Shown: positions 1 to 64,000 of the stretch, piece after piece | Layout: each line of letters begins with the position of its first letter | Position numbering within the stretch: position 1 is the stretch's first letter | Assembly (NCBI GenBank): GCA_043743535.1 | Contig: JAYTWI010000020.1 | Span: 10,039 to 74,038, forward strand | Source of the DNA: Candidatus Moraniibacteriota bacterium | Lineage (GTDB): Bacteria > Patescibacteriota > Minisyncoccia > Moranbacterales > UBA1568 | DNA length: 64,000 nt | Direction of reading: 5' to 3' | Made by a program: the position numbers and the translations under genes | The notes under the pieces: generated by a model | Databases searched by the model: none | Seen by the model: only the letters and a program-made list of their open reading frames with translations | What the model was told of the DNA's origin: nothing

Positions 1-959
1 TTGCCAAGCAGGCAGGAGTAAGGGCATGTGAACAGGTCATTACCGGGGACAAGATGAGTCACTGGACAGAAAAAGAATACGACGAACACACCAAACAATA
101 CACGATTTTCGCCCGCATCGTGCCGGAACAAAAAGAAAAAATTATCGCCGCCCTGAAAAAAGACGGTTTCACCGCTATGGTAGGTGATGGCGCCAACGAC
201 GCCCTCGCGATCAAAAAAGCCGACCTGGGCATCGCTATGTTCGAAGGCGCCCCCGCCACCAGAAAGCTCGCCTCCATCGTTCTTACAAATAACAGTTTTA
301 CCGCACTGCCGGGCGGCGTCACACTGGCCGACAGTATCATCAAAAACGCTGAGATTTTCGCCAGCCTCTTTTTAGGATCAGCCCTGTTCACCGGCCTTTT
401 ATTTGTCGCCGTCAGTTGTGTGGGATATCCTTTCCCACTCACCCCGCTCAATATCACTCTCATCAACTACTTCACTGTGGGCTTCCCTGGTATTCTCGTT
501 TCCTACTGGACCCTGTGGCCAGCCGAAGAAGTGCTCGCTCCGAGTACACCGGGATTTCTCCATAAAGTCGCTCCCTTCATGATTGCCTCGGCCATTCTCG
601 AGGCACTGGCCGTCTTCCTGCTCTTTGTCTTGAGTCCCGCCACGATGAAAGCAACTTCGTCGAATTTGTGGGTAGTGGTCGGTTCCGTTTTGGTTGGCTA
701 CGTCTTTTTTCTCTTCACCCCGCGTGTCTACCGCGGCGCTCTTTCCTCTGTCCAAAGAAGAGACCTCGTCATTCTTACACTCGTTGAATTCGCCTTCTTC
801 TTTCTCATCTTTCACTTCTCCCCATTCCTCCATTTTTTTGAAATTCTCGGTTCCACTGCTACCCTTTCATCTTTCTCTTTCTTAGCGGTAATCCTCCTCT
901 TCGGGGTGATCCAAGCGACGCTCGCCTGGCGAAACACCCGCAAAGCCGCCACCCCATAA
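1..959 (+). CDS. P-type cation-transporting ATPase, C-terminal portion (5' end lies outside window)
   Basis: Reading frame is open from nt 3. ...VITGDK (P-type TGD motif) precedes the first ATG. GDGANDALAIKKADLGIAM hinge motif, then C-terminal TM helices. Confidence 0.8.
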   Translation, partial: AKQAGVRACEQVITGDKMSHWTEKEYDEHTKQYTIFARIVPEQKEKIIAALKKDGFTAMVGDGANDALAIKKADLGIAMFEGAPATRKLASIVLTNNSFTALPGGVTLADSIIKNAEIFASLFLGSALFTGLLFVAVSCVGYPFPLTPLNITLINYFTVGFPGILVSYWTLWPAEEVLAPSTPGFLHKVAPFMIASAILEALAVFLLFVLSPATMKATSSNLWVVVGSVLVGYVFFLFTPRVYRGALSSVQRRDLVILTLVEFAFFFLIFHFSPFLHFFEILGSTATLSSFSFLAVILLFGVIQATLAWRNTRKAATP

Positions 960-983
960 GCCAAAGAGTCAAACTTCGCTCCC

Positions 984-1715
984 TTGTTCATTCTGGTCAG
1001 TTCCAGTACCATAGAAACGAACTCTCTCCATATGAATTCTTTTTTCGCTCGTCATCACCACTATTGGCGACAATCACAATTTTCCCAGTCCGCACTGGTG
1101 GGCTTGGTCATGTTCGTAACGAGCCTCTACATCAATCGCGTAGCGAGCCTCTACGCCACCGCCCAAGCCAGTAACCCCGTAAGCGACCTCTTGCTCGACA
1201 ATCTGCCGGTAATGAACGTCGACTGGATTGTCAATGATATGGCGGTTCTTTTTGGTTTCTTTATGCTCTTTCTTATCCTGTGGCAACCACGGCGCATCCC
1301 TTTTGTATTCAAAAGCGTAGCCCTCTTCATCACCGTGCGAGCAGGCTTTATCGTCTTTACTCATCTAGCCCCATTTCCGGATCGTATTTACCTTGACCCC
1401 GACGATATTTTTCGCACCCTGACGTACGGCGGAGACTATTTCTTCTCCGGTCATTCTGGTATGCCCTATCTCTTCGCCCTCATTTACTGGCAGGAAAAAT
1501 GGGTGCGTTACCTGTGCCTCGGCGGAGCCGTCCTTCTGGGAGCTGGTGTCATCTTGGGTCACCTCCATTACTCGATCGATGTCTTCGCGGCCTTCTTCAT
1601 CACCTACGGTATCTTCGCGATGGCTCAGCGCTTCTTCTCCTACGCCTACCACGTCTTCTCCGAACAAGAGCCTATTCCGCCACAGGAAGAGTCTTTCAAA
1701 AATCCTCTCATGTAA
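984..1715 (+). CDS. PAP2_C / sphingomyelin-synthase-like integral membrane protein (putative)
   Basis: Multi-TM protein. FFSGHSG and HLHYSIDV resemble the SGH / HYxxDV motifs of PAP2_C phosphotransferases. The start codon could be further downstream. Confidence 0.45.
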   Translation: MFILVSSSTIETNSLHMNSFFARHHHYWRQSQFSQSALVGLVMFVTSLYINRVASLYATAQASNPVSDLLLDNLPVMNVDWIVNDMAVLFGFFMLFLILWQPRRIPFVFKSVALFITVRAGFIVFTHLAPFPDRIYLDPDDIFRTLTYGGDYFFSGHSGMPYLFALIYWQEKWVRYLCLGGAVLLGAGVILGHLHYSIDVFAAFFITYGIFAMAQRFFSYAYHVFSEQEPIPPQEESFKNPLM

Positions 1716-1743
1716 TGCTCGTATCGAAAGCAAAATAACAGGT

Positions 1744-1817
1744 ATCCACCTGATTTTACCAGCACTCGCTCGGAAACAAAAGTGCACTTTTGTTTCACTC
1801 GCTTCGTTTGGTAATAA
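1744..1817. repeat. 74-nt intergenic repeat element, copy A (inverted copy at 50628..50704; 72/74 identical)
   Basis: Direct comparison with the reverse complement of 50628..50704. Core is a perfect 24-nt palindrome, GAAACAAAAGTGCACTTTTGTTTC. Confidence 0.8.
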
Positions 1818-1818
1818 A

Positions 1819-1850
1819 AAAGACCACCCAGAAGGATGGTCTTTTTCTTA
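1819..1850. terminator. bidirectional rho-independent terminator between convergent genes
   Basis: AAAAAGACCA-cccagaagga-TGGTCTTTTT. A-tract, 10-bp stem, T-tract. Confidence 0.7.
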
Positions 1851-1864
1851 TCTCACGAACCGAT

Positions 1865-2680
1865 CTACAGTCCGTACGAAACGAAGTAATCAATCTTGGC
1901 TGCTTTCTTCACCCCTTCTACCCAGGCCTTGGCCTCGGTAGAAAATTTCTGACCCTTCAACTGCTCACGCACCTGGCTCCGCAGATCATCAGAACTCATA
2001 CCCTTCTGTGGCAGCGTCTTATTATCCTTGAGATAGGCAGTCACTTCATCTTCGGTGACGGTTGTCTTATCAGCCAAGAGGAGTTCTAATTCCTTCTGGA
2101 TCAATATCTGTTCTCGCAATTCAGATTCTGTCATCCCCTGCTGAGCGAGCGCCTGATCCAAGGTACCACCCTGGCCAGCTACCTGAGTCTCAATTTTTTT
2201 GATTTCAGCATCGATCACGGTATTCTTCACGACAATTTTGTTCTTCTCTATTTCCGTGGCAATCAGTTTTTTGGTAATCATAGTTTCGAGCACCTGCTTG
2301 CCAGACTGTTTCTCCAATTCTTGGATTATACTCAAACGGCCAATCGGACTACCGTTGACCATGGCCACTACCACCAGTCCCTTATTCGAATAGGCTAGCG
2401 CCAAAAGTAAAACCACAATAGCCACTCCCGCCACTTGAAAAAACTTCTTGTTATTCATTTTCTTCAACAATGGCAAAAGACTGGGTTTCATACCAGTACG
2501 CTCTCTTTCTACGATCGGCCGGTCTTTTGCTTCCGTATTCCCCACAAGCACCACTGGCGCTGGTGTTTCAACTGTCTTTTGTACCTGTGGTACTATGATA
2601 GTCTTTTCTGATGCAAGCACCGCGTTCACTTCATCTATCCCTCCTGTAGATTCTTCCTTTTTCGGCAGTTCATTTTCCAT
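1865..2680 (-). CDS. membrane-anchored SurA-N-terminal-domain (PpiD/SurA-like) chaperone-like protein
   Basis: N-terminal TM segment (FFQVAGVAIVVLLLALAY) followed by a SurA_N-like helical region (…QVREQLKGQKFSTEAKAWVEGVKKAAKIDYF). Confidence 0.5.
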   Translation of the reverse strand: MENELPKKEESTGGIDEVNAVLASEKTIIVPQVQKTVETPAPVVLVGNTEAKDRPIVERERTGMKPSLLPLLKKMNNKKFFQVAGVAIVVLLLALAYSNKGLVVVAMVNGSPIGRLSIIQELEKQSGKQVLETMITKKLIATEIEKNKIVVKNTVIDAEIKKIETQVAGQGGTLDQALAQQGMTESELREQILIQKELELLLADKTTVTEDEVTAYLKDNKTLPQKGMSSDDLRSQVREQLKGQKFSTEAKAWVEGVKKAAKIDYFVSYGL

Positions 2681-2807
2681 AATAGGTCCTTCGTTAATTA
2701 CTTACCTTTCCCCTCGTACGATTCGCTTTCCATCCTACACCAAAAAAGCAAAAAAGCCCACCCGAAGCGGATAGGCTCTTCCCCCCTTGTATCTGTTATA
2801 CGTTCAC

Positions 2808-3230
2808 TTATAGAGCATTCTCTTTCTCCACATAGGCCTTGAAACTCTCTAAAATAGCCTGCCAGCCAGAGCGCTGTTGCTCCTCTGAATGAGTATCTTC
2901 CATCTCAAAAGTCTCACTGACCAGTACCCCGACCATCATCGGGACGAAAGTCACCGTCACCAGGCGACCATCTGCCAACGTATAAGCCAAAAGCTCATTT
3001 TCTTTGACTGCTGTATAGGTACCAGGAAGATCAAAGGAAGATGAGCCGTCCTTGGCTGCCATAGTAAAGAGAAATTTTCCACCCACCCGCACATCATTTT
3101 CTGCGTGTGGGCAGTGCCAGTCGGCCGAGGCCTGATTCCATGCCTCGATCACTCGTGGATCAGTCCAGGCGCCCCACACCGTCTGTGGATCACCTTTGAC
3201 CATTACCTCTACCGTTATTGTCTTCTTCAT
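2808..3230 (-). CDS. SRPBCC / AHSA1 (activator-of-Hsp90-ATPase homologue)-like protein
   Basis: MKKTITVEVMVKGDPQTVWGAWTDPRVIEAWN… is a typical AHSA1/SRPBCC N-terminus. Start moved to the internal ATG at 3230. Confidence 0.65.
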   Translation of the reverse strand: MKKTITVEVMVKGDPQTVWGAWTDPRVIEAWNQASADWHCPHAENDVRVGGKFLFTMAAKDGSSSFDLPGTYTAVKENELLAYTLADGRLVTVTFVPMMVGVLVSETFEMEDTHSEEQQRSGWQAILESFKAYVEKENAL

Positions 3231-3234
3231 AGCC

Positions 3235-3672
3235 TTACTCCTTGCTAACACAGTTAAACATCCACTGCACACCATATTTATCAGTACAAGAACCAAAGTA
3301 CGCTCCCCAAAACATATCCGTCAGAGCCATCCCAACCTGGCCACCTTCGCACAAAGCTTCGAAAAGCCGCTTGGTTTCAGTGCGTGTGTCCGGCTCGAGG
3401 TTAATATAGACATTATTGCCCGGCGTCACGGTGAAGCCCATCGATTCCGGTGCATCCGTCCCCAAGAGAGCATGCCCACCTAAAATCGGCAACTCAACAT
3501 GCATCACCAGATTCTTGTCCGCTTCATTGATAGGCGGCTGCCCCTCCATCATGGGCACATCACTCATCCGCTTTATACCATCCACAAATTCCCCACCAAA
3601 CACCGATCGATAGAAATTAAACGCTGCCTCCGTCTCCCGCGGAAAATTGAGATAGGTACTGACTTTCGCCAT
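3235..3672 (-). CDS. VOC-family (glyoxalase/bleomycin-resistance/PhnB-like) protein
   Basis: …NFYRSVFGGEF…MHVELPILGGHALLGTDAP…GVQWMF… matches the PhnB-like VOC fold pattern. Confidence 0.7.
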   Translation of the reverse strand: MAKVSTYLNFPRETEAAFNFYRSVFGGEFVDGIKRMSDVPMMEGQPPINEADKNLVMHVELPILGGHALLGTDAPESMGFTVTPGNNVYINLEPDTRTETKRLFEALCEGGQVGMALTDMFWGAYFGSCTDKYGVQWMFNCVSKE

Positions 3673-3745
3673 ACATTTGTGATAAATAATTATGCTCGAG
3701 GTCTCTATTTTAACACGTGTTGGGTCTGATTCTCGATTTAAGAAT

Positions 3746-6223
3746 CTAGAGAATCTTCAGTCCCAGAGTGCAGGTGCCCACCAGTCCCGTGAGTATTCCT
3801 CCTACCACGGTACTGATGCGGTTACCCGAAGAGATAGTGGTGGGTGAACCAATCAGTGTCCCCGTTTTGGTACTGTTGAGCGATCCAGAAAGATCGATGG
3901 CTGAACTGAGCTGACTAGTACCAGCCCCAGGGGCATCCGAAGCCGTATCCACACTCACCTGGAAGGTACCGAGTAAACCAGCTGCTACAGAATACGAACA
4001 CTTGGCGCTCGTCAACTGATAGCTCCTATCCGCCACAAAGATAGCTTGCGTTAACACCGTAGCCAAAAGTGGCACTTGGATAAAGAGGGTCTGTGGGATC
4101 TTGTTCCCACCGACCGTGAGACTATCAGCCGTTGTAACCGCCAGCGTCTTCCCGGATGCAACCGTTGTTGTCCCATTCAGAGAAACTGCTCCCGTACCAG
4201 TCGCTAGTGTTCCTGAAGAGGCGGACTGATCTATGTTGCCGGAAGTAAGCGTCACACCTGTGACACCAGTGAGTGCTCCAGCAGCCGAGAGATTAAGAGT
4301 GGGAGAGGTCAGAAAATTATTCATCCCAGTCCCAAAGGTCAGGCCATTGAAAGTATTGCCACCAACGGCTGATACCGTTCCGAAAGAAATCCCAGTGAGA
4401 GTGTTCGTCCCACCAGATGTCCCCGTCAAGTCAAGTGTTATGCCTTTGACCGCATTCGTACCACTACTCCCGCTATTAGTGAGAGCGATGGTATGGGCGG
4501 TTCCGGTACTAGCAGAAAATGTCTGACTCAAAACCCCATCGCCACTCGTCAGCAGTACATCTTTGTTCGCTGCAATAGTCGTATCACCGTTGAGTGAGAT
4601 GGCACCAGTCCCCGTAGAGAATGTTCCGCTACCAACAATAGCCACATTGCCCGATCCTTGGGTATAGCCCGTGATGCCGGACAGGGCACCGCTCGTAGAA
4701 ACATCTAGTCCGGTAGAGTCCACTTGGAGGGCGCCTGTACTATTCCCCAATGTGAGCGCATTACCCGCTCCACTAGCTAAAATAGTAGCGCCCGAAGAAG
4801 TAAGTGAAGTAAAGATACTGGCTGCCGGACTGGTCCCGCCAATATTGATACCATTAATGGTGCCTCCATTAGCAGTCAGCGTGCCAGCGGTGATAGCGTT
4901 TGTCACATTCGAGAGTGTGAGAGCGGTCGCCGTGTTTGAACCACGATTGGCAACTGCATTCAGGGTGTCTGCTTCTGTTGCCGTCACTGTCACAACACCA
5001 CCGGATGCACCGATCGCATTGATACCCCCTGCTGCTACCGTCACGCTGCCGGTCTGACCGTTGAGAGCCGTCACGCCAGAATTGGTAATACTGATAGTGC
5101 CCAAACCATTAGAAATGCCAACCCCCGTCCCAGCACTGAGAACAGACAGGGCATAACCCGATCCATTGCCGATAAGCATCTGTCCATTGGTGGGAATAGT
5201 AGTGACACCGGTACCACCACTGCCAACGGGGAGCGCACTAATGCCGCTGATACTGCCACCCGTGATAGTCACACTGCCGGCGTTTTGCACAGCCAAGGTT
5301 CCAAGAGCGAGATTGGTTCGTGCTGTGGCCGCATTGGTCAGATCTGACAGGTTATTGGTTGATACCAAATCCCCTGTCCCGCCCCCACCCAAATAACTGG
5401 TAATATTACTACTAGTCACCAGCGTTCCTGAATTACCGGACAACGTAAAAGTCGCATCAGTAGAGAGCGTCCCGATATCAAGCGTCGCATAATGTGTATC
5501 ACTAGCGTCTTTTATTTTAAGGCTACTCCTCGCATCATCCAAAACGATGTTGTAGCCACCACCCTGCACCCAATCACTCGAAAGGCTTCCCAGACTTACC
5601 TCGGCCGTAGCACCCTCTCCCTGATTACCCGAAATATCAATCCCACTACCACCCACGGTTTTTTTGACATAGGCACCCGTTGTTTGTGATCCGAGTTTCA
5701 CTGCTCCGGTCTCGATCTCGGCATTTGATACCGTTTGTCCAATCAGGGATATCTGATTATTTTGTCGCAGCAGAGTGAGTAGGCGAGTTTGCTCGTCAGC
5801 TGTGAGATTAATTACCGTTCCTGAAACATCTCGAGTCAAAAGATCAGTTGGTGTTGTATAGAAATTCTGAGTGACTTCGGTCGTGTTATTCTCGATGACA
5901 CTTTTTTTGGTGATGATGTTTCCTTTAGCAGCGCCGTTCGTCACTGTCGATAAAGAACCAGGCGCGCCGCTGCCAGTGCTCTTGGTTCCTGAAGAAAAAG
6001 TTCCTTGTACTTGAGAAAAGGGAATGGTCCACTCTGCCACTGGAATCAGCCTGGTTTCATCTTGCAAAGACCGCTCCGTACCGGAAAAGAGCGGGCTCGT
6101 ATCGGTCTGAATAAGTGCACGGTCGAATACTGGCTGAATCGGCGCCGCAAGTGCGGTGCTACTAAAAAACGTAACAGTAAGCACCGCTCCAAGAAAAAGA
6201 AGTCCTCCGTATTTCTTTTTCAT
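3746..6223 (-). CDS. secreted Gly/Thr/Ser-rich repeat protein (beta-helix/adhesin-like surface protein)
   Basis: Sec signal peptide MKKKYGGLLFLGAVLTVTFFSSTALA. About 800 aa of low-complexity G/T/S/N/A repeats (…GTGVT…, …TLTGISFGTV…). Confidence 0.7.
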   Translation of the reverse strand: MKKKYGGLLFLGAVLTVTFFSSTALAAPIQPVFDRALIQTDTSPLFSGTERSLQDETRLIPVAEWTIPFSQVQGTFSSGTKSTGSGAPGSLSTVTNGAAKGNIITKKSVIENNTTEVTQNFYTTPTDLLTRDVSGTVINLTADEQTRLLTLLRQNNQISLIGQTVSNAEIETGAVKLGSQTTGAYVKKTVGGSGIDISGNQGEGATAEVSLGSLSSDWVQGGGYNIVLDDARSSLKIKDASDTHYATLDIGTLSTDATFTLSGNSGTLVTSSNITSYLGGGGTGDLVSTNNLSDLTNAATARTNLALGTLAVQNAGSVTITGGSISGISALPVGSGGTGVTTIPTNGQMLIGNGSGYALSVLSAGTGVGISNGLGTISITNSGVTALNGQTGSVTVAAGGINAIGASGGVVTVTATEADTLNAVANRGSNTATALTLSNVTNAITAGTLTANGGTINGINIGGTSPAASIFTSLTSSGATILASGAGNALTLGNSTGALQVDSTGLDVSTSGALSGITGYTQGSGNVAIVGSGTFSTGTGAISLNGDTTIAANKDVLLTSGDGVLSQTFSASTGTAHTIALTNSGSSGTNAVKGITLDLTGTSGGTNTLTGISFGTVSAVGGNTFNGLTFGTGMNNFLTSPTLNLSAAGALTGVTGVTLTSGNIDQSASSGTLATGTGAVSLNGTTTVASGKTLAVTTADSLTVGGNKIPQTLFIQVPLLATVLTQAIFVADRSYQLTSAKCSYSVAAGLLGTFQVSVDTASDAPGAGTSQLSSAIDLSGSLNSTKTGTLIGSPTTISSGNRISTVVGGILTGLVGTCTLGLKIL

Positions 6224-6224
6224 A

Positions 6225-6635
6225 CTATTTCATTAATTGTGGATTCTTCGCTTCATCGTCAGCGATAGCCTTTCGGATGACGCTATCATCTTTCATTGTT
6301 TCATAGAACAGCACATGCTCTCTATTGATAGTGATTCGGTTCTCTGGCCCATGGAGCTCATCGCCCAGCTTGATGAGAGACAACTTGGCAGTGGCTTCCG
6401 CGTTTGGCGCCTTTGGGTCAATGACATCAGTCTTGGCTTTTAGATAGTAAACATCAGACAAAACTAACATTTTTTCACCAAGAGATTGGATATGCCCAAA
6501 GTACACTTGGTCATTGGTCAAAAACACGGCACTATACCGAGCAGGGTCATACCCTCTATTCATACGGCAATACCCCCACGCCGCCCCTCCCACCACGACT
6601 AAAACCGCTACAATAATACTTATCTTCTTGTACAT
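6225..6635 (-). CDS. hypothetical N-terminally membrane-anchored protein
   Basis: Single N-terminal TM (ISIIVAVLVVVGGAAWGY). No recognisable domain. Confidence 0.45.
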   Translation of the reverse strand: MYKKISIIVAVLVVVGGAAWGYCRMNRGYDPARYSAVFLTNDQVYFGHIQSLGEKMLVLSDVYYLKAKTDVIDPKAPNAEATAKLSLIKLGDELHGPENRITINREHVLFYETMKDDSVIRKAIADDEAKNPQLMK

Positions 6636-6690
6636 ATTCTTTTGTTAAAAATGTATATGTTGTACTTGAAAAACATCTCTCACTTCCCCC

Positions 6691-7110
6691 CTACTGCCCT
6701 GTCGACATTTTTGTTCCTGCACCAGTCGAAGGAGAACGAAGCACTACGCCAAAGTCAATAATTCGATCCTCACTCGGTCGGTAGAGGAGCGCCTTTTCTT
6801 CCCATACAATCAATTTGTCTCCATTTTCTGCATGCTGATAAAAAGTATCAGTCAAACGCAATTGCTCGGCGTCACTCACGGTCGCTACGGCCGGTACGGC
6901 ATCCCCCAGTAAAACATGTTTTGAAATTTTCTCTCGTATGGACCGAGCCTCCCTTTCGCCATCTGGCAATCGGTGACTTTGCCAGTAGTTATAACCTAGA
7001 TACAGTGTGCCAATAATCCAGAAGAAAAAAAGAATCTTTTTCCAAAAATGCTTCCTCGATACTTTCGGTACTGAGACAACATCATCTGTTTGTATTTCGA
7101 CCTCTGACAT
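6691..7110 (-). CDS. hypothetical membrane protein
   Basis: One TM (ILFFFWIIGTLYLGYNYW). No recognisable domain. Confidence 0.45.
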   Translation of the reverse strand: MSEVEIQTDDVVSVPKVSRKHFWKKILFFFWIIGTLYLGYNYWQSHRLPDGEREARSIREKISKHVLLGDAVPAVATVSDAEQLRLTDTFYQHAENGDKLIVWEEKALLYRPSEDRIIDFGVVLRSPSTGAGTKMSTGQ

Positions 7111-7337
7111 ATATGAAAAATGTCTTTGAAAGAATCAAATAATTTTATTCTAAATAAATTATACACTTTTTGAGATACTTATGCCAAGTACCGCTCACAT
7201 CAAACCGCATAGGCCGTTCACATTGGCTCATGATACTTGCTTGGTGCCTACTTCGTGTGCGCCCGGTGACTTCGGTGGTGTTCGTGATAGCTCTTGCTTT
7301 TGCCCCACCCCTCCCAGTGCGCGCACAAGCAGACTCC

Positions 7338-9038
7338 CTATGATTTTTCTTTATCATTTCCACCAACTAACTTTTTGACTGTGGCAATGACATTATCAAA
7401 TACAGAAGTTAGCTTTGTTTTTGCTTCTTCGGTTAACCGAGATGTATGCATTACAGAGTTTCGTAGTGGTTTGTAGGGTTTATCTTCGTCTTCCAAGATA
7501 TCGTCTTTAATTATTTTTGCTAAATCTATGTAATCCAAATACATCAGCAGATTCTCTTCAGCAATTCTGATTTGGATTGAAGTTCCTGCAATTTTCTTAT
7601 CCTCCTGCAAGCCCTTTTTTCTGCTTTCACCTTTACAAAATTGGCACCAGCTTTTTTCTGATTGATTGGGTCTGGTTGTGCAAGTATGTCCGTCACTTTG
7701 CTTTAAACAACTAATTGGAATTTTGCCAGAATTTTCAATATGCCTTCTTAGAAGATTTTCGGAAATGAAGCACTCAATATAACCTGTACTGTTAAAAGCT
7801 GCGTCATCTGTTAGTTCTGTAAGAAAGTCATCACCCCCCTCGCCAGAACCTCCCATGTATTCTTTTTTTACTTCGCGGTATAGAGACTTTGCTTTTTTAA
7901 ATTTTGAAGCTTTTTCAAGATTACCATCTTTACCACGCTCATCACGGAGATCATCCCATTGATCCATTATTGCAAGCACTGTCTTTTTCAACTCACCCAA
8001 AAATTCTTTGTAGAGTGGGTCATCAGCGAGTACACCTTCTCGACTGCTGATGAATCTATCTTTTCCATCCTTATCCAAGGCATCAAAATGAATTTGACCA
8101 TACAAGTAGTTTTCAGGAAGCTGAGCAGATGGAATATGTTTCAAAATATCCGTCTCCCTTACTCGACCATTTACAAATAAATCCACACCCACTTTTTCTC
8201 CCGTAGAGTGTATGTTCCTATCCTTTGGAAATTCAACGGATGCAATAAAACCAGTGATCTTGTCCGCCATTTTTACGGGCATAGTTTTGTATACCTTTTC
8301 GCAATACTTCTCTAGATATTCGTCCCCAGTCCAATTGTTGATATTCCAAACAAACTCTGTCTTTTCCGCAATACTTTTTAGTGATGCAAGCGTTATGAGT
8401 TCTCGGTCAAGATATATATTGAAATTTTTATCTACGAGTGAAAATCTGAAGTGAAGCGCTATAATTTTTTTCAAAAAATCATCCGTATTGTGAATACCGT
8501 CCTTTATGTTTTCAAAACAGATAATAGTTCCATTAGTATGCCCGTCCTTCATCTCTGTAAATAATGAATCATCCACTGACTCAAGAGAATAATCGTGAGA
8601 GGATCTATCATCTTTGATGGCTTCATCTAATCCAGAATTATCTATTGCACCACCAACGTAATCATCTTCTAATGATTTTCTTGAAATGATAGTTATTTTG
8701 TCCGCACAGGACAAAAGAGCCAACTTCCCAATGCCTTTATTTCCTATATAAGGACGGAGGTACGGTTCTGGAGAGCTCATGCCACCCTGTGTTCTCTTTG
8801 AATACCCGACTTTTAAGAATCTTTCTTTAAAATCGGTGGAGTCCATTCCGATACCATCATCTTTAATCCAGAATCTATTATTTTCTTTGTCGATTGAGAT
8901 CCAGACATTTTTGGCATTCGCATCCCATGCATTGGAAATCGCCTCACCAATGACAGTAGGAAAAGTCCTGTATAAATTTCTACCGAGGTGATTTAGTACA
9001 CTCAGAGATATATTAAATGTATATTTTTCACTTTCCAT
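7338..9038 (-). CDS. MORC-like GHKL (Bergerat-fold) ATPase with central zinc ribbon and C-terminal HEPN-like motif
   Basis: GHKL motifs: EAISNAWDA (motif I), DDGIGM (DxGxG), GNKGIGKLA (GxxGxG). Zinc ribbon C…HTC…CQFC. C-terminal LRNSVMH (RNxxxH) at nt 7446-7463. 11-nt overlap with the upstream MTase gene. Confidence 0.7.
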   Translation of the reverse strand: MESEKYTFNISLSVLNHLGRNLYRTFPTVIGEAISNAWDANAKNVWISIDKENNRFWIKDDGIGMDSTDFKERFLKVGYSKRTQGGMSSPEPYLRPYIGNKGIGKLALLSCADKITIISRKSLEDDYVGGAIDNSGLDEAIKDDRSSHDYSLESVDDSLFTEMKDGHTNGTIICFENIKDGIHNTDDFLKKIIALHFRFSLVDKNFNIYLDRELITLASLKSIAEKTEFVWNINNWTGDEYLEKYCEKVYKTMPVKMADKITGFIASVEFPKDRNIHSTGEKVGVDLFVNGRVRETDILKHIPSAQLPENYLYGQIHFDALDKDGKDRFISSREGVLADDPLYKEFLGELKKTVLAIMDQWDDLRDERGKDGNLEKASKFKKAKSLYREVKKEYMGGSGEGGDDFLTELTDDAAFNSTGYIECFISENLLRRHIENSGKIPISCLKQSDGHTCTTRPNQSEKSWCQFCKGESRKKGLQEDKKIAGTSIQIRIAEENLLMYLDYIDLAKIIKDDILEDEDKPYKPLRNSVMHTSRLTEEAKTKLTSVFDNVIATVKKLVGGNDKEKS

Positions 9039-10074
9039 AGATTTCTAAGTGCTTTTTTATCTGTCTGCCAATCACAACCCCCAACTGAGGAGGAACTGCG
9101 TTACCAATATGCCTACTCAGTTTTGCACTAGGAAAATCCCCGAAATCATAATCAATAGGAAATGTCTGTAGTAATGCACCCTCACGTATTGAAAGTGCCC
9201 TGTTTTGTTCTGGATGTCCAAAACGTCCAGACCCATAACTTGTAAATTGCGTTGTGATTGTTGGTGACACGTCACCCCATCTCATTCGTCCATATACTGA
9301 AGTATATGTTTGCCCGCTATCTTTTTTGTAGCAGTCTGGCAATAGATTTTTATCCCAATCACGCCAAGTACCACCGGGTTTTGATTGAAGAATACGTTTC
9401 TTATTTATTGGCTCAAGCTTCTTTGCTTGGTGTAAATAATCCCTCTTTGATATTTCCCCCGCATCAATTCTCGGCAATTCACGAATAACGTCACCCACGG
9501 TAACATAATTATCCTTGGTATGCGTTTCTTTTGGTATTAAAATTTCGCCTAGTCTCGAAGCGAGCAAAATTAGACGGCTACGATTTTGTGGTATGCCGTA
9601 ATTTGGTGCATATACAACTTTCCAATCCACCTTATATCCAAGTTTTTTAAGTTTATTTACGAAGTTCTTAAATACATCTGTTGTCGTAACCCCACGAACG
9701 TTCTCCATTGAAACAATGTCTGGCTTAACAACTTTTATTCCACGGATAAAGTGATCAAGCAAGTTCCAGCGCTCATCCTTTGCATCTTTACGTAATTTAA
9801 AAGCATGAGAAGAAAAAGGTTGGCAGGGAGCACAGCCGACAAGCACCCGCACACTACCTTTTGAGTAAATTTTGTTTAACTCTTTAAAATCAAACTTCGA
9901 AATATCTGCTGATATAAACTTAGCTGCGTTGTTTTTCTCATACGCATAAGCGCACGACTCATCATTATCAAGACCAGCCAAGACTGATAATCCTGATTTT
10001 CTTAATCCGTATGTCAAACCACCTACTCCACTAAACAGATCAATGACTTCAATTTTTTTATCTTTTTTGCTCAT
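9028..10074 (-). CDS. DNA (cytosine-5)-methyltransferase (Dcm-type)
   Basis: Motif I DLFSGVGG, motif IV GCAPCQPFS, motif VI ENV, motif VIII QNRSR. Confidence 0.9.
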   Translation of the reverse strand: MSKKDKKIEVIDLFSGVGGLTYGLRKSGLSVLAGLDNDESCAYAYEKNNAAKFISADISKFDFKELNKIYSKGSVRVLVGCAPCQPFSSHAFKLRKDAKDERWNLLDHFIRGIKVVKPDIVSMENVRGVTTTDVFKNFVNKLKKLGYKVDWKVVYAPNYGIPQNRSRLILLASRLGEILIPKETHTKDNYVTVGDVIRELPRIDAGEISKRDYLHQAKKLEPINKKRILQSKPGGTWRDWDKNLLPDCYKKDSGQTYTSVYGRMRWGDVSPTITTQFTSYGSGRFGHPEQNRALSIREGALLQTFPIDYDFGDFPSAKLSRHIGNAVPPQLGVVIGRQIKKHLEIYGK

Positions 10075-10112
10075 GTGTCTTGTTTTTTAATTATACAACA
10101 TCGCAACATTTT

Positions 10113-11216
10113 TTATTTCCCGGACTTCGTTCGATTATCCTGCTTGCACAACATCTGGCAATTTTCTGCGGTGGTTTTTCCACCTTCGTGCCATGGATTG
10201 ATATGGTCGGCTTCCATTTCACTCAACTCAAAACTTTCCCCGCATTTCGTACAGATTCCTTTTTGTCTTTCGTATGATTCGCGCTTCATTTTGTCGTTGA
10301 AAGCGCGTATTGAGAGATGTCTTTCTTGTTTAGTGAAAAGAAAGGGATAGATACCAGACTTCTTCGTTACGTCATCGTCCTGCATCATTTTTGCGACCTC
10401 AATTTCTAGCTTTTCAGCATTCTGCTTCTTATCTTTAAATTGATTGTACAATTCACCCCAATTCACATTCGCCATTTCTTTGCGATGGTTAGAGAACGCC
10501 TTACGCACCCACGCTACAACATTTTGGAAATACTCCCACAGTTCGTCAGCTTTTTTATCATGCTGATGTTTCGCCATGTAATTAGCTACTTCACCACTAT
10601 TGATCCATGAAAGTGCCGTTTCCAAGTATTCTTGGCGGATTGGTGAACCCGTAAGCAACGCACCGCCGTCATTTGCCAAAAGGTAAGCAGCGCAATTTGA
10701 TTTACTAAATTTGAGTTTTGCGTCAGAGAGCCATGAGCCAGTATAAACAGCGTTGCGAAGTTCTTGATCGGTCAATTTTTCACCAGCGATATTGATAATC
10801 TTAAACCAATCAAGTTTCTCCTTGTCCGTACCTTCGCAGAAGTAGACCATCAATTCATAATCAAGAATCTGCTCCTGTTCCTCTTTGGTGAGATTGTGGA
10901 ACATCGCAAGGCGACCATTAAAATCCACCGAAAAATCACCGTTTGCAAATTGCCCAATACTGATTGTTCTTTGCTGCCCGTCCAGTACCTCGAAGCTATC
11001 TTCAGCAGTTTTTATCCAATACATTACGTTGAGCGGGAATCCTTTCTTGACGGTATCAATAACCGCGTCGCGCTGTTTGTCTTTATAAACAAACTCTCGT
11101 TGATATTTTGGACGGACATTAAGTTTCCCGCCGTAGGCAACAACACCTTCCTCGGCACTGTCTTTATAGCCTTCGACCACCTCACGGATTTTTATTTTAT
11201 GTAGTTCGATTTTCAT
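10113..11216 (-). CDS. DUF262 (ParB/GmrS-like)::HNH nuclease fusion (GmrSD/type-IV-restriction-like)
   Basis: N-terminal KYQREFVY…LDGQQR (DUF262 signature). C-terminal CTKCGES…ADHINPWHEGGKTTAENCQMLCKQDN (HNH with Zn-ligand Cys). Confidence 0.85.
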   Translation of the reverse strand: MKIELHKIKIREVVEGYKDSAEEGVVAYGGKLNVRPKYQREFVYKDKQRDAVIDTVKKGFPLNVMYWIKTAEDSFEVLDGQQRTISIGQFANGDFSVDFNGRLAMFHNLTKEEQEQILDYELMVYFCEGTDKEKLDWFKIINIAGEKLTDQELRNAVYTGSWLSDAKLKFSKSNCAAYLLANDGGALLTGSPIRQEYLETALSWINSGEVANYMAKHQHDKKADELWEYFQNVVAWVRKAFSNHRKEMANVNWGELYNQFKDKKQNAEKLEIEVAKMMQDDDVTKKSGIYPFLFTKQERHLSIRAFNDKMKRESYERQKGICTKCGESFELSEMEADHINPWHEGGKTTAENCQMLCKQDNRTKSGK

Positions 11217-11217
11217 A

Positions 11218-12321
11218 TTATTTTTTAGTTTTGATTAACAAACGAGTATACGTAGATTTAAGTTTTCCATTAACTTTAATCACGGTACCTCTATTCAAAT
11301 CGTTATATTCTGGTGAATCTTTTTGTGTGTACAACTTAGTCCGATACTCATAGTTAGGGTCTCTATTATCTGACATTCCCAAAATTTCAAATTGATTTGG
11401 GTTATATTTATCGAGGAAAGTTATTGGAACGCCCATTACACGCTTATAATCCATTGGAATTTCAGAAACTTTTGAGACTTCTATCGCTCCATAGTTGTCA
11501 TATTGAGGAAATTCTTTAGGTGAGTATTTTTTATAGAGCGTTAATAATTCATGTCGTTTGGCTACATCAAGATTTGTAAACCAACCAATATTACCAAATT
11601 TCCTGATCGTTTTATCCGGCTGCATGAATTCTTTCAATCTGCCATACCCAGGCCATAATTTATTTTCTTGAACTAATTTAAAAATGTCTTGATACTTTCT
11701 TGCATTGTCATTTCCGACAATCAGAAATTTCTTTTTATATTTAACTAACTGAGCAACGTATTCACGAAAGAGCGAGAATGGCGGATTTGTTACCACAATG
11801 TCAGCTTGCCGCAGTAGTTCAATACTTTCTTCGCTTCGAAAGTCTCCCTCGTCTTTGAGCGGAATCCATTCATTGTTTTTATTCGCCTTGAGTTGCTCGG
11901 CAATATCACGTAGATCAAATGCACCATCGCCGTCTATATCCGACACATCATTGATAATAAATTTGTTGGCGGTTACCTTTGGTCTACCCTTTGGTTCCGC
12001 TGGCTTACTCACAACCTTATCTTCGTAGCCAGGAAGAAGTGATGGCTGCAATACAAGCTCTGTATTGGCAATCCGTGAGCGCTTGTAACTCGTAGCGATG
12101 AGCCTTTTTAATCCAAGTTCTTTGAAGTTACTCGCAAAGTATTTGAAGAAATTACTCTCGAATGGGTCATCACAGTTGCAATACACTACTTTTCCACGAA
12201 ACTGCTCTTTGTAGTGCTTTACTTCTTTTTCAATATCAGAAAGCTGAGTATAGAACTCGTCGTTCTTTACCTTGGCTGCTCGGTGTAAGTTTGAATTTGA
12301 AGACTCAGTTTTCATAATCAT
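11218..12321 (-). CDS. N6-adenine DNA methyltransferase, EcoRI-methylase-like family (putative)
   Basis: N-terminal DEFYTQ, VVYCNCDDP…NFFKYF, motif IV DIVVTNPPFSLFREY. From memory it resembles M.EcoRI-family proteins; not verified. 1-nt gap to the downstream gene. Confidence 0.75.
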   Translation of the reverse strand: MIMKTESSNSNLHRAAKVKNDEFYTQLSDIEKEVKHYKEQFRGKVVYCNCDDPFESNFFKYFASNFKELGLKRLIATSYKRSRIANTELVLQPSLLPGYEDKVVSKPAEPKGRPKVTANKFIINDVSDIDGDGAFDLRDIAEQLKANKNNEWIPLKDEGDFRSEESIELLRQADIVVTNPPFSLFREYVAQLVKYKKKFLIVGNDNARKYQDIFKLVQENKLWPGYGRLKEFMQPDKTIRKFGNIGWFTNLDVAKRHELLTLYKKYSPKEFPQYDNYGAIEVSKVSEIPMDYKRVMGVPITFLDKYNPNQFEILGMSDNRDPNYEYRTKLYTQKDSPEYNDLNRGTVIKVNGKLKSTYTRLLIKTKK

Positions 12322-12464
12322 TTCTGTATCAAATCATCAACTTTGACTTTTCAGCTCTGATTTTCTTACCAAACTTGTCTTGCTTTGATTTAAGTTCGAA
12401 ATCTTCAGAACATTTTGAGAAGCACTTGTGTAATTTACCGCAAGCTTTTCATCAAAAGTAAGTC

Positions 12465-13319
12465 TCATGTATTTTTTGACTTTAGCTTTTGTGACTTTCG
12501 CGGTTCTGGTAAATAATTTTCACGAGAAGATATTTTCTTACCGCTCTTGAGCTCAAGTTGCCTCCGAGCATCTCCCGCGATATCGCCACCCGCTTTTGCA
12601 ACAGATTTATTTTCGAGAAAACCTTGTGCGTTTTTGTTGCGAGCGATTTCTGTCGTTGAAGCTTCCCCGAGCATGGTGAAAATGAGCTCGAGATCATTCA
12701 TGTGGTCACGCAAATTTTCCCGTTTCAATCCTTTGAGTTTATGGTATTGACTCGGAGTCATCCCAAATGTTGCCTTTGAAATTTCGGCGGTGAGGATTGC
12801 ATATTCTTGTCCTTCTTTTACTCCACGTTTTTTCCATTCACCTGCAAGTGTCTCGCGTACCTCAATACCACGCATTCGTTTTTCAATCCATGCTTCAGAA
12901 TATCCCTTAGCTTTATATATTGCTCGCGTGCGCTTTGTGGCAAGTTCTGGATTTTCTATCTCTTCAATTCGCTCATAACCAACTCGTGCCAGCCAGCGTT
13001 TGAAAGGTTCGGCTTTAGGAGAAGAAATTGATTGTATTATACGAAAAATTCCTTCTGTATTTGCACAGTTTAGTTTTTGTGGACCTCCTGCCGTATCTAC
13101 GGAAAGGGGGGTGGCAATTTGCCCCCACCCTTCAGAGAGTTCTTTGTCACGCCTACGCATGTCCTTAATGTATCCTTTTGGTTGAACAGAGTCTGTTAAA
13201 ACTGCCACGACATCTTCAATAACAAACCACCATTCGTTTTTATAAAGAGCCTTGCGCACTTCCTTCTTTTGAAAAATTGCGATTTTGGTAATGGTTTGGT
13301 TTTGTGTTGTCATAATCAT
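12465..13319 (-). CDS. Bro-N domain protein (DinD / phage anti-repressor-like)
   Basis: N-terminus …NEWWFVIEDVVAVLTDSVQPKGYIKDMRRRDKEL… fits the Bro-N fold pattern. Charged C-terminal half. Confidence 0.55.
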   Translation of the reverse strand: MIMTTQNQTITKIAIFQKKEVRKALYKNEWWFVIEDVVAVLTDSVQPKGYIKDMRRRDKELSEGWGQIATPLSVDTAGGPQKLNCANTEGIFRIIQSISSPKAEPFKRWLARVGYERIEEIENPELATKRTRAIYKAKGYSEAWIEKRMRGIEVRETLAGEWKKRGVKEGQEYAILTAEISKATFGMTPSQYHKLKGLKRENLRDHMNDLELIFTMLGEASTTEIARNKNAQGFLENKSVAKAGGDIAGDARRQLELKSGKKISSRENYLPEPRKSQKLKSKNT

Positions 13320-13465
13320 TTCAAAAGTTGATCTACGCTCACCCCAAGTACTTTCGAGACCTTTTCCATTGTGCTCAGTGTAAGATTTTGTTTGCCGTTC
13401 TCAACATTACTGATATATGCCCTATCTAAACCTAACGCTCGGGGAAATTTGAATTCCGAATTTTG

Positions 13466-13484
13466 GCGGAAGAGGAGGGATTCG
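13466..13484. repeat. 19-nt direct repeat of the tRNA-Ser 3' end (possible att remnant)
   Basis: gcggaagaggagggattcg is identical to 13634..13652, the T-arm/acceptor 3' half of the tRNA. Confidence 0.6.
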
Positions 13485-13634
13485 GTCACGAATATTTTTT
13501 GTGCCGACGCCCAAAAAATTTCTCGACCTCGCCTCGCGGCCAGACGTGCTCGTCTGGCATCGCTGTGGCCTTCTCATCCCTCTCGAAAGCCAAGCAGTTG
13601 GCTTTCTCTCTTGCCTCGTTCACTACGTTCACTG

Positions 13635-13721
13635 CGGAAGAGGAGGGATTCGAACCCTCGGTACGGTTTCCCGCACGCTTGCTTTCCAAGCAAGTACCTT
13701 AAGCCGCTCGGCCACCCTTCC
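13635..13721 (-). tRNA. tRNA-Ser (anticodon GGA)
   Basis: Hand-folded cloverleaf. Acceptor GGAAGGG/CTCTTCC, anticodon stem CTTGC/GCAAG with loop TTGGAAA, long variable arm, T-arm GAGGG-TTCGAAT-CCCTC, discriminator G. CCA not encoded. Confidence 0.85.
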
Positions 13722-13755
13722 CTGTTGTGAAGCCTTCCTTCACAAGAGTTTTATC

Positions 13756-15183
13756 CTATCGTATCTCGCGGATTCCCACAAGTTTGAGCACGTCCTGACC
13801 CGGGGTGCGACCGTGAAAGACCACTACCTGATCGCCAGACGACAGTTTCCCCTCTTTCTTCACCTCTTTCATCATTTGTTCGATCAATATGTCCGGTTTG
13901 CGATCGTTCTCGAAAAGGTAGGGATCGATCCCCCACACCAAAGAAAGTTCGTTGTACGTAGCCCGAGAATGAGTGGCCACAAAGAGGCGACTCTCGGGTC
14001 GGAAATGTGAGAGGAGGCGGGCAGTGGCACCGCTATCTGAAAAAAGGAAAATGGCTTTGACCCGGAAGCTCTTGGCCAATTCGTAGACACTGCGGAGCAT
14101 CGTCGCCTCCTCATTCTTGAAATTGAGATCGAGCGCCTTGTACAGATCATCGAAAGGTGACTCCTCAGTTTTTTCGATAATCTCGCTCATCATCGCAATA
14201 GTCTCGACGGGGTACTTGCCCATCGCTGACTCTTCCGAGAGCATGAGCGCATCGGCATGATCGATCACCGCGTTCGAGACGTCACTCACTTCGGCGCGGG
14301 TGGGGCGCAAATTGTCCGTCATACTCTTCATCATTTGTGTTGCCACGATTACCGGCTTGCCGGCTTTCAGGCTCTCGGCAATAATCGTTTTCTGCAAGAG
14401 CACTACTTCGCTTTCCGGCATCTCGATACCGAGGTCGCCACGCGCTACCATCACCGCATCAGTCGCTTTGACCAGGCTCTTCAAATTATGGATGGCTTCT
14501 TTGCGTTCGATCTTGGCCACAATTTTCGGGAAAGCTCCCCCCTCACCCAAAACCTTTTTCATTTCCGCCCGCACACAAGCGATATCTTCCACTGAACCGA
14601 CGAATGACAGCCCGATGAAATTGACGCCTTCTTTCAGTACAAAGGCCAAATCTTTCTTGTCTTTCTCGGAAAGAATATCGAGTTTCAATTTCGAATCAGG
14701 GAGAATGACACCTTTGCGATCCTTGAGTGTACCCGTACCCTTGGCTTCGGCCAAAACAAAATCTTTTTCTTTGGCTGTAACCGTTAGTTCTATCAACCCA
14801 TCCTCGATCAAAATAGCATGGCCGACCGCCACCCCGTCGATGATCCCCGCCATATCCAAAAGTACCAATGGTTCATTCCCTTCTCCCAGTATGTCTTTTT
14901 TGGCCACATCACTTACCCTCACCACCGTCCCCTGTTTGAGAGCGATTGTTTCACTGACACCCGTACGGATGCGTGGACCCTGTAGATCAGCCAGAATACC
15001 GATCGAGGTATGCAATTCTTCGGCCACTTCACGCACCCGGTTGATCACTTCTTTGTGCCAAGCGTATTCACCGTGAGAAAAATTAAGCCGCACCACATTC
15101 ATCCCGGCCGCTATCATCTGACGCAATACTTCTTTGGACTCGGAAGCAGGTCCGATAGTAGCCACGATTTTTGTTTGTTTCAT
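13756..15183 (-). CDS. pyk: pyruvate kinase
   Basis: MKQTKIVATIGPAS…MNVVRLNFSHG…LADLQGPRIRTG are canonical PK motifs. Confidence 0.95.
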   Translation of the reverse strand: MKQTKIVATIGPASESKEVLRQMIAAGMNVVRLNFSHGEYAWHKEVINRVREVAEELHTSIGILADLQGPRIRTGVSETIALKQGTVVRVSDVAKKDILGEGNEPLVLLDMAGIIDGVAVGHAILIEDGLIELTVTAKEKDFVLAEAKGTGTLKDRKGVILPDSKLKLDILSEKDKKDLAFVLKEGVNFIGLSFVGSVEDIACVRAEMKKVLGEGGAFPKIVAKIERKEAIHNLKSLVKATDAVMVARGDLGIEMPESEVVLLQKTIIAESLKAGKPVIVATQMMKSMTDNLRPTRAEVSDVSNAVIDHADALMLSEESAMGKYPVETIAMMSEIIEKTEESPFDDLYKALDLNFKNEEATMLRSVYELAKSFRVKAIFLFSDSGATARLLSHFRPESRLFVATHSRATYNELSLVWGIDPYLFENDRKPDILIEQMMKEVKKEGKLSSGDQVVVFHGRTPGQDVLKLVGIREIR

Positions 15184-15342
15184 AGAGAGACATTTTTATA
15201 TTTTTTAATCCACTGCCATCGCTTACCTTATTAGTATACCTGAAAATTGATAATTTGTTCAGAAAAAATCCCTAGAAATTTGAAAGGCCCGTCTTACGAT
15301 GTAAGAGGGCCATTCTTCTTGAGGGGGATTACCCCTCGTCTT

Positions 15343-15612
15343 TCACCTGCCACGACACGTGCGGTAGCTGTGGGGGCAGCGCGCCACCCACACCGGCGGC
15401 GGAGAGTACCACCGGCCGCCCATCATGTATGGATCAGGGTAGTACTGGTACGGCAGTACCTGTACCGGTGTGATCACGACCGCGGTCGTATCTTCCCGGC
15501 CGACTTCCTTGCCAGTGGCATCACGTGTCACCTTCGACACGCTCTGGTAGCTGACGCAGCCAGTGAGGCTAACAAAGAGGGCGATCAGGGTAAAACGGGT
15601 AATGGTGAACAT
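15343..15612 (-). CDS. small lipoprotein (Tyr/Pro/Trp-rich C-terminus), hypothetical
   Basis: Internal ATG gives MFTITRFTLIALFVSLTGC, a lipoprotein signal with lipobox LTGC. Confidence 0.5.
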   Translation of the reverse strand: MFTITRFTLIALFVSLTGCVSYQSVSKVTRDATGKEVGREDTTAVVITPVQVLPYQYYPDPYMMGGRWYSPPPVWVARCPHSYRTCRGR

Positions 15613-15830
15613 GAAACTCTCCTGGTGAAAATGGACTCGTGGAGCCCGGACTGGGGTTTGTTCAGAGTCTTTACTACTCTGTAACGATTTATAATACACC
15701 CAAATCGGTTTTTTGTCAAGACCTTGAGAAAAATTATTGGCTTAAATAAGGCATTATTTACATTTCTAAAACAACAAAAAATCCCGCACTTACGGGACTT
15801 CTTGTTTCCTCGAAAAATTACTCTCTATGT

Positions 15831-16226
15831 TCAGATATTGAGCTTCTTGACCGCATCTTTGACCACAGGAATAGCCCAGGCCTCCCCGGAAAGCGTCTTG
15901 ATCAGTGCCCTGACATCAACGACAAAGAGCACCAAACCAGCTATCCACCCGAAAAGCGGGATCCAAAAAACGAACGAACCGATGAAGAACGCCACAGAAA
16001 GAACCAAACCCTGCTTGGCATGAAATTGAGCGAACGGGCTATCTTTCTTCACCAAAAGTGGCACCAAAAAAAGAATGCCAATGTAGGAAAGGGCAGCCAC
16101 CAATTTATTGTCTGCCACATCCTGTAGAGAAAAAACTTCGGTCGCTACAGGAGCGGTCATAGGCGTTGCTACCGGTTCAGATGATTTCTCCTCTGTCACG
16201 GCGCCATAATTTTTCACTGGTTCCAT
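15831..16226 (-). CDS. small multi-TM membrane protein (DUF4870-like), hypothetical
   Basis: Three predicted TM helices. FAQFHAKQG motif. Confidence 0.45.
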   Translation of the reverse strand: MEPVKNYGAVTEEKSSEPVATPMTAPVATEVFSLQDVADNKLVAALSYIGILFLVPLLVKKDSPFAQFHAKQGLVLSVAFFIGSFVFWIPLFGWIAGLVLFVVDVRALIKTLSGEAWAIPVVKDAVKKLNI

Positions 16227-16255
16227 AGACGTATGATTATGTTACAACTTACACC

Positions 16256-16717
16256 TTACACTTCTAGTATACCGCTCTCAGCGAGCTCCTGCAAAATCTC
16301 CTGTGGGATGGGACTCCGTTTGGGACTGACTCCCGGATAGCGCCAAGTACTGATGATCTTAACTTTTGGTGGTGACAATATGAATGCTCGCCCATTTGCA
16401 GTGACTGTACCCTGATCATTTTTTCCTTTGGTGACATACATCACCCAGATTTCTTGTTTCCATGTCTCTTTGCCATTTACGGTCTTGGCAGAAACGGGTT
16501 GCATCACCGCCACGGTCTTAGGCGCGATGCCTACTTCAGTACGCCGTGGATGACGGATCACGCCACGCACTTTTTGCTCGCTTAATCCGTACTGTTTCAT
16601 CTTGTAGAGGGCGTGGGTCGTAAACTGAAAGGCGCCGGTCGGAGACAACTTTTGTTTCTCTCGAGCCTGAAAACGCGCCTTGGCCTTGCGCACAAATTCC
16701 TGGTAAGGCGACGGCAT
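16256..16717 (-). CDS. hypothetical protein
   Basis: ORF only. Weak resemblance to RelE-fold DUF4258 (…HALYKMKQYGLSEQKV…). Not asserted. Confidence 0.4.
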   Translation of the reverse strand: MPSPYQEFVRKAKARFQAREKQKLSPTGAFQFTTHALYKMKQYGLSEQKVRGVIRHPRRTEVGIAPKTVAVMQPVSAKTVNGKETWKQEIWVMYVTKGKNDQGTVTANGRAFILSPPKVKIISTWRYPGVSPKRSPIPQEILQELAESGILEV

Positions 16718-16718
16718 A

Positions 16719-17609
16719 CTATTTCATCTCCATCCCCCGCAAGGCCGCGATGCGCTCCGCAATGGGCGGATGAGTCATAAACAGTTTGGAAATAGTTTTT
16801 CCTTTGAAGGGATTGGCGATATAGAGCGGGGCGGTGGCGCGATTGGCCACTTCGAGCGGCTCTGTATCGGCAGCAATTTTTTCCAAAGCGCGTGCCAACC
16901 CTTCGGGGTAGCGGGTGAGGAGCGCGCCCGAGGCATCGGCTAATGATTCGCGCTTACGTGAAATAGCGAGCTGCATGAGCCAGGCGGCGAGCGGAGCCAA
17001 GATGGAGAGAATAATACCGAGAATCATAAACAACCCCTGAGAGCCGCCCCGGTCTTCGCGGTCACGCCCGCCAAAAAAAGCGAAGTTCCGAAACCAATCA
17101 GCCAGAAGAGCGATGAAGCCCACCAGAATCACTACTACTGTCGAAAGAAGCGTGTCGCGATTGCCAATATGTGATAGTTCGTGGGCGATTACCCCTTCTA
17201 GTTCCGTTTTTTCCAACGAAGCGATGATGCCGGTAGTGAGACAGATCACTCCGTGCTCCGGATCACGCCCCGTGGCAAAGGCATTCAAGGCACTGTCCTC
17301 GGTAATATATATCTTGGGCATCGGTAACCCAGCAGTGATGGCGAGATTCTCTACCAAGCGATAGACCTCTTTATTCTCGGCAAATGACAGTTCGTGGGCG
17401 TTACTCATCGACAGGACAATGCGGTCACTAAACCAATACGAAGCGACGCTCATCCCAATCGAAAAGAGCACGGCGATGTAGAGGACGGTGCTCGAATGCA
17501 TAGCGCCGGCAAAGACGTACCCAACGCCGATACAAAACACCAAAAAAACGCTGATGTACGCCCACGTCAGGCGGATATTTTTGTCGTACTGATTATATAA
17601 TGTGGCCAT
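16719..17609 (-). CDS. htpX: zinc metalloprotease HtpX (M48)
   Basis: HELSHIGNRD (HExxH) plus typical HtpX TM arrangement. Confidence 0.9.
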   Translation of the reverse strand: MATLYNQYDKNIRLTWAYISVFLVFCIGVGYVFAGAMHSSTVLYIAVLFSIGMSVASYWFSDRIVLSMSNAHELSFAENKEVYRLVENLAITAGLPMPKIYITEDSALNAFATGRDPEHGVICLTTGIIASLEKTELEGVIAHELSHIGNRDTLLSTVVVILVGFIALLADWFRNFAFFGGRDREDRGGSQGLFMILGIILSILAPLAAWLMQLAISRKRESLADASGALLTRYPEGLARALEKIAADTEPLEVANRATAPLYIANPFKGKTISKLFMTHPPIAERIAALRGMEMK

Positions 17610-17613
17610 ATTT

Positions 17614-18204
17614 TTAGCGGTTATGACTTGTGGAGAGATTATCCCACCATTCTGAAGGCGAAACTTGGTACAGTTGTTTGCCCAATTTCACTGCACTCGG
17701 CAAAGTCAATCTTTTCAATGGCGCATTGCCACGTTTGTCTTTACCCTTCAACCACAGTGTCGCCTCCTTGTTACCCTGCCATTCGTATTCGCGCAAGAGA
17801 AGAATTTGATCCAACAGATCAGCATTCTTGGTAATAATCGCTTCCTTGGAGGTTCGAACCATATACTCCGCACTCAAATCTTTCAAATCATCAAAGGGTA
17901 GCATATCGAGCTGTTCCCTACTCACTTCGTCTTCAAATATTTTTACGTAGCGTTTGTGCACCCAGTTGTGATCGCCCGTGCGTGCTTCCCCCATATCATG
18001 GAGAAGCGCCATCATCACCACCTTGTACGGATCTGCTTTTTCAATCTTGGCCAGAAACCAAGCAATCATGGCGACACGGAAAGAATGGGAGGCGATAGTG
18101 TCCGACGTATCATCAGACAGAAGCATCTGCCGATGCATGCGCGGCAATTTGCGCATGGTGCCGATTTCGTACAAAAAGTTGGTGATGCGGGAATAGCGAT
18201 CCAT
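17614..18204 (-). CDS. HD-domain phosphohydrolase (YfbR-like 5'-nucleotidase family)
   Basis: HSFRVAMIAW…LLHDMGEARTGD is the HD motif. Confidence 0.8.
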   Translation of the reverse strand: MDRYSRITNFLYEIGTMRKLPRMHRQMLLSDDTSDTIASHSFRVAMIAWFLAKIEKADPYKVVMMALLHDMGEARTGDHNWVHKRYVKIFEDEVSREQLDMLPFDDLKDLSAEYMVRTSKEAIITKNADLLDQILLLREYEWQGNKEATLWLKGKDKRGNAPLKRLTLPSAVKLGKQLYQVSPSEWWDNLSTSHNR

Positions 18205-18288
18205 AATGGTCAGAGGGTAAAGAAGTGACGCCCCCTATTTATCGAGTGCGCCACCAGTATAGCCATTTTTTCACCACCTGTACAGTAG

Positions 18289-18843
18289 CTAGAATGCTAC
18301 TTTCACTGGCTCTTTTTCCACTTCGCCCGCCTCAAAGAAATCACGCTTGGTGAAATTGAAAGCGCCGGCAATGATGTTCGAAGGGAACATATCGATCTTG
18401 TTATTTAATTCCAAGACGTTGCCGTTATAAAAACGACGTGAAGCCTGGATTTTGTTTTCCGTATCCGACAATTCGCGCTGCAACTCCAAGAAATTCTGGT
18501 TGGCTTTGAGATCTGGATAGGCTTCGGCTACGGCAAAGAGACTCTTTAAGGTTTGGGATAGCATATTTTCGGCCTGGGCTTTGTCGGCCGCACTGCCGTT
18601 TGACTGCATAGCAGCTGCCCGCGCCGCCGTCACCTTTTCGAATACCCCGCTCTCGTGAGCGGCATAGCCTTTGACGGTACTGACGAGATTAGGAATCAAA
18701 TCGTAGCGCCGCTTGAGCTGCACATCGATGTCGCTCCACGCTTCGCTCACCCGGTTACGCAAACGTACCAGCGTATTATACATCACCACTACCATGAGCA
18801 CGACGACAGCTAAAATCCCCAATACGATAAACAATCCATTCAT
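18289..18843 (-). CDS. lemA: LemA family protein
   Basis: N-terminal TM plus [33 protein letters not shown], the LemA signature. Confidence 0.9.
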
Positions 18844-18992
18844 AGATGTTGTGTTAATTCTCTAGATACTAACGGGATGAACCATTCACTTTCTTTTTAA
18901 TAGTACCAAATGCCCCTAAAAAAGCAATGCCGCCTCTTTTTGTGCTATACTCGAAGCAAGAAAGTAATATTTTTATCATTAAGTCTATCACT

Positions 18993-19433
18993 ATGGAGGC
19001 TATTCACCCCTATCTGGTCTTCCTTATCCCTATCGCCGTCGGCATCCTCACTCAATTGGCCAAATTCGCTATCTATACTTTCAAGCATGGTTTCAATATC
19101 GAATACGCTTTTACCCACGGCCATATGCCGAGTGCCCATACTTCACTCGTCGTTTCTCTCCTGGTCAGCGTTGCCTACTACGAGGGCGTGCACTCTGGCA
19201 CATTCGCCCTCGCAGCCGTCCTCGCCTTCATCGTCGTCGATGACGCTGCCCGCATCCGTATGTATTTAGGCGACCAGGGCCGTTACCTCAACATGCTAGT
19301 CGAAACGCTCGGTATCGAAAAAGATAAATTCCCCCGTTTGAAGGAGCGTGTTGGCCACCGCGTGAGCGAAGTAATCGGCGGCGCTTTCTTCGGCCTGTTT
19401 CTCTCTATCATTTTCATCCGTCTCTTCTCCTAG
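18993..19433 (+). CDS. divergent PAP2 (DUF212, acid-phosphatase/vanadium-haloperoxidase-related) membrane protein
   Basis: MEAIHPYLVFLIPIAVGILTQLAKF…GHMPSAHTSLVVSL…. Confidence 0.7.
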   Translation: MEAIHPYLVFLIPIAVGILTQLAKFAIYTFKHGFNIEYAFTHGHMPSAHTSLVVSLLVSVAYYEGVHSGTFALAAVLAFIVVDDAARIRMYLGDQGRYLNMLVETLGIEKDKFPRLKERVGHRVSEVIGGAFFGLFLSIIFIRLFS

Positions 19434-19463
19434 CCTTCTCCTCGTCGTAGGAAAAACACCTGA

Positions 19464-19492
19464 GAAAATCTCCCCGTATGGGGAGATTTTTT
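19464..19492. terminator. rho-independent terminator between convergent genes
   Basis: aaaATCTCCCCgtatGGGGAGATttttt. Confidence 0.65.
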
Positions 19493-19497
19493 GCATG

Positions 19498-20754
19498 CTA
19501 CGCCGCCAACTTTTTCAGTTCTTCCTCTATAACTTCCCGCTCATGCCAAGGAATCATGCGGTCGCGGAAAGCTATCGTCTCCTCCGCTCCCTTGCCGGTG
19601 ATGAGCACGATATCACCAATTTCTGCGAGCGCTAGAGCTTTGGCGATAGCCGTCCGCCGGTCAAAGATGCGAAAATATGTTTTGTCTTTTTTCTTACCCA
19701 CTCCTTGTTCGATATCATCGATGATCTGTTCAGGGTCTTCGTAGTACGGATCTTCATTGGTGAGGATAATGATATCGGCGTAACTAGAGGCGATCTCGCC
19801 CATTTGTGGGCGCTTACCACGATCACGTTCACCACAGGCTCCGAAGAGGTGAATAATTTTCGATCCAGGAATCTTCAGAGGCAGGATCGAGGCATAGAGC
19901 TTTTCGAAGGCATCCGGCGTCACTGCGTAATCGATGATGATATCGGCATCGATGTGATTTGGTACCAGCTCCATCCGTCCGGGCACACCCGTCACGCTTT
20001 CCAATGCCTCCTTAGCCACGGCAAAATCAATATCGAGCAAACGTGCTACGCCTAAGGAAGCCAAAGCGTTTTCGATATTAAACAACCCGGGCAACCTGAG
20101 ATAAAAATGCGTGCCATCAACGATAAACTCCGTCCCTTTGAAATCGAGAGAAATATCAGAAGCAAAAAGATGAGCGGCATGATCTTTGACACTATAGAGA
20201 AGTGATGGCTTCTCGGCCGGGGCACAGAAAAATTCTGGGTCTTCCATGTCCAAATTGACCACCGTCTGTTTGGCACGTCGGAAAAGTTTGCACTTGGCCT
20301 CGCGATACCGGGCCATCGTCTCGTGATAGTCCAAATGCTCGCGCGTCACATTGGTCATAACGGCGATAGCGTAGGGTATCCCCCACACTCGGTTCTGGTC
20401 GAGGGCGTGCGATGAAGTTTCGAGCACGGCGTATTGACATCCAGAGGCCACAGCCTCTCGCAAAAATTGTTGCAACCGCCAGGGCGATGGCGTGGTGAAT
20501 TTGGAGGCATTGACCCAATGCTTTTCGCCGATTTGAAAATTAATAGTTGAGGCCATAGCCACCTTTTTTCCGGCCCGTTCCAAAATACGGGTGATAAATT
20601 GTGTGGTAGTGGTCTTGCCATTGGTGCCCGTCACTCCGATTACTTGCAAACGACGAGCGGGGGAACCATACCAAATACTGGCTAAAACAGCGTTCGCCAG
20701 ATGATAGTAATTCTTCACCAAGCGTGGTGTCAGTTGTGAGAGGAAACGTTTCAT
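19498..20754 (-). CDS. Mur ligase family protein (MurE-like, lacks N-terminal domain)
   Basis: GVTGTNGKTTTTQFI…TTPSPWRLQQ…ETSSHAL…TNVTREHLDYH. Start overlaps the stop of the upstream RT gene (ATGA). Confidence 0.75.
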   Translation of the reverse strand: MKRFLSQLTPRLVKNYYHLANAVLASIWYGSPARRLQVIGVTGTNGKTTTTQFITRILERAGKKVAMASTINFQIGEKHWVNASKFTTPSPWRLQQFLREAVASGCQYAVLETSSHALDQNRVWGIPYAIAVMTNVTREHLDYHETMARYREAKCKLFRRAKQTVVNLDMEDPEFFCAPAEKPSLLYSVKDHAAHLFASDISLDFKGTEFIVDGTHFYLRLPGLFNIENALASLGVARLLDIDFAVAKEALESVTGVPGRMELVPNHIDADIIIDYAVTPDAFEKLYASILPLKIPGSKIIHLFGACGERDRGKRPQMGEIASSYADIIILTNEDPYYEDPEQIIDDIEQGVGKKKDKTYFRIFDRRTAIAKALALAEIGDIVLITGKGAEETIAFRDRMIPWHEREVIEEELKKLAA

Positions 20755-21842
20755 AGTGTTTTCATAGTAGGATTTTCAACATCCCATTTTTGAACAATCT
20801 CACTCATTAAACTATACCCATTCCCATGTGAAAGCAAGCCCACATACGACGCTAGCACCTCTTTCTTGCCCTTTGTTTCTACCAATCTCCGTAGCATACG
20901 TTTCTTGGTGACCGTCCGTAAGACTTGGTGTCTGGAGAAATGCACCCACCCCAGGAAATCCACTCCTGAGGACAGCGTCTTGATCGAGACCTTGTCCGGA
21001 TGAAGCTTCAGTCTCAGATTGAGTTGTAAAAACGCGTCTACCAATGTAAGTATCTTCTTCAATGCTTCTTTGTCCTGTGAAAATATAACAAAATCATCGG
21101 CATAGCGGATATAGTATTTAGCTTTCACCTGGTGCTTCATGAACTGGTCGAATTCATTGAGATAAATATTGATGAGGAGTTGCGAAGTCAGATTACCCAG
21201 AGGTAAACCAATACCTGTCATGCTAGGGTCAAAGCTACCAATAACCTTCTCGAGAAGCCACAAGACGTCCACGTCAAAGATACGTCGCTTCAAAATACTC
21301 ATGAGCACTGTCTGGTTGACAGAGGCAAAGCATTTTCGAATATCACCTTTGAGTATCCAAACAGTCTTGGTATGATTTTTGGAAGTCCGCCTGCCAAGGA
21401 CCTCGAAGCGACTCAGGGCTTTATACACACCCTTCTTTTTCCGACAAGAATATGAATCCGCAATAAAGGTATCGTCAAAAAAAGGATACAGAATACGGTA
21501 AATAGCATGGTGCAAGAGACGATCCCTGACCGAGGCCTTGTGAATATGGCGGGGCTTGGGGTCGGAGATGCGAAAAGCGTGGTAAGAACTGTGCGTGTAG
21601 GTTTTATTTGTCAGGTCACCATGCAAAGCAAAAATATTATCCATCAGGTGCAGTTCAAACTCTTGTACATCTTGCTTCTTGGTCTTTCCTCTCACGAATT
21701 CTTTCCAGGCTTCGAGGAGATTTTCGGGAGAGATGGTATGATGATAAGAAAGTTCTAACTTCTTTTTTTCTCTGTATGCTTCATCAAATTCCCCCCCCCC
21801 GAAGCTCTTGCCCCTTTTACAGAAGCTAAAGGAAGGATACAC
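20751..21842 (-). CDS. diversity-generating retroelement reverse transcriptase
   Basis: N-terminal …ENLLEAW…VRDRLLHHAIY… (DGR-RT hallmark). RT motifs ILKGDIRKCF, GLPLGNLTSQLLINIYLNEFD, YIRYADDFVIF (YADD), LHPDKVSI. Adjacent TR/VR pair. Confidence 0.9.
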   Translation of the reverse strand: MYPSFSFCKRGKSFGGGEFDEAYREKKKLELSYHHTISPENLLEAWKEFVRGKTKKQDVQEFELHLMDNIFALHGDLTNKTYTHSSYHAFRISDPKPRHIHKASVRDRLLHHAIYRILYPFFDDTFIADSYSCRKKKGVYKALSRFEVLGRRTSKNHTKTVWILKGDIRKCFASVNQTVLMSILKRRIFDVDVLWLLEKVIGSFDPSMTGIGLPLGNLTSQLLINIYLNEFDQFMKHQVKAKYYIRYADDFVIFSQDKEALKKILTLVDAFLQLNLRLKLHPDKVSIKTLSSGVDFLGWVHFSRHQVLRTVTKKRMLRRLVETKGKKEVLASYVGLLSHGNGYSLMSEIVQKWDVENPTMKTL

Positions 21843-22161
21843 ATTGTGGTATAGTTATATCTTTACTGTGCCAAAAATTCATCGACATTCCCTTGGTCAG
21901 AAAATTGATAGCCTTTTTGTAGAAACCATAGAGGCAGTTGCAGCGGCCAGCTTTTCTTCGGGTACGGACAAACTTCCCTACATACGACACTCCATCAAAA
22001 AAATGGATACTCTCAAACTTCTCTTGACGATTTTGTGGGAATTGAAGTCGCTGGATAACAAAAAGTATCTCGCTCTGTCAGTAAAGCTCGATGAAATAGG
22101 CAGGATGCTTGGTGGTTGGCAGGGACAAGTCTTGAAAAAACAAAACTCCTCACATGCATGA
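21808..22161 (+). CDS. Avd-like accessory protein (four-helix-bundle / 23S-rRNA-IVS-protein family), putative
   Basis: …VPKIHRHSLGQKIDS…YIRHSIKKMDTLKLLLTILWELKSL…LSVKLDEIGRMLGGW follows the Avd/IVS-protein pattern. Opposite strand to the RT; the called 5' ends overlap by 35 nt. Confidence 0.6.
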   Translation: MPLLQKLKEGYTLWYSYIFTVPKIHRHSLGQKIDSLFVETIEAVAAASFSSGTDKLPYIRHSIKKMDTLKLLLTILWELKSLDNKKYLALSVKLDEIGRMLGGWQGQVLKKQNSSHA

Positions 22162-22181
22162 GAGGAGAAAAGAAGAGAGTA

Positions 22182-22305
22182 GCGACGCGCAGAGCCGGGT
22201 TGTTGTCGTTCCAGTCATTGTCGAGCCAGTTCCAGTTGATCACCACCTTGTCGCCGTTCTCGACGAGATACGGAACGTAGAGGTTGCCATCGCGGTTCTG
22301 CACAA
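22182..22305 (-). repeat. DGR template repeat (TR)
   Basis: 124 bp aligned to 22653..22776. 14 mismatches, every one at a plus-strand T (a minus-strand A) of this copy. Asn (AAC) codons are enriched. Confidence 0.9.
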
Positions 22306-22646
22306 ATATACACAGCGCCTTCCATACCACCACCCCTCGAGTACTCTTGGGGTTGTATCGTATTCGGTATCTTAAATACCATAGCACTGTATACCAAGTA
22401 TCTTCATTTTTAGTGAAGTGTCTACATACACCACTCTACCCGAAACCGTAATCGAAGGTATTCTCAATGTATGGATACTGGATTCGGCCGCAGACAGTCG
22501 TAACCATCTGCAAGATGCGCCTACTACCACTGTCAGTATATCAAAGGGTGAAAAAATGAAAACCCCGCACTACCGTTCGGTAAAATGCGGGGTCGAAGGA
22601 CTAAGAATCAAGGGTCTAAAAGACCCAAAGTACAAAGTCCGAAGTA

Positions 22647-23312
22647 CTAACTTGCGACGCGCAGAGCCGGGTTGAGGCCGTCCCAGTCAAAGCCGAGCCA
22701 GTACCAGTAGATCACCACCTTGCCGCCGCGCTCGACGAGATACGGAACGTAGAGGCGGCCATCGCGGTTCTGCACAACATCTTTCCAGGCAAAGACTGCC
22801 TTGCCACGGAAGTGTTGACGGAAGACTTCGATGCCGAGCTTCTGGATCTCCTCCAGATCGCGCAGTGCGAGACACGTCGGGAGAATATCACTCTCCCTGA
22901 TGTACTGGTACAGCGCCTTGCCACCAATGACGCCGCCGTTCTCTTGCGTAGGGTGAAGCCAGGGCTTCACCCGATCGAAGCGGTATTCAACCGTGTCCGT
23001 ACGGTCAAACTCCTGATGCAGACGCTTCTTCAGCCATTCTGGGTATATCCCCTTGATGGCGTAGTTGACACGGAAGGTCTGATGCATGGTCTCGCGAGCA
23101 ACTTCGACGATTTTCTTGTCGAGCGGACAGAGACCGAGTATCCCGCGGAATTCATCCCGATCCACTTCTTTGATGTTGCCATCGAAGAGATCAGACAACA
23201 GACCGGAGGTGTAAAGCAACTGGAGCTGTTCCAATTGCGGATCCTTCTGCCCAACAAATGCAAGCAGGTGGGTGGCTTGCTTAAACGATCCATCACTCAT
23301 GGTATTCTCCAT
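22647..23312 (-). CDS. DGR target protein with C-terminal variable region (CLec/FGE-like fold presumed)
   Basis: C-terminus …VQNRDGRLYVPYLVERGGKVVIYWYWLGFDWDGLNPALRVAS matches the translated TR (…NWNWLDNDWNDNNPALRVA). No signal peptide. Confidence 0.85.
   Translation of the reverse strand: MENTMSDGSFKQATHLLAFVGQKDPQLEQLQLLYTSGLLSDLFDGNIKEVDRDEFRGILGLCPLDKKIVEVARETMHQTFRVNYAIKGIYPEWLKKRLHQEFDRTDTVEYRFDRVKPWLHPTQENGGVIGGKALYQYIRESDILPTCLALRDLEEIQKLGIEVFRQHFRGKAVFAWKDVVQNRDGRLYVPYLVERGGKVVIYWYWLGFDWDGLNPALRVAS
22653..22776 (-). repeat. DGR variable repeat (VR)
   Basis: Partner of the TR. Differs only at positions corresponding to template adenines. Confidence 0.9.
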
Positions 23313-23598
23313 TGAGCGCTACTCCTTACGGGTAGCTGCTACAGCTCTCGAGGATTCGAGTTTGCCATAGCCCCCTATCTTTTTTATATCATCATACAAA
23401 TCGTGTCACGGTCGTGATAAAATTTATATATACAAAAAAACATGGGGCTCTGGCAAAAACGTGTATTTTAACGAACTGTATATTATACACCTAAAAAGAA
23501 GAGGGTCAAGCGCAGTGTCAGACTTTTACTTAAGATAAGCGGTTTTTTCAGGGAATAAAAACTTGTTTGAGGATTTGTGGGGACCGCTGCAGGGAATA

Positions 23599-24759
23599 TT
23601 ACGCTGCCACAGGTGGTGCTGCCATTTTAGCGACAAAGGTGACGACGAGTATCAGGGTAGCAACAATCGGCAGGAAAAAATAATACTGGGGATGAGCGAG
23701 CGAGAGCAGGATACCACCAAACACTACCAACCGTGCTAGCACCGTTGGTATTTCCCGCACAATAACAAATCCTTCCTCGTCATCCCCTTTGACCGCCTTA
23801 TAAATAACACTGGAATACGAAACCAAGAATGCTGTCATCGTGAAAGAGGCTACCAGACTAATCAGATAGGCAGACCACTGATCGGCCACAAAAATTCTCG
23901 CGATCGAGAGCAGGATGAGGCCGAAAGCCGACCACAGTACCAGTCGATGATCAGAACGATCAACTTGTTTCCCGATCAAGAGCGTGAAGATGACCGCGCC
24001 GATAGTTGCCAGACTGCCGACAATACCTGGTACAGCCAAAGAGCCGATGATGAGAAAAATATAAATGCCCCAATACCATTCTGACTCTTCGATGATATTG
24101 TCCAGTCCCTCGAGGAAAAAGAGCAGTTTGCGGCGCTTGATTTTTTGCCAGGTCTGTCGAAAATCAAAGAAAACGCTTGCTTCGCTCACGCTGATACCCG
24201 CCAGAGGTAAATAAGAAACAGCCACTCCGACCATAGCGATAAGAAACGTTGGCCAGAAGCCAACTGCATATACCAATGCCGCCCCGCAAAGCGGACCAAC
24301 AATGGAGAAAAATTTCGGCAGAGCAAAAAAACGAGCGAGATCGCTCCCCATCTTATCGAAATCAGCATTCTTGATCAAGAGAATGTTAAGCGGGATCCAG
24401 TAAAAGAAGCTGGCTGCCCCGCCGACCACGGCAATAATCTGAATAGGAATGGCAAATGAGGGCAACAGAAAGAGGAGGAGAAAATAGAGCATCTCAAGAG
24501 GATAATTAAATTTGAAGACCCTGATGAGCCCAAAGTGTTGAATAAAGAGCGGGATAAACGTCAGGGAGAGGAAAAGCCCCGAGAGATGGAGTATGACAAA
24601 GTAACCGATTACCTCTGTAAGAGAATGCCCCTCCGTAAAAAAATAAATCGGCACGTAGACACTGACAAATGACAGAGCAATACCGCGGATGGTATGCGAA
24701 ATGAATACCCGATAAATCTGGCGCTTTCCCTCAAGATGAAATATATTCGCAAACGACAT
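23599..24759 (-). CDS. multi-pass membrane transporter (MFS-like), hypothetical
   Basis: About 11 predicted TM helices. No diagnostic motif. Confidence 0.5.
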   Translation of the reverse strand: MSFANIFHLEGKRQIYRVFISHTIRGIALSFVSVYVPIYFFTEGHSLTEVIGYFVILHLSGLFLSLTFIPLFIQHFGLIRVFKFNYPLEMLYFLLLFLLPSFAIPIQIIAVVGGAASFFYWIPLNILLIKNADFDKMGSDLARFFALPKFFSIVGPLCGAALVYAVGFWPTFLIAMVGVAVSYLPLAGISVSEASVFFDFRQTWQKIKRRKLLFFLEGLDNIIEESEWYWGIYIFLIIGSLAVPGIVGSLATIGAVIFTLLIGKQVDRSDHRLVLWSAFGLILLSIARIFVADQWSAYLISLVASFTMTAFLVSYSSVIYKAVKGDDEEGFVIVREIPTVLARLVVFGGILLSLAHPQYYFFLPIVATLILVVTFVAKMAAPPVAA

Positions 24760-24766
24760 AGTGTTC

Positions 24767-25771
24767 CTACCTAAGTATTTTTTTGCGCATCTGGCCTACC
24801 GCACTGAGGAAACGATACAGTGTGTACGTCATGTACGAGAGCACGATATCATAGGTACCTGGAAAAAACGTGGTGGCTGTTTGGGGCGAAAATCCCAATT
24901 TGAATGTAGTGATGCCGCGCCAAGAGTTACTTACGGAGTCCGTCCGGACACCGCCGAAATCATAACGCGTAGCGCCGCGATCCTTAGCGTATTTGATCTC
25001 TTCCCATTGGAGAAGGTACGGCGCCATCACGTCTCGGTGTTCATCACCTGATCCACCGTGCAGGTACGTCGCTGTCTTCCCATAGATGATGAGGAGGTTG
25101 GCAGCGATGACATTTCCATCATACTCCGCCACAAAGAGCTGACACATTTCCTCCGGCAAGTGAGAAAAAAAATGTTCATAGTACGCGCGTGGATGAGCGG
25201 CAATATTTTTTCGCCCCGTAGTCGCCCCCACCAATGCAAAAAAAGCATCTTGATATTTTTTTTCTCGCGAAATAAAAACTTTGACACCCCGCTTTTCTGC
25301 CAGTCGGACATTGTAGCGCGTTTTTCCCTTCATCTCTGCAAGTAAGGTATCCTCATCGGCCGTAATATCGATAACAAATATTTCTCGTGGCTGTATATCA
25401 CGCGATGCCTTCGCTACTCTATATGGTACACTCTTTCTGATAACTTCCAAAATTTCTTCTGTCTCTGGCTCGATCCGTATCCACCGGCAACTTCTCTCGC
25501 GCGCTCTCCGAATGAGTTCTTGGATGTTATTCTTGATTCCTGTTTCATCATGTATATTTCCTACAATTGGTCCTCTCGGAAAATACAGATACTTCCCGAT
25601 GAGTGGCAGCGTATGGACGATGCCACTGCCCCAAAAACCCTCTCCTGCCACATGTACCGTTGTGCGCGCCATGGATTCCTGAAAATGGCGCCACGCTTCT
25701 GATTGGAGCATGCCACCATCTTTGCTGCCGAACAAAATTTCTTCTCCATCCATAGAAATAGTCACTATCAC
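24767..25771 (-). CDS. FemAB-family peptidoglycan aminoacyltransferase
   Basis: …KTATYLHGGSGDEHRDVMAPYLLQWEEIKYAKDRGATRYDFGG… is the FemAB signature. Confidence 0.8.
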   Translation of the reverse strand: MIVTISMDGEEILFGSKDGGMLQSEAWRHFQESMARTTVHVAGEGFWGSGIVHTLPLIGKYLYFPRGPIVGNIHDETGIKNNIQELIRRARERSCRWIRIEPETEEILEVIRKSVPYRVAKASRDIQPREIFVIDITADEDTLLAEMKGKTRYNVRLAEKRGVKVFISREKKYQDAFFALVGATTGRKNIAAHPRAYYEHFFSHLPEEMCQLFVAEYDGNVIAANLLIIYGKTATYLHGGSGDEHRDVMAPYLLQWEEIKYAKDRGATRYDFGGVRTDSVSNSWRGITTFKLGFSPQTATTFFPGTYDIVLSYMTYTLYRFLSAVGQMRKKILR

Positions 25772-26340
25772 TTCTTGCCCAGATTTTTCAAGGCCTCACG
25801 AATACGTTTGCCCACATCTTTGATATCCATAGGCACGAGCTTCAGGGCTTCACGAGCCTGCGAAACACTATACCCCAAAGAAGTCAGTGCTTCGAGCGCA
25901 TCCTGTCCGGCGGCGGCATCACCCTGGTCATCTCCGGCTACGGCTTCCACTTTGTTTTGTAGCTCAATGATGACTTTTTCTGCTGTTTTCTTGCCTACCC
26001 CCGAAACACGGGTCAGGATACTCGCATCCCTGTTAACGATAGCCATACGGATGGTTTTGACGTCAGCGATGGAGAGAATAGACAGTCCAGCCTTGGGGCC
26101 GATGCCCGAAACAGAAATGAGGAGCTGAAACATATGGAGTTCTTCCTCATTGAGAAAGCCATATAAAGCGAGTGTGTCCTCGCGCACATGGGTATAAATA
26201 TGAAGCAAAACTTCGCCCTGCCCGGCCAATTTCCCCAGAGTATAGGCCGAAACCGATACCAAATAGCCGACACCACAAACCATGAGGATAACAGCATTCC
26301 CCCGCAGACCGGCAATTTTCCCTTCCAACTGAGCAATCAT
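25768..26340 (-). CDS. ruvA: Holliday junction DNA helicase RuvA
   Basis: MIAQLEGKI…GVGYLVSVS…LYGF…ELHMFQLLISVSGIGPKAGLSILS. Confidence 0.9.
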   Translation of the reverse strand: MIAQLEGKIAGLRGNAVILMVCGVGYLVSVSAYTLGKLAGQGEVLLHIYTHVREDTLALYGFLNEEELHMFQLLISVSGIGPKAGLSILSIADVKTIRMAIVNRDASILTRVSGVGKKTAEKVIIELQNKVEAVAGDDQGDAAAGQDALEALTSLGYSVSQAREALKLVPMDIKDVGKRIREALKNLGKK

Positions 26341-26526
26341 AGGCATATAAAAATGAAAATTCAAACCAAAAAACAGTATTCTTCACACGTTGCCATTGTT
26401 CCACTATTCTACCATTTATGCCTTTTTCTTGCCAAAAATCGAGGGACGTGCTAAAAATGAAGGGTCTCATTTCCTGTGTTTTTGGCCATTCATTTTTTTG
26501 GATTTTTAAATTTTGATTCTACTATC

Positions 26527-26796
26527 ATGCCGATCAAGAAATCTGCCAAGAAGTACATGCGCGTCACGGCCACCAACACCGAGCGAAACAAAATCGTCAA
26601 AGGTGTGGTGAAAAGCGCCATCAAAAAAACTCGCGAAGCAGTCACTGCCGGTAACATCGACGAGGCCAAGGAGTGGCTCAAAAAAGCAAGCAAGTCTCTC
26701 GACAAAGCTGCTCAAAAAAAAGTGATCAAGAAAAACACCGCTGCTCGCAAAAAGTCCCGTCTCAATACTTTGGTCAAAGGAGCCGTCAAAAAATAG
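26527..26796 (+). CDS. rpsT: 30S ribosomal protein S20
   Basis: MPIKKSAKKYMRV…NKIVKGVVKSAIKK…DKAAQKKVIKKNTAARKKSRL. Confidence 0.9.
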   Translation: MPIKKSAKKYMRVTATNTERNKIVKGVVKSAIKKTREAVTAGNIDEAKEWLKKASKSLDKAAQKKVIKKNTAARKKSRLNTLVKGAVKK

Positions 26797-26810
26797 TCTG
26801 TCGTGATAGC

Positions 26811-26836
26811 AAAAACTCCCCGGTGGGGAGTTTTTT
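26811..26836. terminator. bidirectional rho-independent terminator
   Basis: aaaaaCTCCCCggtGGGGAGtttttt. Confidence 0.7.
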
Positions 26837-26837
26837 C

Positions 26838-27800
26838 TTAGAATTTCCACACGAACAAATCCAATGAAACGAGCGGGTCGGCTTTGCCTTGTTTCAAAGC
26901 ACTGTCGATATCCGAGAGAAGGGAGAGTCCCTGTTTGAGGCGCGCCAGGGGAAAATATTCGATAACCGAGAGCACCTTCTGTACCACATAAGGCGAAAGT
27001 GATGTCGCCGAAACTACGTCAGAAGAGCGCCTGATACCACGATCGAAGACCTCTCGCACGATGATCATCTGTCGCACCTGCCATGCGCAAAGCGAAAGTA
27101 ACGGAAAGACTCCGGCCGGTTTCTTCCCCTCTTCATGGAACAAGAGTAAGGCGCGTTTTTTCTCACCCCGCCCCAAAGCATTCAGTGCTTGAAAGATCAT
27201 TTGCTCCTGCGGGCGCTCTAATAAGAGCTCAACGTCCGAAACCGTAATCTGCCCCGTTTCTTTGAAAGTCGTCAGTTTCTCCAATTCTGAAACAATACGC
27301 GCCGCATTATTGCCCGTAGCGGCCAGGAAAAGCTTCAAAGCCTGGGGATCAAAGGACAGTTCTTGCTCCAAAAGGGCAAGCTCTTTCTTTACCAAAGAGA
27401 GTCCCTGGTCTTTCGTAGAGCTGACCTCCTCTTCTTTATCCATAATCGGAAAAAGTGTTTTTGCCAGGAGCGACGTTTTTTTGATCTTGCCACTCTCTAC
27501 AAAAAGCAGGAGTAACTTCTCATCCGTCCCTTTCCTCTGTTCGGAGAGAAACGTCACAAGCATTTTTTCTGCTGTTTCCTCAAGCGTGAACGGGTGAAAA
27601 AAAACAACCATTTTTTCCGCTGAAAATAATCCGCTGGCAGAGGCCGCAAGCGCCTGCCCTATTCCCTCTACATCCTCCTTCCCTTCAAAATCAAAAACAA
27701 AAACTTCTCCTTTGGGATATTTTTTTTGAAATGCTTTGACAATCGCCCGTTTGCGGCGCCCGACCAAGAAATCATCTTCCCCGTGAAGCAATGTGATCAT
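26838..27800 (-). CDS. holA: DNA polymerase III delta subunit
   Basis: MITLLHGEDDFLV…, then a helical clamp-loader-like domain. Size fits (about 320 aa). Confidence 0.7.
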   Translation of the reverse strand: MITLLHGEDDFLVGRRKRAIVKAFQKKYPKGEVFVFDFEGKEDVEGIGQALAASASGLFSAEKMVVFFHPFTLEETAEKMLVTFLSEQRKGTDEKLLLLFVESGKIKKTSLLAKTLFPIMDKEEEVSSTKDQGLSLVKKELALLEQELSFDPQALKLFLAATGNNAARIVSELEKLTTFKETGQITVSDVELLLERPQEQMIFQALNALGRGEKKRALLLFHEEGKKPAGVFPLLSLCAWQVRQMIIVREVFDRGIRRSSDVVSATSLSPYVVQKVLSVIEYFPLARLKQGLSLLSDIDSALKQGKADPLVSLDLFVWKF

Positions 27801-27883
27801 AGGACTGTTTTCTTTCAATATTTCTCTAGTATAACAAAAAACAGACGCGCGGTCTGTTTTCTGCCTAAAAAGCGACGAAAGAG

Positions 27884-29077
27884 TTATTCAGCCGGGGTCC
27901 AGTTGAAAGCCTGTCCAGGCACCATCACCTCTACCCAGATCTGGCCGGGAACAAATTTGACCTCATTGCTACTTTCATCATAAAACGTCAGTTTGTTCTC
28001 AGCACTGGATTTGTCTTTGCGCCACGTACCACGGTATGTCTGACCATTCATATAATAGAAGGCGCTGCCACTGTCGATAGTATCAAACCATGGGTCACCT
28101 AACTGTAGATTATTGTAGCGACCGGAAATATTGGTCGGACCAGTTTTTTCTTCGGCTGGTAAACCATCCCATGGATCCTGTACTCCGCGTCCTTTGTAAT
28201 CAACCGTGGCCAAAATCTGTTCGTTCTCTGCTACGACGACGACGATATTCTTAGGAGCGATGCGTTCTTTGTTGTTACGATCAGTGTCCGGCACGCCACC
28301 CCAGGTACGTGGATAATTGTTGGCCTGTGGGGCGTAGTCATAGTCCGCCGCCATGATACCAGGATAACCGATGTGGAGATGACCACCCTTGGGCCTAGCA
28401 TCCATATTTGCCTCTTCTTGGTGCGGATAGCCCGCAAACTTGCTCTCCAGGCGGTAGCCAAAATTCTTCGCCCCCTCGAGTACTTTGGCAAACTTCACGT
28501 AACCAGTATCTTCGATACGCATCGGACCAGTGCGCTCTTTGCGGAAACAATACTCGGATGCCTTATGCCCACCCTGACCATTGCAGTCAAGGTTATCGAT
28601 TACGCCGTCATTCAATTTCTTGATAGCAAAGGCCGAGCCGCCCCAGCCGACAAAGATAGCGTCCAAACCCTTGGCCACATTGATATAATCATGCCGAGCG
28701 CTTCTGATCGAGCCTACTTCTTCCGGGTTACCGCACTGGTACACTCCCATCATCCGAGTGACGAAAATCCCCGTCGCTGGATTGGGCATTTCAAAAACCA
28801 TATCGGCCTGAGAGAGACCAGCCACTGGCCGCGCCTGCGAGTCTACTGGCTGCATAATTGCTACCGGACGACGGTTCCAGTCAGCACAAGAGACACCAGA
28901 AAGCGCTCCTACTGGACCCGTGTTGGCTGGACCAGTCGACGCCACCGACGGAGATTGATTCTTATTGTTTAGCTCGATTGGCTTGCGCGCCTGCTTGTTA
29001 CTGAAAGTAAAATAATAGACGAGCCCTCCTAATGTAAGCACTACCAAGAGAACAACCAACTTCTGTTTCGCACTCAT
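27884..29077 (-). CDS. DUF3048 domain-containing secreted/lipoprotein
   Basis: N-terminal TM/signal, then …RRPVAIMQPVDSQARPVAGLSQADMVFEMPNPATGIFVTRMMGVYQ (DUF3048 N-terminus). Confidence 0.7.
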   Translation of the reverse strand: MSAKQKLVVLLVVLTLGGLVYYFTFSNKQARKPIELNNKNQSPSVASTGPANTGPVGALSGVSCADWNRRPVAIMQPVDSQARPVAGLSQADMVFEMPNPATGIFVTRMMGVYQCGNPEEVGSIRSARHDYINVAKGLDAIFVGWGGSAFAIKKLNDGVIDNLDCNGQGGHKASEYCFRKERTGPMRIEDTGYVKFAKVLEGAKNFGYRLESKFAGYPHQEEANMDARPKGGHLHIGYPGIMAADYDYAPQANNYPRTWGGVPDTDRNNKERIAPKNIVVVVAENEQILATVDYKGRGVQDPWDGLPAEEKTGPTNISGRYNNLQLGDPWFDTIDSGSAFYYMNGQTYRGTWRKDKSSAENKLTFYDESSNEVKFVPGQIWVEVMVPGQAFNWTPAE

Positions 29078-29090
29078 ATATGTTTGATAA

Positions 29091-29942
29091 TTACTTTTGA
29101 CAGTGGGGGCAGAAGAAAACACTTCGACTGCCTAATACTTTTCGTTCTATTATTGTACCACATTTCTTGCATGGCTTCTTGGTTCGCCCATAGACAGAGA
29201 GCGTCTTCTGAAAGCGCCCTTCTAAGCCATCTGTATCACGAAAATCCCCGTCGCTCGTGCCGCGCAGCCTTACCGCGAGCCTGAGCACTCGTTTGATGGC
29301 TGGCAGTATCTTTTTCTCTTCATCGAATGAGAGGGTGCTGATGCGCCGCATAGGGAGCACCCCTGCGAGAAATAGTGCTTCACTACGGTAAATATTACCG
29401 ATACCAGCAATGTGATGCTGTTCCAGTAACATCTCCCCGATGGGGCGATTGGCTCGTAGTAACAGTAGTTCACCAAACATTTTTTGATTGAGTGTAGGTG
29501 AGAGGGCGTCAACCCCTAGGCTCGCGATGCTCGGCAATGTTTCCACTTCCCCCGTTTTCATAAGTTTAAGCCAGCCGAATTTTCGCATATCAGAGAACTC
29601 CAGTGTTGTGCCATCGGTGAACGTAAATATATGGTGGATGTAACCATTGACCCGATCTGCCGTAAAGGCCCGCGACTGACGATTACCTTCATTTTTGATC
29701 AAAAAATGCCCCGTCATCTTCAAATGAGCCACGATGGAATAGTCATTGGAAAGATCAATGATCACGTGCTTGCCCAAGCGCCTCGTCCCCGAAATAGTCG
29801 CTCCCTTGGTAAGACGGCGAAAGGTAGTCGGAGGCGTCAAGATTTTTTTTTGCCAATCACTCCAAAATCTGGCGATGGTTTTCCCCACGATCTTCTTCCT
29901 AAGCTGAGTAACCACTGTTTGTACTTCTGGTAGCTCGGGCAT
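29091..29942 (-). CDS. mutM: formamidopyrimidine-DNA glycosylase (Fpg/MutM)
   Basis: MPELPEVQTV… N-terminus (catalytic Pro2, Glu3). C-terminal zinc finger CKKCGTII…CPHCQ. Confidence 0.9.
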   Translation of the reverse strand: MPELPEVQTVVTQLRKKIVGKTIARFWSDWQKKILTPPTTFRRLTKGATISGTRRLGKHVIIDLSNDYSIVAHLKMTGHFLIKNEGNRQSRAFTADRVNGYIHHIFTFTDGTTLEFSDMRKFGWLKLMKTGEVETLPSIASLGVDALSPTLNQKMFGELLLLRANRPIGEMLLEQHHIAGIGNIYRSEALFLAGVLPMRRISTLSFDEEKKILPAIKRVLRLAVRLRGTSDGDFRDTDGLEGRFQKTLSVYGRTKKPCKKCGTIIERKVLGSRSVFFCPHCQK

Positions 29943-30127
29943 ATTCTGCGAAATTTCCAATGACTCAATTTTTTAAAAATGTTGCATGCGGTGACGCATA
30001 ATTCATTGTAATTCTTTTTGATGCGCAAAGCGAGATTGACGCAAAGTCTTTTTTCTGCTATACTACGGGGGTAATAAAGAACGGGTGTCCCCCGTTCTTT
30101 CTATTTTTAATCAGGTAAAACAAAGCT

Positions 30128-30481
30128 ATGACTGAAGGGAAATTTTATGCCGGTGGAGTACAACGCTTCTCTAGAGAGGGCAGTTCGTTACAAGAAAGAA
30201 GTATAAAATTCGATCAATCGCCCTTTCTCTTGAAGCTGGAGCAGCTACGAGCTGGTAATGCCAAAGAAATCGCTGAAAAATATGAAATTGGTAGGCTGGT
30301 AGATGATTTACTTTCCGATCATGACAGGGATCCAGGGCTACTGACAGAAGACATTTGTACCGATTTCCTCAATAGAAATCCTGGGTTTGAAGGCTATCAT
30401 CCTGCACTTGTCAGAGCCGTAGCCGAAGAAATCGAAGTAAAGCGAAGAGCAAAAGAGGCTCTACGAAATACCAAGCACTGA
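30128..30481 (+). CDS. hypothetical protein
   Basis: ORF only. Followed by a terminator. Confidence 0.35.
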   Translation: MTEGKFYAGGVQRFSREGSSLQERSIKFDQSPFLLKLEQLRAGNAKEIAEKYEIGRLVDDLLSDHDRDPGLLTEDICTDFLNRNPGFEGYHPALVRAVAEEIEVKRRAKEALRNTKH

Positions 30482-30487
30482 AACTTA

Positions 30488-30514
30488 ATACCGGCTTCGC
30501 AGCCGGTTTTTTCT
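30488..30514 (+). terminator. rho-independent terminator
   Basis: ACCGGCttcgcaGCCGGTtttttc. Confidence 0.65.
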
Positions 30515-30565
30515 TGTCTTTCTTCCCTAACAAGCTCATCGACTCATAGGACTGTAAAGCTCTTC

Positions 30566-33181
30566 CTAAATTTCTCCCCAGTTTTTCCCAACAAGTGTCT
30601 CGGCGATAAGCGGCACACGAAGGGGATAAACACTCTCCATCGCTTTTTTAATTTCTCGAACAAAGATCTCCGCTTTTTCTTCTTTGACCTCAAAAATCAA
30701 TTCATCGTGCACCTGTAGCAGCATCCGAGCATCAGCGCCATATTTCGCCACTACTTTTTCACAGGCGAGCATGGCAAGCTTCATAATATCCGCTGCCAAG
30801 CCTTGGATGGGCATATTGATCGCCATCCGTTCGGCCGCCCGGGCAATTTGCACATTGCCACTTTCAATCTCTTTGGTATAGCGCCGCCGCCCCAATTCCG
30901 TTTCCACATAATGATTTTTTCTGGCTCCCTCTTTCATCTCTTCGATATATTTCGCCACGCCAGAAAATTTTTCAAAATACGCTTGAATGAACTGCGCCGC
31001 TTCCTTTTGATCAATCTCGGCTGCCTGGGATAATCCGTACGCTCCCATACCGTACATAATACCGAAATTGAAAACCTTGGCCTGACGACGCATTTCCGGG
31101 GTCACTTCTTCCGGGGTCACTTTGTAGACTACCGAAGCGGTGGTTTTGTGGACATCTTCCTGATGGCGGAAGGCCGCCACTAACGCTTTATCCTGGCTCA
31201 AATGAGCCATCATTCGCAGTTCAATCTGAGAATAGTCCGCCCCCACCAAAACATAGCCCTTGTCCGCTTCAAAGGCTCCACGGATGCGTTCGCTCCACAC
31301 GCTCCTTGCAGGAATATTTTGCAAATTCGGATCCATGGAAGAGAGTCGTCCAGTTGACGCCACTGCCTGATGGTAGGTGGTATGGATGCGGCCATCAGAT
31401 TGTACCAATCCCGGCAGAACATCGAGGTAGGTATTTTTCAATTTTGTTAGCTCACGGTAATGCTCAATTTTCTCGATGATGGGATAGGCTTTCAATTTTT
31501 GCAATTCAGGAGAGGCAGTGGAAATACCCGTCTTGGTTTTCTTAATGTTGCTCGTGGGAATACCGAGATCCTCGAAAAGAACCACTGCCAGCTGTTTGGG
31601 CGAATTGATATTGAACTCTTTGTCAGCAAAAGTGTAGATGCTTTTTTCAAGCTTGGTAATTTCCACCGCCAGTTCCGCTGACAATTCTTGCAATTTCTTG
31701 CCATTCAAAATAATGCCATTTTTCTCCATAACAAAGAGCGTGCAGAGAAGTGGCATTTCAATGTTTTCAAAAACAGTAGAGAGCGTCTTACTTTTCGTTT
31801 GTGTCTTACTCACTTCATGCAATTTTTCCCGATAGCGCTCCTCCAATTTCAGTAGATAGGGTGCCGCAAAAAACGGAGTCTCCTCACTGTATTCGACAAG
31901 CACCAAGTATTCCAGATCGACATTGCCCCCAGAATCCAAAAGATAGGCTGCAAGCAAAACATCGAAAATAACTCCCCGTAAAATAATTCCCTCCCCATCG
32001 AACACATGCATAAGCGCCTTGGCATCGTAAAGAACTTTCGCCATTTTTTCGTCTTGCAAAAATGGCTTGAGAACTTTTTTATTTTCTTCGTTCCATGTAA
32101 CCACAAAACTTTCTTCTCCATGTGCCGACAAATGAACTGATTGTATGGCCGCCCCAAAAAGTGACTGGGTTTCTTGCTCCACCCACAAAGCTATTTTCTT
32201 CCCCCGCGACTTTTGAAAAAACTCCTCAATTTCTTTTTTTGTTTTCAGTGCCTGTTCCTTCGTTTTCTTCTCTTTTTTTCCTGCCTCTTGCTTCATATCT
32301 CCTCCCCCAGCACTGCCTGCTAAACGCTTTATCAAGCTGAAAAACCCCAAGTGCTGAAACATCTTGGTGATGGTGCTCCGCTCAAAATCTGTGGCTAAAG
32401 CGGCAGTCAAATCGAGATGCACCGGTACCGCCGTATGTATCCGTCCCAAATCACGCGATAAAAAGGCCTTCTCTTTATCAGCGGCCAATTTCATCTGCAC
32501 CGCCGGTTTCAATTCTGCCAGTGCCGCATACACTCCCTCGAGATTAGTATATTTTTGCAACAATTCCGTGGCAGTTTTTTCGCCAATACCTTTCACACCC
32601 GGAATATTATCCGATGGGTCACCACGCAAACCCTTATAGTCGGGCAGCTGCTCTGGCGTAAATCCATATTTGGCAAACACTCCCTTTTCATCAAAGAGTA
32701 CCAGATCCTTGATTCCCTTACGAATAGAAAATACTTTGACATGTGCCGTGACCAATTGCAGAATATCGTTGTCTCCGGTCACGATGATCACGTCGACTCC
32801 TTCTTTCTCCGCCTGCCGAGCCAGCGTCCCCACACAGTCGTCTGCCTCGAAACCAGCCTGTTCATAAATAGGAATATTGAAGGCGCGCACCACTTCTTTG
32901 ACCAGCGGAAATTGCGCCACCAAATCATCTGGCGTCTTGGTACGCGTCGCTTTGTAGTCGACATACATCTCATCACGAAACGTTTTGCCCGGTAAATCGA
33001 AAGAAGCCGCGATATATTCCGGATGAAATTTTTCCAAAACCGCGAGCAAAGTCATCGAGAAACCATAAACCGCATTGACCACTTGACCGTCTTTGCTCGT
33101 GAGTGGCGGCAAAGCATGGTACGCCCGATGAATGAGCGCGTTACCATCAAGCAGAACCAAAATTTTGGGATGTTTTTGCAT
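30566..33181 (-). CDS. polA: DNA polymerase I
   Basis: 5'-3' exonuclease N-terminus (LLDGNALIHRAYHAL). Pol motifs RRQAKVFNFGIMYGM and LLQVHDELIFE. Confidence 0.95.
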   Translation of the reverse strand: MQKHPKILVLLDGNALIHRAYHALPPLTSKDGQVVNAVYGFSMTLLAVLEKFHPEYIAASFDLPGKTFRDEMYVDYKATRTKTPDDLVAQFPLVKEVVRAFNIPIYEQAGFEADDCVGTLARQAEKEGVDVIIVTGDNDILQLVTAHVKVFSIRKGIKDLVLFDEKGVFAKYGFTPEQLPDYKGLRGDPSDNIPGVKGIGEKTATELLQKYTNLEGVYAALAELKPAVQMKLAADKEKAFLSRDLGRIHTAVPVHLDLTAALATDFERSTITKMFQHLGFFSLIKRLAGSAGGGDMKQEAGKKEKKTKEQALKTKKEIEEFFQKSRGKKIALWVEQETQSLFGAAIQSVHLSAHGEESFVVTWNEENKKVLKPFLQDEKMAKVLYDAKALMHVFDGEGIILRGVIFDVLLAAYLLDSGGNVDLEYLVLVEYSEETPFFAAPYLLKLEERYREKLHEVSKTQTKSKTLSTVFENIEMPLLCTLFVMEKNGIILNGKKLQELSAELAVEITKLEKSIYTFADKEFNINSPKQLAVVLFEDLGIPTSNIKKTKTGISTASPELQKLKAYPIIEKIEHYRELTKLKNTYLDVLPGLVQSDGRIHTTYHQAVASTGRLSSMDPNLQNIPARSVWSERIRGAFEADKGYVLVGADYSQIELRMMAHLSQDKALVAAFRHQEDVHKTTASVVYKVTPEEVTPEMRRQAKVFNFGIMYGMGAYGLSQAAEIDQKEAAQFIQAYFEKFSGVAKYIEEMKEGARKNHYVETELGRRRYTKEIESGNVQIARAAERMAINMPIQGLAADIMKLAMLACEKVVAKYGADARMLLQVHDELIFEVKEEKAEIFVREIKKAMESVYPLRVPLIAETLVGKNWGEI

Positions 33182-33185
33182 ACTC

Positions 33186-34337
33186 CTACTTTCCGTTTTC
33201 CTCCAAAAAATTGTTGAGATAATTTTCTCGATTGATCACCAAAAACACACTCTCGGGGTAGCTGGCTCGCCAAAGCTTTGGCTCTTTTGCATCGGCCTGC
33301 CATTTGCATTCGATGGCCGTCAACATTCCACTACTCTCACGAATGATATCCACTTCTTTGCCAGTATGTGTGCGCCAAAAGTAGTACTGGTCATTTTTCC
33401 TCTGCAAAATGCTTTGTTTGTATAATTCCATAAAAACAAAATTTTCCCAGAGACTCCCCATATCGTTCCGATTGGTCAGGCTATTGAACTGTCCGATGAC
33501 GGCATTACGCACCCCTAAATCAAGAAAATAATATTTCGATTTCTTGGAAATTTCATTGCGCAGATTACGATTAAAACCACGCACTTTCTTGATAACAAAC
33601 ATCTTCTCCAATACATCGAGATAGCGCCCCACCGTCTTCACATCGGTTTTCACTGTATTGGCGATCTCATTCTGCGAGACCTCGTTGCCGATTTGAAACG
33701 CCAGACATTTCGTAATATCACGCAACAAATCAGGCGACTTGATCTTATCCAAAACCAAAATATCTTTATACAGATAGGAGGAAACGAGTTCGTTCAATAT
33801 CCGCTCTTTATCAAAACGATCCTTGGTAACCAACACTTCTGGATACGAGCCGTAAATAAGAAAATCGTCCAAAGTATTTTGCAGTTCAAATCGACTCCCG
33901 CTCATTTCTGATTGAGCGAGTGGTAGAAGCGTCAAGGTAAAATGTCGCCCCGTCAATGGCTCACCGATTTTTGATGACAGGTCAAATGAGGAGGATCCGG
34001 TGAGAATCAGTTCTTTTTCAGGGAAAGCATCGATAATCATTTTTGTTCCCAGACCAATACTCGGCACCTGTTGTGCTTCGTCGATGGCAATGATGTCATA
34101 CGGTCTCGCAAAATCCAAAAGGTCGTCTCGCATTTCTTTCCCAAAAAGCTCCCGTATCCGAAAATCGTCTCCGGTGACAGAAAAAATTGCTCTCTTCCCC
34201 TGTTTTGCGAGATAAGCATTAAGGAGGGTCGTCTTCCCTACTCTTCGTGGTCCATAGATAACCAGAGCGCGTTTTGGTGCCACTACACTCTCTATATCCT
34301 GTTTCCGAAGGAATTTCATATATTTATGGTACACCAA
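33186..34337 (-). CDS. AAA+ ATPase (AAA_14 + DUF4143 family)
   Basis: Walker A VIYGPRRVGKTTLL. Typical DUF4143 C-terminus. Confidence 0.85.
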   Translation of the reverse strand: MVYHKYMKFLRKQDIESVVAPKRALVIYGPRRVGKTTLLNAYLAKQGKRAIFSVTGDDFRIRELFGKEMRDDLLDFARPYDIIAIDEAQQVPSIGLGTKMIIDAFPEKELILTGSSSFDLSSKIGEPLTGRHFTLTLLPLAQSEMSGSRFELQNTLDDFLIYGSYPEVLVTKDRFDKERILNELVSSYLYKDILVLDKIKSPDLLRDITKCLAFQIGNEVSQNEIANTVKTDVKTVGRYLDVLEKMFVIKKVRGFNRNLRNEISKKSKYYFLDLGVRNAVIGQFNSLTNRNDMGSLWENFVFMELYKQSILQRKNDQYYFWRTHTGKEVDIIRESSGMLTAIECKWQADAKEPKLWRASYPESVFLVINRENYLNNFLEENGK

Positions 34338-34630
34338 ACCATAAATATTGTCAAATATATGGTTTTCAATACCATATATTTACATTTTATAACACAGTAA
34401 TCAGTGGTGACAGTGCGTAATAGACCCGATGGATAATGGCATTCCCATCTTGCCAGAATGCCTATAAATAGGCGGGTCGAGCAACACCAAAACTTTCAGA
34501 CGTTTTCCATGTTTTCAGTATACGTCCCCCCGCTCTAATCTCGCAAAAAAAGCTAGAGGAAGAGTCGCTGTGGAATTTTAGTGAACCAGCATCGCTGCTA
34601 CTGCCACAAACTCAGTTTCATTGGAATGAC

Positions 34631-35953
34631 TTAGATACTTCGCAAATCCCAGGATTCTATCGAGTTGCTTTTTAGAGGTGATAACGTCTCCCGACCAACG
34701 AACTGCCTCCTTACTATTTCCTCAAAAACAGCACATATTTTTTCCGCATCGACTGTAGGATCATATGTAGCAAATTTTTGTGGGTTATAGTTTGATTGGA
34801 ATGTCTCTAGAGCCATGGTCATCATTTCCTCTCGAGTCGGGGTAGTATAGCCGTCCTTGCCCAGGGCTCTCCAATATTTCCTGAGTGAGAGAACACAATC
34901 ACGCATATCTTTCATATATCCTACTCTCACATCTCTGTACATATTCGTTCTGGCACTGATGTCATCATTCTCAAAACCAGGCAACTTATTAATATTAATA
35001 CTTTTCACCGCAGCAGTATCAACAATCTCTCCCATCAACGTCAAGTTGGAAGAGTGCATGTGATAGTAAGTTAGTCCGTGAGAGATAAGAAGCGCCAGGT
35101 TCTTAATATGTTGCTTGAACATCGTGTCAAAGTACATTCTTTGGTGCTCTGGATTATCAATCTGTAGCTGGGGCGTATCTCTTTTTTCAAGTTTTGCTTC
35201 CTCGTTGAAAGCCCCATATACGGCTAAAAGCATATCTTTTTTATCTTTTCCATTTTCACTTTCTACATATTCTTCTATCCTTCGATTACTTCTCAGAAGC
35301 CTCACGCCCATGTATGGCCTATTTTGTTCACTAGCGTCTACGATGCCCCGTTCTCGTGCTTGATCCAAATTAAGCAGTTCCCCATTAAAACTTACCTTAT
35401 TTACCTGAGCAATAACCCAGTAGAGTTCTGATCGAATGCCAATAGCAGTCAGTCTTTTTGTTAATTCGACCAGATCATACATCCATTCAAAATCCTCCCT
35501 CGTTGCATGCCCCAAATTTATAGTACTTCCATATTCATTACGCGTTTTAAGGGAGGAGGGGCTGTTGTCCTTCATAACTTCACCCTTTACCATTCCGATA
35601 CCCTTGGTAGAAATATCAAAGTAATGATGCTCTATACCAGATTCGTCAGGGTATGAGGTGTGCCCAGGCGTGTCCACTGAACGCCAGTGTGGTGGCCTTC
35701 CTAAGACAACATTCTTCGTTCCGTCACTATTATCAATCATGTATAAAAAATCTTCGGCTTGTGCATTGCCATCAGCCTGAATTTTCTGATTTTTAAAAAC
35801 GATCTGATAGTCCTCGGGTTTCAAGGTTTCAAGCAGTACTGGGTGCGGATTAACGCCAGCAATAGTTCTTCCTCCGCGCTCCAGTCCCTCTGTTTTTCGC
35901 GGATCAGGAATGCGACTATAGCCTGCAAAATGTGGCTGCTCTAAAGTGCGCAT
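34631..35953 (-). CDS. hypothetical protein (440 aa), downstream of the giant repeat protein gene
   Basis: ORF in an AT-rich segment. No confident domain assignment. Confidence 0.5.
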   Translation of the reverse strand: MRTLEQPHFAGYSRIPDPRKTEGLERGGRTIAGVNPHPVLLETLKPEDYQIVFKNQKIQADGNAQAEDFLYMIDNSDGTKNVVLGRPPHWRSVDTPGHTSYPDESGIEHHYFDISTKGIGMVKGEVMKDNSPSSLKTRNEYGSTINLGHATREDFEWMYDLVELTKRLTAIGIRSELYWVIAQVNKVSFNGELLNLDQARERGIVDASEQNRPYMGVRLLRSNRRIEEYVESENGKDKKDMLLAVYGAFNEEAKLEKRDTPQLQIDNPEHQRMYFDTMFKQHIKNLALLISHGLTYYHMHSSNLTLMGEIVDTAAVKSININKLPGFENDDISARTNMYRDVRVGYMKDMRDCVLSLRKYWRALGKDGYTTPTREEMMTMALETFQSNYNPQKFATYDPTVDAEKICAVFEEIVRRQFVGRETLSPLKSNSIESWDLRSI

Positions 35954-36038
35954 AAAGTATAGTTAGTTTATACAACATTTTTGAATAAGGTCGGTACAAT
36001 CATGACACGATAGAATAATTACTTCTCTTTTGCCTACT

Positions 36039-39000
36039 TCACTTCAATACACCGACATCCTCTGGCGAGATAAAGAAGCAGTTTTGAGTGATACTATACC
36101 CATTAAAGTCAGTCTCCCTCTGGGGCAGACCAGTAACTCTATTTTTCGTAGCAAATTCAGGATTCCTTTTCAAAGTAGCCAGGAAATTAAAGACGGCGTT
36201 TCTATTGGAGGCACCCCCCCCACGGTGGTCATCAATAACGATAGCGACCTGGGCGTCTTTCTTATCAGCGACCTCCCTCACATACTGTACTATTTTTCGT
36301 ACAAAGTCAGAAACCTTGAGTTGATTGATGGTGTTTTCAATTGGATTTAAACCACGAATAACCATGAGTTTTTGACCACTGGCTGTGGTGGCCTCAATAA
36401 CGACGCAAGCCCCTGCCAATCGCTCTTCTTTTTCTTTGCCAGGATTTTGCTTGAAGACAAGCGCTGTAAAATTGGGAAATTTCTCGGCGATTGAACCATA
36501 CTTGGATGCCCAACAAGCATCCGCAATATGGCCAGAGAGCTCCATGAGCGTACCTCGACTCGGTAGGATTTCAAATGGTGTTTTCCCCTTTGTCTCAACA
36601 TTAGTAGCATCCCGCACGGCTTTAGCAAGTGTCGCCGTGTCTAAGAGATCATCAAACTTCTTGGCAACACTGGTAGTGGAAAAATATGTCCTAAGAGTCT
36701 CCTGGTTAGTAATATGATCAACAAACTCAATCACCTTAGAAACATTGGCCACCGAAATATTTGCTTCCGCGTCCTGCACATCAAATTCCATCCAGGAAGG
36801 ATTCTTGCGCAACGCTAAGGAAAAAACAGCTTCCTGAATAATAGGCCGACATCCTTTGATATCGAGGAGTATATCCATATTTGTCTGGAGATCCTGCACT
36901 GAGCGTATGTTCACTGTTTCTAGCCCAGCAACTTTCTCTTCCAAATTCTGTCTAGCTTTTTCATTGGTAAGTAATGGGAGTTTTGCTCGATAAGTATCAA
37001 TGGTCTGAGTAGTTATAACTCGCAACTTCTCTGCATACTGAGAAAAAACCTTGCTACCTTCTAAACTTTTTTGAGCTTCTCCAAGGCTTCGCAATAATGC
37101 TATGTATTTACTAACAACGTCTTCTGTCCACTGATGCTCTGTCACTGCCTTGGCATCCAAAGTCTGGATATCTACTCTCTTGGCCACAAATGCGGCGTCC
37201 GGCTTCATCGGTTCTATGGCCAATACTCTTTTAAGTTCCCCTATGGTCTTTTCACCAAAGCCAGCTTCATCAAAGCGAACATACTTCTTAAAATAGTCTA
37301 ACAGAATCGGATGAGCAAATACTCGTTCCTTGTCAATTACATCATTCCCCCAGTCCACTCGCTCCTTGCGTAATAATTGTAAAAATTTATTCACAAGCTC
37401 TTTACCTGTCGCTTTAAACCGAATCTGGGGGATTTCAACTTCTTCTGTTTCTGCGATGAAGCCTTCCTTAGATAGAACCTCTAAATCATCAATCCGGGTA
37501 GCAAAAGGAAATATAGCTTTACCAATCACTACTTTTTCTTCTTTACTTAATAAAAAATTTCTACTGACACTAGTAATTTTATTGATAAGATCTTTATCCC
37601 CGAACTTACACAGAGCTACCGTGCCTTCTACAACAGCCTCTCGGATCTCTGGCGATTTCAGGACTGTTTCTGGAAGAGAGAATACTTGAATAATTTCGAG
37701 GGCATCATAGAAATCATGAGATTTGATTCGTGCAAGCATACCTTCTCTGGCGGCTTTCTGGATCTCTGGCGATTTCAGGACTGTTTCTGGAAGAGAGATT
37801 GCTTTAATGATTGCACGGACTCTCGGGGTAAAATTATTACTACTACCTTTCCTGAGTTGAACTGCTATACTCTCTCCTGCGACTTCGAAAATGACAGCTT
37901 CAGAGAAATGAAAGGTTTTGGCGATGTTGAGAGCCTGACTAACATTGATATCATCAGAACTGAGTTGTGCCACCATGTTCTCTTTTGCTGCTTGTTGAAT
38001 TTCTGGTAATTTGAGGACCGCCTGGGGCGGAGAGAACTCATAAATAATAGAAATGGCACTATCTGCATTGCCAGTCTGGAGATATGTCATCATAGCCTCT
38101 CTTGCGAGTTTGCGGACGACGGCTTCAGAAAAAATATGGCACGTAGTGGCAATTCTTCTGGCAATGCAGATATTGCCATTTCTGAGTTGTGCAGCCACTC
38201 CTTCTCTTGCAGCTTGTTGAATTTCTGGTAATCCCATGGCTGTTTTTGGGAGAGAAAAAGTCTTAATAGTTGTGGGGACAGTGCCTATATTGCCATTTCT
38301 GAGTTGTGCCACCATGTTCTCTTTTGCAGCTTGTTGAATTTCTGGTAATCCGATAAAAGTTTTTGGGAGAGCGAATACGTCTATAATTTTAAGAGCTCTT
38401 GCAATAGAATTATTGTCTGTAAACTTGAGCTGTGTGGCCAGTCCTTCACTGGCAGCTTGATAAATGAGTGCTTCAGGAAGCTTGAAGGTCTCGATAAATC
38501 GAGGAACAAAATCAGCCTCATCCCCATAACTTTGGCCTTTGCTTAAAATATCAACAAGTCCCGCCCTAGCTATGGTTTGCACATTATTTGATTGAATCTG
38601 CCTGCCCGAAAGTGAAAAAGTTTCAACAAACGCCATTGCTGACCACCATTCACCCGCATTCAGTTTCTCAAGCATAGCCTGGCTTGCCAGAGATCGAAGT
38701 GGGGATGTGTCTGAAGATTTAAAAGCGCCCAATTTCTGCAAATCTTTAATCTGAAATAAAAATTCAGTAAGCGCCCCGTTACGAACAGCCATCATTTGCC
38801 TCATAATACACTCCGTACTCAACTTGTCGATATCCAAAAAACTCTTGTCGGTATATTGCAAAATATGAACAAGTGCGCGAAACGAAAGAGAAGTATTTTG
38901 AATGTGCTTTGCTGATTCCTGGGAGAGAGGGATAGTACCCGGGAGAATACTTCTCAGTGAGGAGTCGTCCTCAAATACTTCATCAATATTTTTTATGTTG

Positions 39001-40661
39001 ACAATGAAATCACTCACCAGATCAATCCCTGTGTGCTCTTTTTCCATCATCAACATTTGTGCCTCTTTGACAGCACTACCCTCACCATCCCACCGACCCA
39101 CTAAACCAGCCCACTGGTAAATTGCTTTCTGATTACGCGAACTGACTTCCTTTTTTGACTCCTCAAAAGCCCGGCTATAATCTCCATTGATTTCCGGTTG
39201 ACTTAAAAACTTTTGTGTTTTCGTTACTGCTAAAATATCAATCGACGATGCCCCTGCGGTCATAAGCTTGTGTGCCCGTTTGAGATCACCAAAAGGCACA
39301 TCATTAATAAAATCAACCCTAAATTCCCGAGTAACATCTGTTCTGTCTCCTGAGAAATGCCAGTGCAAGTCAAGTGCCATTTGCGCTAAGCTCTTATGAC
39401 GTTCGTTCTTTTGTTCTTGTTCCGACAATTCAGCTCGCAATAAACTACCGAGAAACTTTTTGAGATTTGCGCTTTGAATACGAGCATGTTCATACTGTTT
39501 AAAGGTCGTTTCCAGCTGTTTCAGTGCTTGAGTGTATTCACATTGTATGGATGAAAGCTGGGCCTCACGCTCTTCATCGGGTAAATTCCTTTTCTCTACA
39601 CGGGAAACTTCCCGCTGTTTTTTAGCATCCAGTCTATCTATTTCTCTCTGAGTATCTTCGCGGAATTTTTTGCTACGGCTTTCCAGTTCTGAATCAATAA
39701 ATTCCCCCATTTGTTCATCATCAGCACCTTCCGTGAGAAAGGTAATCTGCTTCTTCAATACATAAGCTCTCTCAGCGTATTTTGACACTCCTGATTTTCC
39801 CTCAAATCTTCCAATGTTGTGAAGGTCAACCCCGTTTATTTTCTGGCGCATCCCACGCAACTGCGCTTTTACTCCCTCTCCCAACTGTGCCCAAGCAATT
39901 GACTCCGCAAAACTCCCAATATAAGGAGAGCTTGGTCCTCTACTAGGATTAAACTTGGCCGCCTCAGCTACAATATCCGCCGCCCGAAGGATGACCTTAT
40001 GCTCTATTTCACCTTGAGATCCGTTTTTTGCCTCGAAATCCTTTCTTATTTTCTGATATAAATCTTGGAGAACGATATAATCATCATAATTCTGATCATT
40101 GAATCGGTTATTGAAAGTCTTCTGCTCCTGTCCTTTGGATTTATCTTTTTCAAGTGCTTTATATGCAATCCGAGCAATAGCATATTCCGGTGTTCCCTTC
40201 ATAAGCACTCGCCTCAAGTCTCGTTCGAGGCCTAATCGTACCTCATAAGGAGAAGCATAAATGATCTGAGGTTTTGTTTTATCATCACCACTATGACCAT
40301 AGTAGGTAGTATGATCTGGCTCTATTTTGGTAATTCTTCCGCTCAGTAACTGCCTATAGAAGTCTAGTCGCTTCTCAATATATTGATGCGCCTCTGGATT
40401 TATTTCCTCTACTATCCTTATTCCATCCTGAATGCCCAGAGTAGACAACTTATGAAAAACGAGTTTGAAATTGCTACTATCAAATGTTTCCTCATCTTCT
40501 ACATCAGAAAACATTCCCTTTTCAACACGATCGATTTGCGCAAAAAGAGTGGTGTATTCTGGGTCATCGTATACTTGCGCCACAAGCTCGGCTTGTGGAC
40601 TTTCCTCATGTAATTTTTTTATATCCGGAGAGGCTACACTCTCAAAATTTTTTAGTCGCAT
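36039..40661 (-). CDS. giant (1540 aa) intracellular tandem-repeat protein, function unknown
   Basis: No signal peptide or TM. Central array of 36-38-aa repeats (FSLPxTxxxLPEIQQAAxExxxAQLRxGN…). Unrecognised N- and C-terminal domains. Confidence 0.7.
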   Translation of the reverse strand: MRLKNFESVASPDIKKLHEESPQAELVAQVYDDPEYTTLFAQIDRVEKGMFSDVEDEETFDSSNFKLVFHKLSTLGIQDGIRIVEEINPEAHQYIEKRLDFYRQLLSGRITKIEPDHTTYYGHSGDDKTKPQIIYASPYEVRLGLERDLRRVLMKGTPEYAIARIAYKALEKDKSKGQEQKTFNNRFNDQNYDDYIVLQDLYQKIRKDFEAKNGSQGEIEHKVILRAADIVAEAAKFNPSRGPSSPYIGSFAESIAWAQLGEGVKAQLRGMRQKINGVDLHNIGRFEGKSGVSKYAERAYVLKKQITFLTEGADDEQMGEFIDSELESRSKKFREDTQREIDRLDAKKQREVSRVEKRNLPDEEREAQLSSIQCEYTQALKQLETTFKQYEHARIQSANLKKFLGSLLRAELSEQEQKNERHKSLAQMALDLHWHFSGDRTDVTREFRVDFINDVPFGDLKRAHKLMTAGASSIDILAVTKTQKFLSQPEINGDYSRAFEESKKEVSSRNQKAIYQWAGLVGRWDGEGSAVKEAQMLMMEKEHTGIDLVSDFIVNIKNIDEVFEDDSSLRSILPGTIPLSQESAKHIQNTSLSFRALVHILQYTDKSFLDIDKLSTECIMRQMMAVRNGALTEFLFQIKDLQKLGAFKSSDTSPLRSLASQAMLEKLNAGEWWSAMAFVETFSLSGRQIQSNNVQTIARAGLVDILSKGQSYGDEADFVPRFIETFKLPEALIYQAASEGLATQLKFTDNNSIARALKIIDVFALPKTFIGLPEIQQAAKENMVAQLRNGNIGTVPTTIKTFSLPKTAMGLPEIQQAAREGVAAQLRNGNICIARRIATTCHIFSEAVVRKLAREAMMTYLQTGNADSAISIIYEFSPPQAVLKLPEIQQAAKENMVAQLSSDDINVSQALNIAKTFHFSEAVIFEVAGESIAVQLRKGSSNNFTPRVRAIIKAISLPETVLKSPEIQKAAREGMLARIKSHDFYDALEIIQVFSLPETVLKSPEIREAVVEGTVALCKFGDKDLINKITSVSRNFLLSKEEKVVIGKAIFPFATRIDDLEVLSKEGFIAETEEVEIPQIRFKATGKELVNKFLQLLRKERVDWGNDVIDKERVFAHPILLDYFKKYVRFDEAGFGEKTIGELKRVLAIEPMKPDAAFVAKRVDIQTLDAKAVTEHQWTEDVVSKYIALLRSLGEAQKSLEGSKVFSQYAEKLRVITTQTIDTYRAKLPLLTNEKARQNLEEKVAGLETVNIRSVQDLQTNMDILLDIKGCRPIIQEAVFSLALRKNPSWMEFDVQDAEANISVANVSKVIEFVDHITNQETLRTYFSTTSVAKKFDDLLDTATLAKAVRDATNVETKGKTPFEILPSRGTLMELSGHIADACWASKYGSIAEKFPNFTALVFKQNPGKEKEERLAGACVVIEATTASGQKLMVIRGLNPIENTINQLKVSDFVRKIVQYVREVADKKDAQVAIVIDDHRGGGASNRNAVFNFLATLKRNPEFATKNRVTGLPQRETDFNGYSITQNCFFISPEDVGVLK
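37600..38500 (-). repeat. intragenic tandem DNA repeats (period about 111-114 bp) encoding the 36-38-aa repeat array
   Basis: Near-identical stretches recur, e.g. tctggcgatttcaggactgtttctggaagagag at about 37642 and 37768. gcagcttgttgaatttctggtaat occurs at least three times. Confidence 0.5.
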
Positions 40662-40854
40662 ATTTCCTCAGTATCTCCTGGTTAATTTGTCTCTGAAAGT
40701 GGTATATGAATACTAGATTAACACGGCTAGATTATTATCAGCAATTGATTTACATACAACTCTGATTATTTTCAACGTATTTAATAAATGACAACACATT
40801 ACCATCAAAAAGTACCGGAGTTTTTGGATGCTTTTCCATAGCAGTAGTATACGC

Positions 40855-41301
40855 TTACCCTTCTTTTTGTTCTACTCTTATTTCTCGCTTCATTTCAGAA
40901 AGACTTTCGATCGTGACCTCTACTCTTTTTTCGGGCAAAATATTTACAATTCGTTCTGGCCATTCCACAATGACCACCCCCTCCGGGTCGGCGCACCATT
41001 CGGCAAACCCAAGTTCGCGAAAATCCTTTTCCTCTACTCGGTAGGCATCGGCATGATAAACGCGCTTGATCCCAGTAGCACTCGGCATAGACAATTCATA
41101 CTGCTTCATAATGACAAACGTCGGACTGATATACGGCCGCGTGGCACCGAAACCGGCGAGCAACCCCTGTGTAAAAGTCGTTTTGCCCGCCCCCAAATCA
41201 CCAGTGAGACAAAGAAGCACCCCAGGAGGCATTGTTTCTGCCATCTGCTGGCCGAAAGCCTTGGTCTCTTCTGCTGAATAGGTAGTTATTATCTGTTCCA
41301 T
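40855..41301 (-). CDS. tsaE: tRNA threonylcarbamoyladenosine biosynthesis protein TsaE
   Basis: P-loop LCLTGDLGAGKTTFTQGL. Size and context fit. Confidence 0.85.
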   Translation of the reverse strand: MEQIITTYSAEETKAFGQQMAETMPPGVLLCLTGDLGAGKTTFTQGLLAGFGATRPYISPTFVIMKQYELSMPSATGIKRVYHADAYRVEEKDFRELGFAEWCADPEGVVIVEWPERIVNILPEKRVEVTIESLSEMKREIRVEQKEG

Positions 41302-41471
41302 AATACGTCCATCCTAGCGTAAAACGCTTTTTCTGGCGAGCCAGAGCCTCTGATTTGACACTGGGGTCTTTCCCTGATATCTTTCACTACTTGCTCGATA
41401 GAATATTTGATATTTGATTTTAAATTTTCCGCCCTAAACGGATCGGCCTCGGGCTAAGAACCTATCCCCCT

Positions 41472-42614
41472 ATGTCTCTTTCTCCCTACCAGCAACTCGA
41501 AGAACTGCTCAAAAAGACCGTCGCTCCGCTCATTATTCTCCCCTCTTACCCTAGCCGTGACTCCTTGGCCACCGCCTTTGCGCTAGCCTTTTTCCTCAAA
41601 AGCATTGGTAAAGAGGCATTTGTTGCAGGCGAGAACATTCTCAAAGATAAAGAGTCCCTCGCTTTTCTGGGCGAGCCAGAGCACCTCTTGCCTACCATTA
41701 CTGGGGCCCGTGATTTCGTCCTTTCTTTCAATACCGAGCGCAACAAAATCACCAATGTGCGAACCGAAAATATAGCAGGGGAACTCCGTATCTACCTCAC
41801 ACCGGAGAACGGCGCCATCGATCCACGTGATTTTTCTTTTATCCCCGCCAAGTTCAAATATGATCTGGCAATTATTGTCGGTGCCTCTGACAAAGAACAT
41901 TTAGGGAAAATTTATGAAGACAATCCAGATATTTTTTATGAACTCCCGATCGTCAATATTGATAACCACTCCGACAACGAGTTGTATGGGCAGGTGAACC
42001 TGGTCGATATGACCGCCTCTTCTAATGCTGAAATGTTAGCAGAAATGTTGCAAAAAAGTGCCCTCGGTAAACTGGATGAAAAAACGAGCGAGAGCCTACT
42101 TACTGGCATCATCGCCGCTACCGAAAGTTTTCAGAAAAAAAACACCACTCCCAAGGCCTTGCAAATCGCCTCCCGCCTGATGGATGGTGGTGCCGATCAA
42201 CAAAAAATCATCCGCTCGCTCTATAAGACCCAACCACTGCATCTTCTGAAACTGTGGGGCCGGGTGATGGCTCAAGTGAAATGGAACGAGAGTCTGAAGC
42301 TGATCTGGACGCTGGTCAGTATCGAAGACCTGGTCCAGGCGCGGGCTCATGCAGACGATCTGCCACACGTCTTGGAGAAAATCCGCCACAATTATTCTTC
42401 CGGCCACTTCTATATGATTCTCTATCCAGAAAACAATATGGTGGTGCGTGGTCTGGTCAAAGCAGCCTCTGCTGAGAATCTCGCCCTCTTCGCAGCCAGG
42501 ATGGAGGGGGCACTTCATGACGATACCTTTGAATTTTCCCTCCCGGCCAATAGCCTCGATGAAGCCGAGAATATCATCATCGGCAAGATGCAAAAAACGT
42601 TCGTCGCTCCCTAG
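41472..42614 (+). CDS. DHH-DHHA1 family phosphoesterase-like protein (NrnA-like) with degenerate catalytic motifs
   Basis: Overall NrnA-like layout. DHH motif reads IDNHSDN, motif I reads PSRDS, GGGH reads SSGH. Confidence 0.55.
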   Translation: MSLSPYQQLEELLKKTVAPLIILPSYPSRDSLATAFALAFFLKSIGKEAFVAGENILKDKESLAFLGEPEHLLPTITGARDFVLSFNTERNKITNVRTENIAGELRIYLTPENGAIDPRDFSFIPAKFKYDLAIIVGASDKEHLGKIYEDNPDIFYELPIVNIDNHSDNELYGQVNLVDMTASSNAEMLAEMLQKSALGKLDEKTSESLLTGIIAATESFQKKNTTPKALQIASRLMDGGADQQKIIRSLYKTQPLHLLKLWGRVMAQVKWNESLKLIWTLVSIEDLVQARAHADDLPHVLEKIRHNYSSGHFYMILYPENNMVVRGLVKAASAENLALFAARMEGALHDDTFEFSLPANSLDEAENIIIGKMQKTFVAP

Positions 42615-42718
42615 GGATCTTTGGAAAAAAATGTCATAACAAAGAAGCGCTTCCTTTGCTTGTGAGGTGCTTTTTGAGGTACAATGAAAGGGAAATATAA
42701 ACTAAAAAACATTTTCGT

Positions 42719-45700
42719 ATGGTGCAGGTGATTCACAAAGATGTGGCCAATACAGAAAACCTCATCAAGGGCGAACAAACAAAAAAAGCGCTTGAAAAAA
42801 TGGAGGGGGAGTCGATTGAGCAAGCGGCTTCGCGACTGGCGGCTGGGAGTGGCCTCCCTTATATTGATCTTCATCTTTTCCCACTCGATCCAGAAAACGT
42901 GATGCTCATCCAAGAGAATGAGGCACGTGCCAACGGATTAACTTTATTTTACAAAAAGGATGTGGCTGTCCGTTTTGCGCTGCTCGACCCGAAGAATTCC
43001 CAGGCCAACGAATACATCACGAAAAAAGCCACTGACGAGGGCTGGCATATTGAAATCTATGTCACTTCCCTCCCCTCCCTGGAATACGCATGGCACAACT
43101 ACAAAAAACGCACTCTCATCGATAATCTCGACTTGGTGCGTGTTTCTTTGGGAGAACAGGACGTCGAGCGCTTCGAAAAGGACTTTGGCGAACTGATTGC
43201 CCTCAAAGAAAACCACAGTGTCTCTACCTCACGGGCGATGGAAATCATTCTGGCCGGCGCAGAAAAGTTGCGCACGAGCGACATCCACATCGAAGCGGAA
43301 GAAGAGCGAGTACGGTTACGTTACCGTATCGACGGCGTACTCCAGGATATCGGCTTTCTCCCCAAGGAGATGTACCAGCTCCTCACTTCACGCATCAAGA
43401 TGATCGGCAAGATGCGCATCAATATCCGAAACAAAGCTCAAGACGGCCATTTTTTCATTGAACTCGACGGCAAAAGGATCGATGTGCGTGTCTCAAGTAT
43501 TCCTGGAAAATTCGGAGAGAGTATTAATATGCGTCTTCTCTCCAGTAGCGACGTCATCGGCGAAGTTGATAACATCGGTCTTCGTGGTCTAGCCTACGAA
43601 GAAGTTTTGCGTCAAATTGAAAAATCAAGCGGTATGATCTTGAACACCGGCCCGACCGGTTCCGGTAAAACAACGACCCTCTACACACTCTTAAATCGCA
43701 TCAACAAGCCGGGCGTTAAAATCATCACCGTGGAGGATCCGATTGAATATTCTCTCCCCGGCATCGTCCAGACTGAAGTATCCAAAGATGAAACCTACAC
43801 CTTTGCCACCGCGCTACGGGCTATCGTAAGACAAGATCCTGATGTCGTCTTGATCGGAGAAATTCGTGATGAGGAGACCGCCGACATTGCCGTCAATGCC
43901 GCCCTGACCGGCCACCTCGTTTTTTCTACCCTTCATACCAATAGCGCCCCCGCCTCAATCCCTCGTCTCATTGAGCTTGGGGTCAAGCCATCGCTTATCG
44001 GTTCTGCTCTCAATGTCTTGATCGGCCAACGCCTGGTGCGCAAGATCTGTGACAAATGCAAAGTGCCCTATGACTTAGCCAACGAGACTGCTGATTCGAT
44101 CATCAAACTCATTACTATTATTTCGCCCAAAGCTAAGGTCAAACTCCCAACCAACGTCACCGCCCTATGGCAAGCACCCGGATGCGTTGCGTGCCATTTC
44201 ACTGGCTTCCGCGGGCGAATCGGTATTTTCGAAGTCTTAACGCTGACCCCAGAAATTACCGAACTCATCAACAATATGGCGACTGAGGAAGAGATTTTCA
44301 AAGCCGCACTCGAGAATGGTATGGTGACGATGACCCAAGACGGTATCTTGAAAGCCATAGACGGTATAACCACCCTCGACGAGGTATGGCGTGTGGCCGA
44401 CCAAACAGACATTCTAAAAAGTATTTATAGCCAACTCATGTCCAATGAACTCTCTCGAGCTTCCTTCATTTCCGAAACCCTCTACAACGAAACACGCAGT
44501 CATATCGATATCGTCTCCGCTTTCGGCCCCTATCTCCTCTCCATCAATCCCCAACTACGCCTTCCAACCGTCTTCGCAGCGGCTGTTGCTCTGCATGCCG
44601 GCGACATCCATATTGAGCCACAGGGAGAAAATTTTACCATCCGTTTCCGCATCGATGGTATTCTTCAGACCGTAGCTGCCTTTCCCCTCAATGAATACCC
44701 TAGCTTCTTGGGAGAAATCAAAGTTTTAGGCGGTTTGAAAACCAGCGAACGCGCCGGCATCACCGATGGTCGCTTTTCTATCACGCTCGAGAAGCCCCTA
44801 ACCGCAGGCAGCAACAAAATCGATATCCGTCTCTCCATCATTTTAGGCGGTTTCGGTGAAACGGTCGTTTTGCGATTACTCAATCAATCTGCCACTAAGC
44901 TAGATCTCGCCACTCTCGGCCTGCGAGCTCAAAATTTAGCCAAAATCATTACTGCCACCGAAAAACCAAACGGTCTCATCCTCAACACTGGACCGACCGG
45001 CTCTGGCAAGACAACAACTCTCTATGGTATTCTTGCTCGTCTCAATACCTCGGCCGTTAAAATTATCACTGTTGAAGATCCGATTGAATATCAGATGCCA
45101 GGCTTACTTCAGACCCAGGTCAATGAAAAAGAAGGCTACACTTTTGCTACCGCGCTCCGCTCACTCCTTCGTCAGAATCCTGACATCATGATGATTGGAG
45201 AAATTCGTGACGATGAAACCGCTCAGATTGCCGTCCAGGCAGGGAGCACTGGTCACCTTGTTCTCTCCACCCTCCATGCCAATTCTGCCGCTGGCACCGT
45301 TTCACGCTTACTCAAAATGGGCGTCTCAGGCGATGACCTCGCCAATGCCACCAACCTCATTTTTTCACAACGTCTGGTACGCAAAATCTGCCAAGTCTGT
45401 AAGGTCAAGGGGACTCCTTCCGTCGAAGAAGAATTGATAATCAAAAATGCACTCGCCACGCTTTCACCCAAGTCTGGCATCGTCATAACCAAAACTGACA
45501 CCATTTGGCATAGCGCGGGCTGTGAAAAATGTAGTGGCACCGGATACGCTGGACAAATTATTCTCTCCGAAACCATGCCTATGGATAATGAAATTCAATC
45601 ACTCATTGCGCGGAGCGCCCTGGTGAGTGAGATTGAGACTCAAGCGGTCGAGAACGGCATGATTACCCTCATACAAGATGGTATTCTCTGTGTATTGGAA

Positions 45701-45745
45701 GGCCAGACTACTCTCGACGAAGTGAAGCGTGTCACCAATCTTTAA
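42719..45745 (+). CDS. tandem-duplicated type II/IV secretion (PilB/GspE-family) ATPase fusion
   Basis: Two complete units. Each has an N2-like domain, Walker A LNTGPTGSGKTTTLY, IITVEDPIEY, Asp/His boxes and a tetracysteine motif (CDKCK…GCVAC and CQVCK…GCEKC). Confidence 0.85.
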   Translation: MVQVIHKDVANTENLIKGEQTKKALEKMEGESIEQAASRLAAGSGLPYIDLHLFPLDPENVMLIQENEARANGLTLFYKKDVAVRFALLDPKNSQANEYITKKATDEGWHIEIYVTSLPSLEYAWHNYKKRTLIDNLDLVRVSLGEQDVERFEKDFGELIALKENHSVSTSRAMEIILAGAEKLRTSDIHIEAEEERVRLRYRIDGVLQDIGFLPKEMYQLLTSRIKMIGKMRINIRNKAQDGHFFIELDGKRIDVRVSSIPGKFGESINMRLLSSSDVIGEVDNIGLRGLAYEEVLRQIEKSSGMILNTGPTGSGKTTTLYTLLNRINKPGVKIITVEDPIEYSLPGIVQTEVSKDETYTFATALRAIVRQDPDVVLIGEIRDEETADIAVNAALTGHLVFSTLHTNSAPASIPRLIELGVKPSLIGSALNVLIGQRLVRKICDKCKVPYDLANETADSIIKLITIISPKAKVKLPTNVTALWQAPGCVACHFTGFRGRIGIFEVLTLTPEITELINNMATEEEIFKAALENGMVTMTQDGILKAIDGITTLDEVWRVADQTDILKSIYSQLMSNELSRASFISETLYNETRSHIDIVSAFGPYLLSINPQLRLPTVFAAAVALHAGDIHIEPQGENFTIRFRIDGILQTVAAFPLNEYPSFLGEIKVLGGLKTSERAGITDGRFSITLEKPLTAGSNKIDIRLSIILGGFGETVVLRLLNQSATKLDLATLGLRAQNLAKIITATEKPNGLILNTGPTGSGKTTTLYGILARLNTSAVKIITVEDPIEYQMPGLLQTQVNEKEGYTFATALRSLLRQNPDIMMIGEIRDDETAQIAVQAGSTGHLVLSTLHANSAAGTVSRLLKMGVSGDDLANATNLIFSQRLVRKICQVCKVKGTPSVEEELIIKNALATLSPKSGIVITKTDTIWHSAGCEKCSGTGYAGQIILSETMPMDNEIQSLIARSALVSEIETQAVENGMITLIQDGILCVLEGQTTLDEVKRVTNL

Positions 45746-45771
45746 ACTTTAAATTTTTTTATTCACTCCAC

Positions 45772-45805
45772 AAAAAAAATCACACCCATCAGGTGTGATT
45801 TTTTA
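45772..45805 (+). terminator. rho-independent terminator
   Basis: aaaaaaaATCACACCcatcaGGTGTGATtttttt. Confidence 0.7.
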
Positions 45806-46108
45806 CTCCAGAAACTGATTCATCTGTAGACAAATCCTTTGGCATAGGAGCGAAAGGAAAGGAAAAGTGTCGAGGTATAGCGCAGCTTGTGACCACCCTA
45901 CCCGGATCTTGGCAACGGTTCCCGTGATTGAGGACAAAAGATAGAGATCCCCAACTGTCTACAGGTGAAGCAGTCCCTGCAGGTCTGTTTTTTCGTTTTT
46001 TAAGCGAAATATGATGATAGCATAGCTTTATTTATTTGTCAAGAGGTGTTAGAATAGAAAAAAGAGTACTGATTTCTTGCCTTTTTAAAGCCAATTTCTA
46101 CACCAAAA

Positions 46109-47119
46109 ATGATTAATGCCACTACCGAAGTCCCGGAGGAACAAAGCCTCGATACGACACTCCGGCCACAAAATTTCACTGACTATATCGGCCAAGAAAA
46201 AATCAAACGTCATCTTGATATTTTTATTCAAGCGGCCAAAAAACGAAACGAAAATATCGACCACGTTTTGCTCTATGGTCCAGCTGGTTTAGGAAAGACC
46301 ACTCTGGCTCATATCATCGCCAAAGAAATGGGCGTCAACATCAAGGTCACCTCTGGCCCAGCCATTGAAAAAGTGGGTGACCTAGGCTCCATTCTCACCA
46401 ACCTGGAAGATGGTGATGTCTTGTTCATCGATGAAATTCACCGTTTGAACAAACTGATTGAAGAAGTATTATATCCAGCAATGGAAGACTACAAACTCGA
46501 TATCATCATCGGCAAAGGTCCGGCTGCTCGTACTATCCAGCTCGATCTGCCGCGTTTCACCTTGATCGGTGCTACCACACGCTTAGGGGCTCTTTCCAAT
46601 CCGCTCCGCAATCGCTTCGGTTCAACCCATCGGCTAGAATTTTATGCCCCAGAAGATATCGAAAAGATCGTTAAACGTTCGGCCAATATCCTCGACATCG
46701 GTCTCGACAGAGCTGGAGCCAAGGCCATTGCCACTTCCAGCCGCCAAACACCACGCGTAGCCAACCGTATCCTCAAACGTGTGCGTGACTATGCCTCGAT
46801 CAAAGACGCCACCACTATTAGTGAAGACCTCGCCAAAGAAGCTCTCACCCTCTACGAAATCGATCACCTCGGCCTAGAACCAACTGACCGACACATACTC
46901 GCCACCCTCATCCACAAATTCAGGGGCGGACCAGCCGGCATCCAAGCCCTCGCCGCCGTCACTGGTGAAGAAATTCAGACTATCGAAGACGTCTACGAAC
47001 CATACCTCATCCAGCTCGGATTTCTCGCCCGCACCCCCCGCGGCCGAGTGGTGACCGAAGCGGGTTTCACGCACCTCGGTCTCAAAATGCCCGCTGATCA
47101 TCAAGATAAATTATTGTAA
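46109..47119 (+). CDS. ruvB: Holliday junction ATP-dependent DNA helicase RuvB
   Basis: [22 protein letters not shown]…, plus sensor and arginine-finger regions typical of RuvB. Confidence 0.95.
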
Positions 47120-47131
47120 AAATTCACTACA

Positions 47132-47173
47132 AAAAAGAAAATCCCACATGACATTCCATGTGGGATATTTTTT
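47132..47173. terminator. bidirectional rho-independent terminator
   Basis: aaaaaagaaaATCCCACATGacattcCATGTGGGATatttttt. Confidence 0.7.
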
Positions 47174-47211
47174 AAGATACAGACTCAGGGAGATCCAGCA
47201 GCAGGAATAGT

Positions 47212-48042
47212 TCAGTTCTTGAGACCAATGCGGGTAACTAACCGCCGATCTTTCATACAACTCTCCGCATTTCTTGTAAATGCATATCGACTCACGTCCC
47301 ATTGCTTTTTTGTTTGCCGACTGAAGTAAACCACATCGACAGTTTTGGCTTCACCCTGTATAACCTCGACAAAAGCAAGGTTGCACGGATGAAAACAAGG
47401 ATTATTGCCAGGGAATGAGGCAAGGGCCATGTCAGACCCTGACGTTGCTAGATCGATAATTCCCTCAATGGCAGGAAGTGTCAGGGTATAGCCGCGTCTG
47501 ACCAGCAATTGCTGCAGCCAAGAATCAGGTGTTTCGTCAGATACCCCCAGTAACTCCGACGCCAACTGTGAATGGCTAGCCATACCTTTCATCTTGAACA
47601 CGCGAATTTTTCCGTTTGGCTGGCCAGGAAGGATGTCGGGCCATGAGATATACCGTTCATCCTTTATCGCTACTTCGAAGACGTTTGGATAACGCTTCTT
47701 ATTCGCAAAACAACTACTCAAAGTTTTTGCCGAGAAAGAAGGGATTCTCACATCCCTGAAATGCGCAAGAATGTCCTCTGTTCCAGCTGACCGCTGAAAC
47801 AGCTGCTGAATATCTTCGGTTGTATTGACTCCTGTTCGAAGGGTTCTATCACTGAGGCGGTGCAGAGTTTCCATGACATGGCTATATGACAAAGACGTCC
47901 CCACTTGCCCTGCCAACGATTGCATCCTGCGATAAAGTTTACCCAGTTGATCGTCGTCAATCTTATTCATCGCTATATCTCCTTGGTTAAAGAACTTGTT
48001 ATCCTCTTTTAAGGTAACAACACAGTATAGCCCATTTTTCAT
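47212..48042 (-). CDS. hypothetical protein
   Basis: ORF only. The start may be the internal MNKIDDD. Confidence 0.4.
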   Translation of the reverse strand: MKNGLYCVVTLKEDNKFFNQGDIAMNKIDDDQLGKLYRRMQSLAGQVGTSLSYSHVMETLHRLSDRTLRTGVNTTEDIQQLFQRSAGTEDILAHFRDVRIPSFSAKTLSSCFANKKRYPNVFEVAIKDERYISWPDILPGQPNGKIRVFKMKGMASHSQLASELLGVSDETPDSWLQQLLVRRGYTLTLPAIEGIIDLATSGSDMALASFPGNNPCFHPCNLAFVEVIQGEAKTVDVVYFSRQTKKQWDVSRYAFTRNAESCMKDRRLVTRIGLKN

Positions 48043-48179
48043 GAACTGTAAATAATAGGGTCATATTACTCAGTATTTATACCGTAGTATGTACATTTTT
48101 TGCTTTATTAATTGACTTTTTTGTCTCTATTTACTATAATTTATTTGTCGACCTTTTTACCGACATAATTATAAATAGC

Positions 48180-48911
48180 ATGGAATCCAGAAACCTTGAA
48201 GCCTTTGGCCTCACCGAAAAAGAATCTCGCGTTTACCTGGCTCTCCTAGAGCTTGGTGAGGCTACCATCGGCGCTATCGCCAAAAAATCCGCTATCAAGC
48301 GCACTACCCTCTACGATGTGGTCGAAAACCTGAAAAAGTCTGGTTTGGTGGGCAGTGTGAAAAAAGGCAAGAAGTCCCTCTACTTCGCCGAAGATCCCCG
48401 CACCCTTGAAGGAAAACTCGAAGAAAAGCGGGAATCTCTCCAAAAAATGCTCCCAGAACTCCTTTCCATTGCCAACTTCCTCGATAACAAGCCAAAAATC
48501 AGATTTTACGAAGGCAAAGAGGGTATCAAGGAAGTCTACAAAGACACCCTCAAGCACAAAGACCAAGAACTCTTGGCTTGGGTGTCCGAAGAGGCCGTTT
48601 CAGCTTTTGATCTTGAATTCTTGAGTAGCTATTATCTCCCTCGCCGAATTGAAAAAAAAATATGGGTGCGTGCCATCGCCCCCAAGCTTCCTTACATGGA
48701 GCAGTACCAGGGGGAAGATGTCGCGTCACTTCGCCGGACCAAACTCATCGACCCAGAAGACTTTCCTCTGCTTGTTGAAATTAACCTGTATGGCCGGAAT
48801 AAAATCGGCATCATGTCTTTTTCCGAGCAAACCAGCCTCATCATCGAAAGTGACCGCATCTTCCGCACGCTCAAAAGCATCTTCGAACACCAGTGGTCTT
48901 CACTTCATTGA
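48180..48911 (+). CDS. TrmB-family transcriptional regulator
   Basis: N-terminal wHTH …LTEKESRVYLALLELGEATIGAIAKKSAIKRTTLYDVVENLKKSGLV…. Confidence 0.7.
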   Translation: MESRNLEAFGLTEKESRVYLALLELGEATIGAIAKKSAIKRTTLYDVVENLKKSGLVGSVKKGKKSLYFAEDPRTLEGKLEEKRESLQKMLPELLSIANFLDNKPKIRFYEGKEGIKEVYKDTLKHKDQELLAWVSEEAVSAFDLEFLSSYYLPRRIEKKIWVRAIAPKLPYMEQYQGEDVASLRRTKLIDPEDFPLLVEINLYGRNKIGIMSFSEQTSLIIESDRIFRTLKSIFEHQWSSLH

Positions 48912-49210
48912 TTAGCGAAACCGCTTGGGAATCACCCCGGAGAGTGGTAAAATAAAGAAACGAAAATACCAAAAAATATTTATGTATCCATTCATTGGTT
49001 TGTTCTATACCTTTCTTTTTTTCAGTTACGTCACTACGGCTCTTTTTATTGTCTTCCATCTCTTACGCTACTCACTCAATCGTAAAATGGCTATCTTTAG
49101 CACACTCTTTTTTCTTTTCGTTTTTGCCTTTCTGCTCTTCACCAACGCCATGATTTTTTTCTCTTTGCCTTTAGACACGATTTTCCCCATTCACCTTTCA
49201 TTATAATTTT

Positions 49211-49813
49211 ATGCCCACTCTCCCCATCTTCAACCGTTTTCATTTCCAAGGTCAACACGAAAACGAGCAAGTGCAAAAGGTCATTCACCGCCATTGGTTC
49301 AATATCCTCGCCCATTTCGTGACCGTGCTTTTACTCACCTTCATTTTGATCGGCAGTCTAACTACTATCCCGGCCTACTTCCCCGATATGCTCGGGGCAC
49401 ACAACCCTGCTTTCTTTGCCTTCATCGAAACCACGCTCTTCATCTTCCTTTGGCTCTATGGATTCCTCGTATGGATCGACTACTTTTTTGATGTTTGGGT
49501 CATCACCAACGAACGTATCGTCAATATCGAACAGAGGGGGCTCTTTACTCGTGATATTAGCGAGCTACAATTTGAAAGCATCCAAGATGTTACTGCTTCC
49601 GTGAGCGGACTCATCCCGACGATGCTTAACTTCGGTGATGTCTCCGTGCAAACCGCCGCCGAACAAGAACGTTTCGTTTTCCGTCAGGTGCCTGATCCCT
49701 TCGCCGTCAAAGACGCCATTATGCAATTATCGCGCGACACTATCCGCGACGATATGGGTCTCATCGGCAATACGCTCCGCAACAAAGCGGCCGCAACCGA
49801 AAAAACTGCTTAG
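49211..49813 (+). CDS. membrane protein with bacterial PH (bPH_2/YdbS-like) domain
   Basis: Two TM helices, then …WVITNERIVNIEQRGLFTRDISELQFESIQDV…. Confidence 0.55.
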   Translation: MPTLPIFNRFHFQGQHENEQVQKVIHRHWFNILAHFVTVLLLTFILIGSLTTIPAYFPDMLGAHNPAFFAFIETTLFIFLWLYGFLVWIDYFFDVWVITNERIVNIEQRGLFTRDISELQFESIQDVTASVSGLIPTMLNFGDVSVQTAAEQERFVFRQVPDPFAVKDAIMQLSRDTIRDDMGLIGNTLRNKAAATEKTA

Positions 49814-49906
49814 AAGGAAGCGTGTTTCCTTTTTTCTGTCTTTCCGCTAGAATATCTTTTGACGCATATTTCTAAACGTCAGGTATTATCTTTTGATTTT
49901 CATCCT

Positions 49907-50626
49907 ATGTCAGGGCACTCTCACTGGGCCGGCATCAAACATCATAAAGGATTAAACGATGCTAAACGCGCCGCGGTTTTTACCAAGTATGGCCGCAACA
50001 TCATCATTGCTGCCGCCGCTCACGGAGGCAATCCTGATATCAACTACTCTTTGAAGATTGCTATCGATGCCGCTCGTACGGTCAATATGCCCAAAGACAA
50101 CATCGACCGAGCCATCAAGCGTGGCACTGGTGAACTAAAGGAAGGTAACCAGATTGAAGAACTCACCTACGAAGCCTATGGCCCAGGCCAAGTAGCGCTC
50201 ATCATCGAAACCGCTACCGACAGCAAGAATCGCACAGTGAGTGAGATAAAAAGTATCCTCACCAAAGGCAACGGCAAATTTGTTCCCACTGGCTCCGTGA
50301 GTTTTATGTTCCGCCGAATCGGGCTCATTACCTTTTCCCTGGAAAAATATGCAAGCGGAACTCTGGAGATGGAAACGCTCGAATCCGGGGCGGATGATTT
50401 TTTTGTCACCCCCGAAGTATTCGTCGTCATCACCGCTATTGATAAACTCCAGTCGGTAGAAGAATATTTCCGCCAGAAAAATCTCCTCTGTGAAAATGCC
50501 GCTCTCGGTTACATCCCCACCCAAACCGCTCGCCCGGCAGAAAAAGATATCCCTTCTTTGGAAAAATTGCTGGAGACTCTGGATGATCACCCAGACGTGC
50601 AGCGGGTGTGGGATAATAGGGAATAG
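49907..50626 (+). CDS. yebC: YebC/PmpR-family transcriptional regulator
   Basis: MSGHSHWAGIKHHKG…NIIIAAAAHGGNPDINYSLKIAIDAARTVNMPKDNIDRAIKRGTGE. Confidence 0.9.
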   Translation: MSGHSHWAGIKHHKGLNDAKRAAVFTKYGRNIIIAAAAHGGNPDINYSLKIAIDAARTVNMPKDNIDRAIKRGTGELKEGNQIEELTYEAYGPGQVALIIETATDSKNRTVSEIKSILTKGNGKFVPTGSVSFMFRRIGLITFSLEKYASGTLEMETLESGADDFFVTPEVFVVITAIDKLQSVEEYFRQKNLLCENAALGYIPTQTARPAEKDIPSLEKLLETLDDHPDVQRVWDNRE

Positions 50627-50627
50627 C

Positions 50628-50704
50628 TTATTACCAAACAAAGCGAGTGAAACAAAAGGGCACTTTTGTTTCCGAGCGAGTGCTGGTAAAATCAGGTGGA
50701 TATC
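50628..50704. repeat. 74-nt intergenic repeat element, copy B (inverted relative to 1744..1817)
   Basis: Reverse complement matches copy A at 72/74 nt. The differences are gtgcCc versus gtgcAc and gctTTg versus gctTCg. Confidence 0.8.
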
Positions 50705-50716
50705 TATTATTAGTAG

Positions 50717-50758
50717 AAAAAGAAGAAGCGTCGTAGGATTTCCCACGACGCTTTTTAA
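50717..50758. terminator. bidirectional rho-independent terminator
   Basis: aaaaagaagaAGCGTCGTaggatttcccACGACGCTtttt. Confidence 0.65.
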
Positions 50759-50776
50759 TTCTTCACTCCTTTCCTT

Positions 50777-51193
50777 TCACTCCTTGATGCGGATATGGAA
50801 AGGGTCAGGCTGCTCAAATGCCTCACAATGAGGGGAGATGGTCACGGTTGCTTCTCGCTCAAGCAAGCTCCCTTGTGAGCTCATTTCGCATCTGACTTCA
50901 AACCGTCGAAAAATGCTGATGTGCCCCTGAGCAGCCGACAGGCGCTTTACTTTCGGCGTCTTGCCTGAGATGAGGTAAAGTTCCCATATCTGGCTCGTAC
51001 GGAGGTAGACTAACAGGACACGCGTCACCAGAATGAGATCTCCTTTGTAGAGGATTTGGTGGTTATCCGCTCGAGCATCTCCGCCCGGAGCGGGGAGAAG
51101 TGCAAACACTTCGCGATCAGTAGCTTGCTTGGCCCAGGCTGGGTCGAGTGCGTCAATCTCGATCACTTGCTTCTCTTTCATCACAAACTCCAA
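50777..51193 (-). CDS. hypothetical protein
   Basis: ORF only. Confidence 0.4.
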   Translation of the reverse strand: MEFVMKEKQVIEIDALDPAWAKQATDREVFALLPAPGGDARADNHQILYKGDLILVTRVLLVYLRTSQIWELYLISGKTPKVKRLSAAQGHISIFRRFEVRCEMSSQGSLLEREATVTISPHCEAFEQPDPFHIRIKE

Positions 51194-51379
51194 CCCGGAT
51201 GCCGCCGGAAACGGTGAGCGTGCTTGCTCATTTTTTTTAAAGAACTTTACAGTATACTCTATTGTTGTATATTTGTCAACTGTTTTATGGCTTTATTTAA
51301 AATGTTTTATTGATATATTTTCATTATTTGTTGACTCTATACCAACAACATGTTAAAATAAGGGAAGAAAAGCCATGTT

Positions 51380-52165
51380 ATGGAGGAACTGTTCCGAAAA
51401 CTGGGATTGAATGATAACGAACGCGAGGTCTATCTCGCAGTTTTAAAAGCGGGGAAAATCGCTCCTTATCAGGTTGCCAAAATAACCAGCATCAATCGCA
51501 CCACTGTCTACTCTGTGGCCAAAAAACTGGTAAAAATGGGCTTGGTCGTACAAGATCTAGGGCAAAAAGTGAATTACCTCGTCGCTACTTCTCCAGAAAA
51601 ACTGGTAACTGTCTTCGAACGTGAAGAAAAGAAACTCACTGAAAAGAAAAATGTAGCCAAAGAGCTAGCCAAAGAGCTTTCAAGCCTCACGAGCGAAAAA
51701 CACTATTCCGTCCCCCGTATCCGCTTTATTGAAGAGGCACAGATTGAAGAGTATCTGTATGAAGCCTACCCGCGCTGGGCAGAGAATGTAGCCGCGAACG
51801 ATAATGTCTGGAGAGGTTTCCAGGATGATTCATTTACCAGCCACTATGAAAAATGGATTAATTGGACTTGGCAATTCTCGAAAGAAAACATTCGGACTGA
51901 GATATTCTTCAACCGGGCAGAAATTGAGAAAAAACTTTTCGAGAAGCATCCCTCACGAAAAATACGTTTGCTTCCAGAAAATATTGCCTTTGATTCAAAT
52001 TTCTGGGTCGCTGGGGATTATCTCATTATGGCTCAAACACGGGTTCGACCACACTACTTAGTGGAAATTCACGATGCCGTCTTGGCGCGTAACCAGCGCG
52101 AACTTTTTCGTGGGCTATGGCAACTGGCTCCGGAAAGTGAAACCACTAAACAATCCGTCCTATGA
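51380..52165 (+). CDS. TrmB-family transcriptional regulator (paralogue of 48180..48911)
   Basis: …NDNEREVYLAVLKAGKIAPYQVAKITSINRTTVYSVAKKLVKMGLV…. Confidence 0.65.
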   Translation: MEELFRKLGLNDNEREVYLAVLKAGKIAPYQVAKITSINRTTVYSVAKKLVKMGLVVQDLGQKVNYLVATSPEKLVTVFEREEKKLTEKKNVAKELAKELSSLTSEKHYSVPRIRFIEEAQIEEYLYEAYPRWAENVAANDNVWRGFQDDSFTSHYEKWINWTWQFSKENIRTEIFFNRAEIEKKLFEKHPSRKIRLLPENIAFDSNFWVAGDYLIMAQTRVRPHYLVEIHDAVLARNQRELFRGLWQLAPESETTKQSVL

Positions 52166-52659
52166 AAATCCTTGGTATTGACCCGGGCACGGCGACAGTG
52201 GGCTGGGGCATCATCGAAATTATTAAAGGAAAAACCACTTCCATGGCTTTCGGACATATCAGCACCTCCAAGGATCTGGCAATGGAAAAACGTTTGACCG
52301 AAATTGCCACCGACCTCAGGAACATCATCCAGAAATACCAGCCCGAAGAGGCGGCCGTGGAGGAACTCTTCTTCTTCAAGAACCAAAAAACCATCATTTC
52401 CGTCGCCCAGGCAAGGGGCGTTATTCTCTTGACTTTAGAGTCTTTACGTGTTAGTATTGCTGGCTACACTCCCCTTGAAGTGAAGCAAGCTCTGACCAAT
52501 TATGGGCGAGCAGACAAGTCCCAGGTACAACTGATGGTCAAGGCTCTCCTCAAGCTCCCGAGCATACCCAAACCCGATGATACAGCTGATGCCTTAGCAG
52601 TAGCACTGTGTCATGCGAGCCGCCGGAAGATGGAGGCCGTGAAGAACAGAACATCCTGA
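52162..52659 (+). CDS. ruvC: crossover junction endodeoxyribonuclease RuvC
   Basis: MKILGIDPGTATVGWGIIE… 4-nt overlap with the upstream gene. Confidence 0.9.
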   Translation: MKILGIDPGTATVGWGIIEIIKGKTTSMAFGHISTSKDLAMEKRLTEIATDLRNIIQKYQPEEAAVEELFFFKNQKTIISVAQARGVILLTLESLRVSIAGYTPLEVKQALTNYGRADKSQVQLMVKALLKLPSIPKPDDTADALAVALCHASRRKMEAVKNRTS

Positions 52660-52701
52660 TACTTTCTCTTGTTCCTAATCCATACTTCATAATTCATCAC
52701 T

Positions 52702-53361
52702 ATGCACTACCATCCCCTCATCAACTTCATTGTTGAACAAGGCGTGCCACTCCAGACGGTCACGCTCCTTTTAATGCTTCCTATTGTCGTCACTCTGGTT
52801 GCTTTTTTTCGCCAAATTGTCGGTATTAAGGCCTTCGGCATCTACACCCCCTCCATCATCACCTTTGCTCTCTTGGCCTTTGACCCCAATGGCCTCAAGT
52901 ACGGCATCGCCATTTTTGTCAGTGTCATCGTGGTGGGAATGATTTCGCGCCTCATTATGAAGCAATTCCGTTTGCTCTATCTGCCGCGTGTCGCCATGAC
53001 CGTCTCCATCATCTCGCTCTCCATCTTGTTGGTTCTGGTAGTCGGCGGGATGTTCCAACGCACGGGATTGGCGGCAGTCTCCATTTTTCCTCTCCTCATT
53101 ATGATTACGCTCGCGGAAAAATTCGTAGCTGCCCAAATCGAAAAAGGCAACCGCGTGGCTTTTATTCTCGCCGCGGAAACACTCATCATTTCCGTCGTCG
53201 GTTATTTTTTAGTCAGCTGGCATTTCCTCACGACACTCGTCCTGCAATTTCCTTGGCTTATTCTTTTTACCTTTCTCATCAATTTCTCGCTGGGGAAATG
53301 GACGGGCTTGCGTATCACCGAATACCTACGCTTCCGCAAAATTATTAGCCACCTTCAATAA
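52702..53361 (+). CDS. 7TM membrane protein (7TM_transglut-like, without transglutaminase domain)
   Basis: About 7 predicted TM helices. Immediately upstream of the RimK-like ATP-grasp gene. Confidence 0.55.
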   Translation: MHYHPLINFIVEQGVPLQTVTLLLMLPIVVTLVAFFRQIVGIKAFGIYTPSIITFALLAFDPNGLKYGIAIFVSVIVVGMISRLIMKQFRLLYLPRVAMTVSIISLSILLVLVVGGMFQRTGLAAVSIFPLLIMITLAEKFVAAQIEKGNRVAFILAAETLIISVVGYFLVSWHFLTTLVLQFPWLILFTFLINFSLGKWTGLRITEYLRFRKIISHLQ

Positions 53362-53405
53362 TCACCTTCCCTTTTTCTAATGTATTTTTTACCTTTCGTC
53401 TTCTG

Positions 53406-54812
53406 ATGTTTCATCGTATGTTCGATTTCTTCCAGAAAAGCAGCCGAATTTTGGGAATGAATGCCCGCAATCTTGACTATATCCGCCCCCATAACCGCAA
53501 GCGCGGGATGGAATTGGCCGACAACAAACTGCTGTGCAAACGCGCCCTCAAGAAAAACAACCTGGGTGTGCCAGACCTGATTGCAAAAATTAAAACGCAC
53601 GCGGAGTTGGATAGTTTTGATTGGACTCTGTTACCCAACAGCTTTGCTCTCAAGCCGAATCGTGGATTTGGCGGTGAAGGAATCCTTGTCGTCTATGGAC
53701 GGAAGAAAAATGGCGAACCGACGTGGATCAAAGCCGATGGTTCAACCATCACTATTGATGATTTAAAAACACACATCCGCAACATTCTCGATGGCTCATA
53801 TTCCCTAGCTAACACTCCAGATATCGCTTTCTTCGAAGAACGACTGAGACTTTTGAAACTCTTTAAACCCTATTCCTACAAAGGCATTCCCGACATCCGG
53901 GTCATCGTTTTCAATCAAGTACCCGTCATGGCCATGCTTCGCCTCCCTACTCGTGCTTCCGATGGCAAAGCCAACCTGCAGCAAGGCGCGGTCGGGGTCG
54001 GTATCGATCTCGCTACTGGCACCACCACGACGGCCATTTTAGGCAAGGGTCACCTCATCGAATACGCCCCCGGCACCCGCCTCGTGCTCTCGGGTATCAA
54101 GATTCCTTATTGGAAAGAAATTTTGCGGATGTCTGTCGAGGCACAGCGACTCTCAGGCCTTGGCTTCCTCGGAGCCGACATCTGTATCGATCGCGAACGT
54201 GGACCGGTCATCCTAGAACTCAACGCTCGCCCGGGCCTCTCCATCCAACTGGCTAACCTAGCCGGTCTGAAAGAACGTCTGCGCCGCGTGTCGGGATTAA
54301 AAATCAAAACAACCGAACGCGGGATGCGAGTGGGAATGAATCTTTTCGGAGGCGAGATCGAGGAAGAGATCGAGGAACTCTCCGGCAAGCGCGTCATTGG
54401 CAGCATCGAAAAAATCAAGCTCATCGGCAAAGAGGGAAAAGAAATTGAAGTGGAGGCCAAAATCGACACCGGCGCCGACTCCACCGCCATCGATAGCGAG
54501 CTAGCCAAAGAACTCGGTTTTATGGAGACACTTCGCCTCTTCGAAGAAAAAGTGGCTGGACGAGACGTAATGAAAGAAATGACCAAAGAAGAACGCGAAG
54601 TTTTATTTACCGATATTCCTGGACTCACTGACACTCGAGCAGTTAAATCCTCGCACGGTTATTCCTACCGCCCAGTCATCCTGATTGATCTTGTTATCGA
54701 TACCTTTCTCATTCCCGCTAAAGTTTCCGTTATTGATCGTTCACACCTCGAATATCCAGTGATTGTCGGGCGGAAGCATCTACGAAAATTTCTCATCGAC
54801 GTCAACAAATAG
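53406..54812 (+). CDS. RimK-like ATP-grasp (alpha-L-glutamate-ligase-related) fused to retropepsin-like DTGA aspartic peptidase (DUF785)
   Basis: N-terminus …RILGMNARNLDYIRPHN… (alpha-L-glutamate ligase-related N-terminus) and ATP-grasp core. C-terminus …EVEAKIDTGADSTAID… (DTGA active site). Confidence 0.75.
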   Translation: MFHRMFDFFQKSSRILGMNARNLDYIRPHNRKRGMELADNKLLCKRALKKNNLGVPDLIAKIKTHAELDSFDWTLLPNSFALKPNRGFGGEGILVVYGRKKNGEPTWIKADGSTITIDDLKTHIRNILDGSYSLANTPDIAFFEERLRLLKLFKPYSYKGIPDIRVIVFNQVPVMAMLRLPTRASDGKANLQQGAVGVGIDLATGTTTTAILGKGHLIEYAPGTRLVLSGIKIPYWKEILRMSVEAQRLSGLGFLGADICIDRERGPVILELNARPGLSIQLANLAGLKERLRRVSGLKIKTTERGMRVGMNLFGGEIEEEIEELSGKRVIGSIEKIKLIGKEGKEIEVEAKIDTGADSTAIDSELAKELGFMETLRLFEEKVAGRDVMKEMTKEEREVLFTDIPGLTDTRAVKSSHGYSYRPVILIDLVIDTFLIPAKVSVIDRSHLEYPVIVGRKHLRKFLIDVNK

Positions 54813-54846
54813 CCGTGCCCTTTTTTATTTTTTATCTCATCCTTTT

Positions 54847-55836
54847 ATGGAAATCCAAGAATACATTCAACGAATCAAACATGGCGGCTTCAAATCCTTT
54901 GTAAAAAAAGTTGTCGAGTTAAAAATCCCGGTAGAAGTGATTCACGGTAAAAATACCCTACTCAAACTGGAACACAGCAAAAAAATCATTTTCTGTTATA
55001 AAGGAAACCTGCCTGTGTATCGAAGAATGGGCAACCTAACAAAAAACAAACAAGTAACTAAAACAGTCCTCACCGCTTTCGGCATCGCCACCCCACGCGG
55101 AGTCATTGCTACCTCACTTGTTGAAGGTCTACGACTAACGAAGGAAGCGGCTCTGAAATATCCCCTTATCTGTAAACCAGTAGATGGCTCACTGGCCAAA
55201 GGTGTCACTTGGGATATTGCCTCCCCCCAAGAACTCCGAGCAGCGGTGGCACACGCCAAGAACGCCTACGGAAAACGACCTCGCTCCCAATTTCTCATCG
55301 AAGAAATGTTTGTGGCAGATGAATACCGAGTATTGGTTTTCAACGGAAAGGTGCTTTCATGTGTGCAAAAAATTTCAGCCGGGATTGCTGGCGATGGACA
55401 CTCAACCATCCAAGAGCTGATTGAAACCTTCAACAAAAAACGCACCCCCGGTTTTGAAATCCGCCTCGACAAGGTCGCCAAAGAAACACTCAAAAGGCAC
55501 CTCCTCACTCTCGAAACCATACTACCCAAAGGACGCTTCTTCAAACTGCGGAATAATCTCAATATGTCTGACGGGGGGCGAGCCATCGACTGTACCCAAA
55601 AAATGCACCCCTATTTCAAAGATGTGGTGGTACGTGCCACCGATGCCGTCGGGCTGACGTACGGCGGAATTGATTTTTTCGCGGACGACATCACCTCGCC
55701 CAAAAGTAAATACATCGTGCTCGAAATTAATCCCAATCCTTTCTACAATATGCACGAGAAACCACTTGTTGAGGGAAAAGGTGTCGATGTCTCAAGCATC
55801 ATTCTCAAAAGTATTTTCCCAAATCTAAAGGCCTAA
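54847..55836 (+). CDS. cyanophycin-synthetase-like ATP-grasp domain protein (no Mur-ligase domain)
   Basis: …LICKPVDGSLAKGV…EYRVLVFNGKV…AGIAGDGHSTIQELIE…NLNMSDGGRAIDCT…GIDFFADDITSP… resembles the CphA N-terminal ATP-grasp region. Confidence 0.7.
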   Translation: MEIQEYIQRIKHGGFKSFVKKVVELKIPVEVIHGKNTLLKLEHSKKIIFCYKGNLPVYRRMGNLTKNKQVTKTVLTAFGIATPRGVIATSLVEGLRLTKEAALKYPLICKPVDGSLAKGVTWDIASPQELRAAVAHAKNAYGKRPRSQFLIEEMFVADEYRVLVFNGKVLSCVQKISAGIAGDGHSTIQELIETFNKKRTPGFEIRLDKVAKETLKRHLLTLETILPKGRFFKLRNNLNMSDGGRAIDCTQKMHPYFKDVVVRATDAVGLTYGGIDFFADDITSPKSKYIVLEINPNPFYNMHEKPLVEGKGVDVSSIILKSIFPNLKA

Positions 55837-55926
55837 ATTCATTCAGTAGCACAATAAAAAGGAGGTTTCGGCTTCTCTTTTCCCCCATTTCGTGCTATAC
55901 AATAGAGATACTCCTGTTATTACTGT

Positions 55927-58497
55927 ATGAAATTTTTCCCTCGCAAGCGCCACATTTCTGCTGAAATAAAGCCAAAAAGTCACCTGTGGGGCATTTTTTG
56001 GAAAGTTTCTTTTTCTTTTTTGGCGTTCTTTCTCGTAATCACGATCGGATCCTTTGCCTATATCGCCAAGGATCTCCCCAACCCCAATACCGTTAACAAC
56101 CGTGTTTTGGCCGAATCGACCAAGATCTACGATCGCACTGGCACTCACCTCCTCTATGAAGTACATGGGGAAGAAAAGCGCACCGTTATCCGCTTTCAGG
56201 ATATGCCCGAAGTCATCAAATATGCCACCATTAGCCTCGAAGACCAGGATTTCTATAACCACCATGGAATTAAACTGACTTCCATCGCTCGTTCGATCTT
56301 CAAAGACGTCGCCCAGCTCGGTAAAGCCCAGGGCGGGTCTACTATCACCCAGCAATTCGTCAAAAACTCCCTTTTGAGCAACGAAAAGACCCTCACTCGC
56401 AAGATTAAAGAGGTTATCTTGTCGTTGGAAGTGGAAACAAAGTTCTCTAAGGATGAGATTTTGGCCATGTACCTCAATGAAATCCCCTATGGCTCAAACG
56501 CCTACGGAGTCGAAGCGGCCGCTCAGACGTTTTTCGGTAAACCAGCCAAGAAGCTTTCATTAGATGAGGCTGCTCTTATCGCTTCGCTCCCCCAGGCTAC
56601 CGCCTACTATTCCCCCTACGGTTCACACCGTGACGCTTTGATAGGCCGCAAAGACTTTGCCTTAAAAACGATGGCCAGACTTGGTTATATTACTGGCGAC
56701 CAAGCAGATGAAGCTATTAATGCCGACACGATAGGAAAAATGCTTCCCCAAAAGGACATTATTGCTGCGCCACACTTCGTCATGTATATCAAAGATTATC
56801 TCCAACAGAAATACGGTGACCAGGCAGTAGAACAGGGCGGTATGAAGGTTATCACCACCCTTGATTATGACAAGCAGCAGCTAGCTGAGACCGCTGTCCG
56901 TGATGGCGCGGGTAACAACAAGAAATGGAAAGCCAATAACGCTGCTTTGGTGGCCATAGATCCAAAAACGGGGCAAATTCTTTCTATGGTAGGCTCAAAA
57001 GATTATTTCGGCGCAGCGGAACCTGCCGGCTGCGTTTCAGGGAAAACATGTACCTTTGAGGCAAATTTTAACGTCGCCACCGCCAATCGTCAACCAGGAT
57101 CATCTTTCAAGCCATACGTCTATCTGACCGCCTTTACCAAAGGCTATCTTCCAGAAACGATGCTCTACGACGTCGATACTCAGTTTGAGACAGCTGAGGG
57201 CAAAAGCTATGCGCCACAGAATTATGATGGCAAATTCCACGGACCGCTCCCGATGATGAAAACTCTCGGTGGATCCTTAAACGTTCCAGCCGTCAAAACG
57301 CTCTACCTCGTAGGGGTGAAAAATGCCATCCAACTTGCCAAAAGCCTGGGTATTAGTGGTCTCAATGACCCTTCGCGCCTGGGATTGTCTCTGGTTTTGG
57401 GCGGCGGAGAAGTCAAACTCCTCGAGCATGTGGCAGCCTACGGATCGCTCGCTACGGGCGGCATCAAACACGAAAAAACCGCTATCTTGCGCATTGAAGA
57501 CCCCAAAGGGCAAGTGCTTGAGGAATACAAACCGAACCCCGGTGAACGGGTGGTGGATGAAAAATACGTCGCTATGCTTGATTCTGTTATGTCTAATAAT
57601 GCAAACCGTTCCTGGGTATTCGGGGAAAACAACCCTCTACGCTTTGACAATCGCCCCGTAGCCGCCAAAACAGGAACCACCAACGAATTCCGTGATGGTT
57701 GGACTATTGGCTTTACTCCCTCGCTTGCAGTGGGTGTGTGGGCCGGCAATAACGACAACTCGCCCATGGTCACCGGGGCTGATGGTGTGAACGTTGCCGC
57801 CCCGATTTGGCGTTCTTTCTTAGACAAGACCCTAACGAACTACCCCATCGAAAATTTCCCCAAATACAATCCAGATGATGAAATCGGTGATGGTGATGGC
57901 AAAACGAACAAACCAATGCTAGCTGGTAAACTGGAATCGAGTAATAACCTCAAGGTATGCGAGATTCCCAAGGATAAAGGGAGCTACTGCCTCGCGAACA
58001 AGTATTGCCGCGACAAAGATGTCACCAAAAAGGATTTTGTCAGTTCTCACGATATTCTCTACTACATTAATCGTGATGACCCTCGTGGGCCTGTCCCGGA
58101 TAAACCAGAAAATGATTCTCAATTTAAAAACTGGGAGAAGGCTGTGGCGGATTGGTATAGTAAACAAAAAGGCGTCATATCTGATCAGGCACCAACCAAG
58201 GACTGCCAAGCCAATGATTTCAAAGGTTATAACCCAAACGTCAGTCTCACTACGCCAAGTAGCACAAGCTCTGCCTCCATCACCTTAAGCGTCAACGCTG
58301 ATGCTCCGTATGGTGTCGATAAAGTCACTTATTCTGTTGATGGCACAGAAGTTGGGACGGCAAATAGTAGCCCATATTCGCTTTCCTACACTATTCCAAC
58401 AGGGAAAAACAATTCCACCCTAAAAATTGAAGCGGAACTGCGTGACCAGAATGGCAATACAGCGAATGACTCGCGTTCGATAAGTGTCGCCTTCTAG
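55927..58497 (+). CDS. class A penicillin-binding protein (bifunctional glycosyltransferase/transpeptidase) with C-terminal extension
   Basis: GT51 motif ISLEDQDFYNHHG. TP active site PGSSFKPYVY (SxxK). N-terminal TM anchor. Confidence 0.9.
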   Translation: MKFFPRKRHISAEIKPKSHLWGIFWKVSFSFLAFFLVITIGSFAYIAKDLPNPNTVNNRVLAESTKIYDRTGTHLLYEVHGEEKRTVIRFQDMPEVIKYATISLEDQDFYNHHGIKLTSIARSIFKDVAQLGKAQGGSTITQQFVKNSLLSNEKTLTRKIKEVILSLEVETKFSKDEILAMYLNEIPYGSNAYGVEAAAQTFFGKPAKKLSLDEAALIASLPQATAYYSPYGSHRDALIGRKDFALKTMARLGYITGDQADEAINADTIGKMLPQKDIIAAPHFVMYIKDYLQQKYGDQAVEQGGMKVITTLDYDKQQLAETAVRDGAGNNKKWKANNAALVAIDPKTGQILSMVGSKDYFGAAEPAGCVSGKTCTFEANFNVATANRQPGSSFKPYVYLTAFTKGYLPETMLYDVDTQFETAEGKSYAPQNYDGKFHGPLPMMKTLGGSLNVPAVKTLYLVGVKNAIQLAKSLGISGLNDPSRLGLSLVLGGGEVKLLEHVAAYGSLATGGIKHEKTAILRIEDPKGQVLEEYKPNPGERVVDEKYVAMLDSVMSNNANRSWVFGENNPLRFDNRPVAAKTGTTNEFRDGWTIGFTPSLAVGVWAGNNDNSPMVTGADGVNVAAPIWRSFLDKTLTNYPIENFPKYNPDDEIGDGDGKTNKPMLAGKLESSNNLKVCEIPKDKGSYCLANKYCRDKDVTKKDFVSSHDILYYINRDDPRGPVPDKPENDSQFKNWEKAVADWYSKQKGVISDQAPTKDCQANDFKGYNPNVSLTTPSSTSSASITLSVNADAPYGVDKVTYSVDGTEVGTANSSPYSLSYTIPTGKNNSTLKIEAELRDQNGNTANDSRSISVAF

Positions 58498-58501
58498 TTC
58501 G

Positions 58502-58840
58502 CTAGCGCTCTTGTGCTATTTTTATCTCAACAATTGCCTCCGTCCCTGCTAGGGTATTGATTTTCCTTTTCAAACTTTCACGCTGTAACCACACCTCATT
58601 TCCCCACAGAGAGCTTTTTGGCGCCAGAAAAAGTTGTTTTTCTTTATAAAAAACTGGTATGATATTTTCTCCACCACGCACACCGTATTCTTCCACTAAA
58701 ACTTTCTTGCAGATATAAAACAAGGTCTTTTCGTCGAGCAAAACACTCCCCCCCTCAGCGAGAGTTCTTTTTTTTGGCAACAATTCTTTCAAAGTCCTCA
58801 TACTTCTCCTGATTTCTAAACCTCGATCATACTGATTCAA
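58502..58840 (-). CDS. DUF721 (DciA-like) protein
   Basis: Small basic protein immediately downstream of dnaN. …LFYICKKVLVEEYG…IIPVFYKEKQLFLAPKSSLWGNEV…. Confidence 0.45.
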   Translation of the reverse strand: MNQYDRGLEIRRSMRTLKELLPKKRTLAEGGSVLLDEKTLFYICKKVLVEEYGVRGGENIIPVFYKEKQLFLAPKSSLWGNEVWLQRESLKRKINTLAGTEAIVEIKIAQER

Positions 58841-58855
58841 ATCACTATAGAGCTC

Positions 58856-60004
58856 TTATTTACGAATAGGCATCATAATATAGAGGTATTCTTCTTTAGG
58901 ATGATTTTTTTCATCAAGCATCCGTAGTCCAGCCGGCGTACTACTGGTATTGGCCATAAAAAGAACTTTTTCGCCACCCAAAGCATTTATCCCCTCCAAA
59001 ACGTAGCGCGGATTGAAAATTATCACCAAATCACCCTCACCCGAAACAAAATCCACTGGTAAAACGGTCTTATTTTCCCCCACTTCTTGAGATTGCGAAA
59101 CAAAAGTACAGTTATTCTGTTCCTTACTGAAATGGAGCACTATTTCACCCGCACTATAGGAAGAAAAGGCTCCCCCAATCTTGATGGCCCTTTGGAGGGA
59201 TTCTCTTTCAAAGATAACTTGTGTGGTAAATGACTGTGGGATGATCTGCTTATAGTCTGGGTATTTTCCATTAATGATGCGAGAAACAATCTCTACCCCA
59301 TCTACCTCAAAAAAAAGCTGATTTTCCTCAAGCGCCATCTGCACCGCTATACTCTCCGGAGTTACCACTCGCATAATTTCACTTAAAACATTCCCTGGTA
59401 GTATTAAAGACTGATTATTTTTGAGAAATTCCTGATACTGTGACCCAGCCCCTGTAAAAGGGATAATCTCTTCCGCCAAGCGAAAACTGTCTGTGGCGGC
59501 AATATGTAGAGCCTGAGGAAAAAATGATATATGCACCCCTGTTAACTCTAGTCGTGCCTCATTCGTACTCACACAGAATAAAAGCCGAGAAAGGGCGTTT
59601 TTTAACTCCTGAGCAGGGAAGGAAAAAAAATATTCCTTTTTATACTGCGGAATAATAGGAAAATCCTTTCCATCCATCCCCTTGATTTTCATTTGGTACG
59701 TAGTACTTATTACTCGGAGATTCTGACTATCACTTTCCAACTCTAAAACATCACCACTAGGTAAATTATGAATAAAGTTACTGAGAATTTTTGCGGGAAC
59801 AGTTATTTTCCCTTCCTTTTCAATCTTTGCTCCAATAACCACGATAACACCAATTTCCAGATTGGTAGCAGAAAGCTTTAATCTCCCCTTTTCTGTTTCC
59901 AAAAGAAAGTTACTTAAAATTGGTAGGGTAGTTTGTTTCCCAACTACTCGTTCAAGATAAGAAAGGGCTTTGGCAAGATTTTCTTGAGTACAGATAATTT
60001 TCAT
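58856..60004 (-). CDS. dnaN: DNA polymerase III beta sliding clamp
   Basis: MKIICTQENLAKALSYLERVV…LPILSNFLLETEKGRLKLSATNLEIG…. Confidence 0.9.
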   Translation of the reverse strand: MKIICTQENLAKALSYLERVVGKQTTLPILSNFLLETEKGRLKLSATNLEIGVIVVIGAKIEKEGKITVPAKILSNFIHNLPSGDVLELESDSQNLRVISTTYQMKIKGMDGKDFPIIPQYKKEYFFSFPAQELKNALSRLLFCVSTNEARLELTGVHISFFPQALHIAATDSFRLAEEIIPFTGAGSQYQEFLKNNQSLILPGNVLSEIMRVVTPESIAVQMALEENQLFFEVDGVEIVSRIINGKYPDYKQIIPQSFTTQVIFERESLQRAIKIGGAFSSYSAGEIVLHFSKEQNNCTFVSQSQEVGENKTVLPVDFVSGEGDLVIIFNPRYVLEGINALGGEKVLFMANTSSTPAGLRMLDEKNHPKEEYLYIMMPIRK

Positions 60005-60266
60005 AGATTGTTTTGGTTAATTATTTAATGAAAGAGAAAGGGGATATTATTATAATTAGGAATGTGGATAACTGGATAACTGAGTGTTTTCTTTCTAATA
60101 GCGAACTTTTATCGGATGGGTGAGTAAAATACTTTAGGATAACTTTCATAATTTTGCGGACAAGTAAGGAGAAGTGAGATGGAGTGGATATTTATTCACT
60201 GCGGGACGATAGTTACACAGGAGCTATACGCTATTTTTCGGTGGTTATACAGGTTTATACAGATGT
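60005..60266. promoter_or_regulatory. dnaN-dnaA intergenic DnaA-box cluster (oriC candidate)
   Basis: Perfect box tgtggataa at 60063-60071. Near-matches ctggataac, taggataac, agtggatat, gtggttata. Confidence 0.55.
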
Positions 60267-61679
60267 TTAACTGTAATAGAGACGTTCACGGAGGGTGGCG
60301 AGCTCTTCTTTGAGACGGAGGCTCTGTTCTTTATTCTTATTAATCTTTTCGTAAGCGTGTAGGACGGTGGTATGGTCACGTCCGCCCAAGAGTTGGCCGA
60401 TGGTGGAAAAAGCGGTTTGGAGTTCTTGACGCAAGAGATACATCATCACCTGCCTTGGATGAGAAATTTCTTTTTTTCGGCCTTTTTTTATCAGATCATC
60501 TTTGGTAATGTTGTAGAATTCACCAATGATACGAAAAACATCATCTACCTGTAAGTTTTTTTTGTTATTTTCAATCAGTTGCGAGAGAATCTTTTCCGTA
60601 TTTTCAATAGTAGGGGGTATTTTGTGAAATTCGCAGTAGGCGACGACTCGGTTGAGCGCCCCTTCGAGTTCACGGATATTTTGGGAAATATTTTCAGCGA
60701 TGAATCGGATGGCTGGAGTGTCTATAATAAAGCCTTTTTCGGCTAATTTTGACTCTAAGATAGCAATCCGTGTCTCGAGGGTAGGACGGCTAATATCAGT
60801 GATCATGCCGCCCTCGAAACGTGAGCGCAGGCGGTCTTCGAGCGTAGGAATGGCCTTCGGGGGGCGATCGCTTGAGATGACGATCTGTTTATTTATCTGG
60901 TAGAGAGCATTAAATATGTGGAAAAATTCATTCTGAGTTTTTTCTCGGCCGGAAAGGAACTGCACATCATCAATAATGAGGAGATCCATTTGCTGGTAGT
61001 ATTCTTTGAATGTATCAATCTTCTGATTTTTGATTGAATCCACCAGTTCAGTAGTAAAGCGTTCAGAAGTGATGTATTTAATGCGCTTTTCTGGGGAGTT
61101 TTTGACAACTTCATTGCCGATAGACTGGAGGAGGTGTGTTTTCCCTAATCCTACCCCACCATAAATGAAAAGTGGGTTGTAGGCCATCCCGAGGTTTTGA
61201 GAAACCGCAAAACAAGCTGCGCGGGCCAGATCGTTATTTTCCGCTACAATAAAATTTTCAAAAGTGTATCGGCTGTTTAAGTTGGCTTCGTGAAAAACTG
61301 GGGGCGTAGATTGTTCATCGCTGAAAGAAGGTTTCTCAATGAGCTTTTTTCGAAAGAATCCTGCATTTTCCGGACTTTTTACGGCATCGACTTTTTTGAT
61401 CGAATCAAGTGCTGGAGAAGTCGTGAATGTTTTATCAAGAGCTAAAGAACAACGTATTTCAGTAATATTGGGGTCGAAACTATATAGGGCCTTTAAGATA
61501 TAATGGTTATATTTATTCTCCAGCCATTCTTTGGCAAAACCATTTGGCACCCCGATAGTGACGACGCCTTCCTGGTTTTTGAGAATGCGGGTATTTTTAA
61601 ACCAGGTAATGAAGTTGGCTTTGGATATGGAGAGTTCAATCTGCCCCAAAACTGCCCGCCATAGCTCTTCATTCGTCAT
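60267..61679 (-). CDS. dnaA: chromosomal replication initiator DnaA
   Basis: AAA+ Walker A GGVGLGKTHLL. C-terminal DNA-binding domain …HTTVLHAYEKI…. Confidence 0.95.
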   Translation of the reverse strand: MTNEELWRAVLGQIELSISKANFITWFKNTRILKNQEGVVTIGVPNGFAKEWLENKYNHYILKALYSFDPNITEIRCSLALDKTFTTSPALDSIKKVDAVKSPENAGFFRKKLIEKPSFSDEQSTPPVFHEANLNSRYTFENFIVAENNDLARAACFAVSQNLGMAYNPLFIYGGVGLGKTHLLQSIGNEVVKNSPEKRIKYITSERFTTELVDSIKNQKIDTFKEYYQQMDLLIIDDVQFLSGREKTQNEFFHIFNALYQINKQIVISSDRPPKAIPTLEDRLRSRFEGGMITDISRPTLETRIAILESKLAEKGFIIDTPAIRFIAENISQNIRELEGALNRVVAYCEFHKIPPTIENTEKILSQLIENNKKNLQVDDVFRIIGEFYNITKDDLIKKGRKKEISHPRQVMMYLLRQELQTAFSTIGQLLGGRDHTTVLHAYEKINKNKEQSLRLKEELATLRERLYYS

Positions 61680-61860
61680 AGAGGCAGAAATTAAAACAAG
61701 TGAAGTAAATTATATCATGGGCACTAAGAACAAGCGAGAGACACGAAAGGGTGAATTGGTGGATAGATGGTGGATAAGTCTGATAAAGGCTCTATAATTG
61801 ACTTTTTTATCATTTCTGATACACTTCATAAACATTCGATAATTTACTCTCTCTCCCTGT
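61680..61860. promoter_or_regulatory. dnaA-rpmH intergenic region with DnaA boxes and AT-rich candidate DUE
   Basis: ggtggatag (61758-66), ggtggataa (61769-77, 1 mismatch to consensus). AT-rich stretch 61791-61850. Confidence 0.5.
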
Positions 61861-62001
61861 ATGTCAAAGAAAACATACCAGCCGAAAAGTCGCAAACGTT
61901 CCCGTCGCCATGGTTTTTTGAAGCGCATGAATACCAAAGGAGGCCAGGCAATCATTACGCGCCGTCGTCGCCAGGGTCGCAAAAAACTCTCTGTCGCCTA
62001 A
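61861..62001 (+). CDS. rpmH: 50S ribosomal protein L34
   Basis: Hand-translated: [46 protein letters not shown]. Below the ORF-track size cut-off. Confidence 0.9.
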
Positions 62002-62013
62002 TTGCCTTCCTGT

Positions 62014-62361
62014 ATGCTGAAAAAAGGCTTTCGTCTAAGGAAAAAAGAGGATTTTGACCAGGTGTTTCGCAGAGGGAAACCCCTTTTTTTTGGAGAAATA
62101 GGCTGTAAAGTCTTGCCGAACAAACTGTCTCATTTGCGTCTTGGATTTTCTTTTAGCAAGAAGCATCTGGCTTTGGCAACAGAGAGGAACACTTTGCGAC
62201 GGATACTTTCCGAGGTTTTTACCCTCTCCCCAAAGCAGCCAGCAGAAGCCAGTATGGATATCGTCTTTTTTACCGTTAAAAAGCCAAAAAACATCGGTTT
62301 TTCCGCTATGAAACCACTGGCGGAAAGTGTTATTGAACATCTTGTCCATTCAATAAAATAA
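62014..62361 (+). CDS. rnpA: ribonuclease P protein component
   Basis: MLKKGFRLRKKEDFDQVFRRGK… follows rpmH as in the conserved rpmH-rnpA-yidC-jag order. Confidence 0.85.
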   Translation: MLKKGFRLRKKEDFDQVFRRGKPLFFGEIGCKVLPNKLSHLRLGFSFSKKHLALATERNTLRRILSEVFTLSPKQPAEASMDIVFFTVKKPKNIGFSAMKPLAESVIEHLVHSIK

Positions 62362-62375
62362 ACAAACAGATATTT

Positions 62376-63128
62376 ATGACTGCACTTTTTCACTCCCTCA
62401 TCTTTCAGCCAGTCTACAACATCCTCATATTTTTCAATAACGTTATTCCGGGACATGACTTTGGGGTGGCTATCATCCTCACAACGCTGCTTATCAAGAC
62501 GCTTTTTATCCCCCTTTCCAAGAAGCAGATTGAATCTCAGAAAAAGATGCAGGAACTACAGCCACAGCTGAAGGCAATCCAGAAGAAGTACAAAGACAAT
62601 AAGGAACAGCAAACCAAGGCAGTCATGGCTTTTTACAAGGAAAATAAGGCAAATCCGCTCGCCGGCTGTCTTCCTTTACTTGTCCAATTAGTGGTCTTGA
62701 TTGCCATCTACCGAGTTATTATTACTATTTCGCAAGCCGGATTTACCGTGGAAGCAAGTGATCTCTATGCTTTTATGAGCAATCCTGGGGAAGTACATCA
62801 TTTGTTTCTGAATTTTGTTGATTTGACCAAGCCAAACTATGTGCTGGCCTTTCTTTCGGCTCTAGCACAGTATTTCCAGACAAAAATGCTTTTTCAAAAC
62901 CAGGAAAAGAAAGTGGTGGACAAAGAGACTTCCGAAGAACCAGATTTTGCCACTATAATGAATAAGCAGATGCTTTATTTAGGCCCCGGCATTACTTTTT
63001 TCATCGGTGTGACATTCCCGGCTGCATTGGCTCTTTATTGGCTCTTCTCTACTATCTTTATGATTGGACAACAGTTACTTATCGCCAAAAAGAAACAAGT
63101 TGTCACTCTGCTGACTCAAGGTAAGTAA
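62376..63128 (+). CDS. yidC: membrane protein insertase YidC (short form)
   Basis: …LSKKQIESQKKMQELQPQLKAIQKKYKDNKEQQTKAVMAFYKENKANPLAGCLPLLVQ…. Confidence 0.85.
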   Translation: MTALFHSLIFQPVYNILIFFNNVIPGHDFGVAIILTTLLIKTLFIPLSKKQIESQKKMQELQPQLKAIQKKYKDNKEQQTKAVMAFYKENKANPLAGCLPLLVQLVVLIAIYRVIITISQAGFTVEASDLYAFMSNPGEVHHLFLNFVDLTKPNYVLAFLSALAQYFQTKMLFQNQEKKVVDKETSEEPDFATIMNKQMLYLGPGITFFIGVTFPAALALYWLFSTIFMIGQQLLIAKKKQVVTLLTQGK

Positions 63129-63145
63129 CGTCTAAGAGAAGCGCT

Positions 63146-63625
63146 ATGGCAAACAAACTTGAAACAACCTTCGAAATGATTGTGACTGAGATTCTCACTA
63201 AAATGGGATTTATAGCAACAGTCAAAGTGACAAGCAAAGAAGTCACCCCGATGAGCTTCTATTGTTCCGTCAGGGTGGAAGAAGGCCAGAACCTGCTTAT
63301 TGGCCAATATGGGGTCAATCTAGCTGCTCTTCAGCATATAGTGAGAGTCCTGGCACGTAGGCAGACCGGCGAAACGATGGAGATTGTGGTAGATATCAAC
63401 GATTATTTTGCGGAAAAGAAATCCCTTTTGGAAAGAGAGGCTGAAAAGGCTATGGAAGAAGCATTGCAGAACAATATTTCAGTTGCCCTCCGACCGATGC
63501 TCCCCTATGAACGAAAGATTATCCACGCTTTTCTCTCCACCAAGCCGAGTGTTACCACCGAAAGCGTCGGTCAGGGAGAATCACGGAAAGTGATGATCCG
63601 GCCACATCCAAAAACGGAAGAGTAA
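63146..63625 (+). CDS. jag: Jag/KhpB-like RNA-binding protein (KH + R3H)
   Basis: C-terminal R3H …KIIHAFLSTKPSVTTESVGQGESRKVMIRP. Confidence 0.8.
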   Translation: MANKLETTFEMIVTEILTKMGFIATVKVTSKEVTPMSFYCSVRVEEGQNLLIGQYGVNLAALQHIVRVLARRQTGETMEIVVDINDYFAEKKSLLEREAEKAMEEALQNNISVALRPMLPYERKIIHAFLSTKPSVTTESVGQGESRKVMIRPHPKTEE

Positions 63626-63668
63626 TAAGCCTTCCGAACGACGGACTAAACAGCAATTGTTTTCTAGT

Positions 63669-64000
63669 TATGGTTATTGCCAGAAAAATTGCTTACAATG
63701 TCGTACTGAATTCCTTCCTCAAAGTTTTTTCGACGGTTATTTTGTCGCTTCTTTCTATCAGATTGATGACAGGGTATCTCGGCCAAGAGGGTTTTGGGAA
63801 GTATGCCACTGTTCTAGCCTTCTTTTCTTTCTTCACGGCTTTTGCTGACTTGGGCCTAGGTTCAGTCACGGCTCGCGAAATATCACGTCCCGGCGCCGAC
63901 GAAGGAGAAATCCTCGGCAACGTACTAGCTTTACGGCTTATTTCTTCTTTGACGCTCCTGCTTCTTTCTCCTTTGGTGGCGCTTTTCTCTCCATATGCTC
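63669..64000 (+). CDS. MurJ/Wzx-family flippase, N-terminal part (3' end outside window)
   Basis: ATG at 63669, open to the window end. TM-rich …LLSIRLMTGYLGQEGFGKYATVLAFFSFFTAFADLGLGSVTAREISRPGA…. Confidence 0.55.

Follow-up and report, generated by a model that had tools for sequence, protein, structure and literature searches.

A probable CPR-type diversity-generating retroelement with a polymorphic repeat tract at the avd/RT junction in Candidatus Moraniibacteriota

The window, a 64,000-nt stretch of a Candidatus Moraniibacteriota contig, contains between positions 20751 and 23312 a reverse transcriptase (RT) gene, an avd accessory gene on the opposite strand, a template repeat (TR) and a target gene that ends in a variable repeat (VR), together with a set of predicted RNA and DNA elements (Table 1). 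The flanking genes are a Mur ligase, MFS and FemAB, and the element is chromosomal with no phage context. An earlier note on this sequence had proposed a complete diversity-generating retroelement (DGR), and all four of its components (RT, Avd, TR/VR pair, target) hold. The motifs VRDRLLHHA and YADD (residues 247-250), which it had taken as DGR-specific, are present in the RT but are not diagnostic; the diagnostic motif is LGNLTSQ at residues 215-221, which corresponds to the [I/V/L]GxxxSQ signature of DGR RTs, rather than QGxxxSP (PMC7826257). The closest solved relative of the RT was 8ub7_A (E = 1e-39, 140 bits), which from the length of the entry and the entry count we infer to be Bordetella bRT, with group II intron RTs scoring no more than 82 bits. 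Identical 363-aa RT products have been called independently in public assemblies. Comparison with defence-system RTs (DRT, retron, Abi) gave only generic RT-domain similarity, far under the curated cutoffs, and we rejected such an assignment.

Table 1. Features of the element and its surroundings, by position in the window.
Feature	Position	Strand	Evidence or remark
RT, DGR type, 363 aa, GTG start	20751..21842	-	Pfam RVT_1 E = 2e-24
Simple-sequence repeat, C10 on plus strand (G10 in RT sense)	21791..21800	.	
avd accessory gene, 117 aa, TTG start	21808..22161	+	Pfam PF22296 bAvd, 48.8 bits
Candidate duplex, 3' strand (cPRT-Stop-like)	22110..22123	-	antisense to avd codons LGGWQG
U-tract (TTTTGTTTTTT) after stem-loop	22135..22145	-	GTTTT invariant across 35 loci
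Conserved 9-bp stem-loop (CTCCTCTCA-TGCA-TGTGAGGAG), 3' of TR	22146..22167	-	covariation and RNAalifold
Pyrimidine-rich linker, consensus AACTCTCTTCATTTC, between TR and stem-loop	22168..22181	-	near-invariant, 35 non-redundant loci
TR, 124 nt	22182..22305	-	repeat search and base-by-base comparison
TR 3' 21 nt, IMH*-like GC-rich tail	22182..22202	-	
Conserved non-coding G-rich block upstream of TR (TGGTGGTATGGAAGG), candidate duplex 5' strand	22318..22332	-	
GC-rich hairpin and U-tract after target gene, terminator-like	22550..22592	-	folding
Interrupted hairpin, 6 nt after target stop codon	22598..22640	-	z = -3.6
Target (variable protein) gene, 221 aa	22647..23312	-	
VR	22654..22777	-	encodes target residues ~179-220
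VR 3' 21 nt, IMH-like tail	22654..22674	-	
Candidate sigma-70-like promoter, TTGACC-16-TATAAT, upstream of target	23482..23509	-	11/12 matches, consensus match alone

The avd gene runs head-to-head with the RT gene, as described before, and the 5' ends of the two overlap by 35 nt. Its product scored above the Pfam bAvd cutoff of 40 and reached 62.7 bits against NCBIfam DivGenRetAVD, under the curated cutoff of 80; PDB contained no sequence match. Synonymous sites in avd showed no consistent excess of constraint over those in the RT gene of the kind expected from an antisense functional RNA.

The TR and VR are offset by 472 nt. The TR coordinates and 124-nt length given earlier were correct, while the VR had been placed one nucleotide off, at 22653-22776. 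As previously reported the repeats differ at 14 positions, and at 14/14 the TR has a T on the plus strand and so an A on the coding strand, with none of the 94 non-A TR positions differing (hypergeometric p = 1.3e-10, for 30 A among 124 TR bases). On the coding strand the TR-to-VR changes are A>G (6), A>T (5) and A>C (3). The TR adenines occupy first (11) and second (19) but never third codon positions, with AAC present eight times and AAT once, and all 10 altered VR codons (10/10) change the amino acid; the translations quoted in the earlier note (TR ...NWNWLDNDWNDNNPAL..., VR ...YWYWLGFDWDGLNPAL...) proved accurate. Fourteen of the 30 TR adenines (47%) are changed in the VR, which matches the ~50% misincorporation reported for bRT, and we counted this in favour of a DGR. 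The GC-rich 3' end that had been noted in both repeats is a 21-nt tail, CAACCCGGCTCTGCGCGTCGC, identical in the two copies. An A-tolerant scan and blastn detected no further VRs in the window.

The target protein has a helical, poorly conserved N-terminus followed by a conserved domain of ~145 aa (residues 76-221), and belongs to a family of 477 proteins and 1,216 clusters. Its sequence had no match at E <= 0.01 in Pfam and NCBIfam, including to CLec, FGE-sulfatase or DUF1566 families, and a profile of the family found nothing below E = 0.07 among PDB chains. The domain was modelled with a pLDDT of 96.4. We tentatively predict that the target carries a small, divergent C-type-lectin-like binding domain, for which the closest known proteins would be the CLec variable proteins of other DGRs, Mtd (1yu0), TvpA (2y3c) and AvpA (5ioo). 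That this VR-bearing domain is instead a distinct, previously unclassified non-CLec fold, serving CPR DGRs as a variable scaffold, is the less likely alternative but one of appreciable weight. The absence of a signal peptide had been noted before and agrees with the lack of any hydrophobic stretch in our analysis (Kyte-Doolittle means over 19 residues peaked at 0.62), and the protein is probably cytoplasmic.

We also examined the non-coding sequences around the two repeats. The stem-loop 3' of the TR starts ~15 nt after it and extends across the avd stop codon (22159-22161), which is on the opposite strand. Across the alignment 92.4% of cells were paired and 8/9 pairs had compensatory changes, values reached by 0/500 shuffles, with slid controls at 39-65%, and RNAalifold independently recovered the same 9-bp structure. 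Stem-loops of 9 bp that bind Avd lie just 3' of the TR in 207/278 Avd-containing DGRs (Handa et al., bioRxiv 10.1101/2023.10.23.563531), and the position and conservation of ours are consistent with a putative counterpart. On the TR strand, the stem-loop and the U-tract that follows it look like an intrinsic terminator; the TR RNA may therefore end at the U-tract, in which case a Bordetella-like spacer of 140 nt could not be accommodated. The cPRT-Stop of DGR RNA is a ~13-bp duplex that joins sequence upstream of the TR to sequence downstream of it, and the candidate duplex strands in Table 1 share a GGUGG:CCACC core (5 bp) that is paired in 26-32/33 loci and was also obtained with RNAalifold. 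This duplex was 71% paired, in a structure derived from the window itself, with only three pairs showing any double change, and global RNAduplex z-scores for pairing of upstream with downstream sequence were uninformative. As the core is conserved but almost without covariation, we regard it as a hint only and do not claim a cPRT-Stop.

On the VR side, the minus strand of 22500-22660, which includes the terminator-like hairpin after the target gene, folds at -53.8 kcal/mol (z = -4.6). Here an IMH-like GC-rich boundary is accompanied by a flanking hairpin, both predicted from sequence and folding, and the inner stem of that hairpin is GGGTCT-TTT-AGACCC (22612-22626). By analogy, it would be the counterpart of the Bordetella phage stem-loop after the IMH. 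Hairpins of similar geometry flank the VR in most related loci, as judged by per-sequence folds only, since anchoring was too inconsistent for formal covariation. No Rfam families were matched in the region.

CPR bacteria are the richest known reservoir of DGRs. We consider the window element to be very probably an intact DGR of the CPR/Patescibacteria type with architecture B3, that is, target-VR, TR, inverted avd and RT. Weighing against this reading are the Avd score under the NCBIfam cutoff and its lack of a PDB match, the identity of IMH and IMH* in the two repeats, the possible end of the TR RNA at the U-tract, the near-absence of covariation in the candidate duplex and the tentative status of the CLec-like fold. 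The avd gene, in reverse orientation, is the sole accessory gene and stands between TR and RT; 90% of CPR DGRs have been reported to follow this layout, TR-(avd)-RT (Wu et al. 2018, PMC5758913), so the opposite-strand avd mentioned earlier is the standard arrangement. The element has the same gene order, with avd inverted, as the CPR DGRs of that study and DGR clade 2 (Roux et al. 2021, PMC8144416), the related loci are in CPR hosts (Moranii-, Nomura- and Saccharibacteria, Paceibacterota and others), the target is small with no transmembrane segment or recognisable domain, its VR is C-terminal, and we found no essential difference. The CPR DGR literature that we examined makes no mention of the overlap between stem-loop and avd or of the junction repeat tract described below.

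The Bordetella phage BPP-1 DGR shares with the window element A-specific TR-to-VR transfer, an RT that has the [I/V/L]GxxxSQ motif and Avd as its partner, an IMH-like tail rich in GC, a hairpin that follows the VR and a ~9-bp stem-loop just 3' of the TR. In contrast to its order, mtd-avd-TR-brt, avd is here inverted and downstream of the TR, so that any spacer RNA would be antisense to avd. Furthermore, the window element differs in having a U-tract after the stem-loop and in that its IMH does not depart from IMH* anywhere in the repeat; discrimination between donor and recipient would then have to reside in the flanks. The BPP-1 target is a phage tail fibre, whereas ours is an apparently cytoplasmic protein of 221 aa in a chromosomal element. 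Homology to the Bordetella phage system, the paradigm for the mechanism, suggests that a complex of RT and Avd would bind a non-coding RNA containing the TR and also bearing the conserved pyrimidine-rich linker and the stem-loop downstream, possibly with Avd contacting the latter. The RT would then copy the TR into cDNA, misincorporating at template adenines, and this cDNA would take the place of the VR in the 3' end of the target gene, with the common GC-rich IMH-like tail and the hairpin after the VR as guides. Such homing could recode up to ~20 residues, giving roughly 5.6e17 theoretical protein variants.

The cassette is common to about 48 related loci, with the order target(+)/TR(+)/avd(-)/RT(+), including the inverted avd, kept in ~40. 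TR/VR pairs with a bias to A are present in 48 loci, and in most of these all mismatches (100%) are at A. The comparison of related strains suggested earlier could be made with sister loci: L021 and L025 match completely in the TR and in flanks of 300 nt, and their VRs differ, with 11/11 differences at A-templated sites, and L017 and L115 have identical TRs with 13/13 VR differences at such sites. Since VR differences between loci with identical TRs are confined to A sites, the clade is active in nature.

At the junction of avd and RT, the G10 tract lies within RT codons 15-18, 8 nt upstream of the avd TTG start. Only G10 leaves the RT reading frame open, while G8, G9, G11 and G12 lead to a stop after 18-29 aa, and there is no alternative in-frame RT start before residue 50; slippage by one unit in either direction would therefore abolish full-length RT. 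A simple-sequence repeat (SSR) is found at the equivalent position in 32/33 related loci, an enrichment of ~800-fold, as poly-G(7-13), (TG)4-15 or (GGCT)7, and its length differs among loci with identical flanks in three sets. In most relatives it lies in a divergent intergenic region of ~40-70 nt, where a change in length would alter promoter or UTR spacing. Apparent OFF states were seen in L025 and L073, both with an out-of-frame G9, and in L021, where RT codon 38 is an in-frame stop. Poly-G/C tracts in genes and promoters of Campylobacter and Neisseria are known examples of SSR-mediated phase variation (PMC4965091, PMC3639595). As in such contingency loci, the tract in the window clade has at least 7 units and lies at a gene 5' end or in a divergent promoter region, its position is kept while its motif is not, and its length differs between near-identical strains; unlike them, its hosts are uncultured CPR bacteria, and any switching is predicted from sequence. 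In the DGR literature searched we found nothing comparable. To our knowledge, control of a DGR by an SSR tract has never been reported.

Three other explanations bear on these results. The TR and VR could be an ordinary partial gene duplication, with A-only differences arising by chance or from a non-DGR mutational bias, but beyond the existence of a repeat nothing favours this, and it is at odds with the codon-position design of the TR adenines and with the adjacent DGR-type RT and Avd; the statistical restriction to A, the equivalent pattern in 48 independent loci and the VR turnover between sister loci effectively refute it. A DGR that was recently inactivated or is silent, for example by being switched off or through loss of a host factor, would fit the apparent OFF states in L025, L073 and L021, the 18 orphan members of the target family that have no adjacent RT or Avd, and the only other assembly of the window locus (L130, found through a search with the neighbouring Mur ligase), which is 100% identical and shows no polymorphism. 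Against this, the RT frame is intact with its catalytic motifs present and G10 in frame, the avd frame is intact, the RNA and DNA cis elements are all present, and the lack of any divergence at the 94 non-A positions argues for very recent homing. We hold a silent cassette to be improbable, and the window copy may be active at present.

For the junction repeat the balance is much closer. The G10 tract and its counterparts could be fixed and functional, for instance as a G-rich, SD-like ribosome-binding site for the RT or as non-B-DNA in the divergent promoter region, or could be neutral slippage that is tolerated, in which case the differences in length would be assembly errors. An SD-like role would fit ~10 loci in which the G-run is followed at 10-13 nt by the RT start codon, and short-read assemblies often err in the length of homopolymers; we give such a fixed or neutral tract slightly less than even odds. 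It sits poorly, however, with the unrelated (TG) and (GGCT) motifs at the same position, which indicate that slipperiness rather than sequence is conserved, and with the strong enrichment of repeats at the site, the location of the tract inside the only open RT frame in the window sub-clade and the three identical-flank sets that differ in repeat length. That the SSR gives stochastic on/off control of the diversification machinery in this CPR clade is a tentative proposal, which we put forward while leaning slightly against it.

We regard the window element as typical of a DGR class already known, apart from one regulatory feature that is possibly new. As a DGR it adds little, given the known richness of CPR bacteria and the standard layout, and the value of the comparative set lies in the target family, the stem-loop in inverted-avd cassettes and the junction repeat tract. 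The target family (~1,200 clusters) is large and unnamed, and its high-confidence model would lend itself to curation as a novel, highly divergent domain of CLec-like type. That cassettes with an inverted avd keep a stem-loop 3' of the TR, in overlap with the avd stop, constrains models of RNA production by B3 DGRs. The junction repeat is conserved in position and polymorphic in length, and a slippage switch is a simple hypothesis for DGR regulation; if true, it would be a contingency locus gating a targeted hypermutator, and would set a population-level limit on the cost of continuous mutagenesis.

The element at 20751-23312 is a standard CPR DGR. The earlier note had called it a complete diversity-generating retroelement, and this is essentially right: the stretch holds a reverse transcriptase (RT), a gene of the bAvd family, a template repeat (TR) and variable repeat (VR) with A-restricted differences, and a VR-bearing target gene. 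Genes flanking the element are housekeeping and encode a Mur ligase, an MFS-like protein and FemAB.

Features of the DGR and its surroundings
Feature	Position	Strand	Basis or remark
Reverse transcriptase ORF	20751-21842	-	Pfam RVT_1, E = 2e-24
C10 run (G10 in RT sense)	21791-21800		Within RT codons 15-18, 8 nt upstream of the avd TTG start
avd, bAvd-family protein	21808-22161	+	Pfam 48.8 bits, cutoff 40
Linker, stem-loop and U-tract region	22135-22181	-	Directly 3' of TR
9-bp stem-loop	22146-22167	-	Overlaps avd stop codon (22159-22161) on the other strand
Pyrimidine-rich linker, near-invariant	3' of TR		Consensus AACTCTCTTCATTTC
TR	22182-22305	-	Direct-repeat search, 124 nt
GC-rich hairpin and U-tract	22550-22592	-	After the interrupted hairpin
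Interrupted hairpin	22598-22640	-	z = -3.6
Target ORF, 221 aa	22647-23312	-	VR at extreme C-terminus
VR	22654-22777	-	Direct-repeat search, 124 nt

TR and VR form the sole strong direct repeat of the region (89% identity), and no further VR was found in the 64-kb window. The TR position in the earlier note stands while that of the VR had been set 1 nt low; the rest of that observation was accurate. Compared base by base, all 14 mismatches fall at a plus-strand T of the TR, which is an A on the target-coding minus strand, and none of the 94 non-A positions of the TR differs from the VR. With 30 A in 124 bases, the probability of 14 random differences all falling at A is p = 1.3e-10, which bears out the claim that the differences are strictly adenine-specific. 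By target codon position, 11 TR adenines lie at position 1, 19 at position 2 and none at position 3; read in this frame the TR has eight AAC codons and one AAT, and the amino acid differs at each of the ten altered codons. The 3' 21 nt of TR and VR are identical (CAACCCGGCTCTGCGCGTCGC) and the flanks part immediately past ...CGC. Because the GC-rich tails of VR and TR (IMH and IMH*) are the same within the repeat, their discrimination would have to use the flanks, a situation noted previously by Wu et al. (PMC5758913). The VR is followed in order by the stop codon, an interrupted hairpin and a GC-rich hairpin with a U-tract; hairpins of similar geometry follow the VR in most relatives, and that of the window resembles the stem-loop after the IMH of Bordetella phage.

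The best solved relative of the RT is 8ub7_A (328 aa, nine entries, E = 1e-39, 140 bits), which we take to belong to the Bordetella bRT cryo-EM series, with group II intron RTs behind it at no more than 82 bits. As a defence-system RT it gave generic matches only, far under the cutoffs. Its motifs are YADD and LGNLTSQ, the latter fitting the [I/V/L]GxxxSQ signature that DGR RTs have where group II and retroviral RTs have QGxxxSP (PMC7826257). The avd gene lies between TR and RT, on the strand opposite to the RT as had been claimed, and its product matches Pfam bAvd above cutoff and NCBIfam DivGenRetAVD at 62.7 bits, under the cutoff of 80. In the automated annotation of L130, an assembly of the same locus (window 18692-26754), avd was skipped and a spurious 73-aa ORF called across the TR, so that avd is missing from the protein collection.

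The 221-aa target has no Pfam or NCBIfam match and no hydrophobic segment. Its family comprises at least 477 proteins (1,216 clusters at 50% identity), almost all of 190-240 aa, and lacks any Pfam domain save in P0156 (292 aa), where a ClpX-type C4 zinc finger (PF06689, E = 1e-17) lies N-terminal to the variable domain; this fusion may point to a role in the cytoplasm, perhaps tied to proteolysis. Two further members, P0123 (792 aa) and P0124 (658 aa), each carry three tandem variable-protein domains, beyond which Pfam returned nothing significant. The predicted fold of this unnamed family is borderline CLec-like.

A linker, a 9-bp stem-loop and an invariant GUUUU(G)UUUU tract come in this order after the TR, both in the window and in 34 non-redundant relatives. 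When the alignment was anchored by the conserved flanks alone, the stem-loop was 92.4% paired with compensatory changes at eight of nine pairs; none of 500 shuffles matched any measure, slid controls were 39-65% paired, and RNAalifold independently gave the same stem. Handa et al. (bioRxiv 10.1101/2023.10.23.563531) describe putative Avd-binding stem-loops, most commonly of 9 bp, in 207 of 278 DGRs that contain Avd, placed just 3' of the TR, and the stem-loop of the window is most likely one of these. The stem-loop and U-tract together may also act as a terminator of the TR transcript. For the cPRT-Stop, a second published element in which sequences from either side of the TR form a duplex, there is a hint here: 22318-22332 pairs with 22110-22123, itself antisense to avd codons LGGWQG, and the core GGUGG:CCACC is conserved and found by RNAalifold too, with covariation essentially absent.

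Of 33 non-redundant loci (among related loci L010-L123), 32 have a simple-sequence repeat at the same position, either between the avd and RT 5' ends or inside their overlap, as poly-G of 7-13 nt (26 loci), (TG)4-15 (five) or (GGCT)7 (one). The ~100-nt junction zones hold 38 such repeats and the other 770,750 nt six, an enrichment of ~800-fold. Tract length varies across flanks that are 99-100% identical (32 nt in L017 vs 30 nt in L064; G10 in L021 vs G9 in L025 and L073), and L066 and L067 carry G11 and G13. In the window, the 363-aa RT ORF is open with G10 only, as G8, G9, G11 and G12 lead to a stop after 18-29 aa, and there is no alternative in-frame start ahead of residue 50. A conserved repeat position with variable motif and polymorphic length is the hallmark of contingency loci; we found no link between DGRs and such repeats in the literature searched.

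Judged from sequence, it is possible, if somewhat short of probable, that the junction repeat acts as an on/off switch of the DGR. Instead, the tract may be a G-rich, SD-like element, a non-B-DNA promoter element or an assembly error. Most relatives have a conserved ATG (MSRIQF.H.Y.DIIS...) 10-50 nt downstream from the repeat, which leaves the tract intergenic. Elsewhere in the window, C-runs of at least 7 nt occur solely at 36214-36221 and 58748-58754, and the former, a C8 inside a 1,540-aa ORF (36039-40661, minus strand), could be another slippage-prone site. The window Avd is 90-93% identical to those of L014, L015 and L038, whose RTs are merely 62-64% identical; its RT is nearest to those of L021 and L025 (73-75%), whose Avd is ~70% identical. 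This mosaic suggests recombination near the junction repeat.

Genome and metagenome scans gave 124 loci, with CPR/Patescibacteria MAGs as the source of nearly all. Using tblastn with the window's three proteins, ~40 showed the same layout of target(+), TR(+), avd(-) and RT(+), and 48 had a TR/VR pair of ~125 nt, with mismatches 100% at TR adenines in most. CPR elements have been placed in DGR clade 2, with targets without transmembrane or conserved domains (Roux et al., PMC8144416); since CPR DGR surveys report the same arrangement, the inverted avd and signal-less target are typical rather than exceptional. Between L021 and L025 the TRs and 300-nt upstream flanks are identical, but the VRs show 11 differences, every one at an A-templated position. 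The 13 VR differences between L017/L064 and L115 are likewise all A-templated; at the level of sequence, these sister loci are direct evidence of DGR activity. The only other assembly of the window locus, L130 (Logan SRR23617269), matches it over 8 kb with 100% identity, and we therefore infer that the window copy is active from its intactness and zero non-A divergence. Near-identical sisters look 'off' differently, L021 by an in-frame stop at RT codon 38 and L025/L073 by an out-of-frame G9.

Eighteen family members (L001/L008, L012, L013, L022, L032, L039, L042-L047, L049, L051, L052, L087, L106 and L116) have no RT, Avd or TR within flanks of at least 3 kb on each side. Several of these orphans (L013, L039 and L046) retain an IMH-like nucleotide tail and hairpin and may be diversified in trans; others have degenerate C-termini. 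L003 (6001-8903) carries a pair of paralogous target genes whose flanks are duplicated, as repeats of 159 and 174 nt, and a TR after the second gene only; all contigs of this locus end within the DGR, which suggests that assembly breaks inside it. Eight loci with this otherwise CPR-restricted cassette (L013, L014, L021, L023, L025, L048, L050 and L055) come from MAGs labelled 'uncultured Bdellovibrionales', with Avd reaching 90% identity to that of the window, and the label may reflect mis-binning or mislabelling.

The specialist interest of this element lies in its unnamed target family, in a stem-loop that persists 3' of the TR despite the inverted avd and, foremost, in the junction repeat.

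Follow-up and report, generated by a model that had tools for sequence, protein, structure and literature searches.

PilB-type ATPases drive the assembly of pili and pseudopili, and the way in which ATP turnover proceeds around their hexamer (C2 versus C3) has been argued from crystal and cryo-EM snapshots of homohexamers; known Type IVa PilB enzymes are homohexamers of ~560-aa chains. A gene in a 64,000-nucleotide stretch of DNA from Candidatus Moraniibacteriota bacterium (GCA_043743535.1 JAYTWI010000020.1:10039-74038; the whole stretch analysed is called the window here) carries two such ATPase cores in one chain. Is this tandem arrangement genuine, can both cores work, and what kind of motor would they build? 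In the searchable full-text literature, a body of text that leaves out subscription-only papers, we found no description of a natural tandem PilB/GspE or PilT/VirB11-like ATPase, and members of the family carry no annotation beyond 'GspE/PulE family protein' or 'PilB'.

Two ATPase modules in one chain

The open reading frame at 42719-45745 (+) has an ATG start and encodes 1008 aa plus stop in one uninterrupted frame; this, together with an architecture conserved in relatives, bears out the preliminary description of a single 1008-aa polypeptide. Pfam T2SSE (PF00437) matches in two stretches (732 bits in total; cutoff 24.9), and the chain reads N1-N2D1-CTD1-linker-N2D2-CTD2, as follows.

42719..45745, + strand: tandem PilB/GspE-type ATPase gene (intact ORF, two T2SSE stretches, 263 two-module homolog clusters)
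42719..43213, + strand: probable N1 domain, T2SSE_N/MshEN-like, residues 1-165, single copy (MshEN score, alignment with PilB in the PDB)
43214..43573, + strand: N2D of module 1, residues 166-285, with arginine fingers R257 and R272 (GmPilB alignment)
43574..44404, + strand: CTD of module 1, residues 286-562 (conservation over 118 sequences, GmPilB/EpsE mapping)
44405..44539, + strand: inter-module linker, residues 563-607, 45 aa (near-invariant positions, AF2 helices)
44540..44914, + strand: N2D of module 2, residues 608-732, with arginine fingers R704 and R719, plus R685
44915..45742, + strand: CTD of module 2, residues 733-1008 (conservation counts, residue mapping)

Module 1 spans approximately residues 166-562 and module 2 residues 608-1008, so that the halves had been placed about right beforehand (about 150-560 and 600-1008), and the full motif set attributed to each of them was found twice: Walker A (GPTGSGKTT, residues 311 and 758), IITVEDPIEY (335 and 782), Walker B, His boxes and four cysteines. 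An identity of 55-60% between the halves, estimated by eye, was too high: BLASTP gives 45% over 401 aa (E = 8e-118), and by domain the two N2Ds are 34.5% and the two CTDs 50.4% identical.

Both modules share the N2D+CTD fold of Type IVa PilB (Geobacter metallireducens 5TSG/5TSH/6OLJ; Thermus PilF/PilB 5IT5/5OIU; Myxococcus 3JC8) at 39-43% identity, with TM scores of 0.88-0.93 to GmPilB and TtPilF chains. As in those enzymes, each module has a Walker A, Asp box, atypical Walker B, His box, two arginine fingers, acidic pore loop and tetracysteine Zn domain, and one probable T2SSE_N-like N1 lies ahead of module 1; the tandem protein differs in having two cores per chain with a conserved linker, a module 2 devoid of N1, and a gene outside any pil operon. 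Walker A, Asp box, atypical Walker B with catalytic Glu and His box place both modules among the PilT/VirB11-like secretion ATPases, and the tetracysteine zinc-binding CM domain (CxxC-Xn-CxxC), present in both across 118 sequences, is the feature that defines the PilB/GspE clade (PMC5061722, PMC5424180). GspE/EpsE (Vibrio 1P9R, 4KSR, 4PHT) belongs to the same clade and has the same motif set including the CM zinc domain, but no GspL, GspF or secretin genes lie near the tandem gene, and module 2 has Gln at the R441 equivalent; CPR cells are without an outer membrane (PMC6744442). Taken singly, modules 1 and 2 fall below the equivalog cut-offs for PilB (TIGR02538, 675.65; 441.9 and 401.6 bits), GspE (TIGR02533, 630.25; 446 and 415) and ComGA (NF041000, 300; 233 and 240). 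The whole protein passes TIGR02538, at 833 bits, because its two modules sum, and annotation should heed that the PilB and GspE equivalog thresholds are passed only through this summing.

N1 aligns with the N-terminal regions of PilB in the PDB and, scanned alone, gives a marginal MshEN score (23.7 bits; cutoff 23.1), whereas module 2 has the linker in front of it and no N1. MshEN domains bind c-di-GMP through a tandem 24-residue motif, RLGxx(L/V/I)(L/V/I)xxG(L/V/I)(L/V/I)xxxxLxxxLxxQ (PMC5013675). A motif search found no RLGxx motif in this protein or in any of its 263 fused homologs, and we reject c-di-GMP control via N1 accordingly. The linker is the least conserved region of the family (mean pairwise identity 0.38, against 0.62 for N2D1, 0.68 for CTD1, 0.57 for N2D2 and 0.62 for CTD2), yet it starts with a conserved amphipathic helix in which Q562, L566, Y570, L573, M574 and L578 are nearly invariant; AF2 predicts helices in or near it at residues 563-576, 586-594 and 599-608. 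At the level of sequence, both modules are shown to be under purifying selection.

Residue mapping places the CTD residues of module 1 at K317 (Walker A), E339/E343 (Asp box), E381 (catalytic), E386 (pore), H399/H406 (His box), R441 and R500, with a tetracysteine site at C444/C447/C489/C492; those of module 2 are K764, E786/E790, E828, E833, H846/H853 and R888, with C891/C894/C935/C938. The Walker A Lys, Asp-box Glu, catalytic Glu, His-box His and tetracysteine site are retained in each module by all full-length homologs compared (118/118). Residues facing neighbouring subunits are conserved too: GmPilB R271/R286/R455 have conserved counterparts in R257/R272/R441 of module 1 and R704/R719/R888 of module 2, the pair R257 and R272 (GmPilB R271 and R286) being invariant in the family, while the arginine fingers, the pore-loop acid and the equivalents of T411/H413/H420 and R455 are conserved in both modules (E833, the pore-loop acid of module 2, is E in 109/118 homologs). 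R441 and R888 also correspond to EpsE R394. Judged by these residues, both modules keep everything needed for ATP binding and hydrolysis and for coupling to neighbouring subunits, and both are apparently active.

Probable assembly into a ring

What would such chains assemble into? With a probability of roughly one half, we read the protein as an internally duplicated PilB/GspE-clade motor that forms an in-plane pseudo-hexamer of three chains and powers a type IV filament together with a DHH-like partner. Three chains lying in one plane would give a six-module ring in which modules 1 and 2 alternate; its contacts would be the ancestral N2D-CTD 'packing unit' interfaces, and it would hold only three N1 anchoring domains. 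This corresponds to the trimer-of-dimers proposed in the preliminary description, a plausible arrangement that has some indirect support. Such alternation would fit the C3 'OCOCOC' conformation of this ATPase family, for which C2 and C3 states are known (PMC5424180, PMC6858323) and also appear among the PDB structure matches. Support for the in-plane ring comes from the forms seen, which are only two-module and three-module (2 and 3 both divide 6), from the tandem proteins P0127, P0128 and P0141, whose own modules are sisters, from the pore-loop acid in both modules, and from the single N1. In AF2 predictions the CTD1-linker-N2D2 fragment also reaches a higher pTM (0.69) than the full chain (0.55), an ambiguous sign because CTD1 alone makes up 62% of that fragment. 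The three-module relative could make the same ring from two chains, which would allow true C2 symmetry.

Six chains might instead build a stacked double ring, that is, two coaxial homohexamers joined through the 45-aa linkers, the copies of module 1 and their N1 domains making up one and the copies of module 2 the other; only one ring would then touch the membrane platform, and the other would act as a second power stage or a regulator. Several natural and engineered proteins carry more than one RecA/ASCE core per polypeptide (engineered single-chain ClpX pseudo-hexamers; the tandem ATPases KaiC, p97/NSF and EccC), which fixes subunit order and makes a division of labour possible. Tandem ASCE ATPases usually stack: in KaiC, p97/NSF, ClpB and EccC the rings are stacked rather than alternating within one ring, whereas for the tandem PilB we infer an in-plane ring. 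Each module, having a complete ATP site and the ancestral inter-subunit residues, could form its own homo-ring; the linker is long and partly structured; module 2 evolves somewhat faster and often lacks the adenine/ribose-contacting Arg; and the AF2 single chain reaches a pTM of only 0.55 over its full length, with no confident fixed inter-module packing. However, the pore-loop acid, thought to engage PilC, is kept in module 2, where it would be pointless in a buried ring. In-plane assembly requires no new interface, the ancestor from which tandem forms repeatedly arose formed homohexamers, and a three-module protein exists, for which a triple stack seems less likely than a dimer of trimers. 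We consider the stacked arrangement unlikely.

The genomic slot and the link to pili

The flanking genes are those first described, a weakly DHH-like gene upstream and ruvB downstream. The TsaE gene and an sRNA gene beside the ATPase had both been overlooked. The neighbourhood reads as follows.

40855..41301, - strand: TsaE, a divergent neighbour that marks the conserved slot (NCBIfam TIGR00150, 109 bits against a cutoff of 60; synteny)
41472..42614, + strand: degenerate DHH/NrnA-like protein, 380 aa, 104 nt upstream of the ATPase gene (Pfam E = 2e-4, NCBIfam NrnA E = 3e-12)
45772..45804: bidirectional intrinsic terminator (A-run, TCACACC-CATCA-GGTGTGA hairpin and T-run read from the sequence; fold computed)
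45812..45975, - strand: conserved structured sRNA, ~165 nt, convergent with the ATPase gene (covariance-model matches in 14 related loci)
46014..46042, - strand: sigma-70-type promoter of the sRNA, TTGACA-17-TATCAT with TG
46109..47119, + strand: ruvB, its own transcription unit (Pfam RuvB_N, AAA_lid_4, RuvB_C)

The DHH-like gene lies directly upstream of the ATPase gene in 14 of the 14 main-family fused loci examined and in three single-module relatives. Its product matches NrnA/DHH structures at the level of fold (E = 8.5e-14 to 2e-11) and scores 46 bits against the NCBIfam NrnA cutoff of 350. The DHH phosphoesterase/NrnA catalytic motifs I (DxD), III (DHH) and IV (D in DTG) are absent from the 41472-42614 product: DNH stands for DHH, ATE for DTG and SRD for DAD, and these substitutions are conserved across orthologs. 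Such a pseudo-enzyme would be a cytoplasmic partner or regulator of the ring.

Downstream, the ATPase gene and the antisense sRNA share the terminator. In the sRNA alignment 94.5% of cells are paired, 33 of 49 pairs show compensatory changes, and none of 500 shuffles was as good; the -35 hexamer of the sRNA promoter is invariant in seven loci. No Rfam family matched the sRNA at its gathering threshold, and the sole match at E < 1, STnc370, is a chance one (25 bits; gathering score 54). A functional operon with ruvB is ruled out by the ATPase gene's own terminator, by the intervening antisense sRNA, and by insertions in other genomes, where 2-4 kb of unrelated genes separate the two.

Pilus genes lie elsewhere. 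The lack of an adjacent pilus or secretin gene, pointed out in the preliminary description, holds: there is no prepilin motif in the 64-kb window and no PilC, PilM or secretin among the ORFs scanned against Pfam; pilC, pilM, pilN, pilO, pilD, pilT and pilin genes were all absent from the window. The same genes (pilC, pilM/N/O, pilD, pilT, pilin) were absent within 10 kb of the gene at 15 fused loci in Patescibacteria-type contexts. At locus L015, in Patescibacteria, a separate operon-type PilB sits beside PilC and pilins, so the tandem protein could be a second paralog whose role is different.

Taken further, this becomes the idea that the protein is no pilus motor: the slot-type PilB lineage and its DHH-like pseudo-enzyme would serve DNA uptake or translocation, or another nucleic-acid task, and the operon-type PilB would carry out pilus assembly. 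Besides the separate operon-type PilB with PilC and pilins, and the absence of pilus genes within 10 kb of the Patescibacteria-type fused loci examined, this idea can draw on the failure of either module to pass the PilB or GspE equivalog thresholds and on the slot itself, embedded among polA, tsaE, ruvB, yebC and ruvC, a DNA repair/recombination neighbourhood conserved down to ~39-46% identity. The linkage to ruvB, however, reflects gene order rather than an operon, because the ATPase gene has its own terminator and insertions before ruvB are frequent. Features typical of filament-assembly ATPases include a tetracysteine CM domain and an acidic pore loop (PMC5061722, PMC5424180), and at locus L005 a slot-type single-module PilB, preceded by the same DHH-like gene, is followed immediately by an N_methyl pilin-like gene. 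Type IV pilus genes are general in CPR genomes (PMC6744442). A role other than that of a pilus motor seems improbable to us, and we tentatively favour a ring that would power type IV filament assembly, be it of a pilus or of a DNA-uptake pseudopilus.

Equivalence of the modules and origin of the duplication

The preliminary description expected asymmetric sites. What stands of this is that N1 occurs only on module 1 and that two positions differ: where EpsE has the nucleotide-contacting R441, module 1 has R500 and module 2 has Q946, and where GmPilB has R257, they have H244 and R685 respectively. Consistent differences between the modules are nevertheless small, which leaves the expectation weakly supported. 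The Arg-to-Gln change at the EpsE R441 equivalent of module 2 is found in 75 of 118 members, this protein included, within the Moranbacteria clade, but several Paceibacterota fusions have Gln here in module 1 too, as do a few single PilBs. Since it recurs there, the change is tolerated in presumably active enzymes, and R500 versus Q946 loses weight as a decisive asymmetry.

The same substitution might suggest that one module is a catalytically dead, regulatory pseudo-ATPase, with active and inactive sites alternating as in F1 alpha3-beta3. There is a precedent in the unrelated tandem protein P0141, whose first module is degenerate (Walker A K to T, Asp box E to Q). In the present family each catalytic residue is invariant in both modules, and some Paceibacterota fusions show the Arg-to-Gln change in their module 1, as a few single PilBs do. 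Because key residues are invariant or nearly so across the 118 full-length homologs, we conclude that neither module is a pseudo-ATPase, a very unlikely state here even though it does occur in P0141; a degenerate half, which would have spoken against two complete ATPases, was not found, the catalytic and cooperativity residues being retained in both.

The chance is negligible that an error of sequencing or assembly, such as an overlooked stop codon or frameshift (a concern raised for ~44.4 kb), has turned two neighbouring genes into one, given conserved residues in the linker and the same architecture and length in hundreds of independent assemblies (NCBI, JGI, ENA, Logan) and in a single-cell genome (locus L013). 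Two-module homologs form 263 distinct clusters, from Moranbacteria, Parcubacteria and Paceibacterota, and the ~1005-aa architecture recurs at 39-92% identity; among the 120 matches listed, which span 54-92% identity, 117 are 1000-1049 aa long, and clustering of 1.84 billion proteins at 50% leaves ~13 fused representatives.

A comparison of fused and split forms, proposed beforehand, took a different turn: two adjacent single-module genes were not found in any relative examined, and the same locus holds one single-module gene instead. The slot of the closest single-module PilBs consists of TsaE(-), a degenerate DHH/NrnA-like gene, PilB and ruvB. Slot-type single PilBs of Parcubacteria (P0137, P0145, P0148, P0135) share the slot, with the DHH-like gene upstream and TsaE/PolA and RuvB nearby (P0137 and P0145 have the same DHH-PilB(-RuvB) order); they are the closest sequence relatives of module 1 (42-50% identity) and, with one core in 553-601 aa, represent the unduplicated state. 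The fused gene is thereby shown to be the positional ortholog of a single-module PilB in a conserved slot. Because the closest single-module PilBs sit in that slot, the tandem form arose by internal duplication of N2D+CTD; fusion of two neighbouring paralog genes is rejected, no split form having been found and the slot being held by single-module relatives. P0148 falls inside the module-2 clade with a bootstrap support of only 25-31%, too low to build on. In two-module proteins of other lineages the protein's own modules are sisters (P0127, P0128 and P0141; bootstrap 100, 98 and 78), and tandem forms arose repeatedly from a homohexamer-forming ancestor.

The three-module protein is a single sequence on one contig and, as read from a sliding-window analysis, is the product of unequal crossover, with the crossover within the CTD core at approximately residues 400-440. 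We dropped the idea that it duplicates a 'packing unit' (CTD1-linker-N2D2), as the crossover falls inside the CTD core; ordinary unequal recombination therefore suffices, and the position of the join yields no structural argument.

A more specific version of the favoured reading is an obligate hetero-ring in Moranbacteria/Paceibacterota CPR, in which three covalent dimers in strict alternation, with three N1 domains and in the C3 'OCOCOC' state, would drive a type IV filament and divide labour between two diverged ATPase sites, with the DHH-fold pseudo-enzyme as a new cytoplasmic partner and the rare triple as the C2 counterpart. We offer this tentatively, as a possibility with perhaps somewhat long odds. 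If it is true, a PilB motor could run through its cycle with subunits that are not all equivalent, and these proteins would be nature-made single-chain constructs in which that cycle could be dissected one site at a time. Engineered single-chain ClpX hexamers permitted site-by-site mutation in AAA+ unfoldases; natural covalent dimers and one covalent trimer would likewise fix subunit order, with each site class mutable independently.

More broadly, the analysis shows a distinct slot-type PilB in this CPR lineage; a degenerate DHH/NrnA-like protein accompanies it in every case, and its gene lies apart from those for the pilus. These organisms live as episymbionts that scavenge DNA, a way of life in which type IV pili are thought to play a central part, and the unusual motor and its partner are therefore relevant to that biology.

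Two complete ATPase cores in one chain

The tandem ATPase gene (42719-45745, +) is an open reading frame with no interruption encoding 1008 aa, in which Pfam recognises two T2SSE stretches. An N-terminal domain (N1), marginally T2SSE_N/MshEN-like, precedes two modules, each with an ATPase core of N2D and CTD:

Residues 1-165: N1
Residues 166-285: N2D1
Residues 286-562: CTD1
Residues 563-607: linker
Residues 608-732: N2D2
Residues 733-1008: CTD2

AF2 predicted the modules with confidence (mean pLDDT 81.7), and Foldseek aligned the protein to PilB and PilF chains with TM values of 0.88-0.93. Between core 1 and core 2, identity is 45% across 401 aa (E = 8e-118; N2D 34.5%, CTD 50.4%), lower than the 55-60% estimated in the preliminary description.

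A frameshift or assembly artefact can be excluded for practical purposes as the source of the fusion, given its conserved length, the many independent assemblies, a single-cell genome and conserved linker residues. In a search of 5.8 billion proteins, 117 of the 120 best matches listed (54-92% identity; from NCBI, JGI, ENA and Logan assemblies) are 1000-1049 aa long. Exhaustive searching of 1.84 billion representatives clustered at 50% identity gave about 13 fused ones (978-1018 aa, 39-57% identity; those with names are from the Parcubacteria group and Candidatus Paceibacterota), below which ordinary PilBs of about 555 aa start. We gathered 263 distinct two-module clusters; the same gene is likewise uninterrupted in a single-cell amplified genome (L013), and the inter-module linker has nearly invariant residues. 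The single polypeptide with two cores, as first described, is therefore real. Members of the family entered public databases with the GW2011 Moranbacteria genomes of 2015, named simply as PilB or GspE.

The preliminary description also ascribed a full motif set to both halves and raised the possibility of a degenerate one. Over an alignment of 118 full-length family members, the Lys of Walker A, the two Glu of the Asp box, the catalytic Glu, the two His of the His box and the four Cys are present in 118/118 in module 1 and in module 2, bearing out the former and leaving no degenerate half. Taking the functional residues of Geobacter PilB (GmPilB; McCallum et al., PMC5424180) as reference, we placed them on the modules via PDB alignments and the module alignment, and every mapped residue is kept in both.

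GmPilB residues and their equivalents in the two modules
R271, R286 (arginine fingers): module 1 R257, R272; module 2 R704, R719
E357 (Mg-coordinating): module 1 E343; module 2 E790
E395 (catalytic): module 1 E381; module 2 E828
E400 (pore loop): module 1 E386; module 2 E833
T411, H413, H420: module 1 T397, H399, H406; module 2 T844, H846, H853
R455 (inter-chain; EpsE R394): module 1 R441; module 2 R888

Mean pairwise identity in the family is 0.62 for N2D1, 0.68 for CTD1, 0.57 for N2D2 and 0.62 for CTD2, with 0.43 for N1 and 0.38 for the linker. By this measure, neither module is in decay.

Steady differences between the modules are modest. N1 is present once per chain, and GmPilB R257 corresponds to H244 in module 1 and to R685 in module 2. 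The equivalent of EpsE R441, the Arg that contacts adenine and ribose (PMC5061722), is R500 in module 1 (Arg in 118/118) and Q946 in module 2 (Gln in 75 and Arg in 42 of the 118 members); because module 1 of some Paceibacterota fusions also has Gln here, this is no clean signature of inactivity.

By motifs, Zn domain and fold, the tandem ATPase belongs to the PilT/VirB11-like superfamily and the PilB/GspE clade. Neither module alone reaches a curated NCBIfam equivalog cut-off, and the full-length protein passes solely through summed module scores.

Equivalog scores (bits)
PilB (TIGR02538): module 1 442; module 2 402; cut-off 675.65
GspE (TIGR02533): module 1 446; module 2 415; cut-off 630.25
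ComGA (NF041000): module 1 233; module 2 240; cut-off 300

As the c-di-GMP-binding MshEN motif is absent as well, we would file the protein as a divergent PilB/GspE-clade ATPase of tandem architecture rather than as an equivalog of PilB. Full-text literature searches, together with a targeted look at papers on the CPR pilus and PilB structure, turned up no mention of a tandem core.

Origin in a conserved genomic slot

The window is chromosomal and comes from a Patescibacteria (CPR) bacterium, most likely Candidatus Moranbacteria, the name under which the best protein matches are filed. The tandem ATPase gene is accompanied by the following features:

41472-42614, +: DHH-like partner gene, 104 nt upstream of the ATPase gene on the same strand
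45772-45804: bidirectional terminator at the end of the ATPase gene, shared with the sRNA gene
45812-45975, -: sRNA gene, about 165 nt, between the ATPase gene and ruvB
46014-46042, -: sigma-70 promoter of the sRNA

The order TsaE(-), DHH-like(+), ATPase(+) recurs at 14/14 loci examined with main-family fusions (12 plus L018 and L019), usually with ruvB, bPH_2, yebC and ruvC downstream and polA, fpg and holA upstream. The closest single-module PilBs occupy exactly the same slot, in L022 (DHH, a 565-aa PilB, RuvB) and L023 (PolA(-), TsaE(-), DHH-like, a 559-aa PilB), which makes the tandem gene their positional ortholog. In no relative do two single-module genes lie side by side, so the split form envisaged earlier gives way to a single-module gene in the same position. 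Genomic context settles the origin, indicating that the tandem gene originated when the ATPase core was duplicated within the gene.

In a neighbour-joining tree of N2D+CTD modules, Moranbacteria module-2 sequences cluster together (91% bootstrap) and deeper nodes are poorly supported (16-31%). The linker-helix motif is common to the whole main family, including P0121 and P0122, and therefore points to a single old event. Three other fusions have their own two modules as sisters (P0127, bootstrap 100; P0128, 98; P0141, 78) and linkers similar to the N1-N2D linkers of the same protein; they represent separate duplications or, possibly, homogenised copies, gene conversion being the alternative for P0127 and P0128. 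P0128 (L020 10001-12985) also lies directly upstream of ruvB, without a DHH-like gene. P0141 (L021 10001-13144), from a non-CPR genome, adjoins an ECF sigma/anti-sigma pair in a sulfatase, CBM9 and BatA context; in this protein two T2SSE modules are joined to a soluble T2SSF domain resembling PilC, and the first module is degenerate in both Walker A (K to T) and the Asp box (E to Q).

Three Walker A motifs occur in one protein, P0004 (L001 10001-14383; 1460 aa). Module 1 of P0004 is of type 1 and module 3 of type 2; module 2 is chimeric, with a type-2 N2D and, from about residue 440, a type-1 CTD. This is the mark of unequal crossover within the CTD core, CTD2 having recombined with CTD1 in a two-module ancestor. 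P0004 is a singleton, from a 77-kb JGI contig; its modules have diverged (N2D_2 versus N2D_3, 66%), so it is no product of recent misassembly.

The DHH-like gene lies invariably just upstream of slot-type PilB (the PilB encoded beside it), single or tandem, and the pair is kept in L001 although ruvB is located elsewhere. The protein, mostly 'hypothetical' in NCBI annotation, resembles NrnA and DHH proteins of known structure (E = 8.5e-14 to 2e-11), yet carries substitutions in the catalytic motifs that are conserved across orthologs:

Motif I: canonical DAD, here SRD
Motif III: canonical DHH, here DNH
Motif IV: canonical DTG, here ATE

It thus looks like a pseudo-enzyme, and likely a partner of slot-type PilB.

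The sRNA appears to be a conserved structured RNA. Its fold has a long closing stem (CUGUAGAC...GUCUACAG) and three internal hairpins, and searching with a covariance model located it at 14 related Moranbacteria loci, of which L013 has two copies. Paired alignment cells amount to 94.5%, versus about 40% in slid controls, and 33/49 pairs show compensatory changes (0/500 shuffles as good). Rfam has no matching family. The sRNA adjoins the ATPase in L001, and ruvB where ATPase and ruvB are apart.

Other genes of the window

A restriction-modification or defence cluster (7338-12321, -; GC reduced to 0.38-0.39) encodes a HATPase_c_3 protein, a C-5 cytosine methylase, a GmrSD_N-HNH endonuclease and an EcoRI-type adenine methylase. 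A reverse-transcriptase (RVT_1) ORF (20751-21842, -) overlaps the end of a Mur ligase gene and could be part of a retron, group II intron or DGR. Between polA and tsaE, which lie just ~85-500 nt apart in L002, L004, L007 and L018, are inserted (34631-40661, -) an AAA_14/DUF4143 gene and ORFs of 1540 and 440 aa with no match in Pfam or NCBIfam. Downstream of ruvC (52702-55836, +) lie a conserved 7TM_transglut gene and two or three ATP-grasp genes (RimK/ATPgrasp_ST, one with a RimB-like protease domain), a cluster syntenic between Moranbacteria loci. With dnaN and dnaA at about 58.8-61.7 kb (58856-61679, -) and a GC-skew sign switch at about 60 kb, this region is probably the replication origin.

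Proposed ring assembly and role

The ancestor of the tandem ATPase formed homohexamers, and one chain now carries a single N1 and two PilB-type cores that, by the conservation of their residues, are complete and under constraint. We favour, at a probability of roughly 0.5-0.6, three chains forming one six-site ring with alternating modules. Such a ring would rely on the N2D(n)-CTD(n+1) packing-unit contacts inherited from the ancestor; just after duplication, two identical modules would fit neighbouring positions, with no new interface needed. The main rival, a stacked double ring, seems unlikely: an in-plane ring is favoured because only two- and three-module forms are seen and 2 and 3 both divide six, because tandem forms arose repeatedly, and because both modules keep the acidic pore loop. 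Single-chain AF2 predictions (pTM 0.69 for the CTD1-linker-N2D2 fragment versus 0.55 for the whole chain) are compatible with cis packing, if not decisive. In an (AB)3 ring, opposite positions would differ in type, making the C2 'CCOCCO' state of PilB merely pseudo-symmetric, and the C3 'OCOCOC' state observed for PilT-family members (PMC6858323; also PDB matches) would match module alternation exactly. An (ABC)2 ring of three-module chains would permit true C2.

It is also improbable that the slot-type lineage does something other than drive a pilus. As first described, pilus genes are not adjacent: none occur in the window, nor within 10 kb of the gene at 15 fused loci in Patescibacteria-type contexts. 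A classical PilB of the operon type, encoded together with PilC and pilins, exists in Patescibacteria too (L015; about 39% identity to the tandem ATPase). At the single-module locus L005, the DHH-like gene and PilB are followed by an N_methyl pilin-like gene.

The tandem ATPase is no new machine; what nature offers here is a single-chain construct relevant to a mechanistic question still under debate, accompanied by a conserved and so far unrecognised likely partner, the DHH-like protein.
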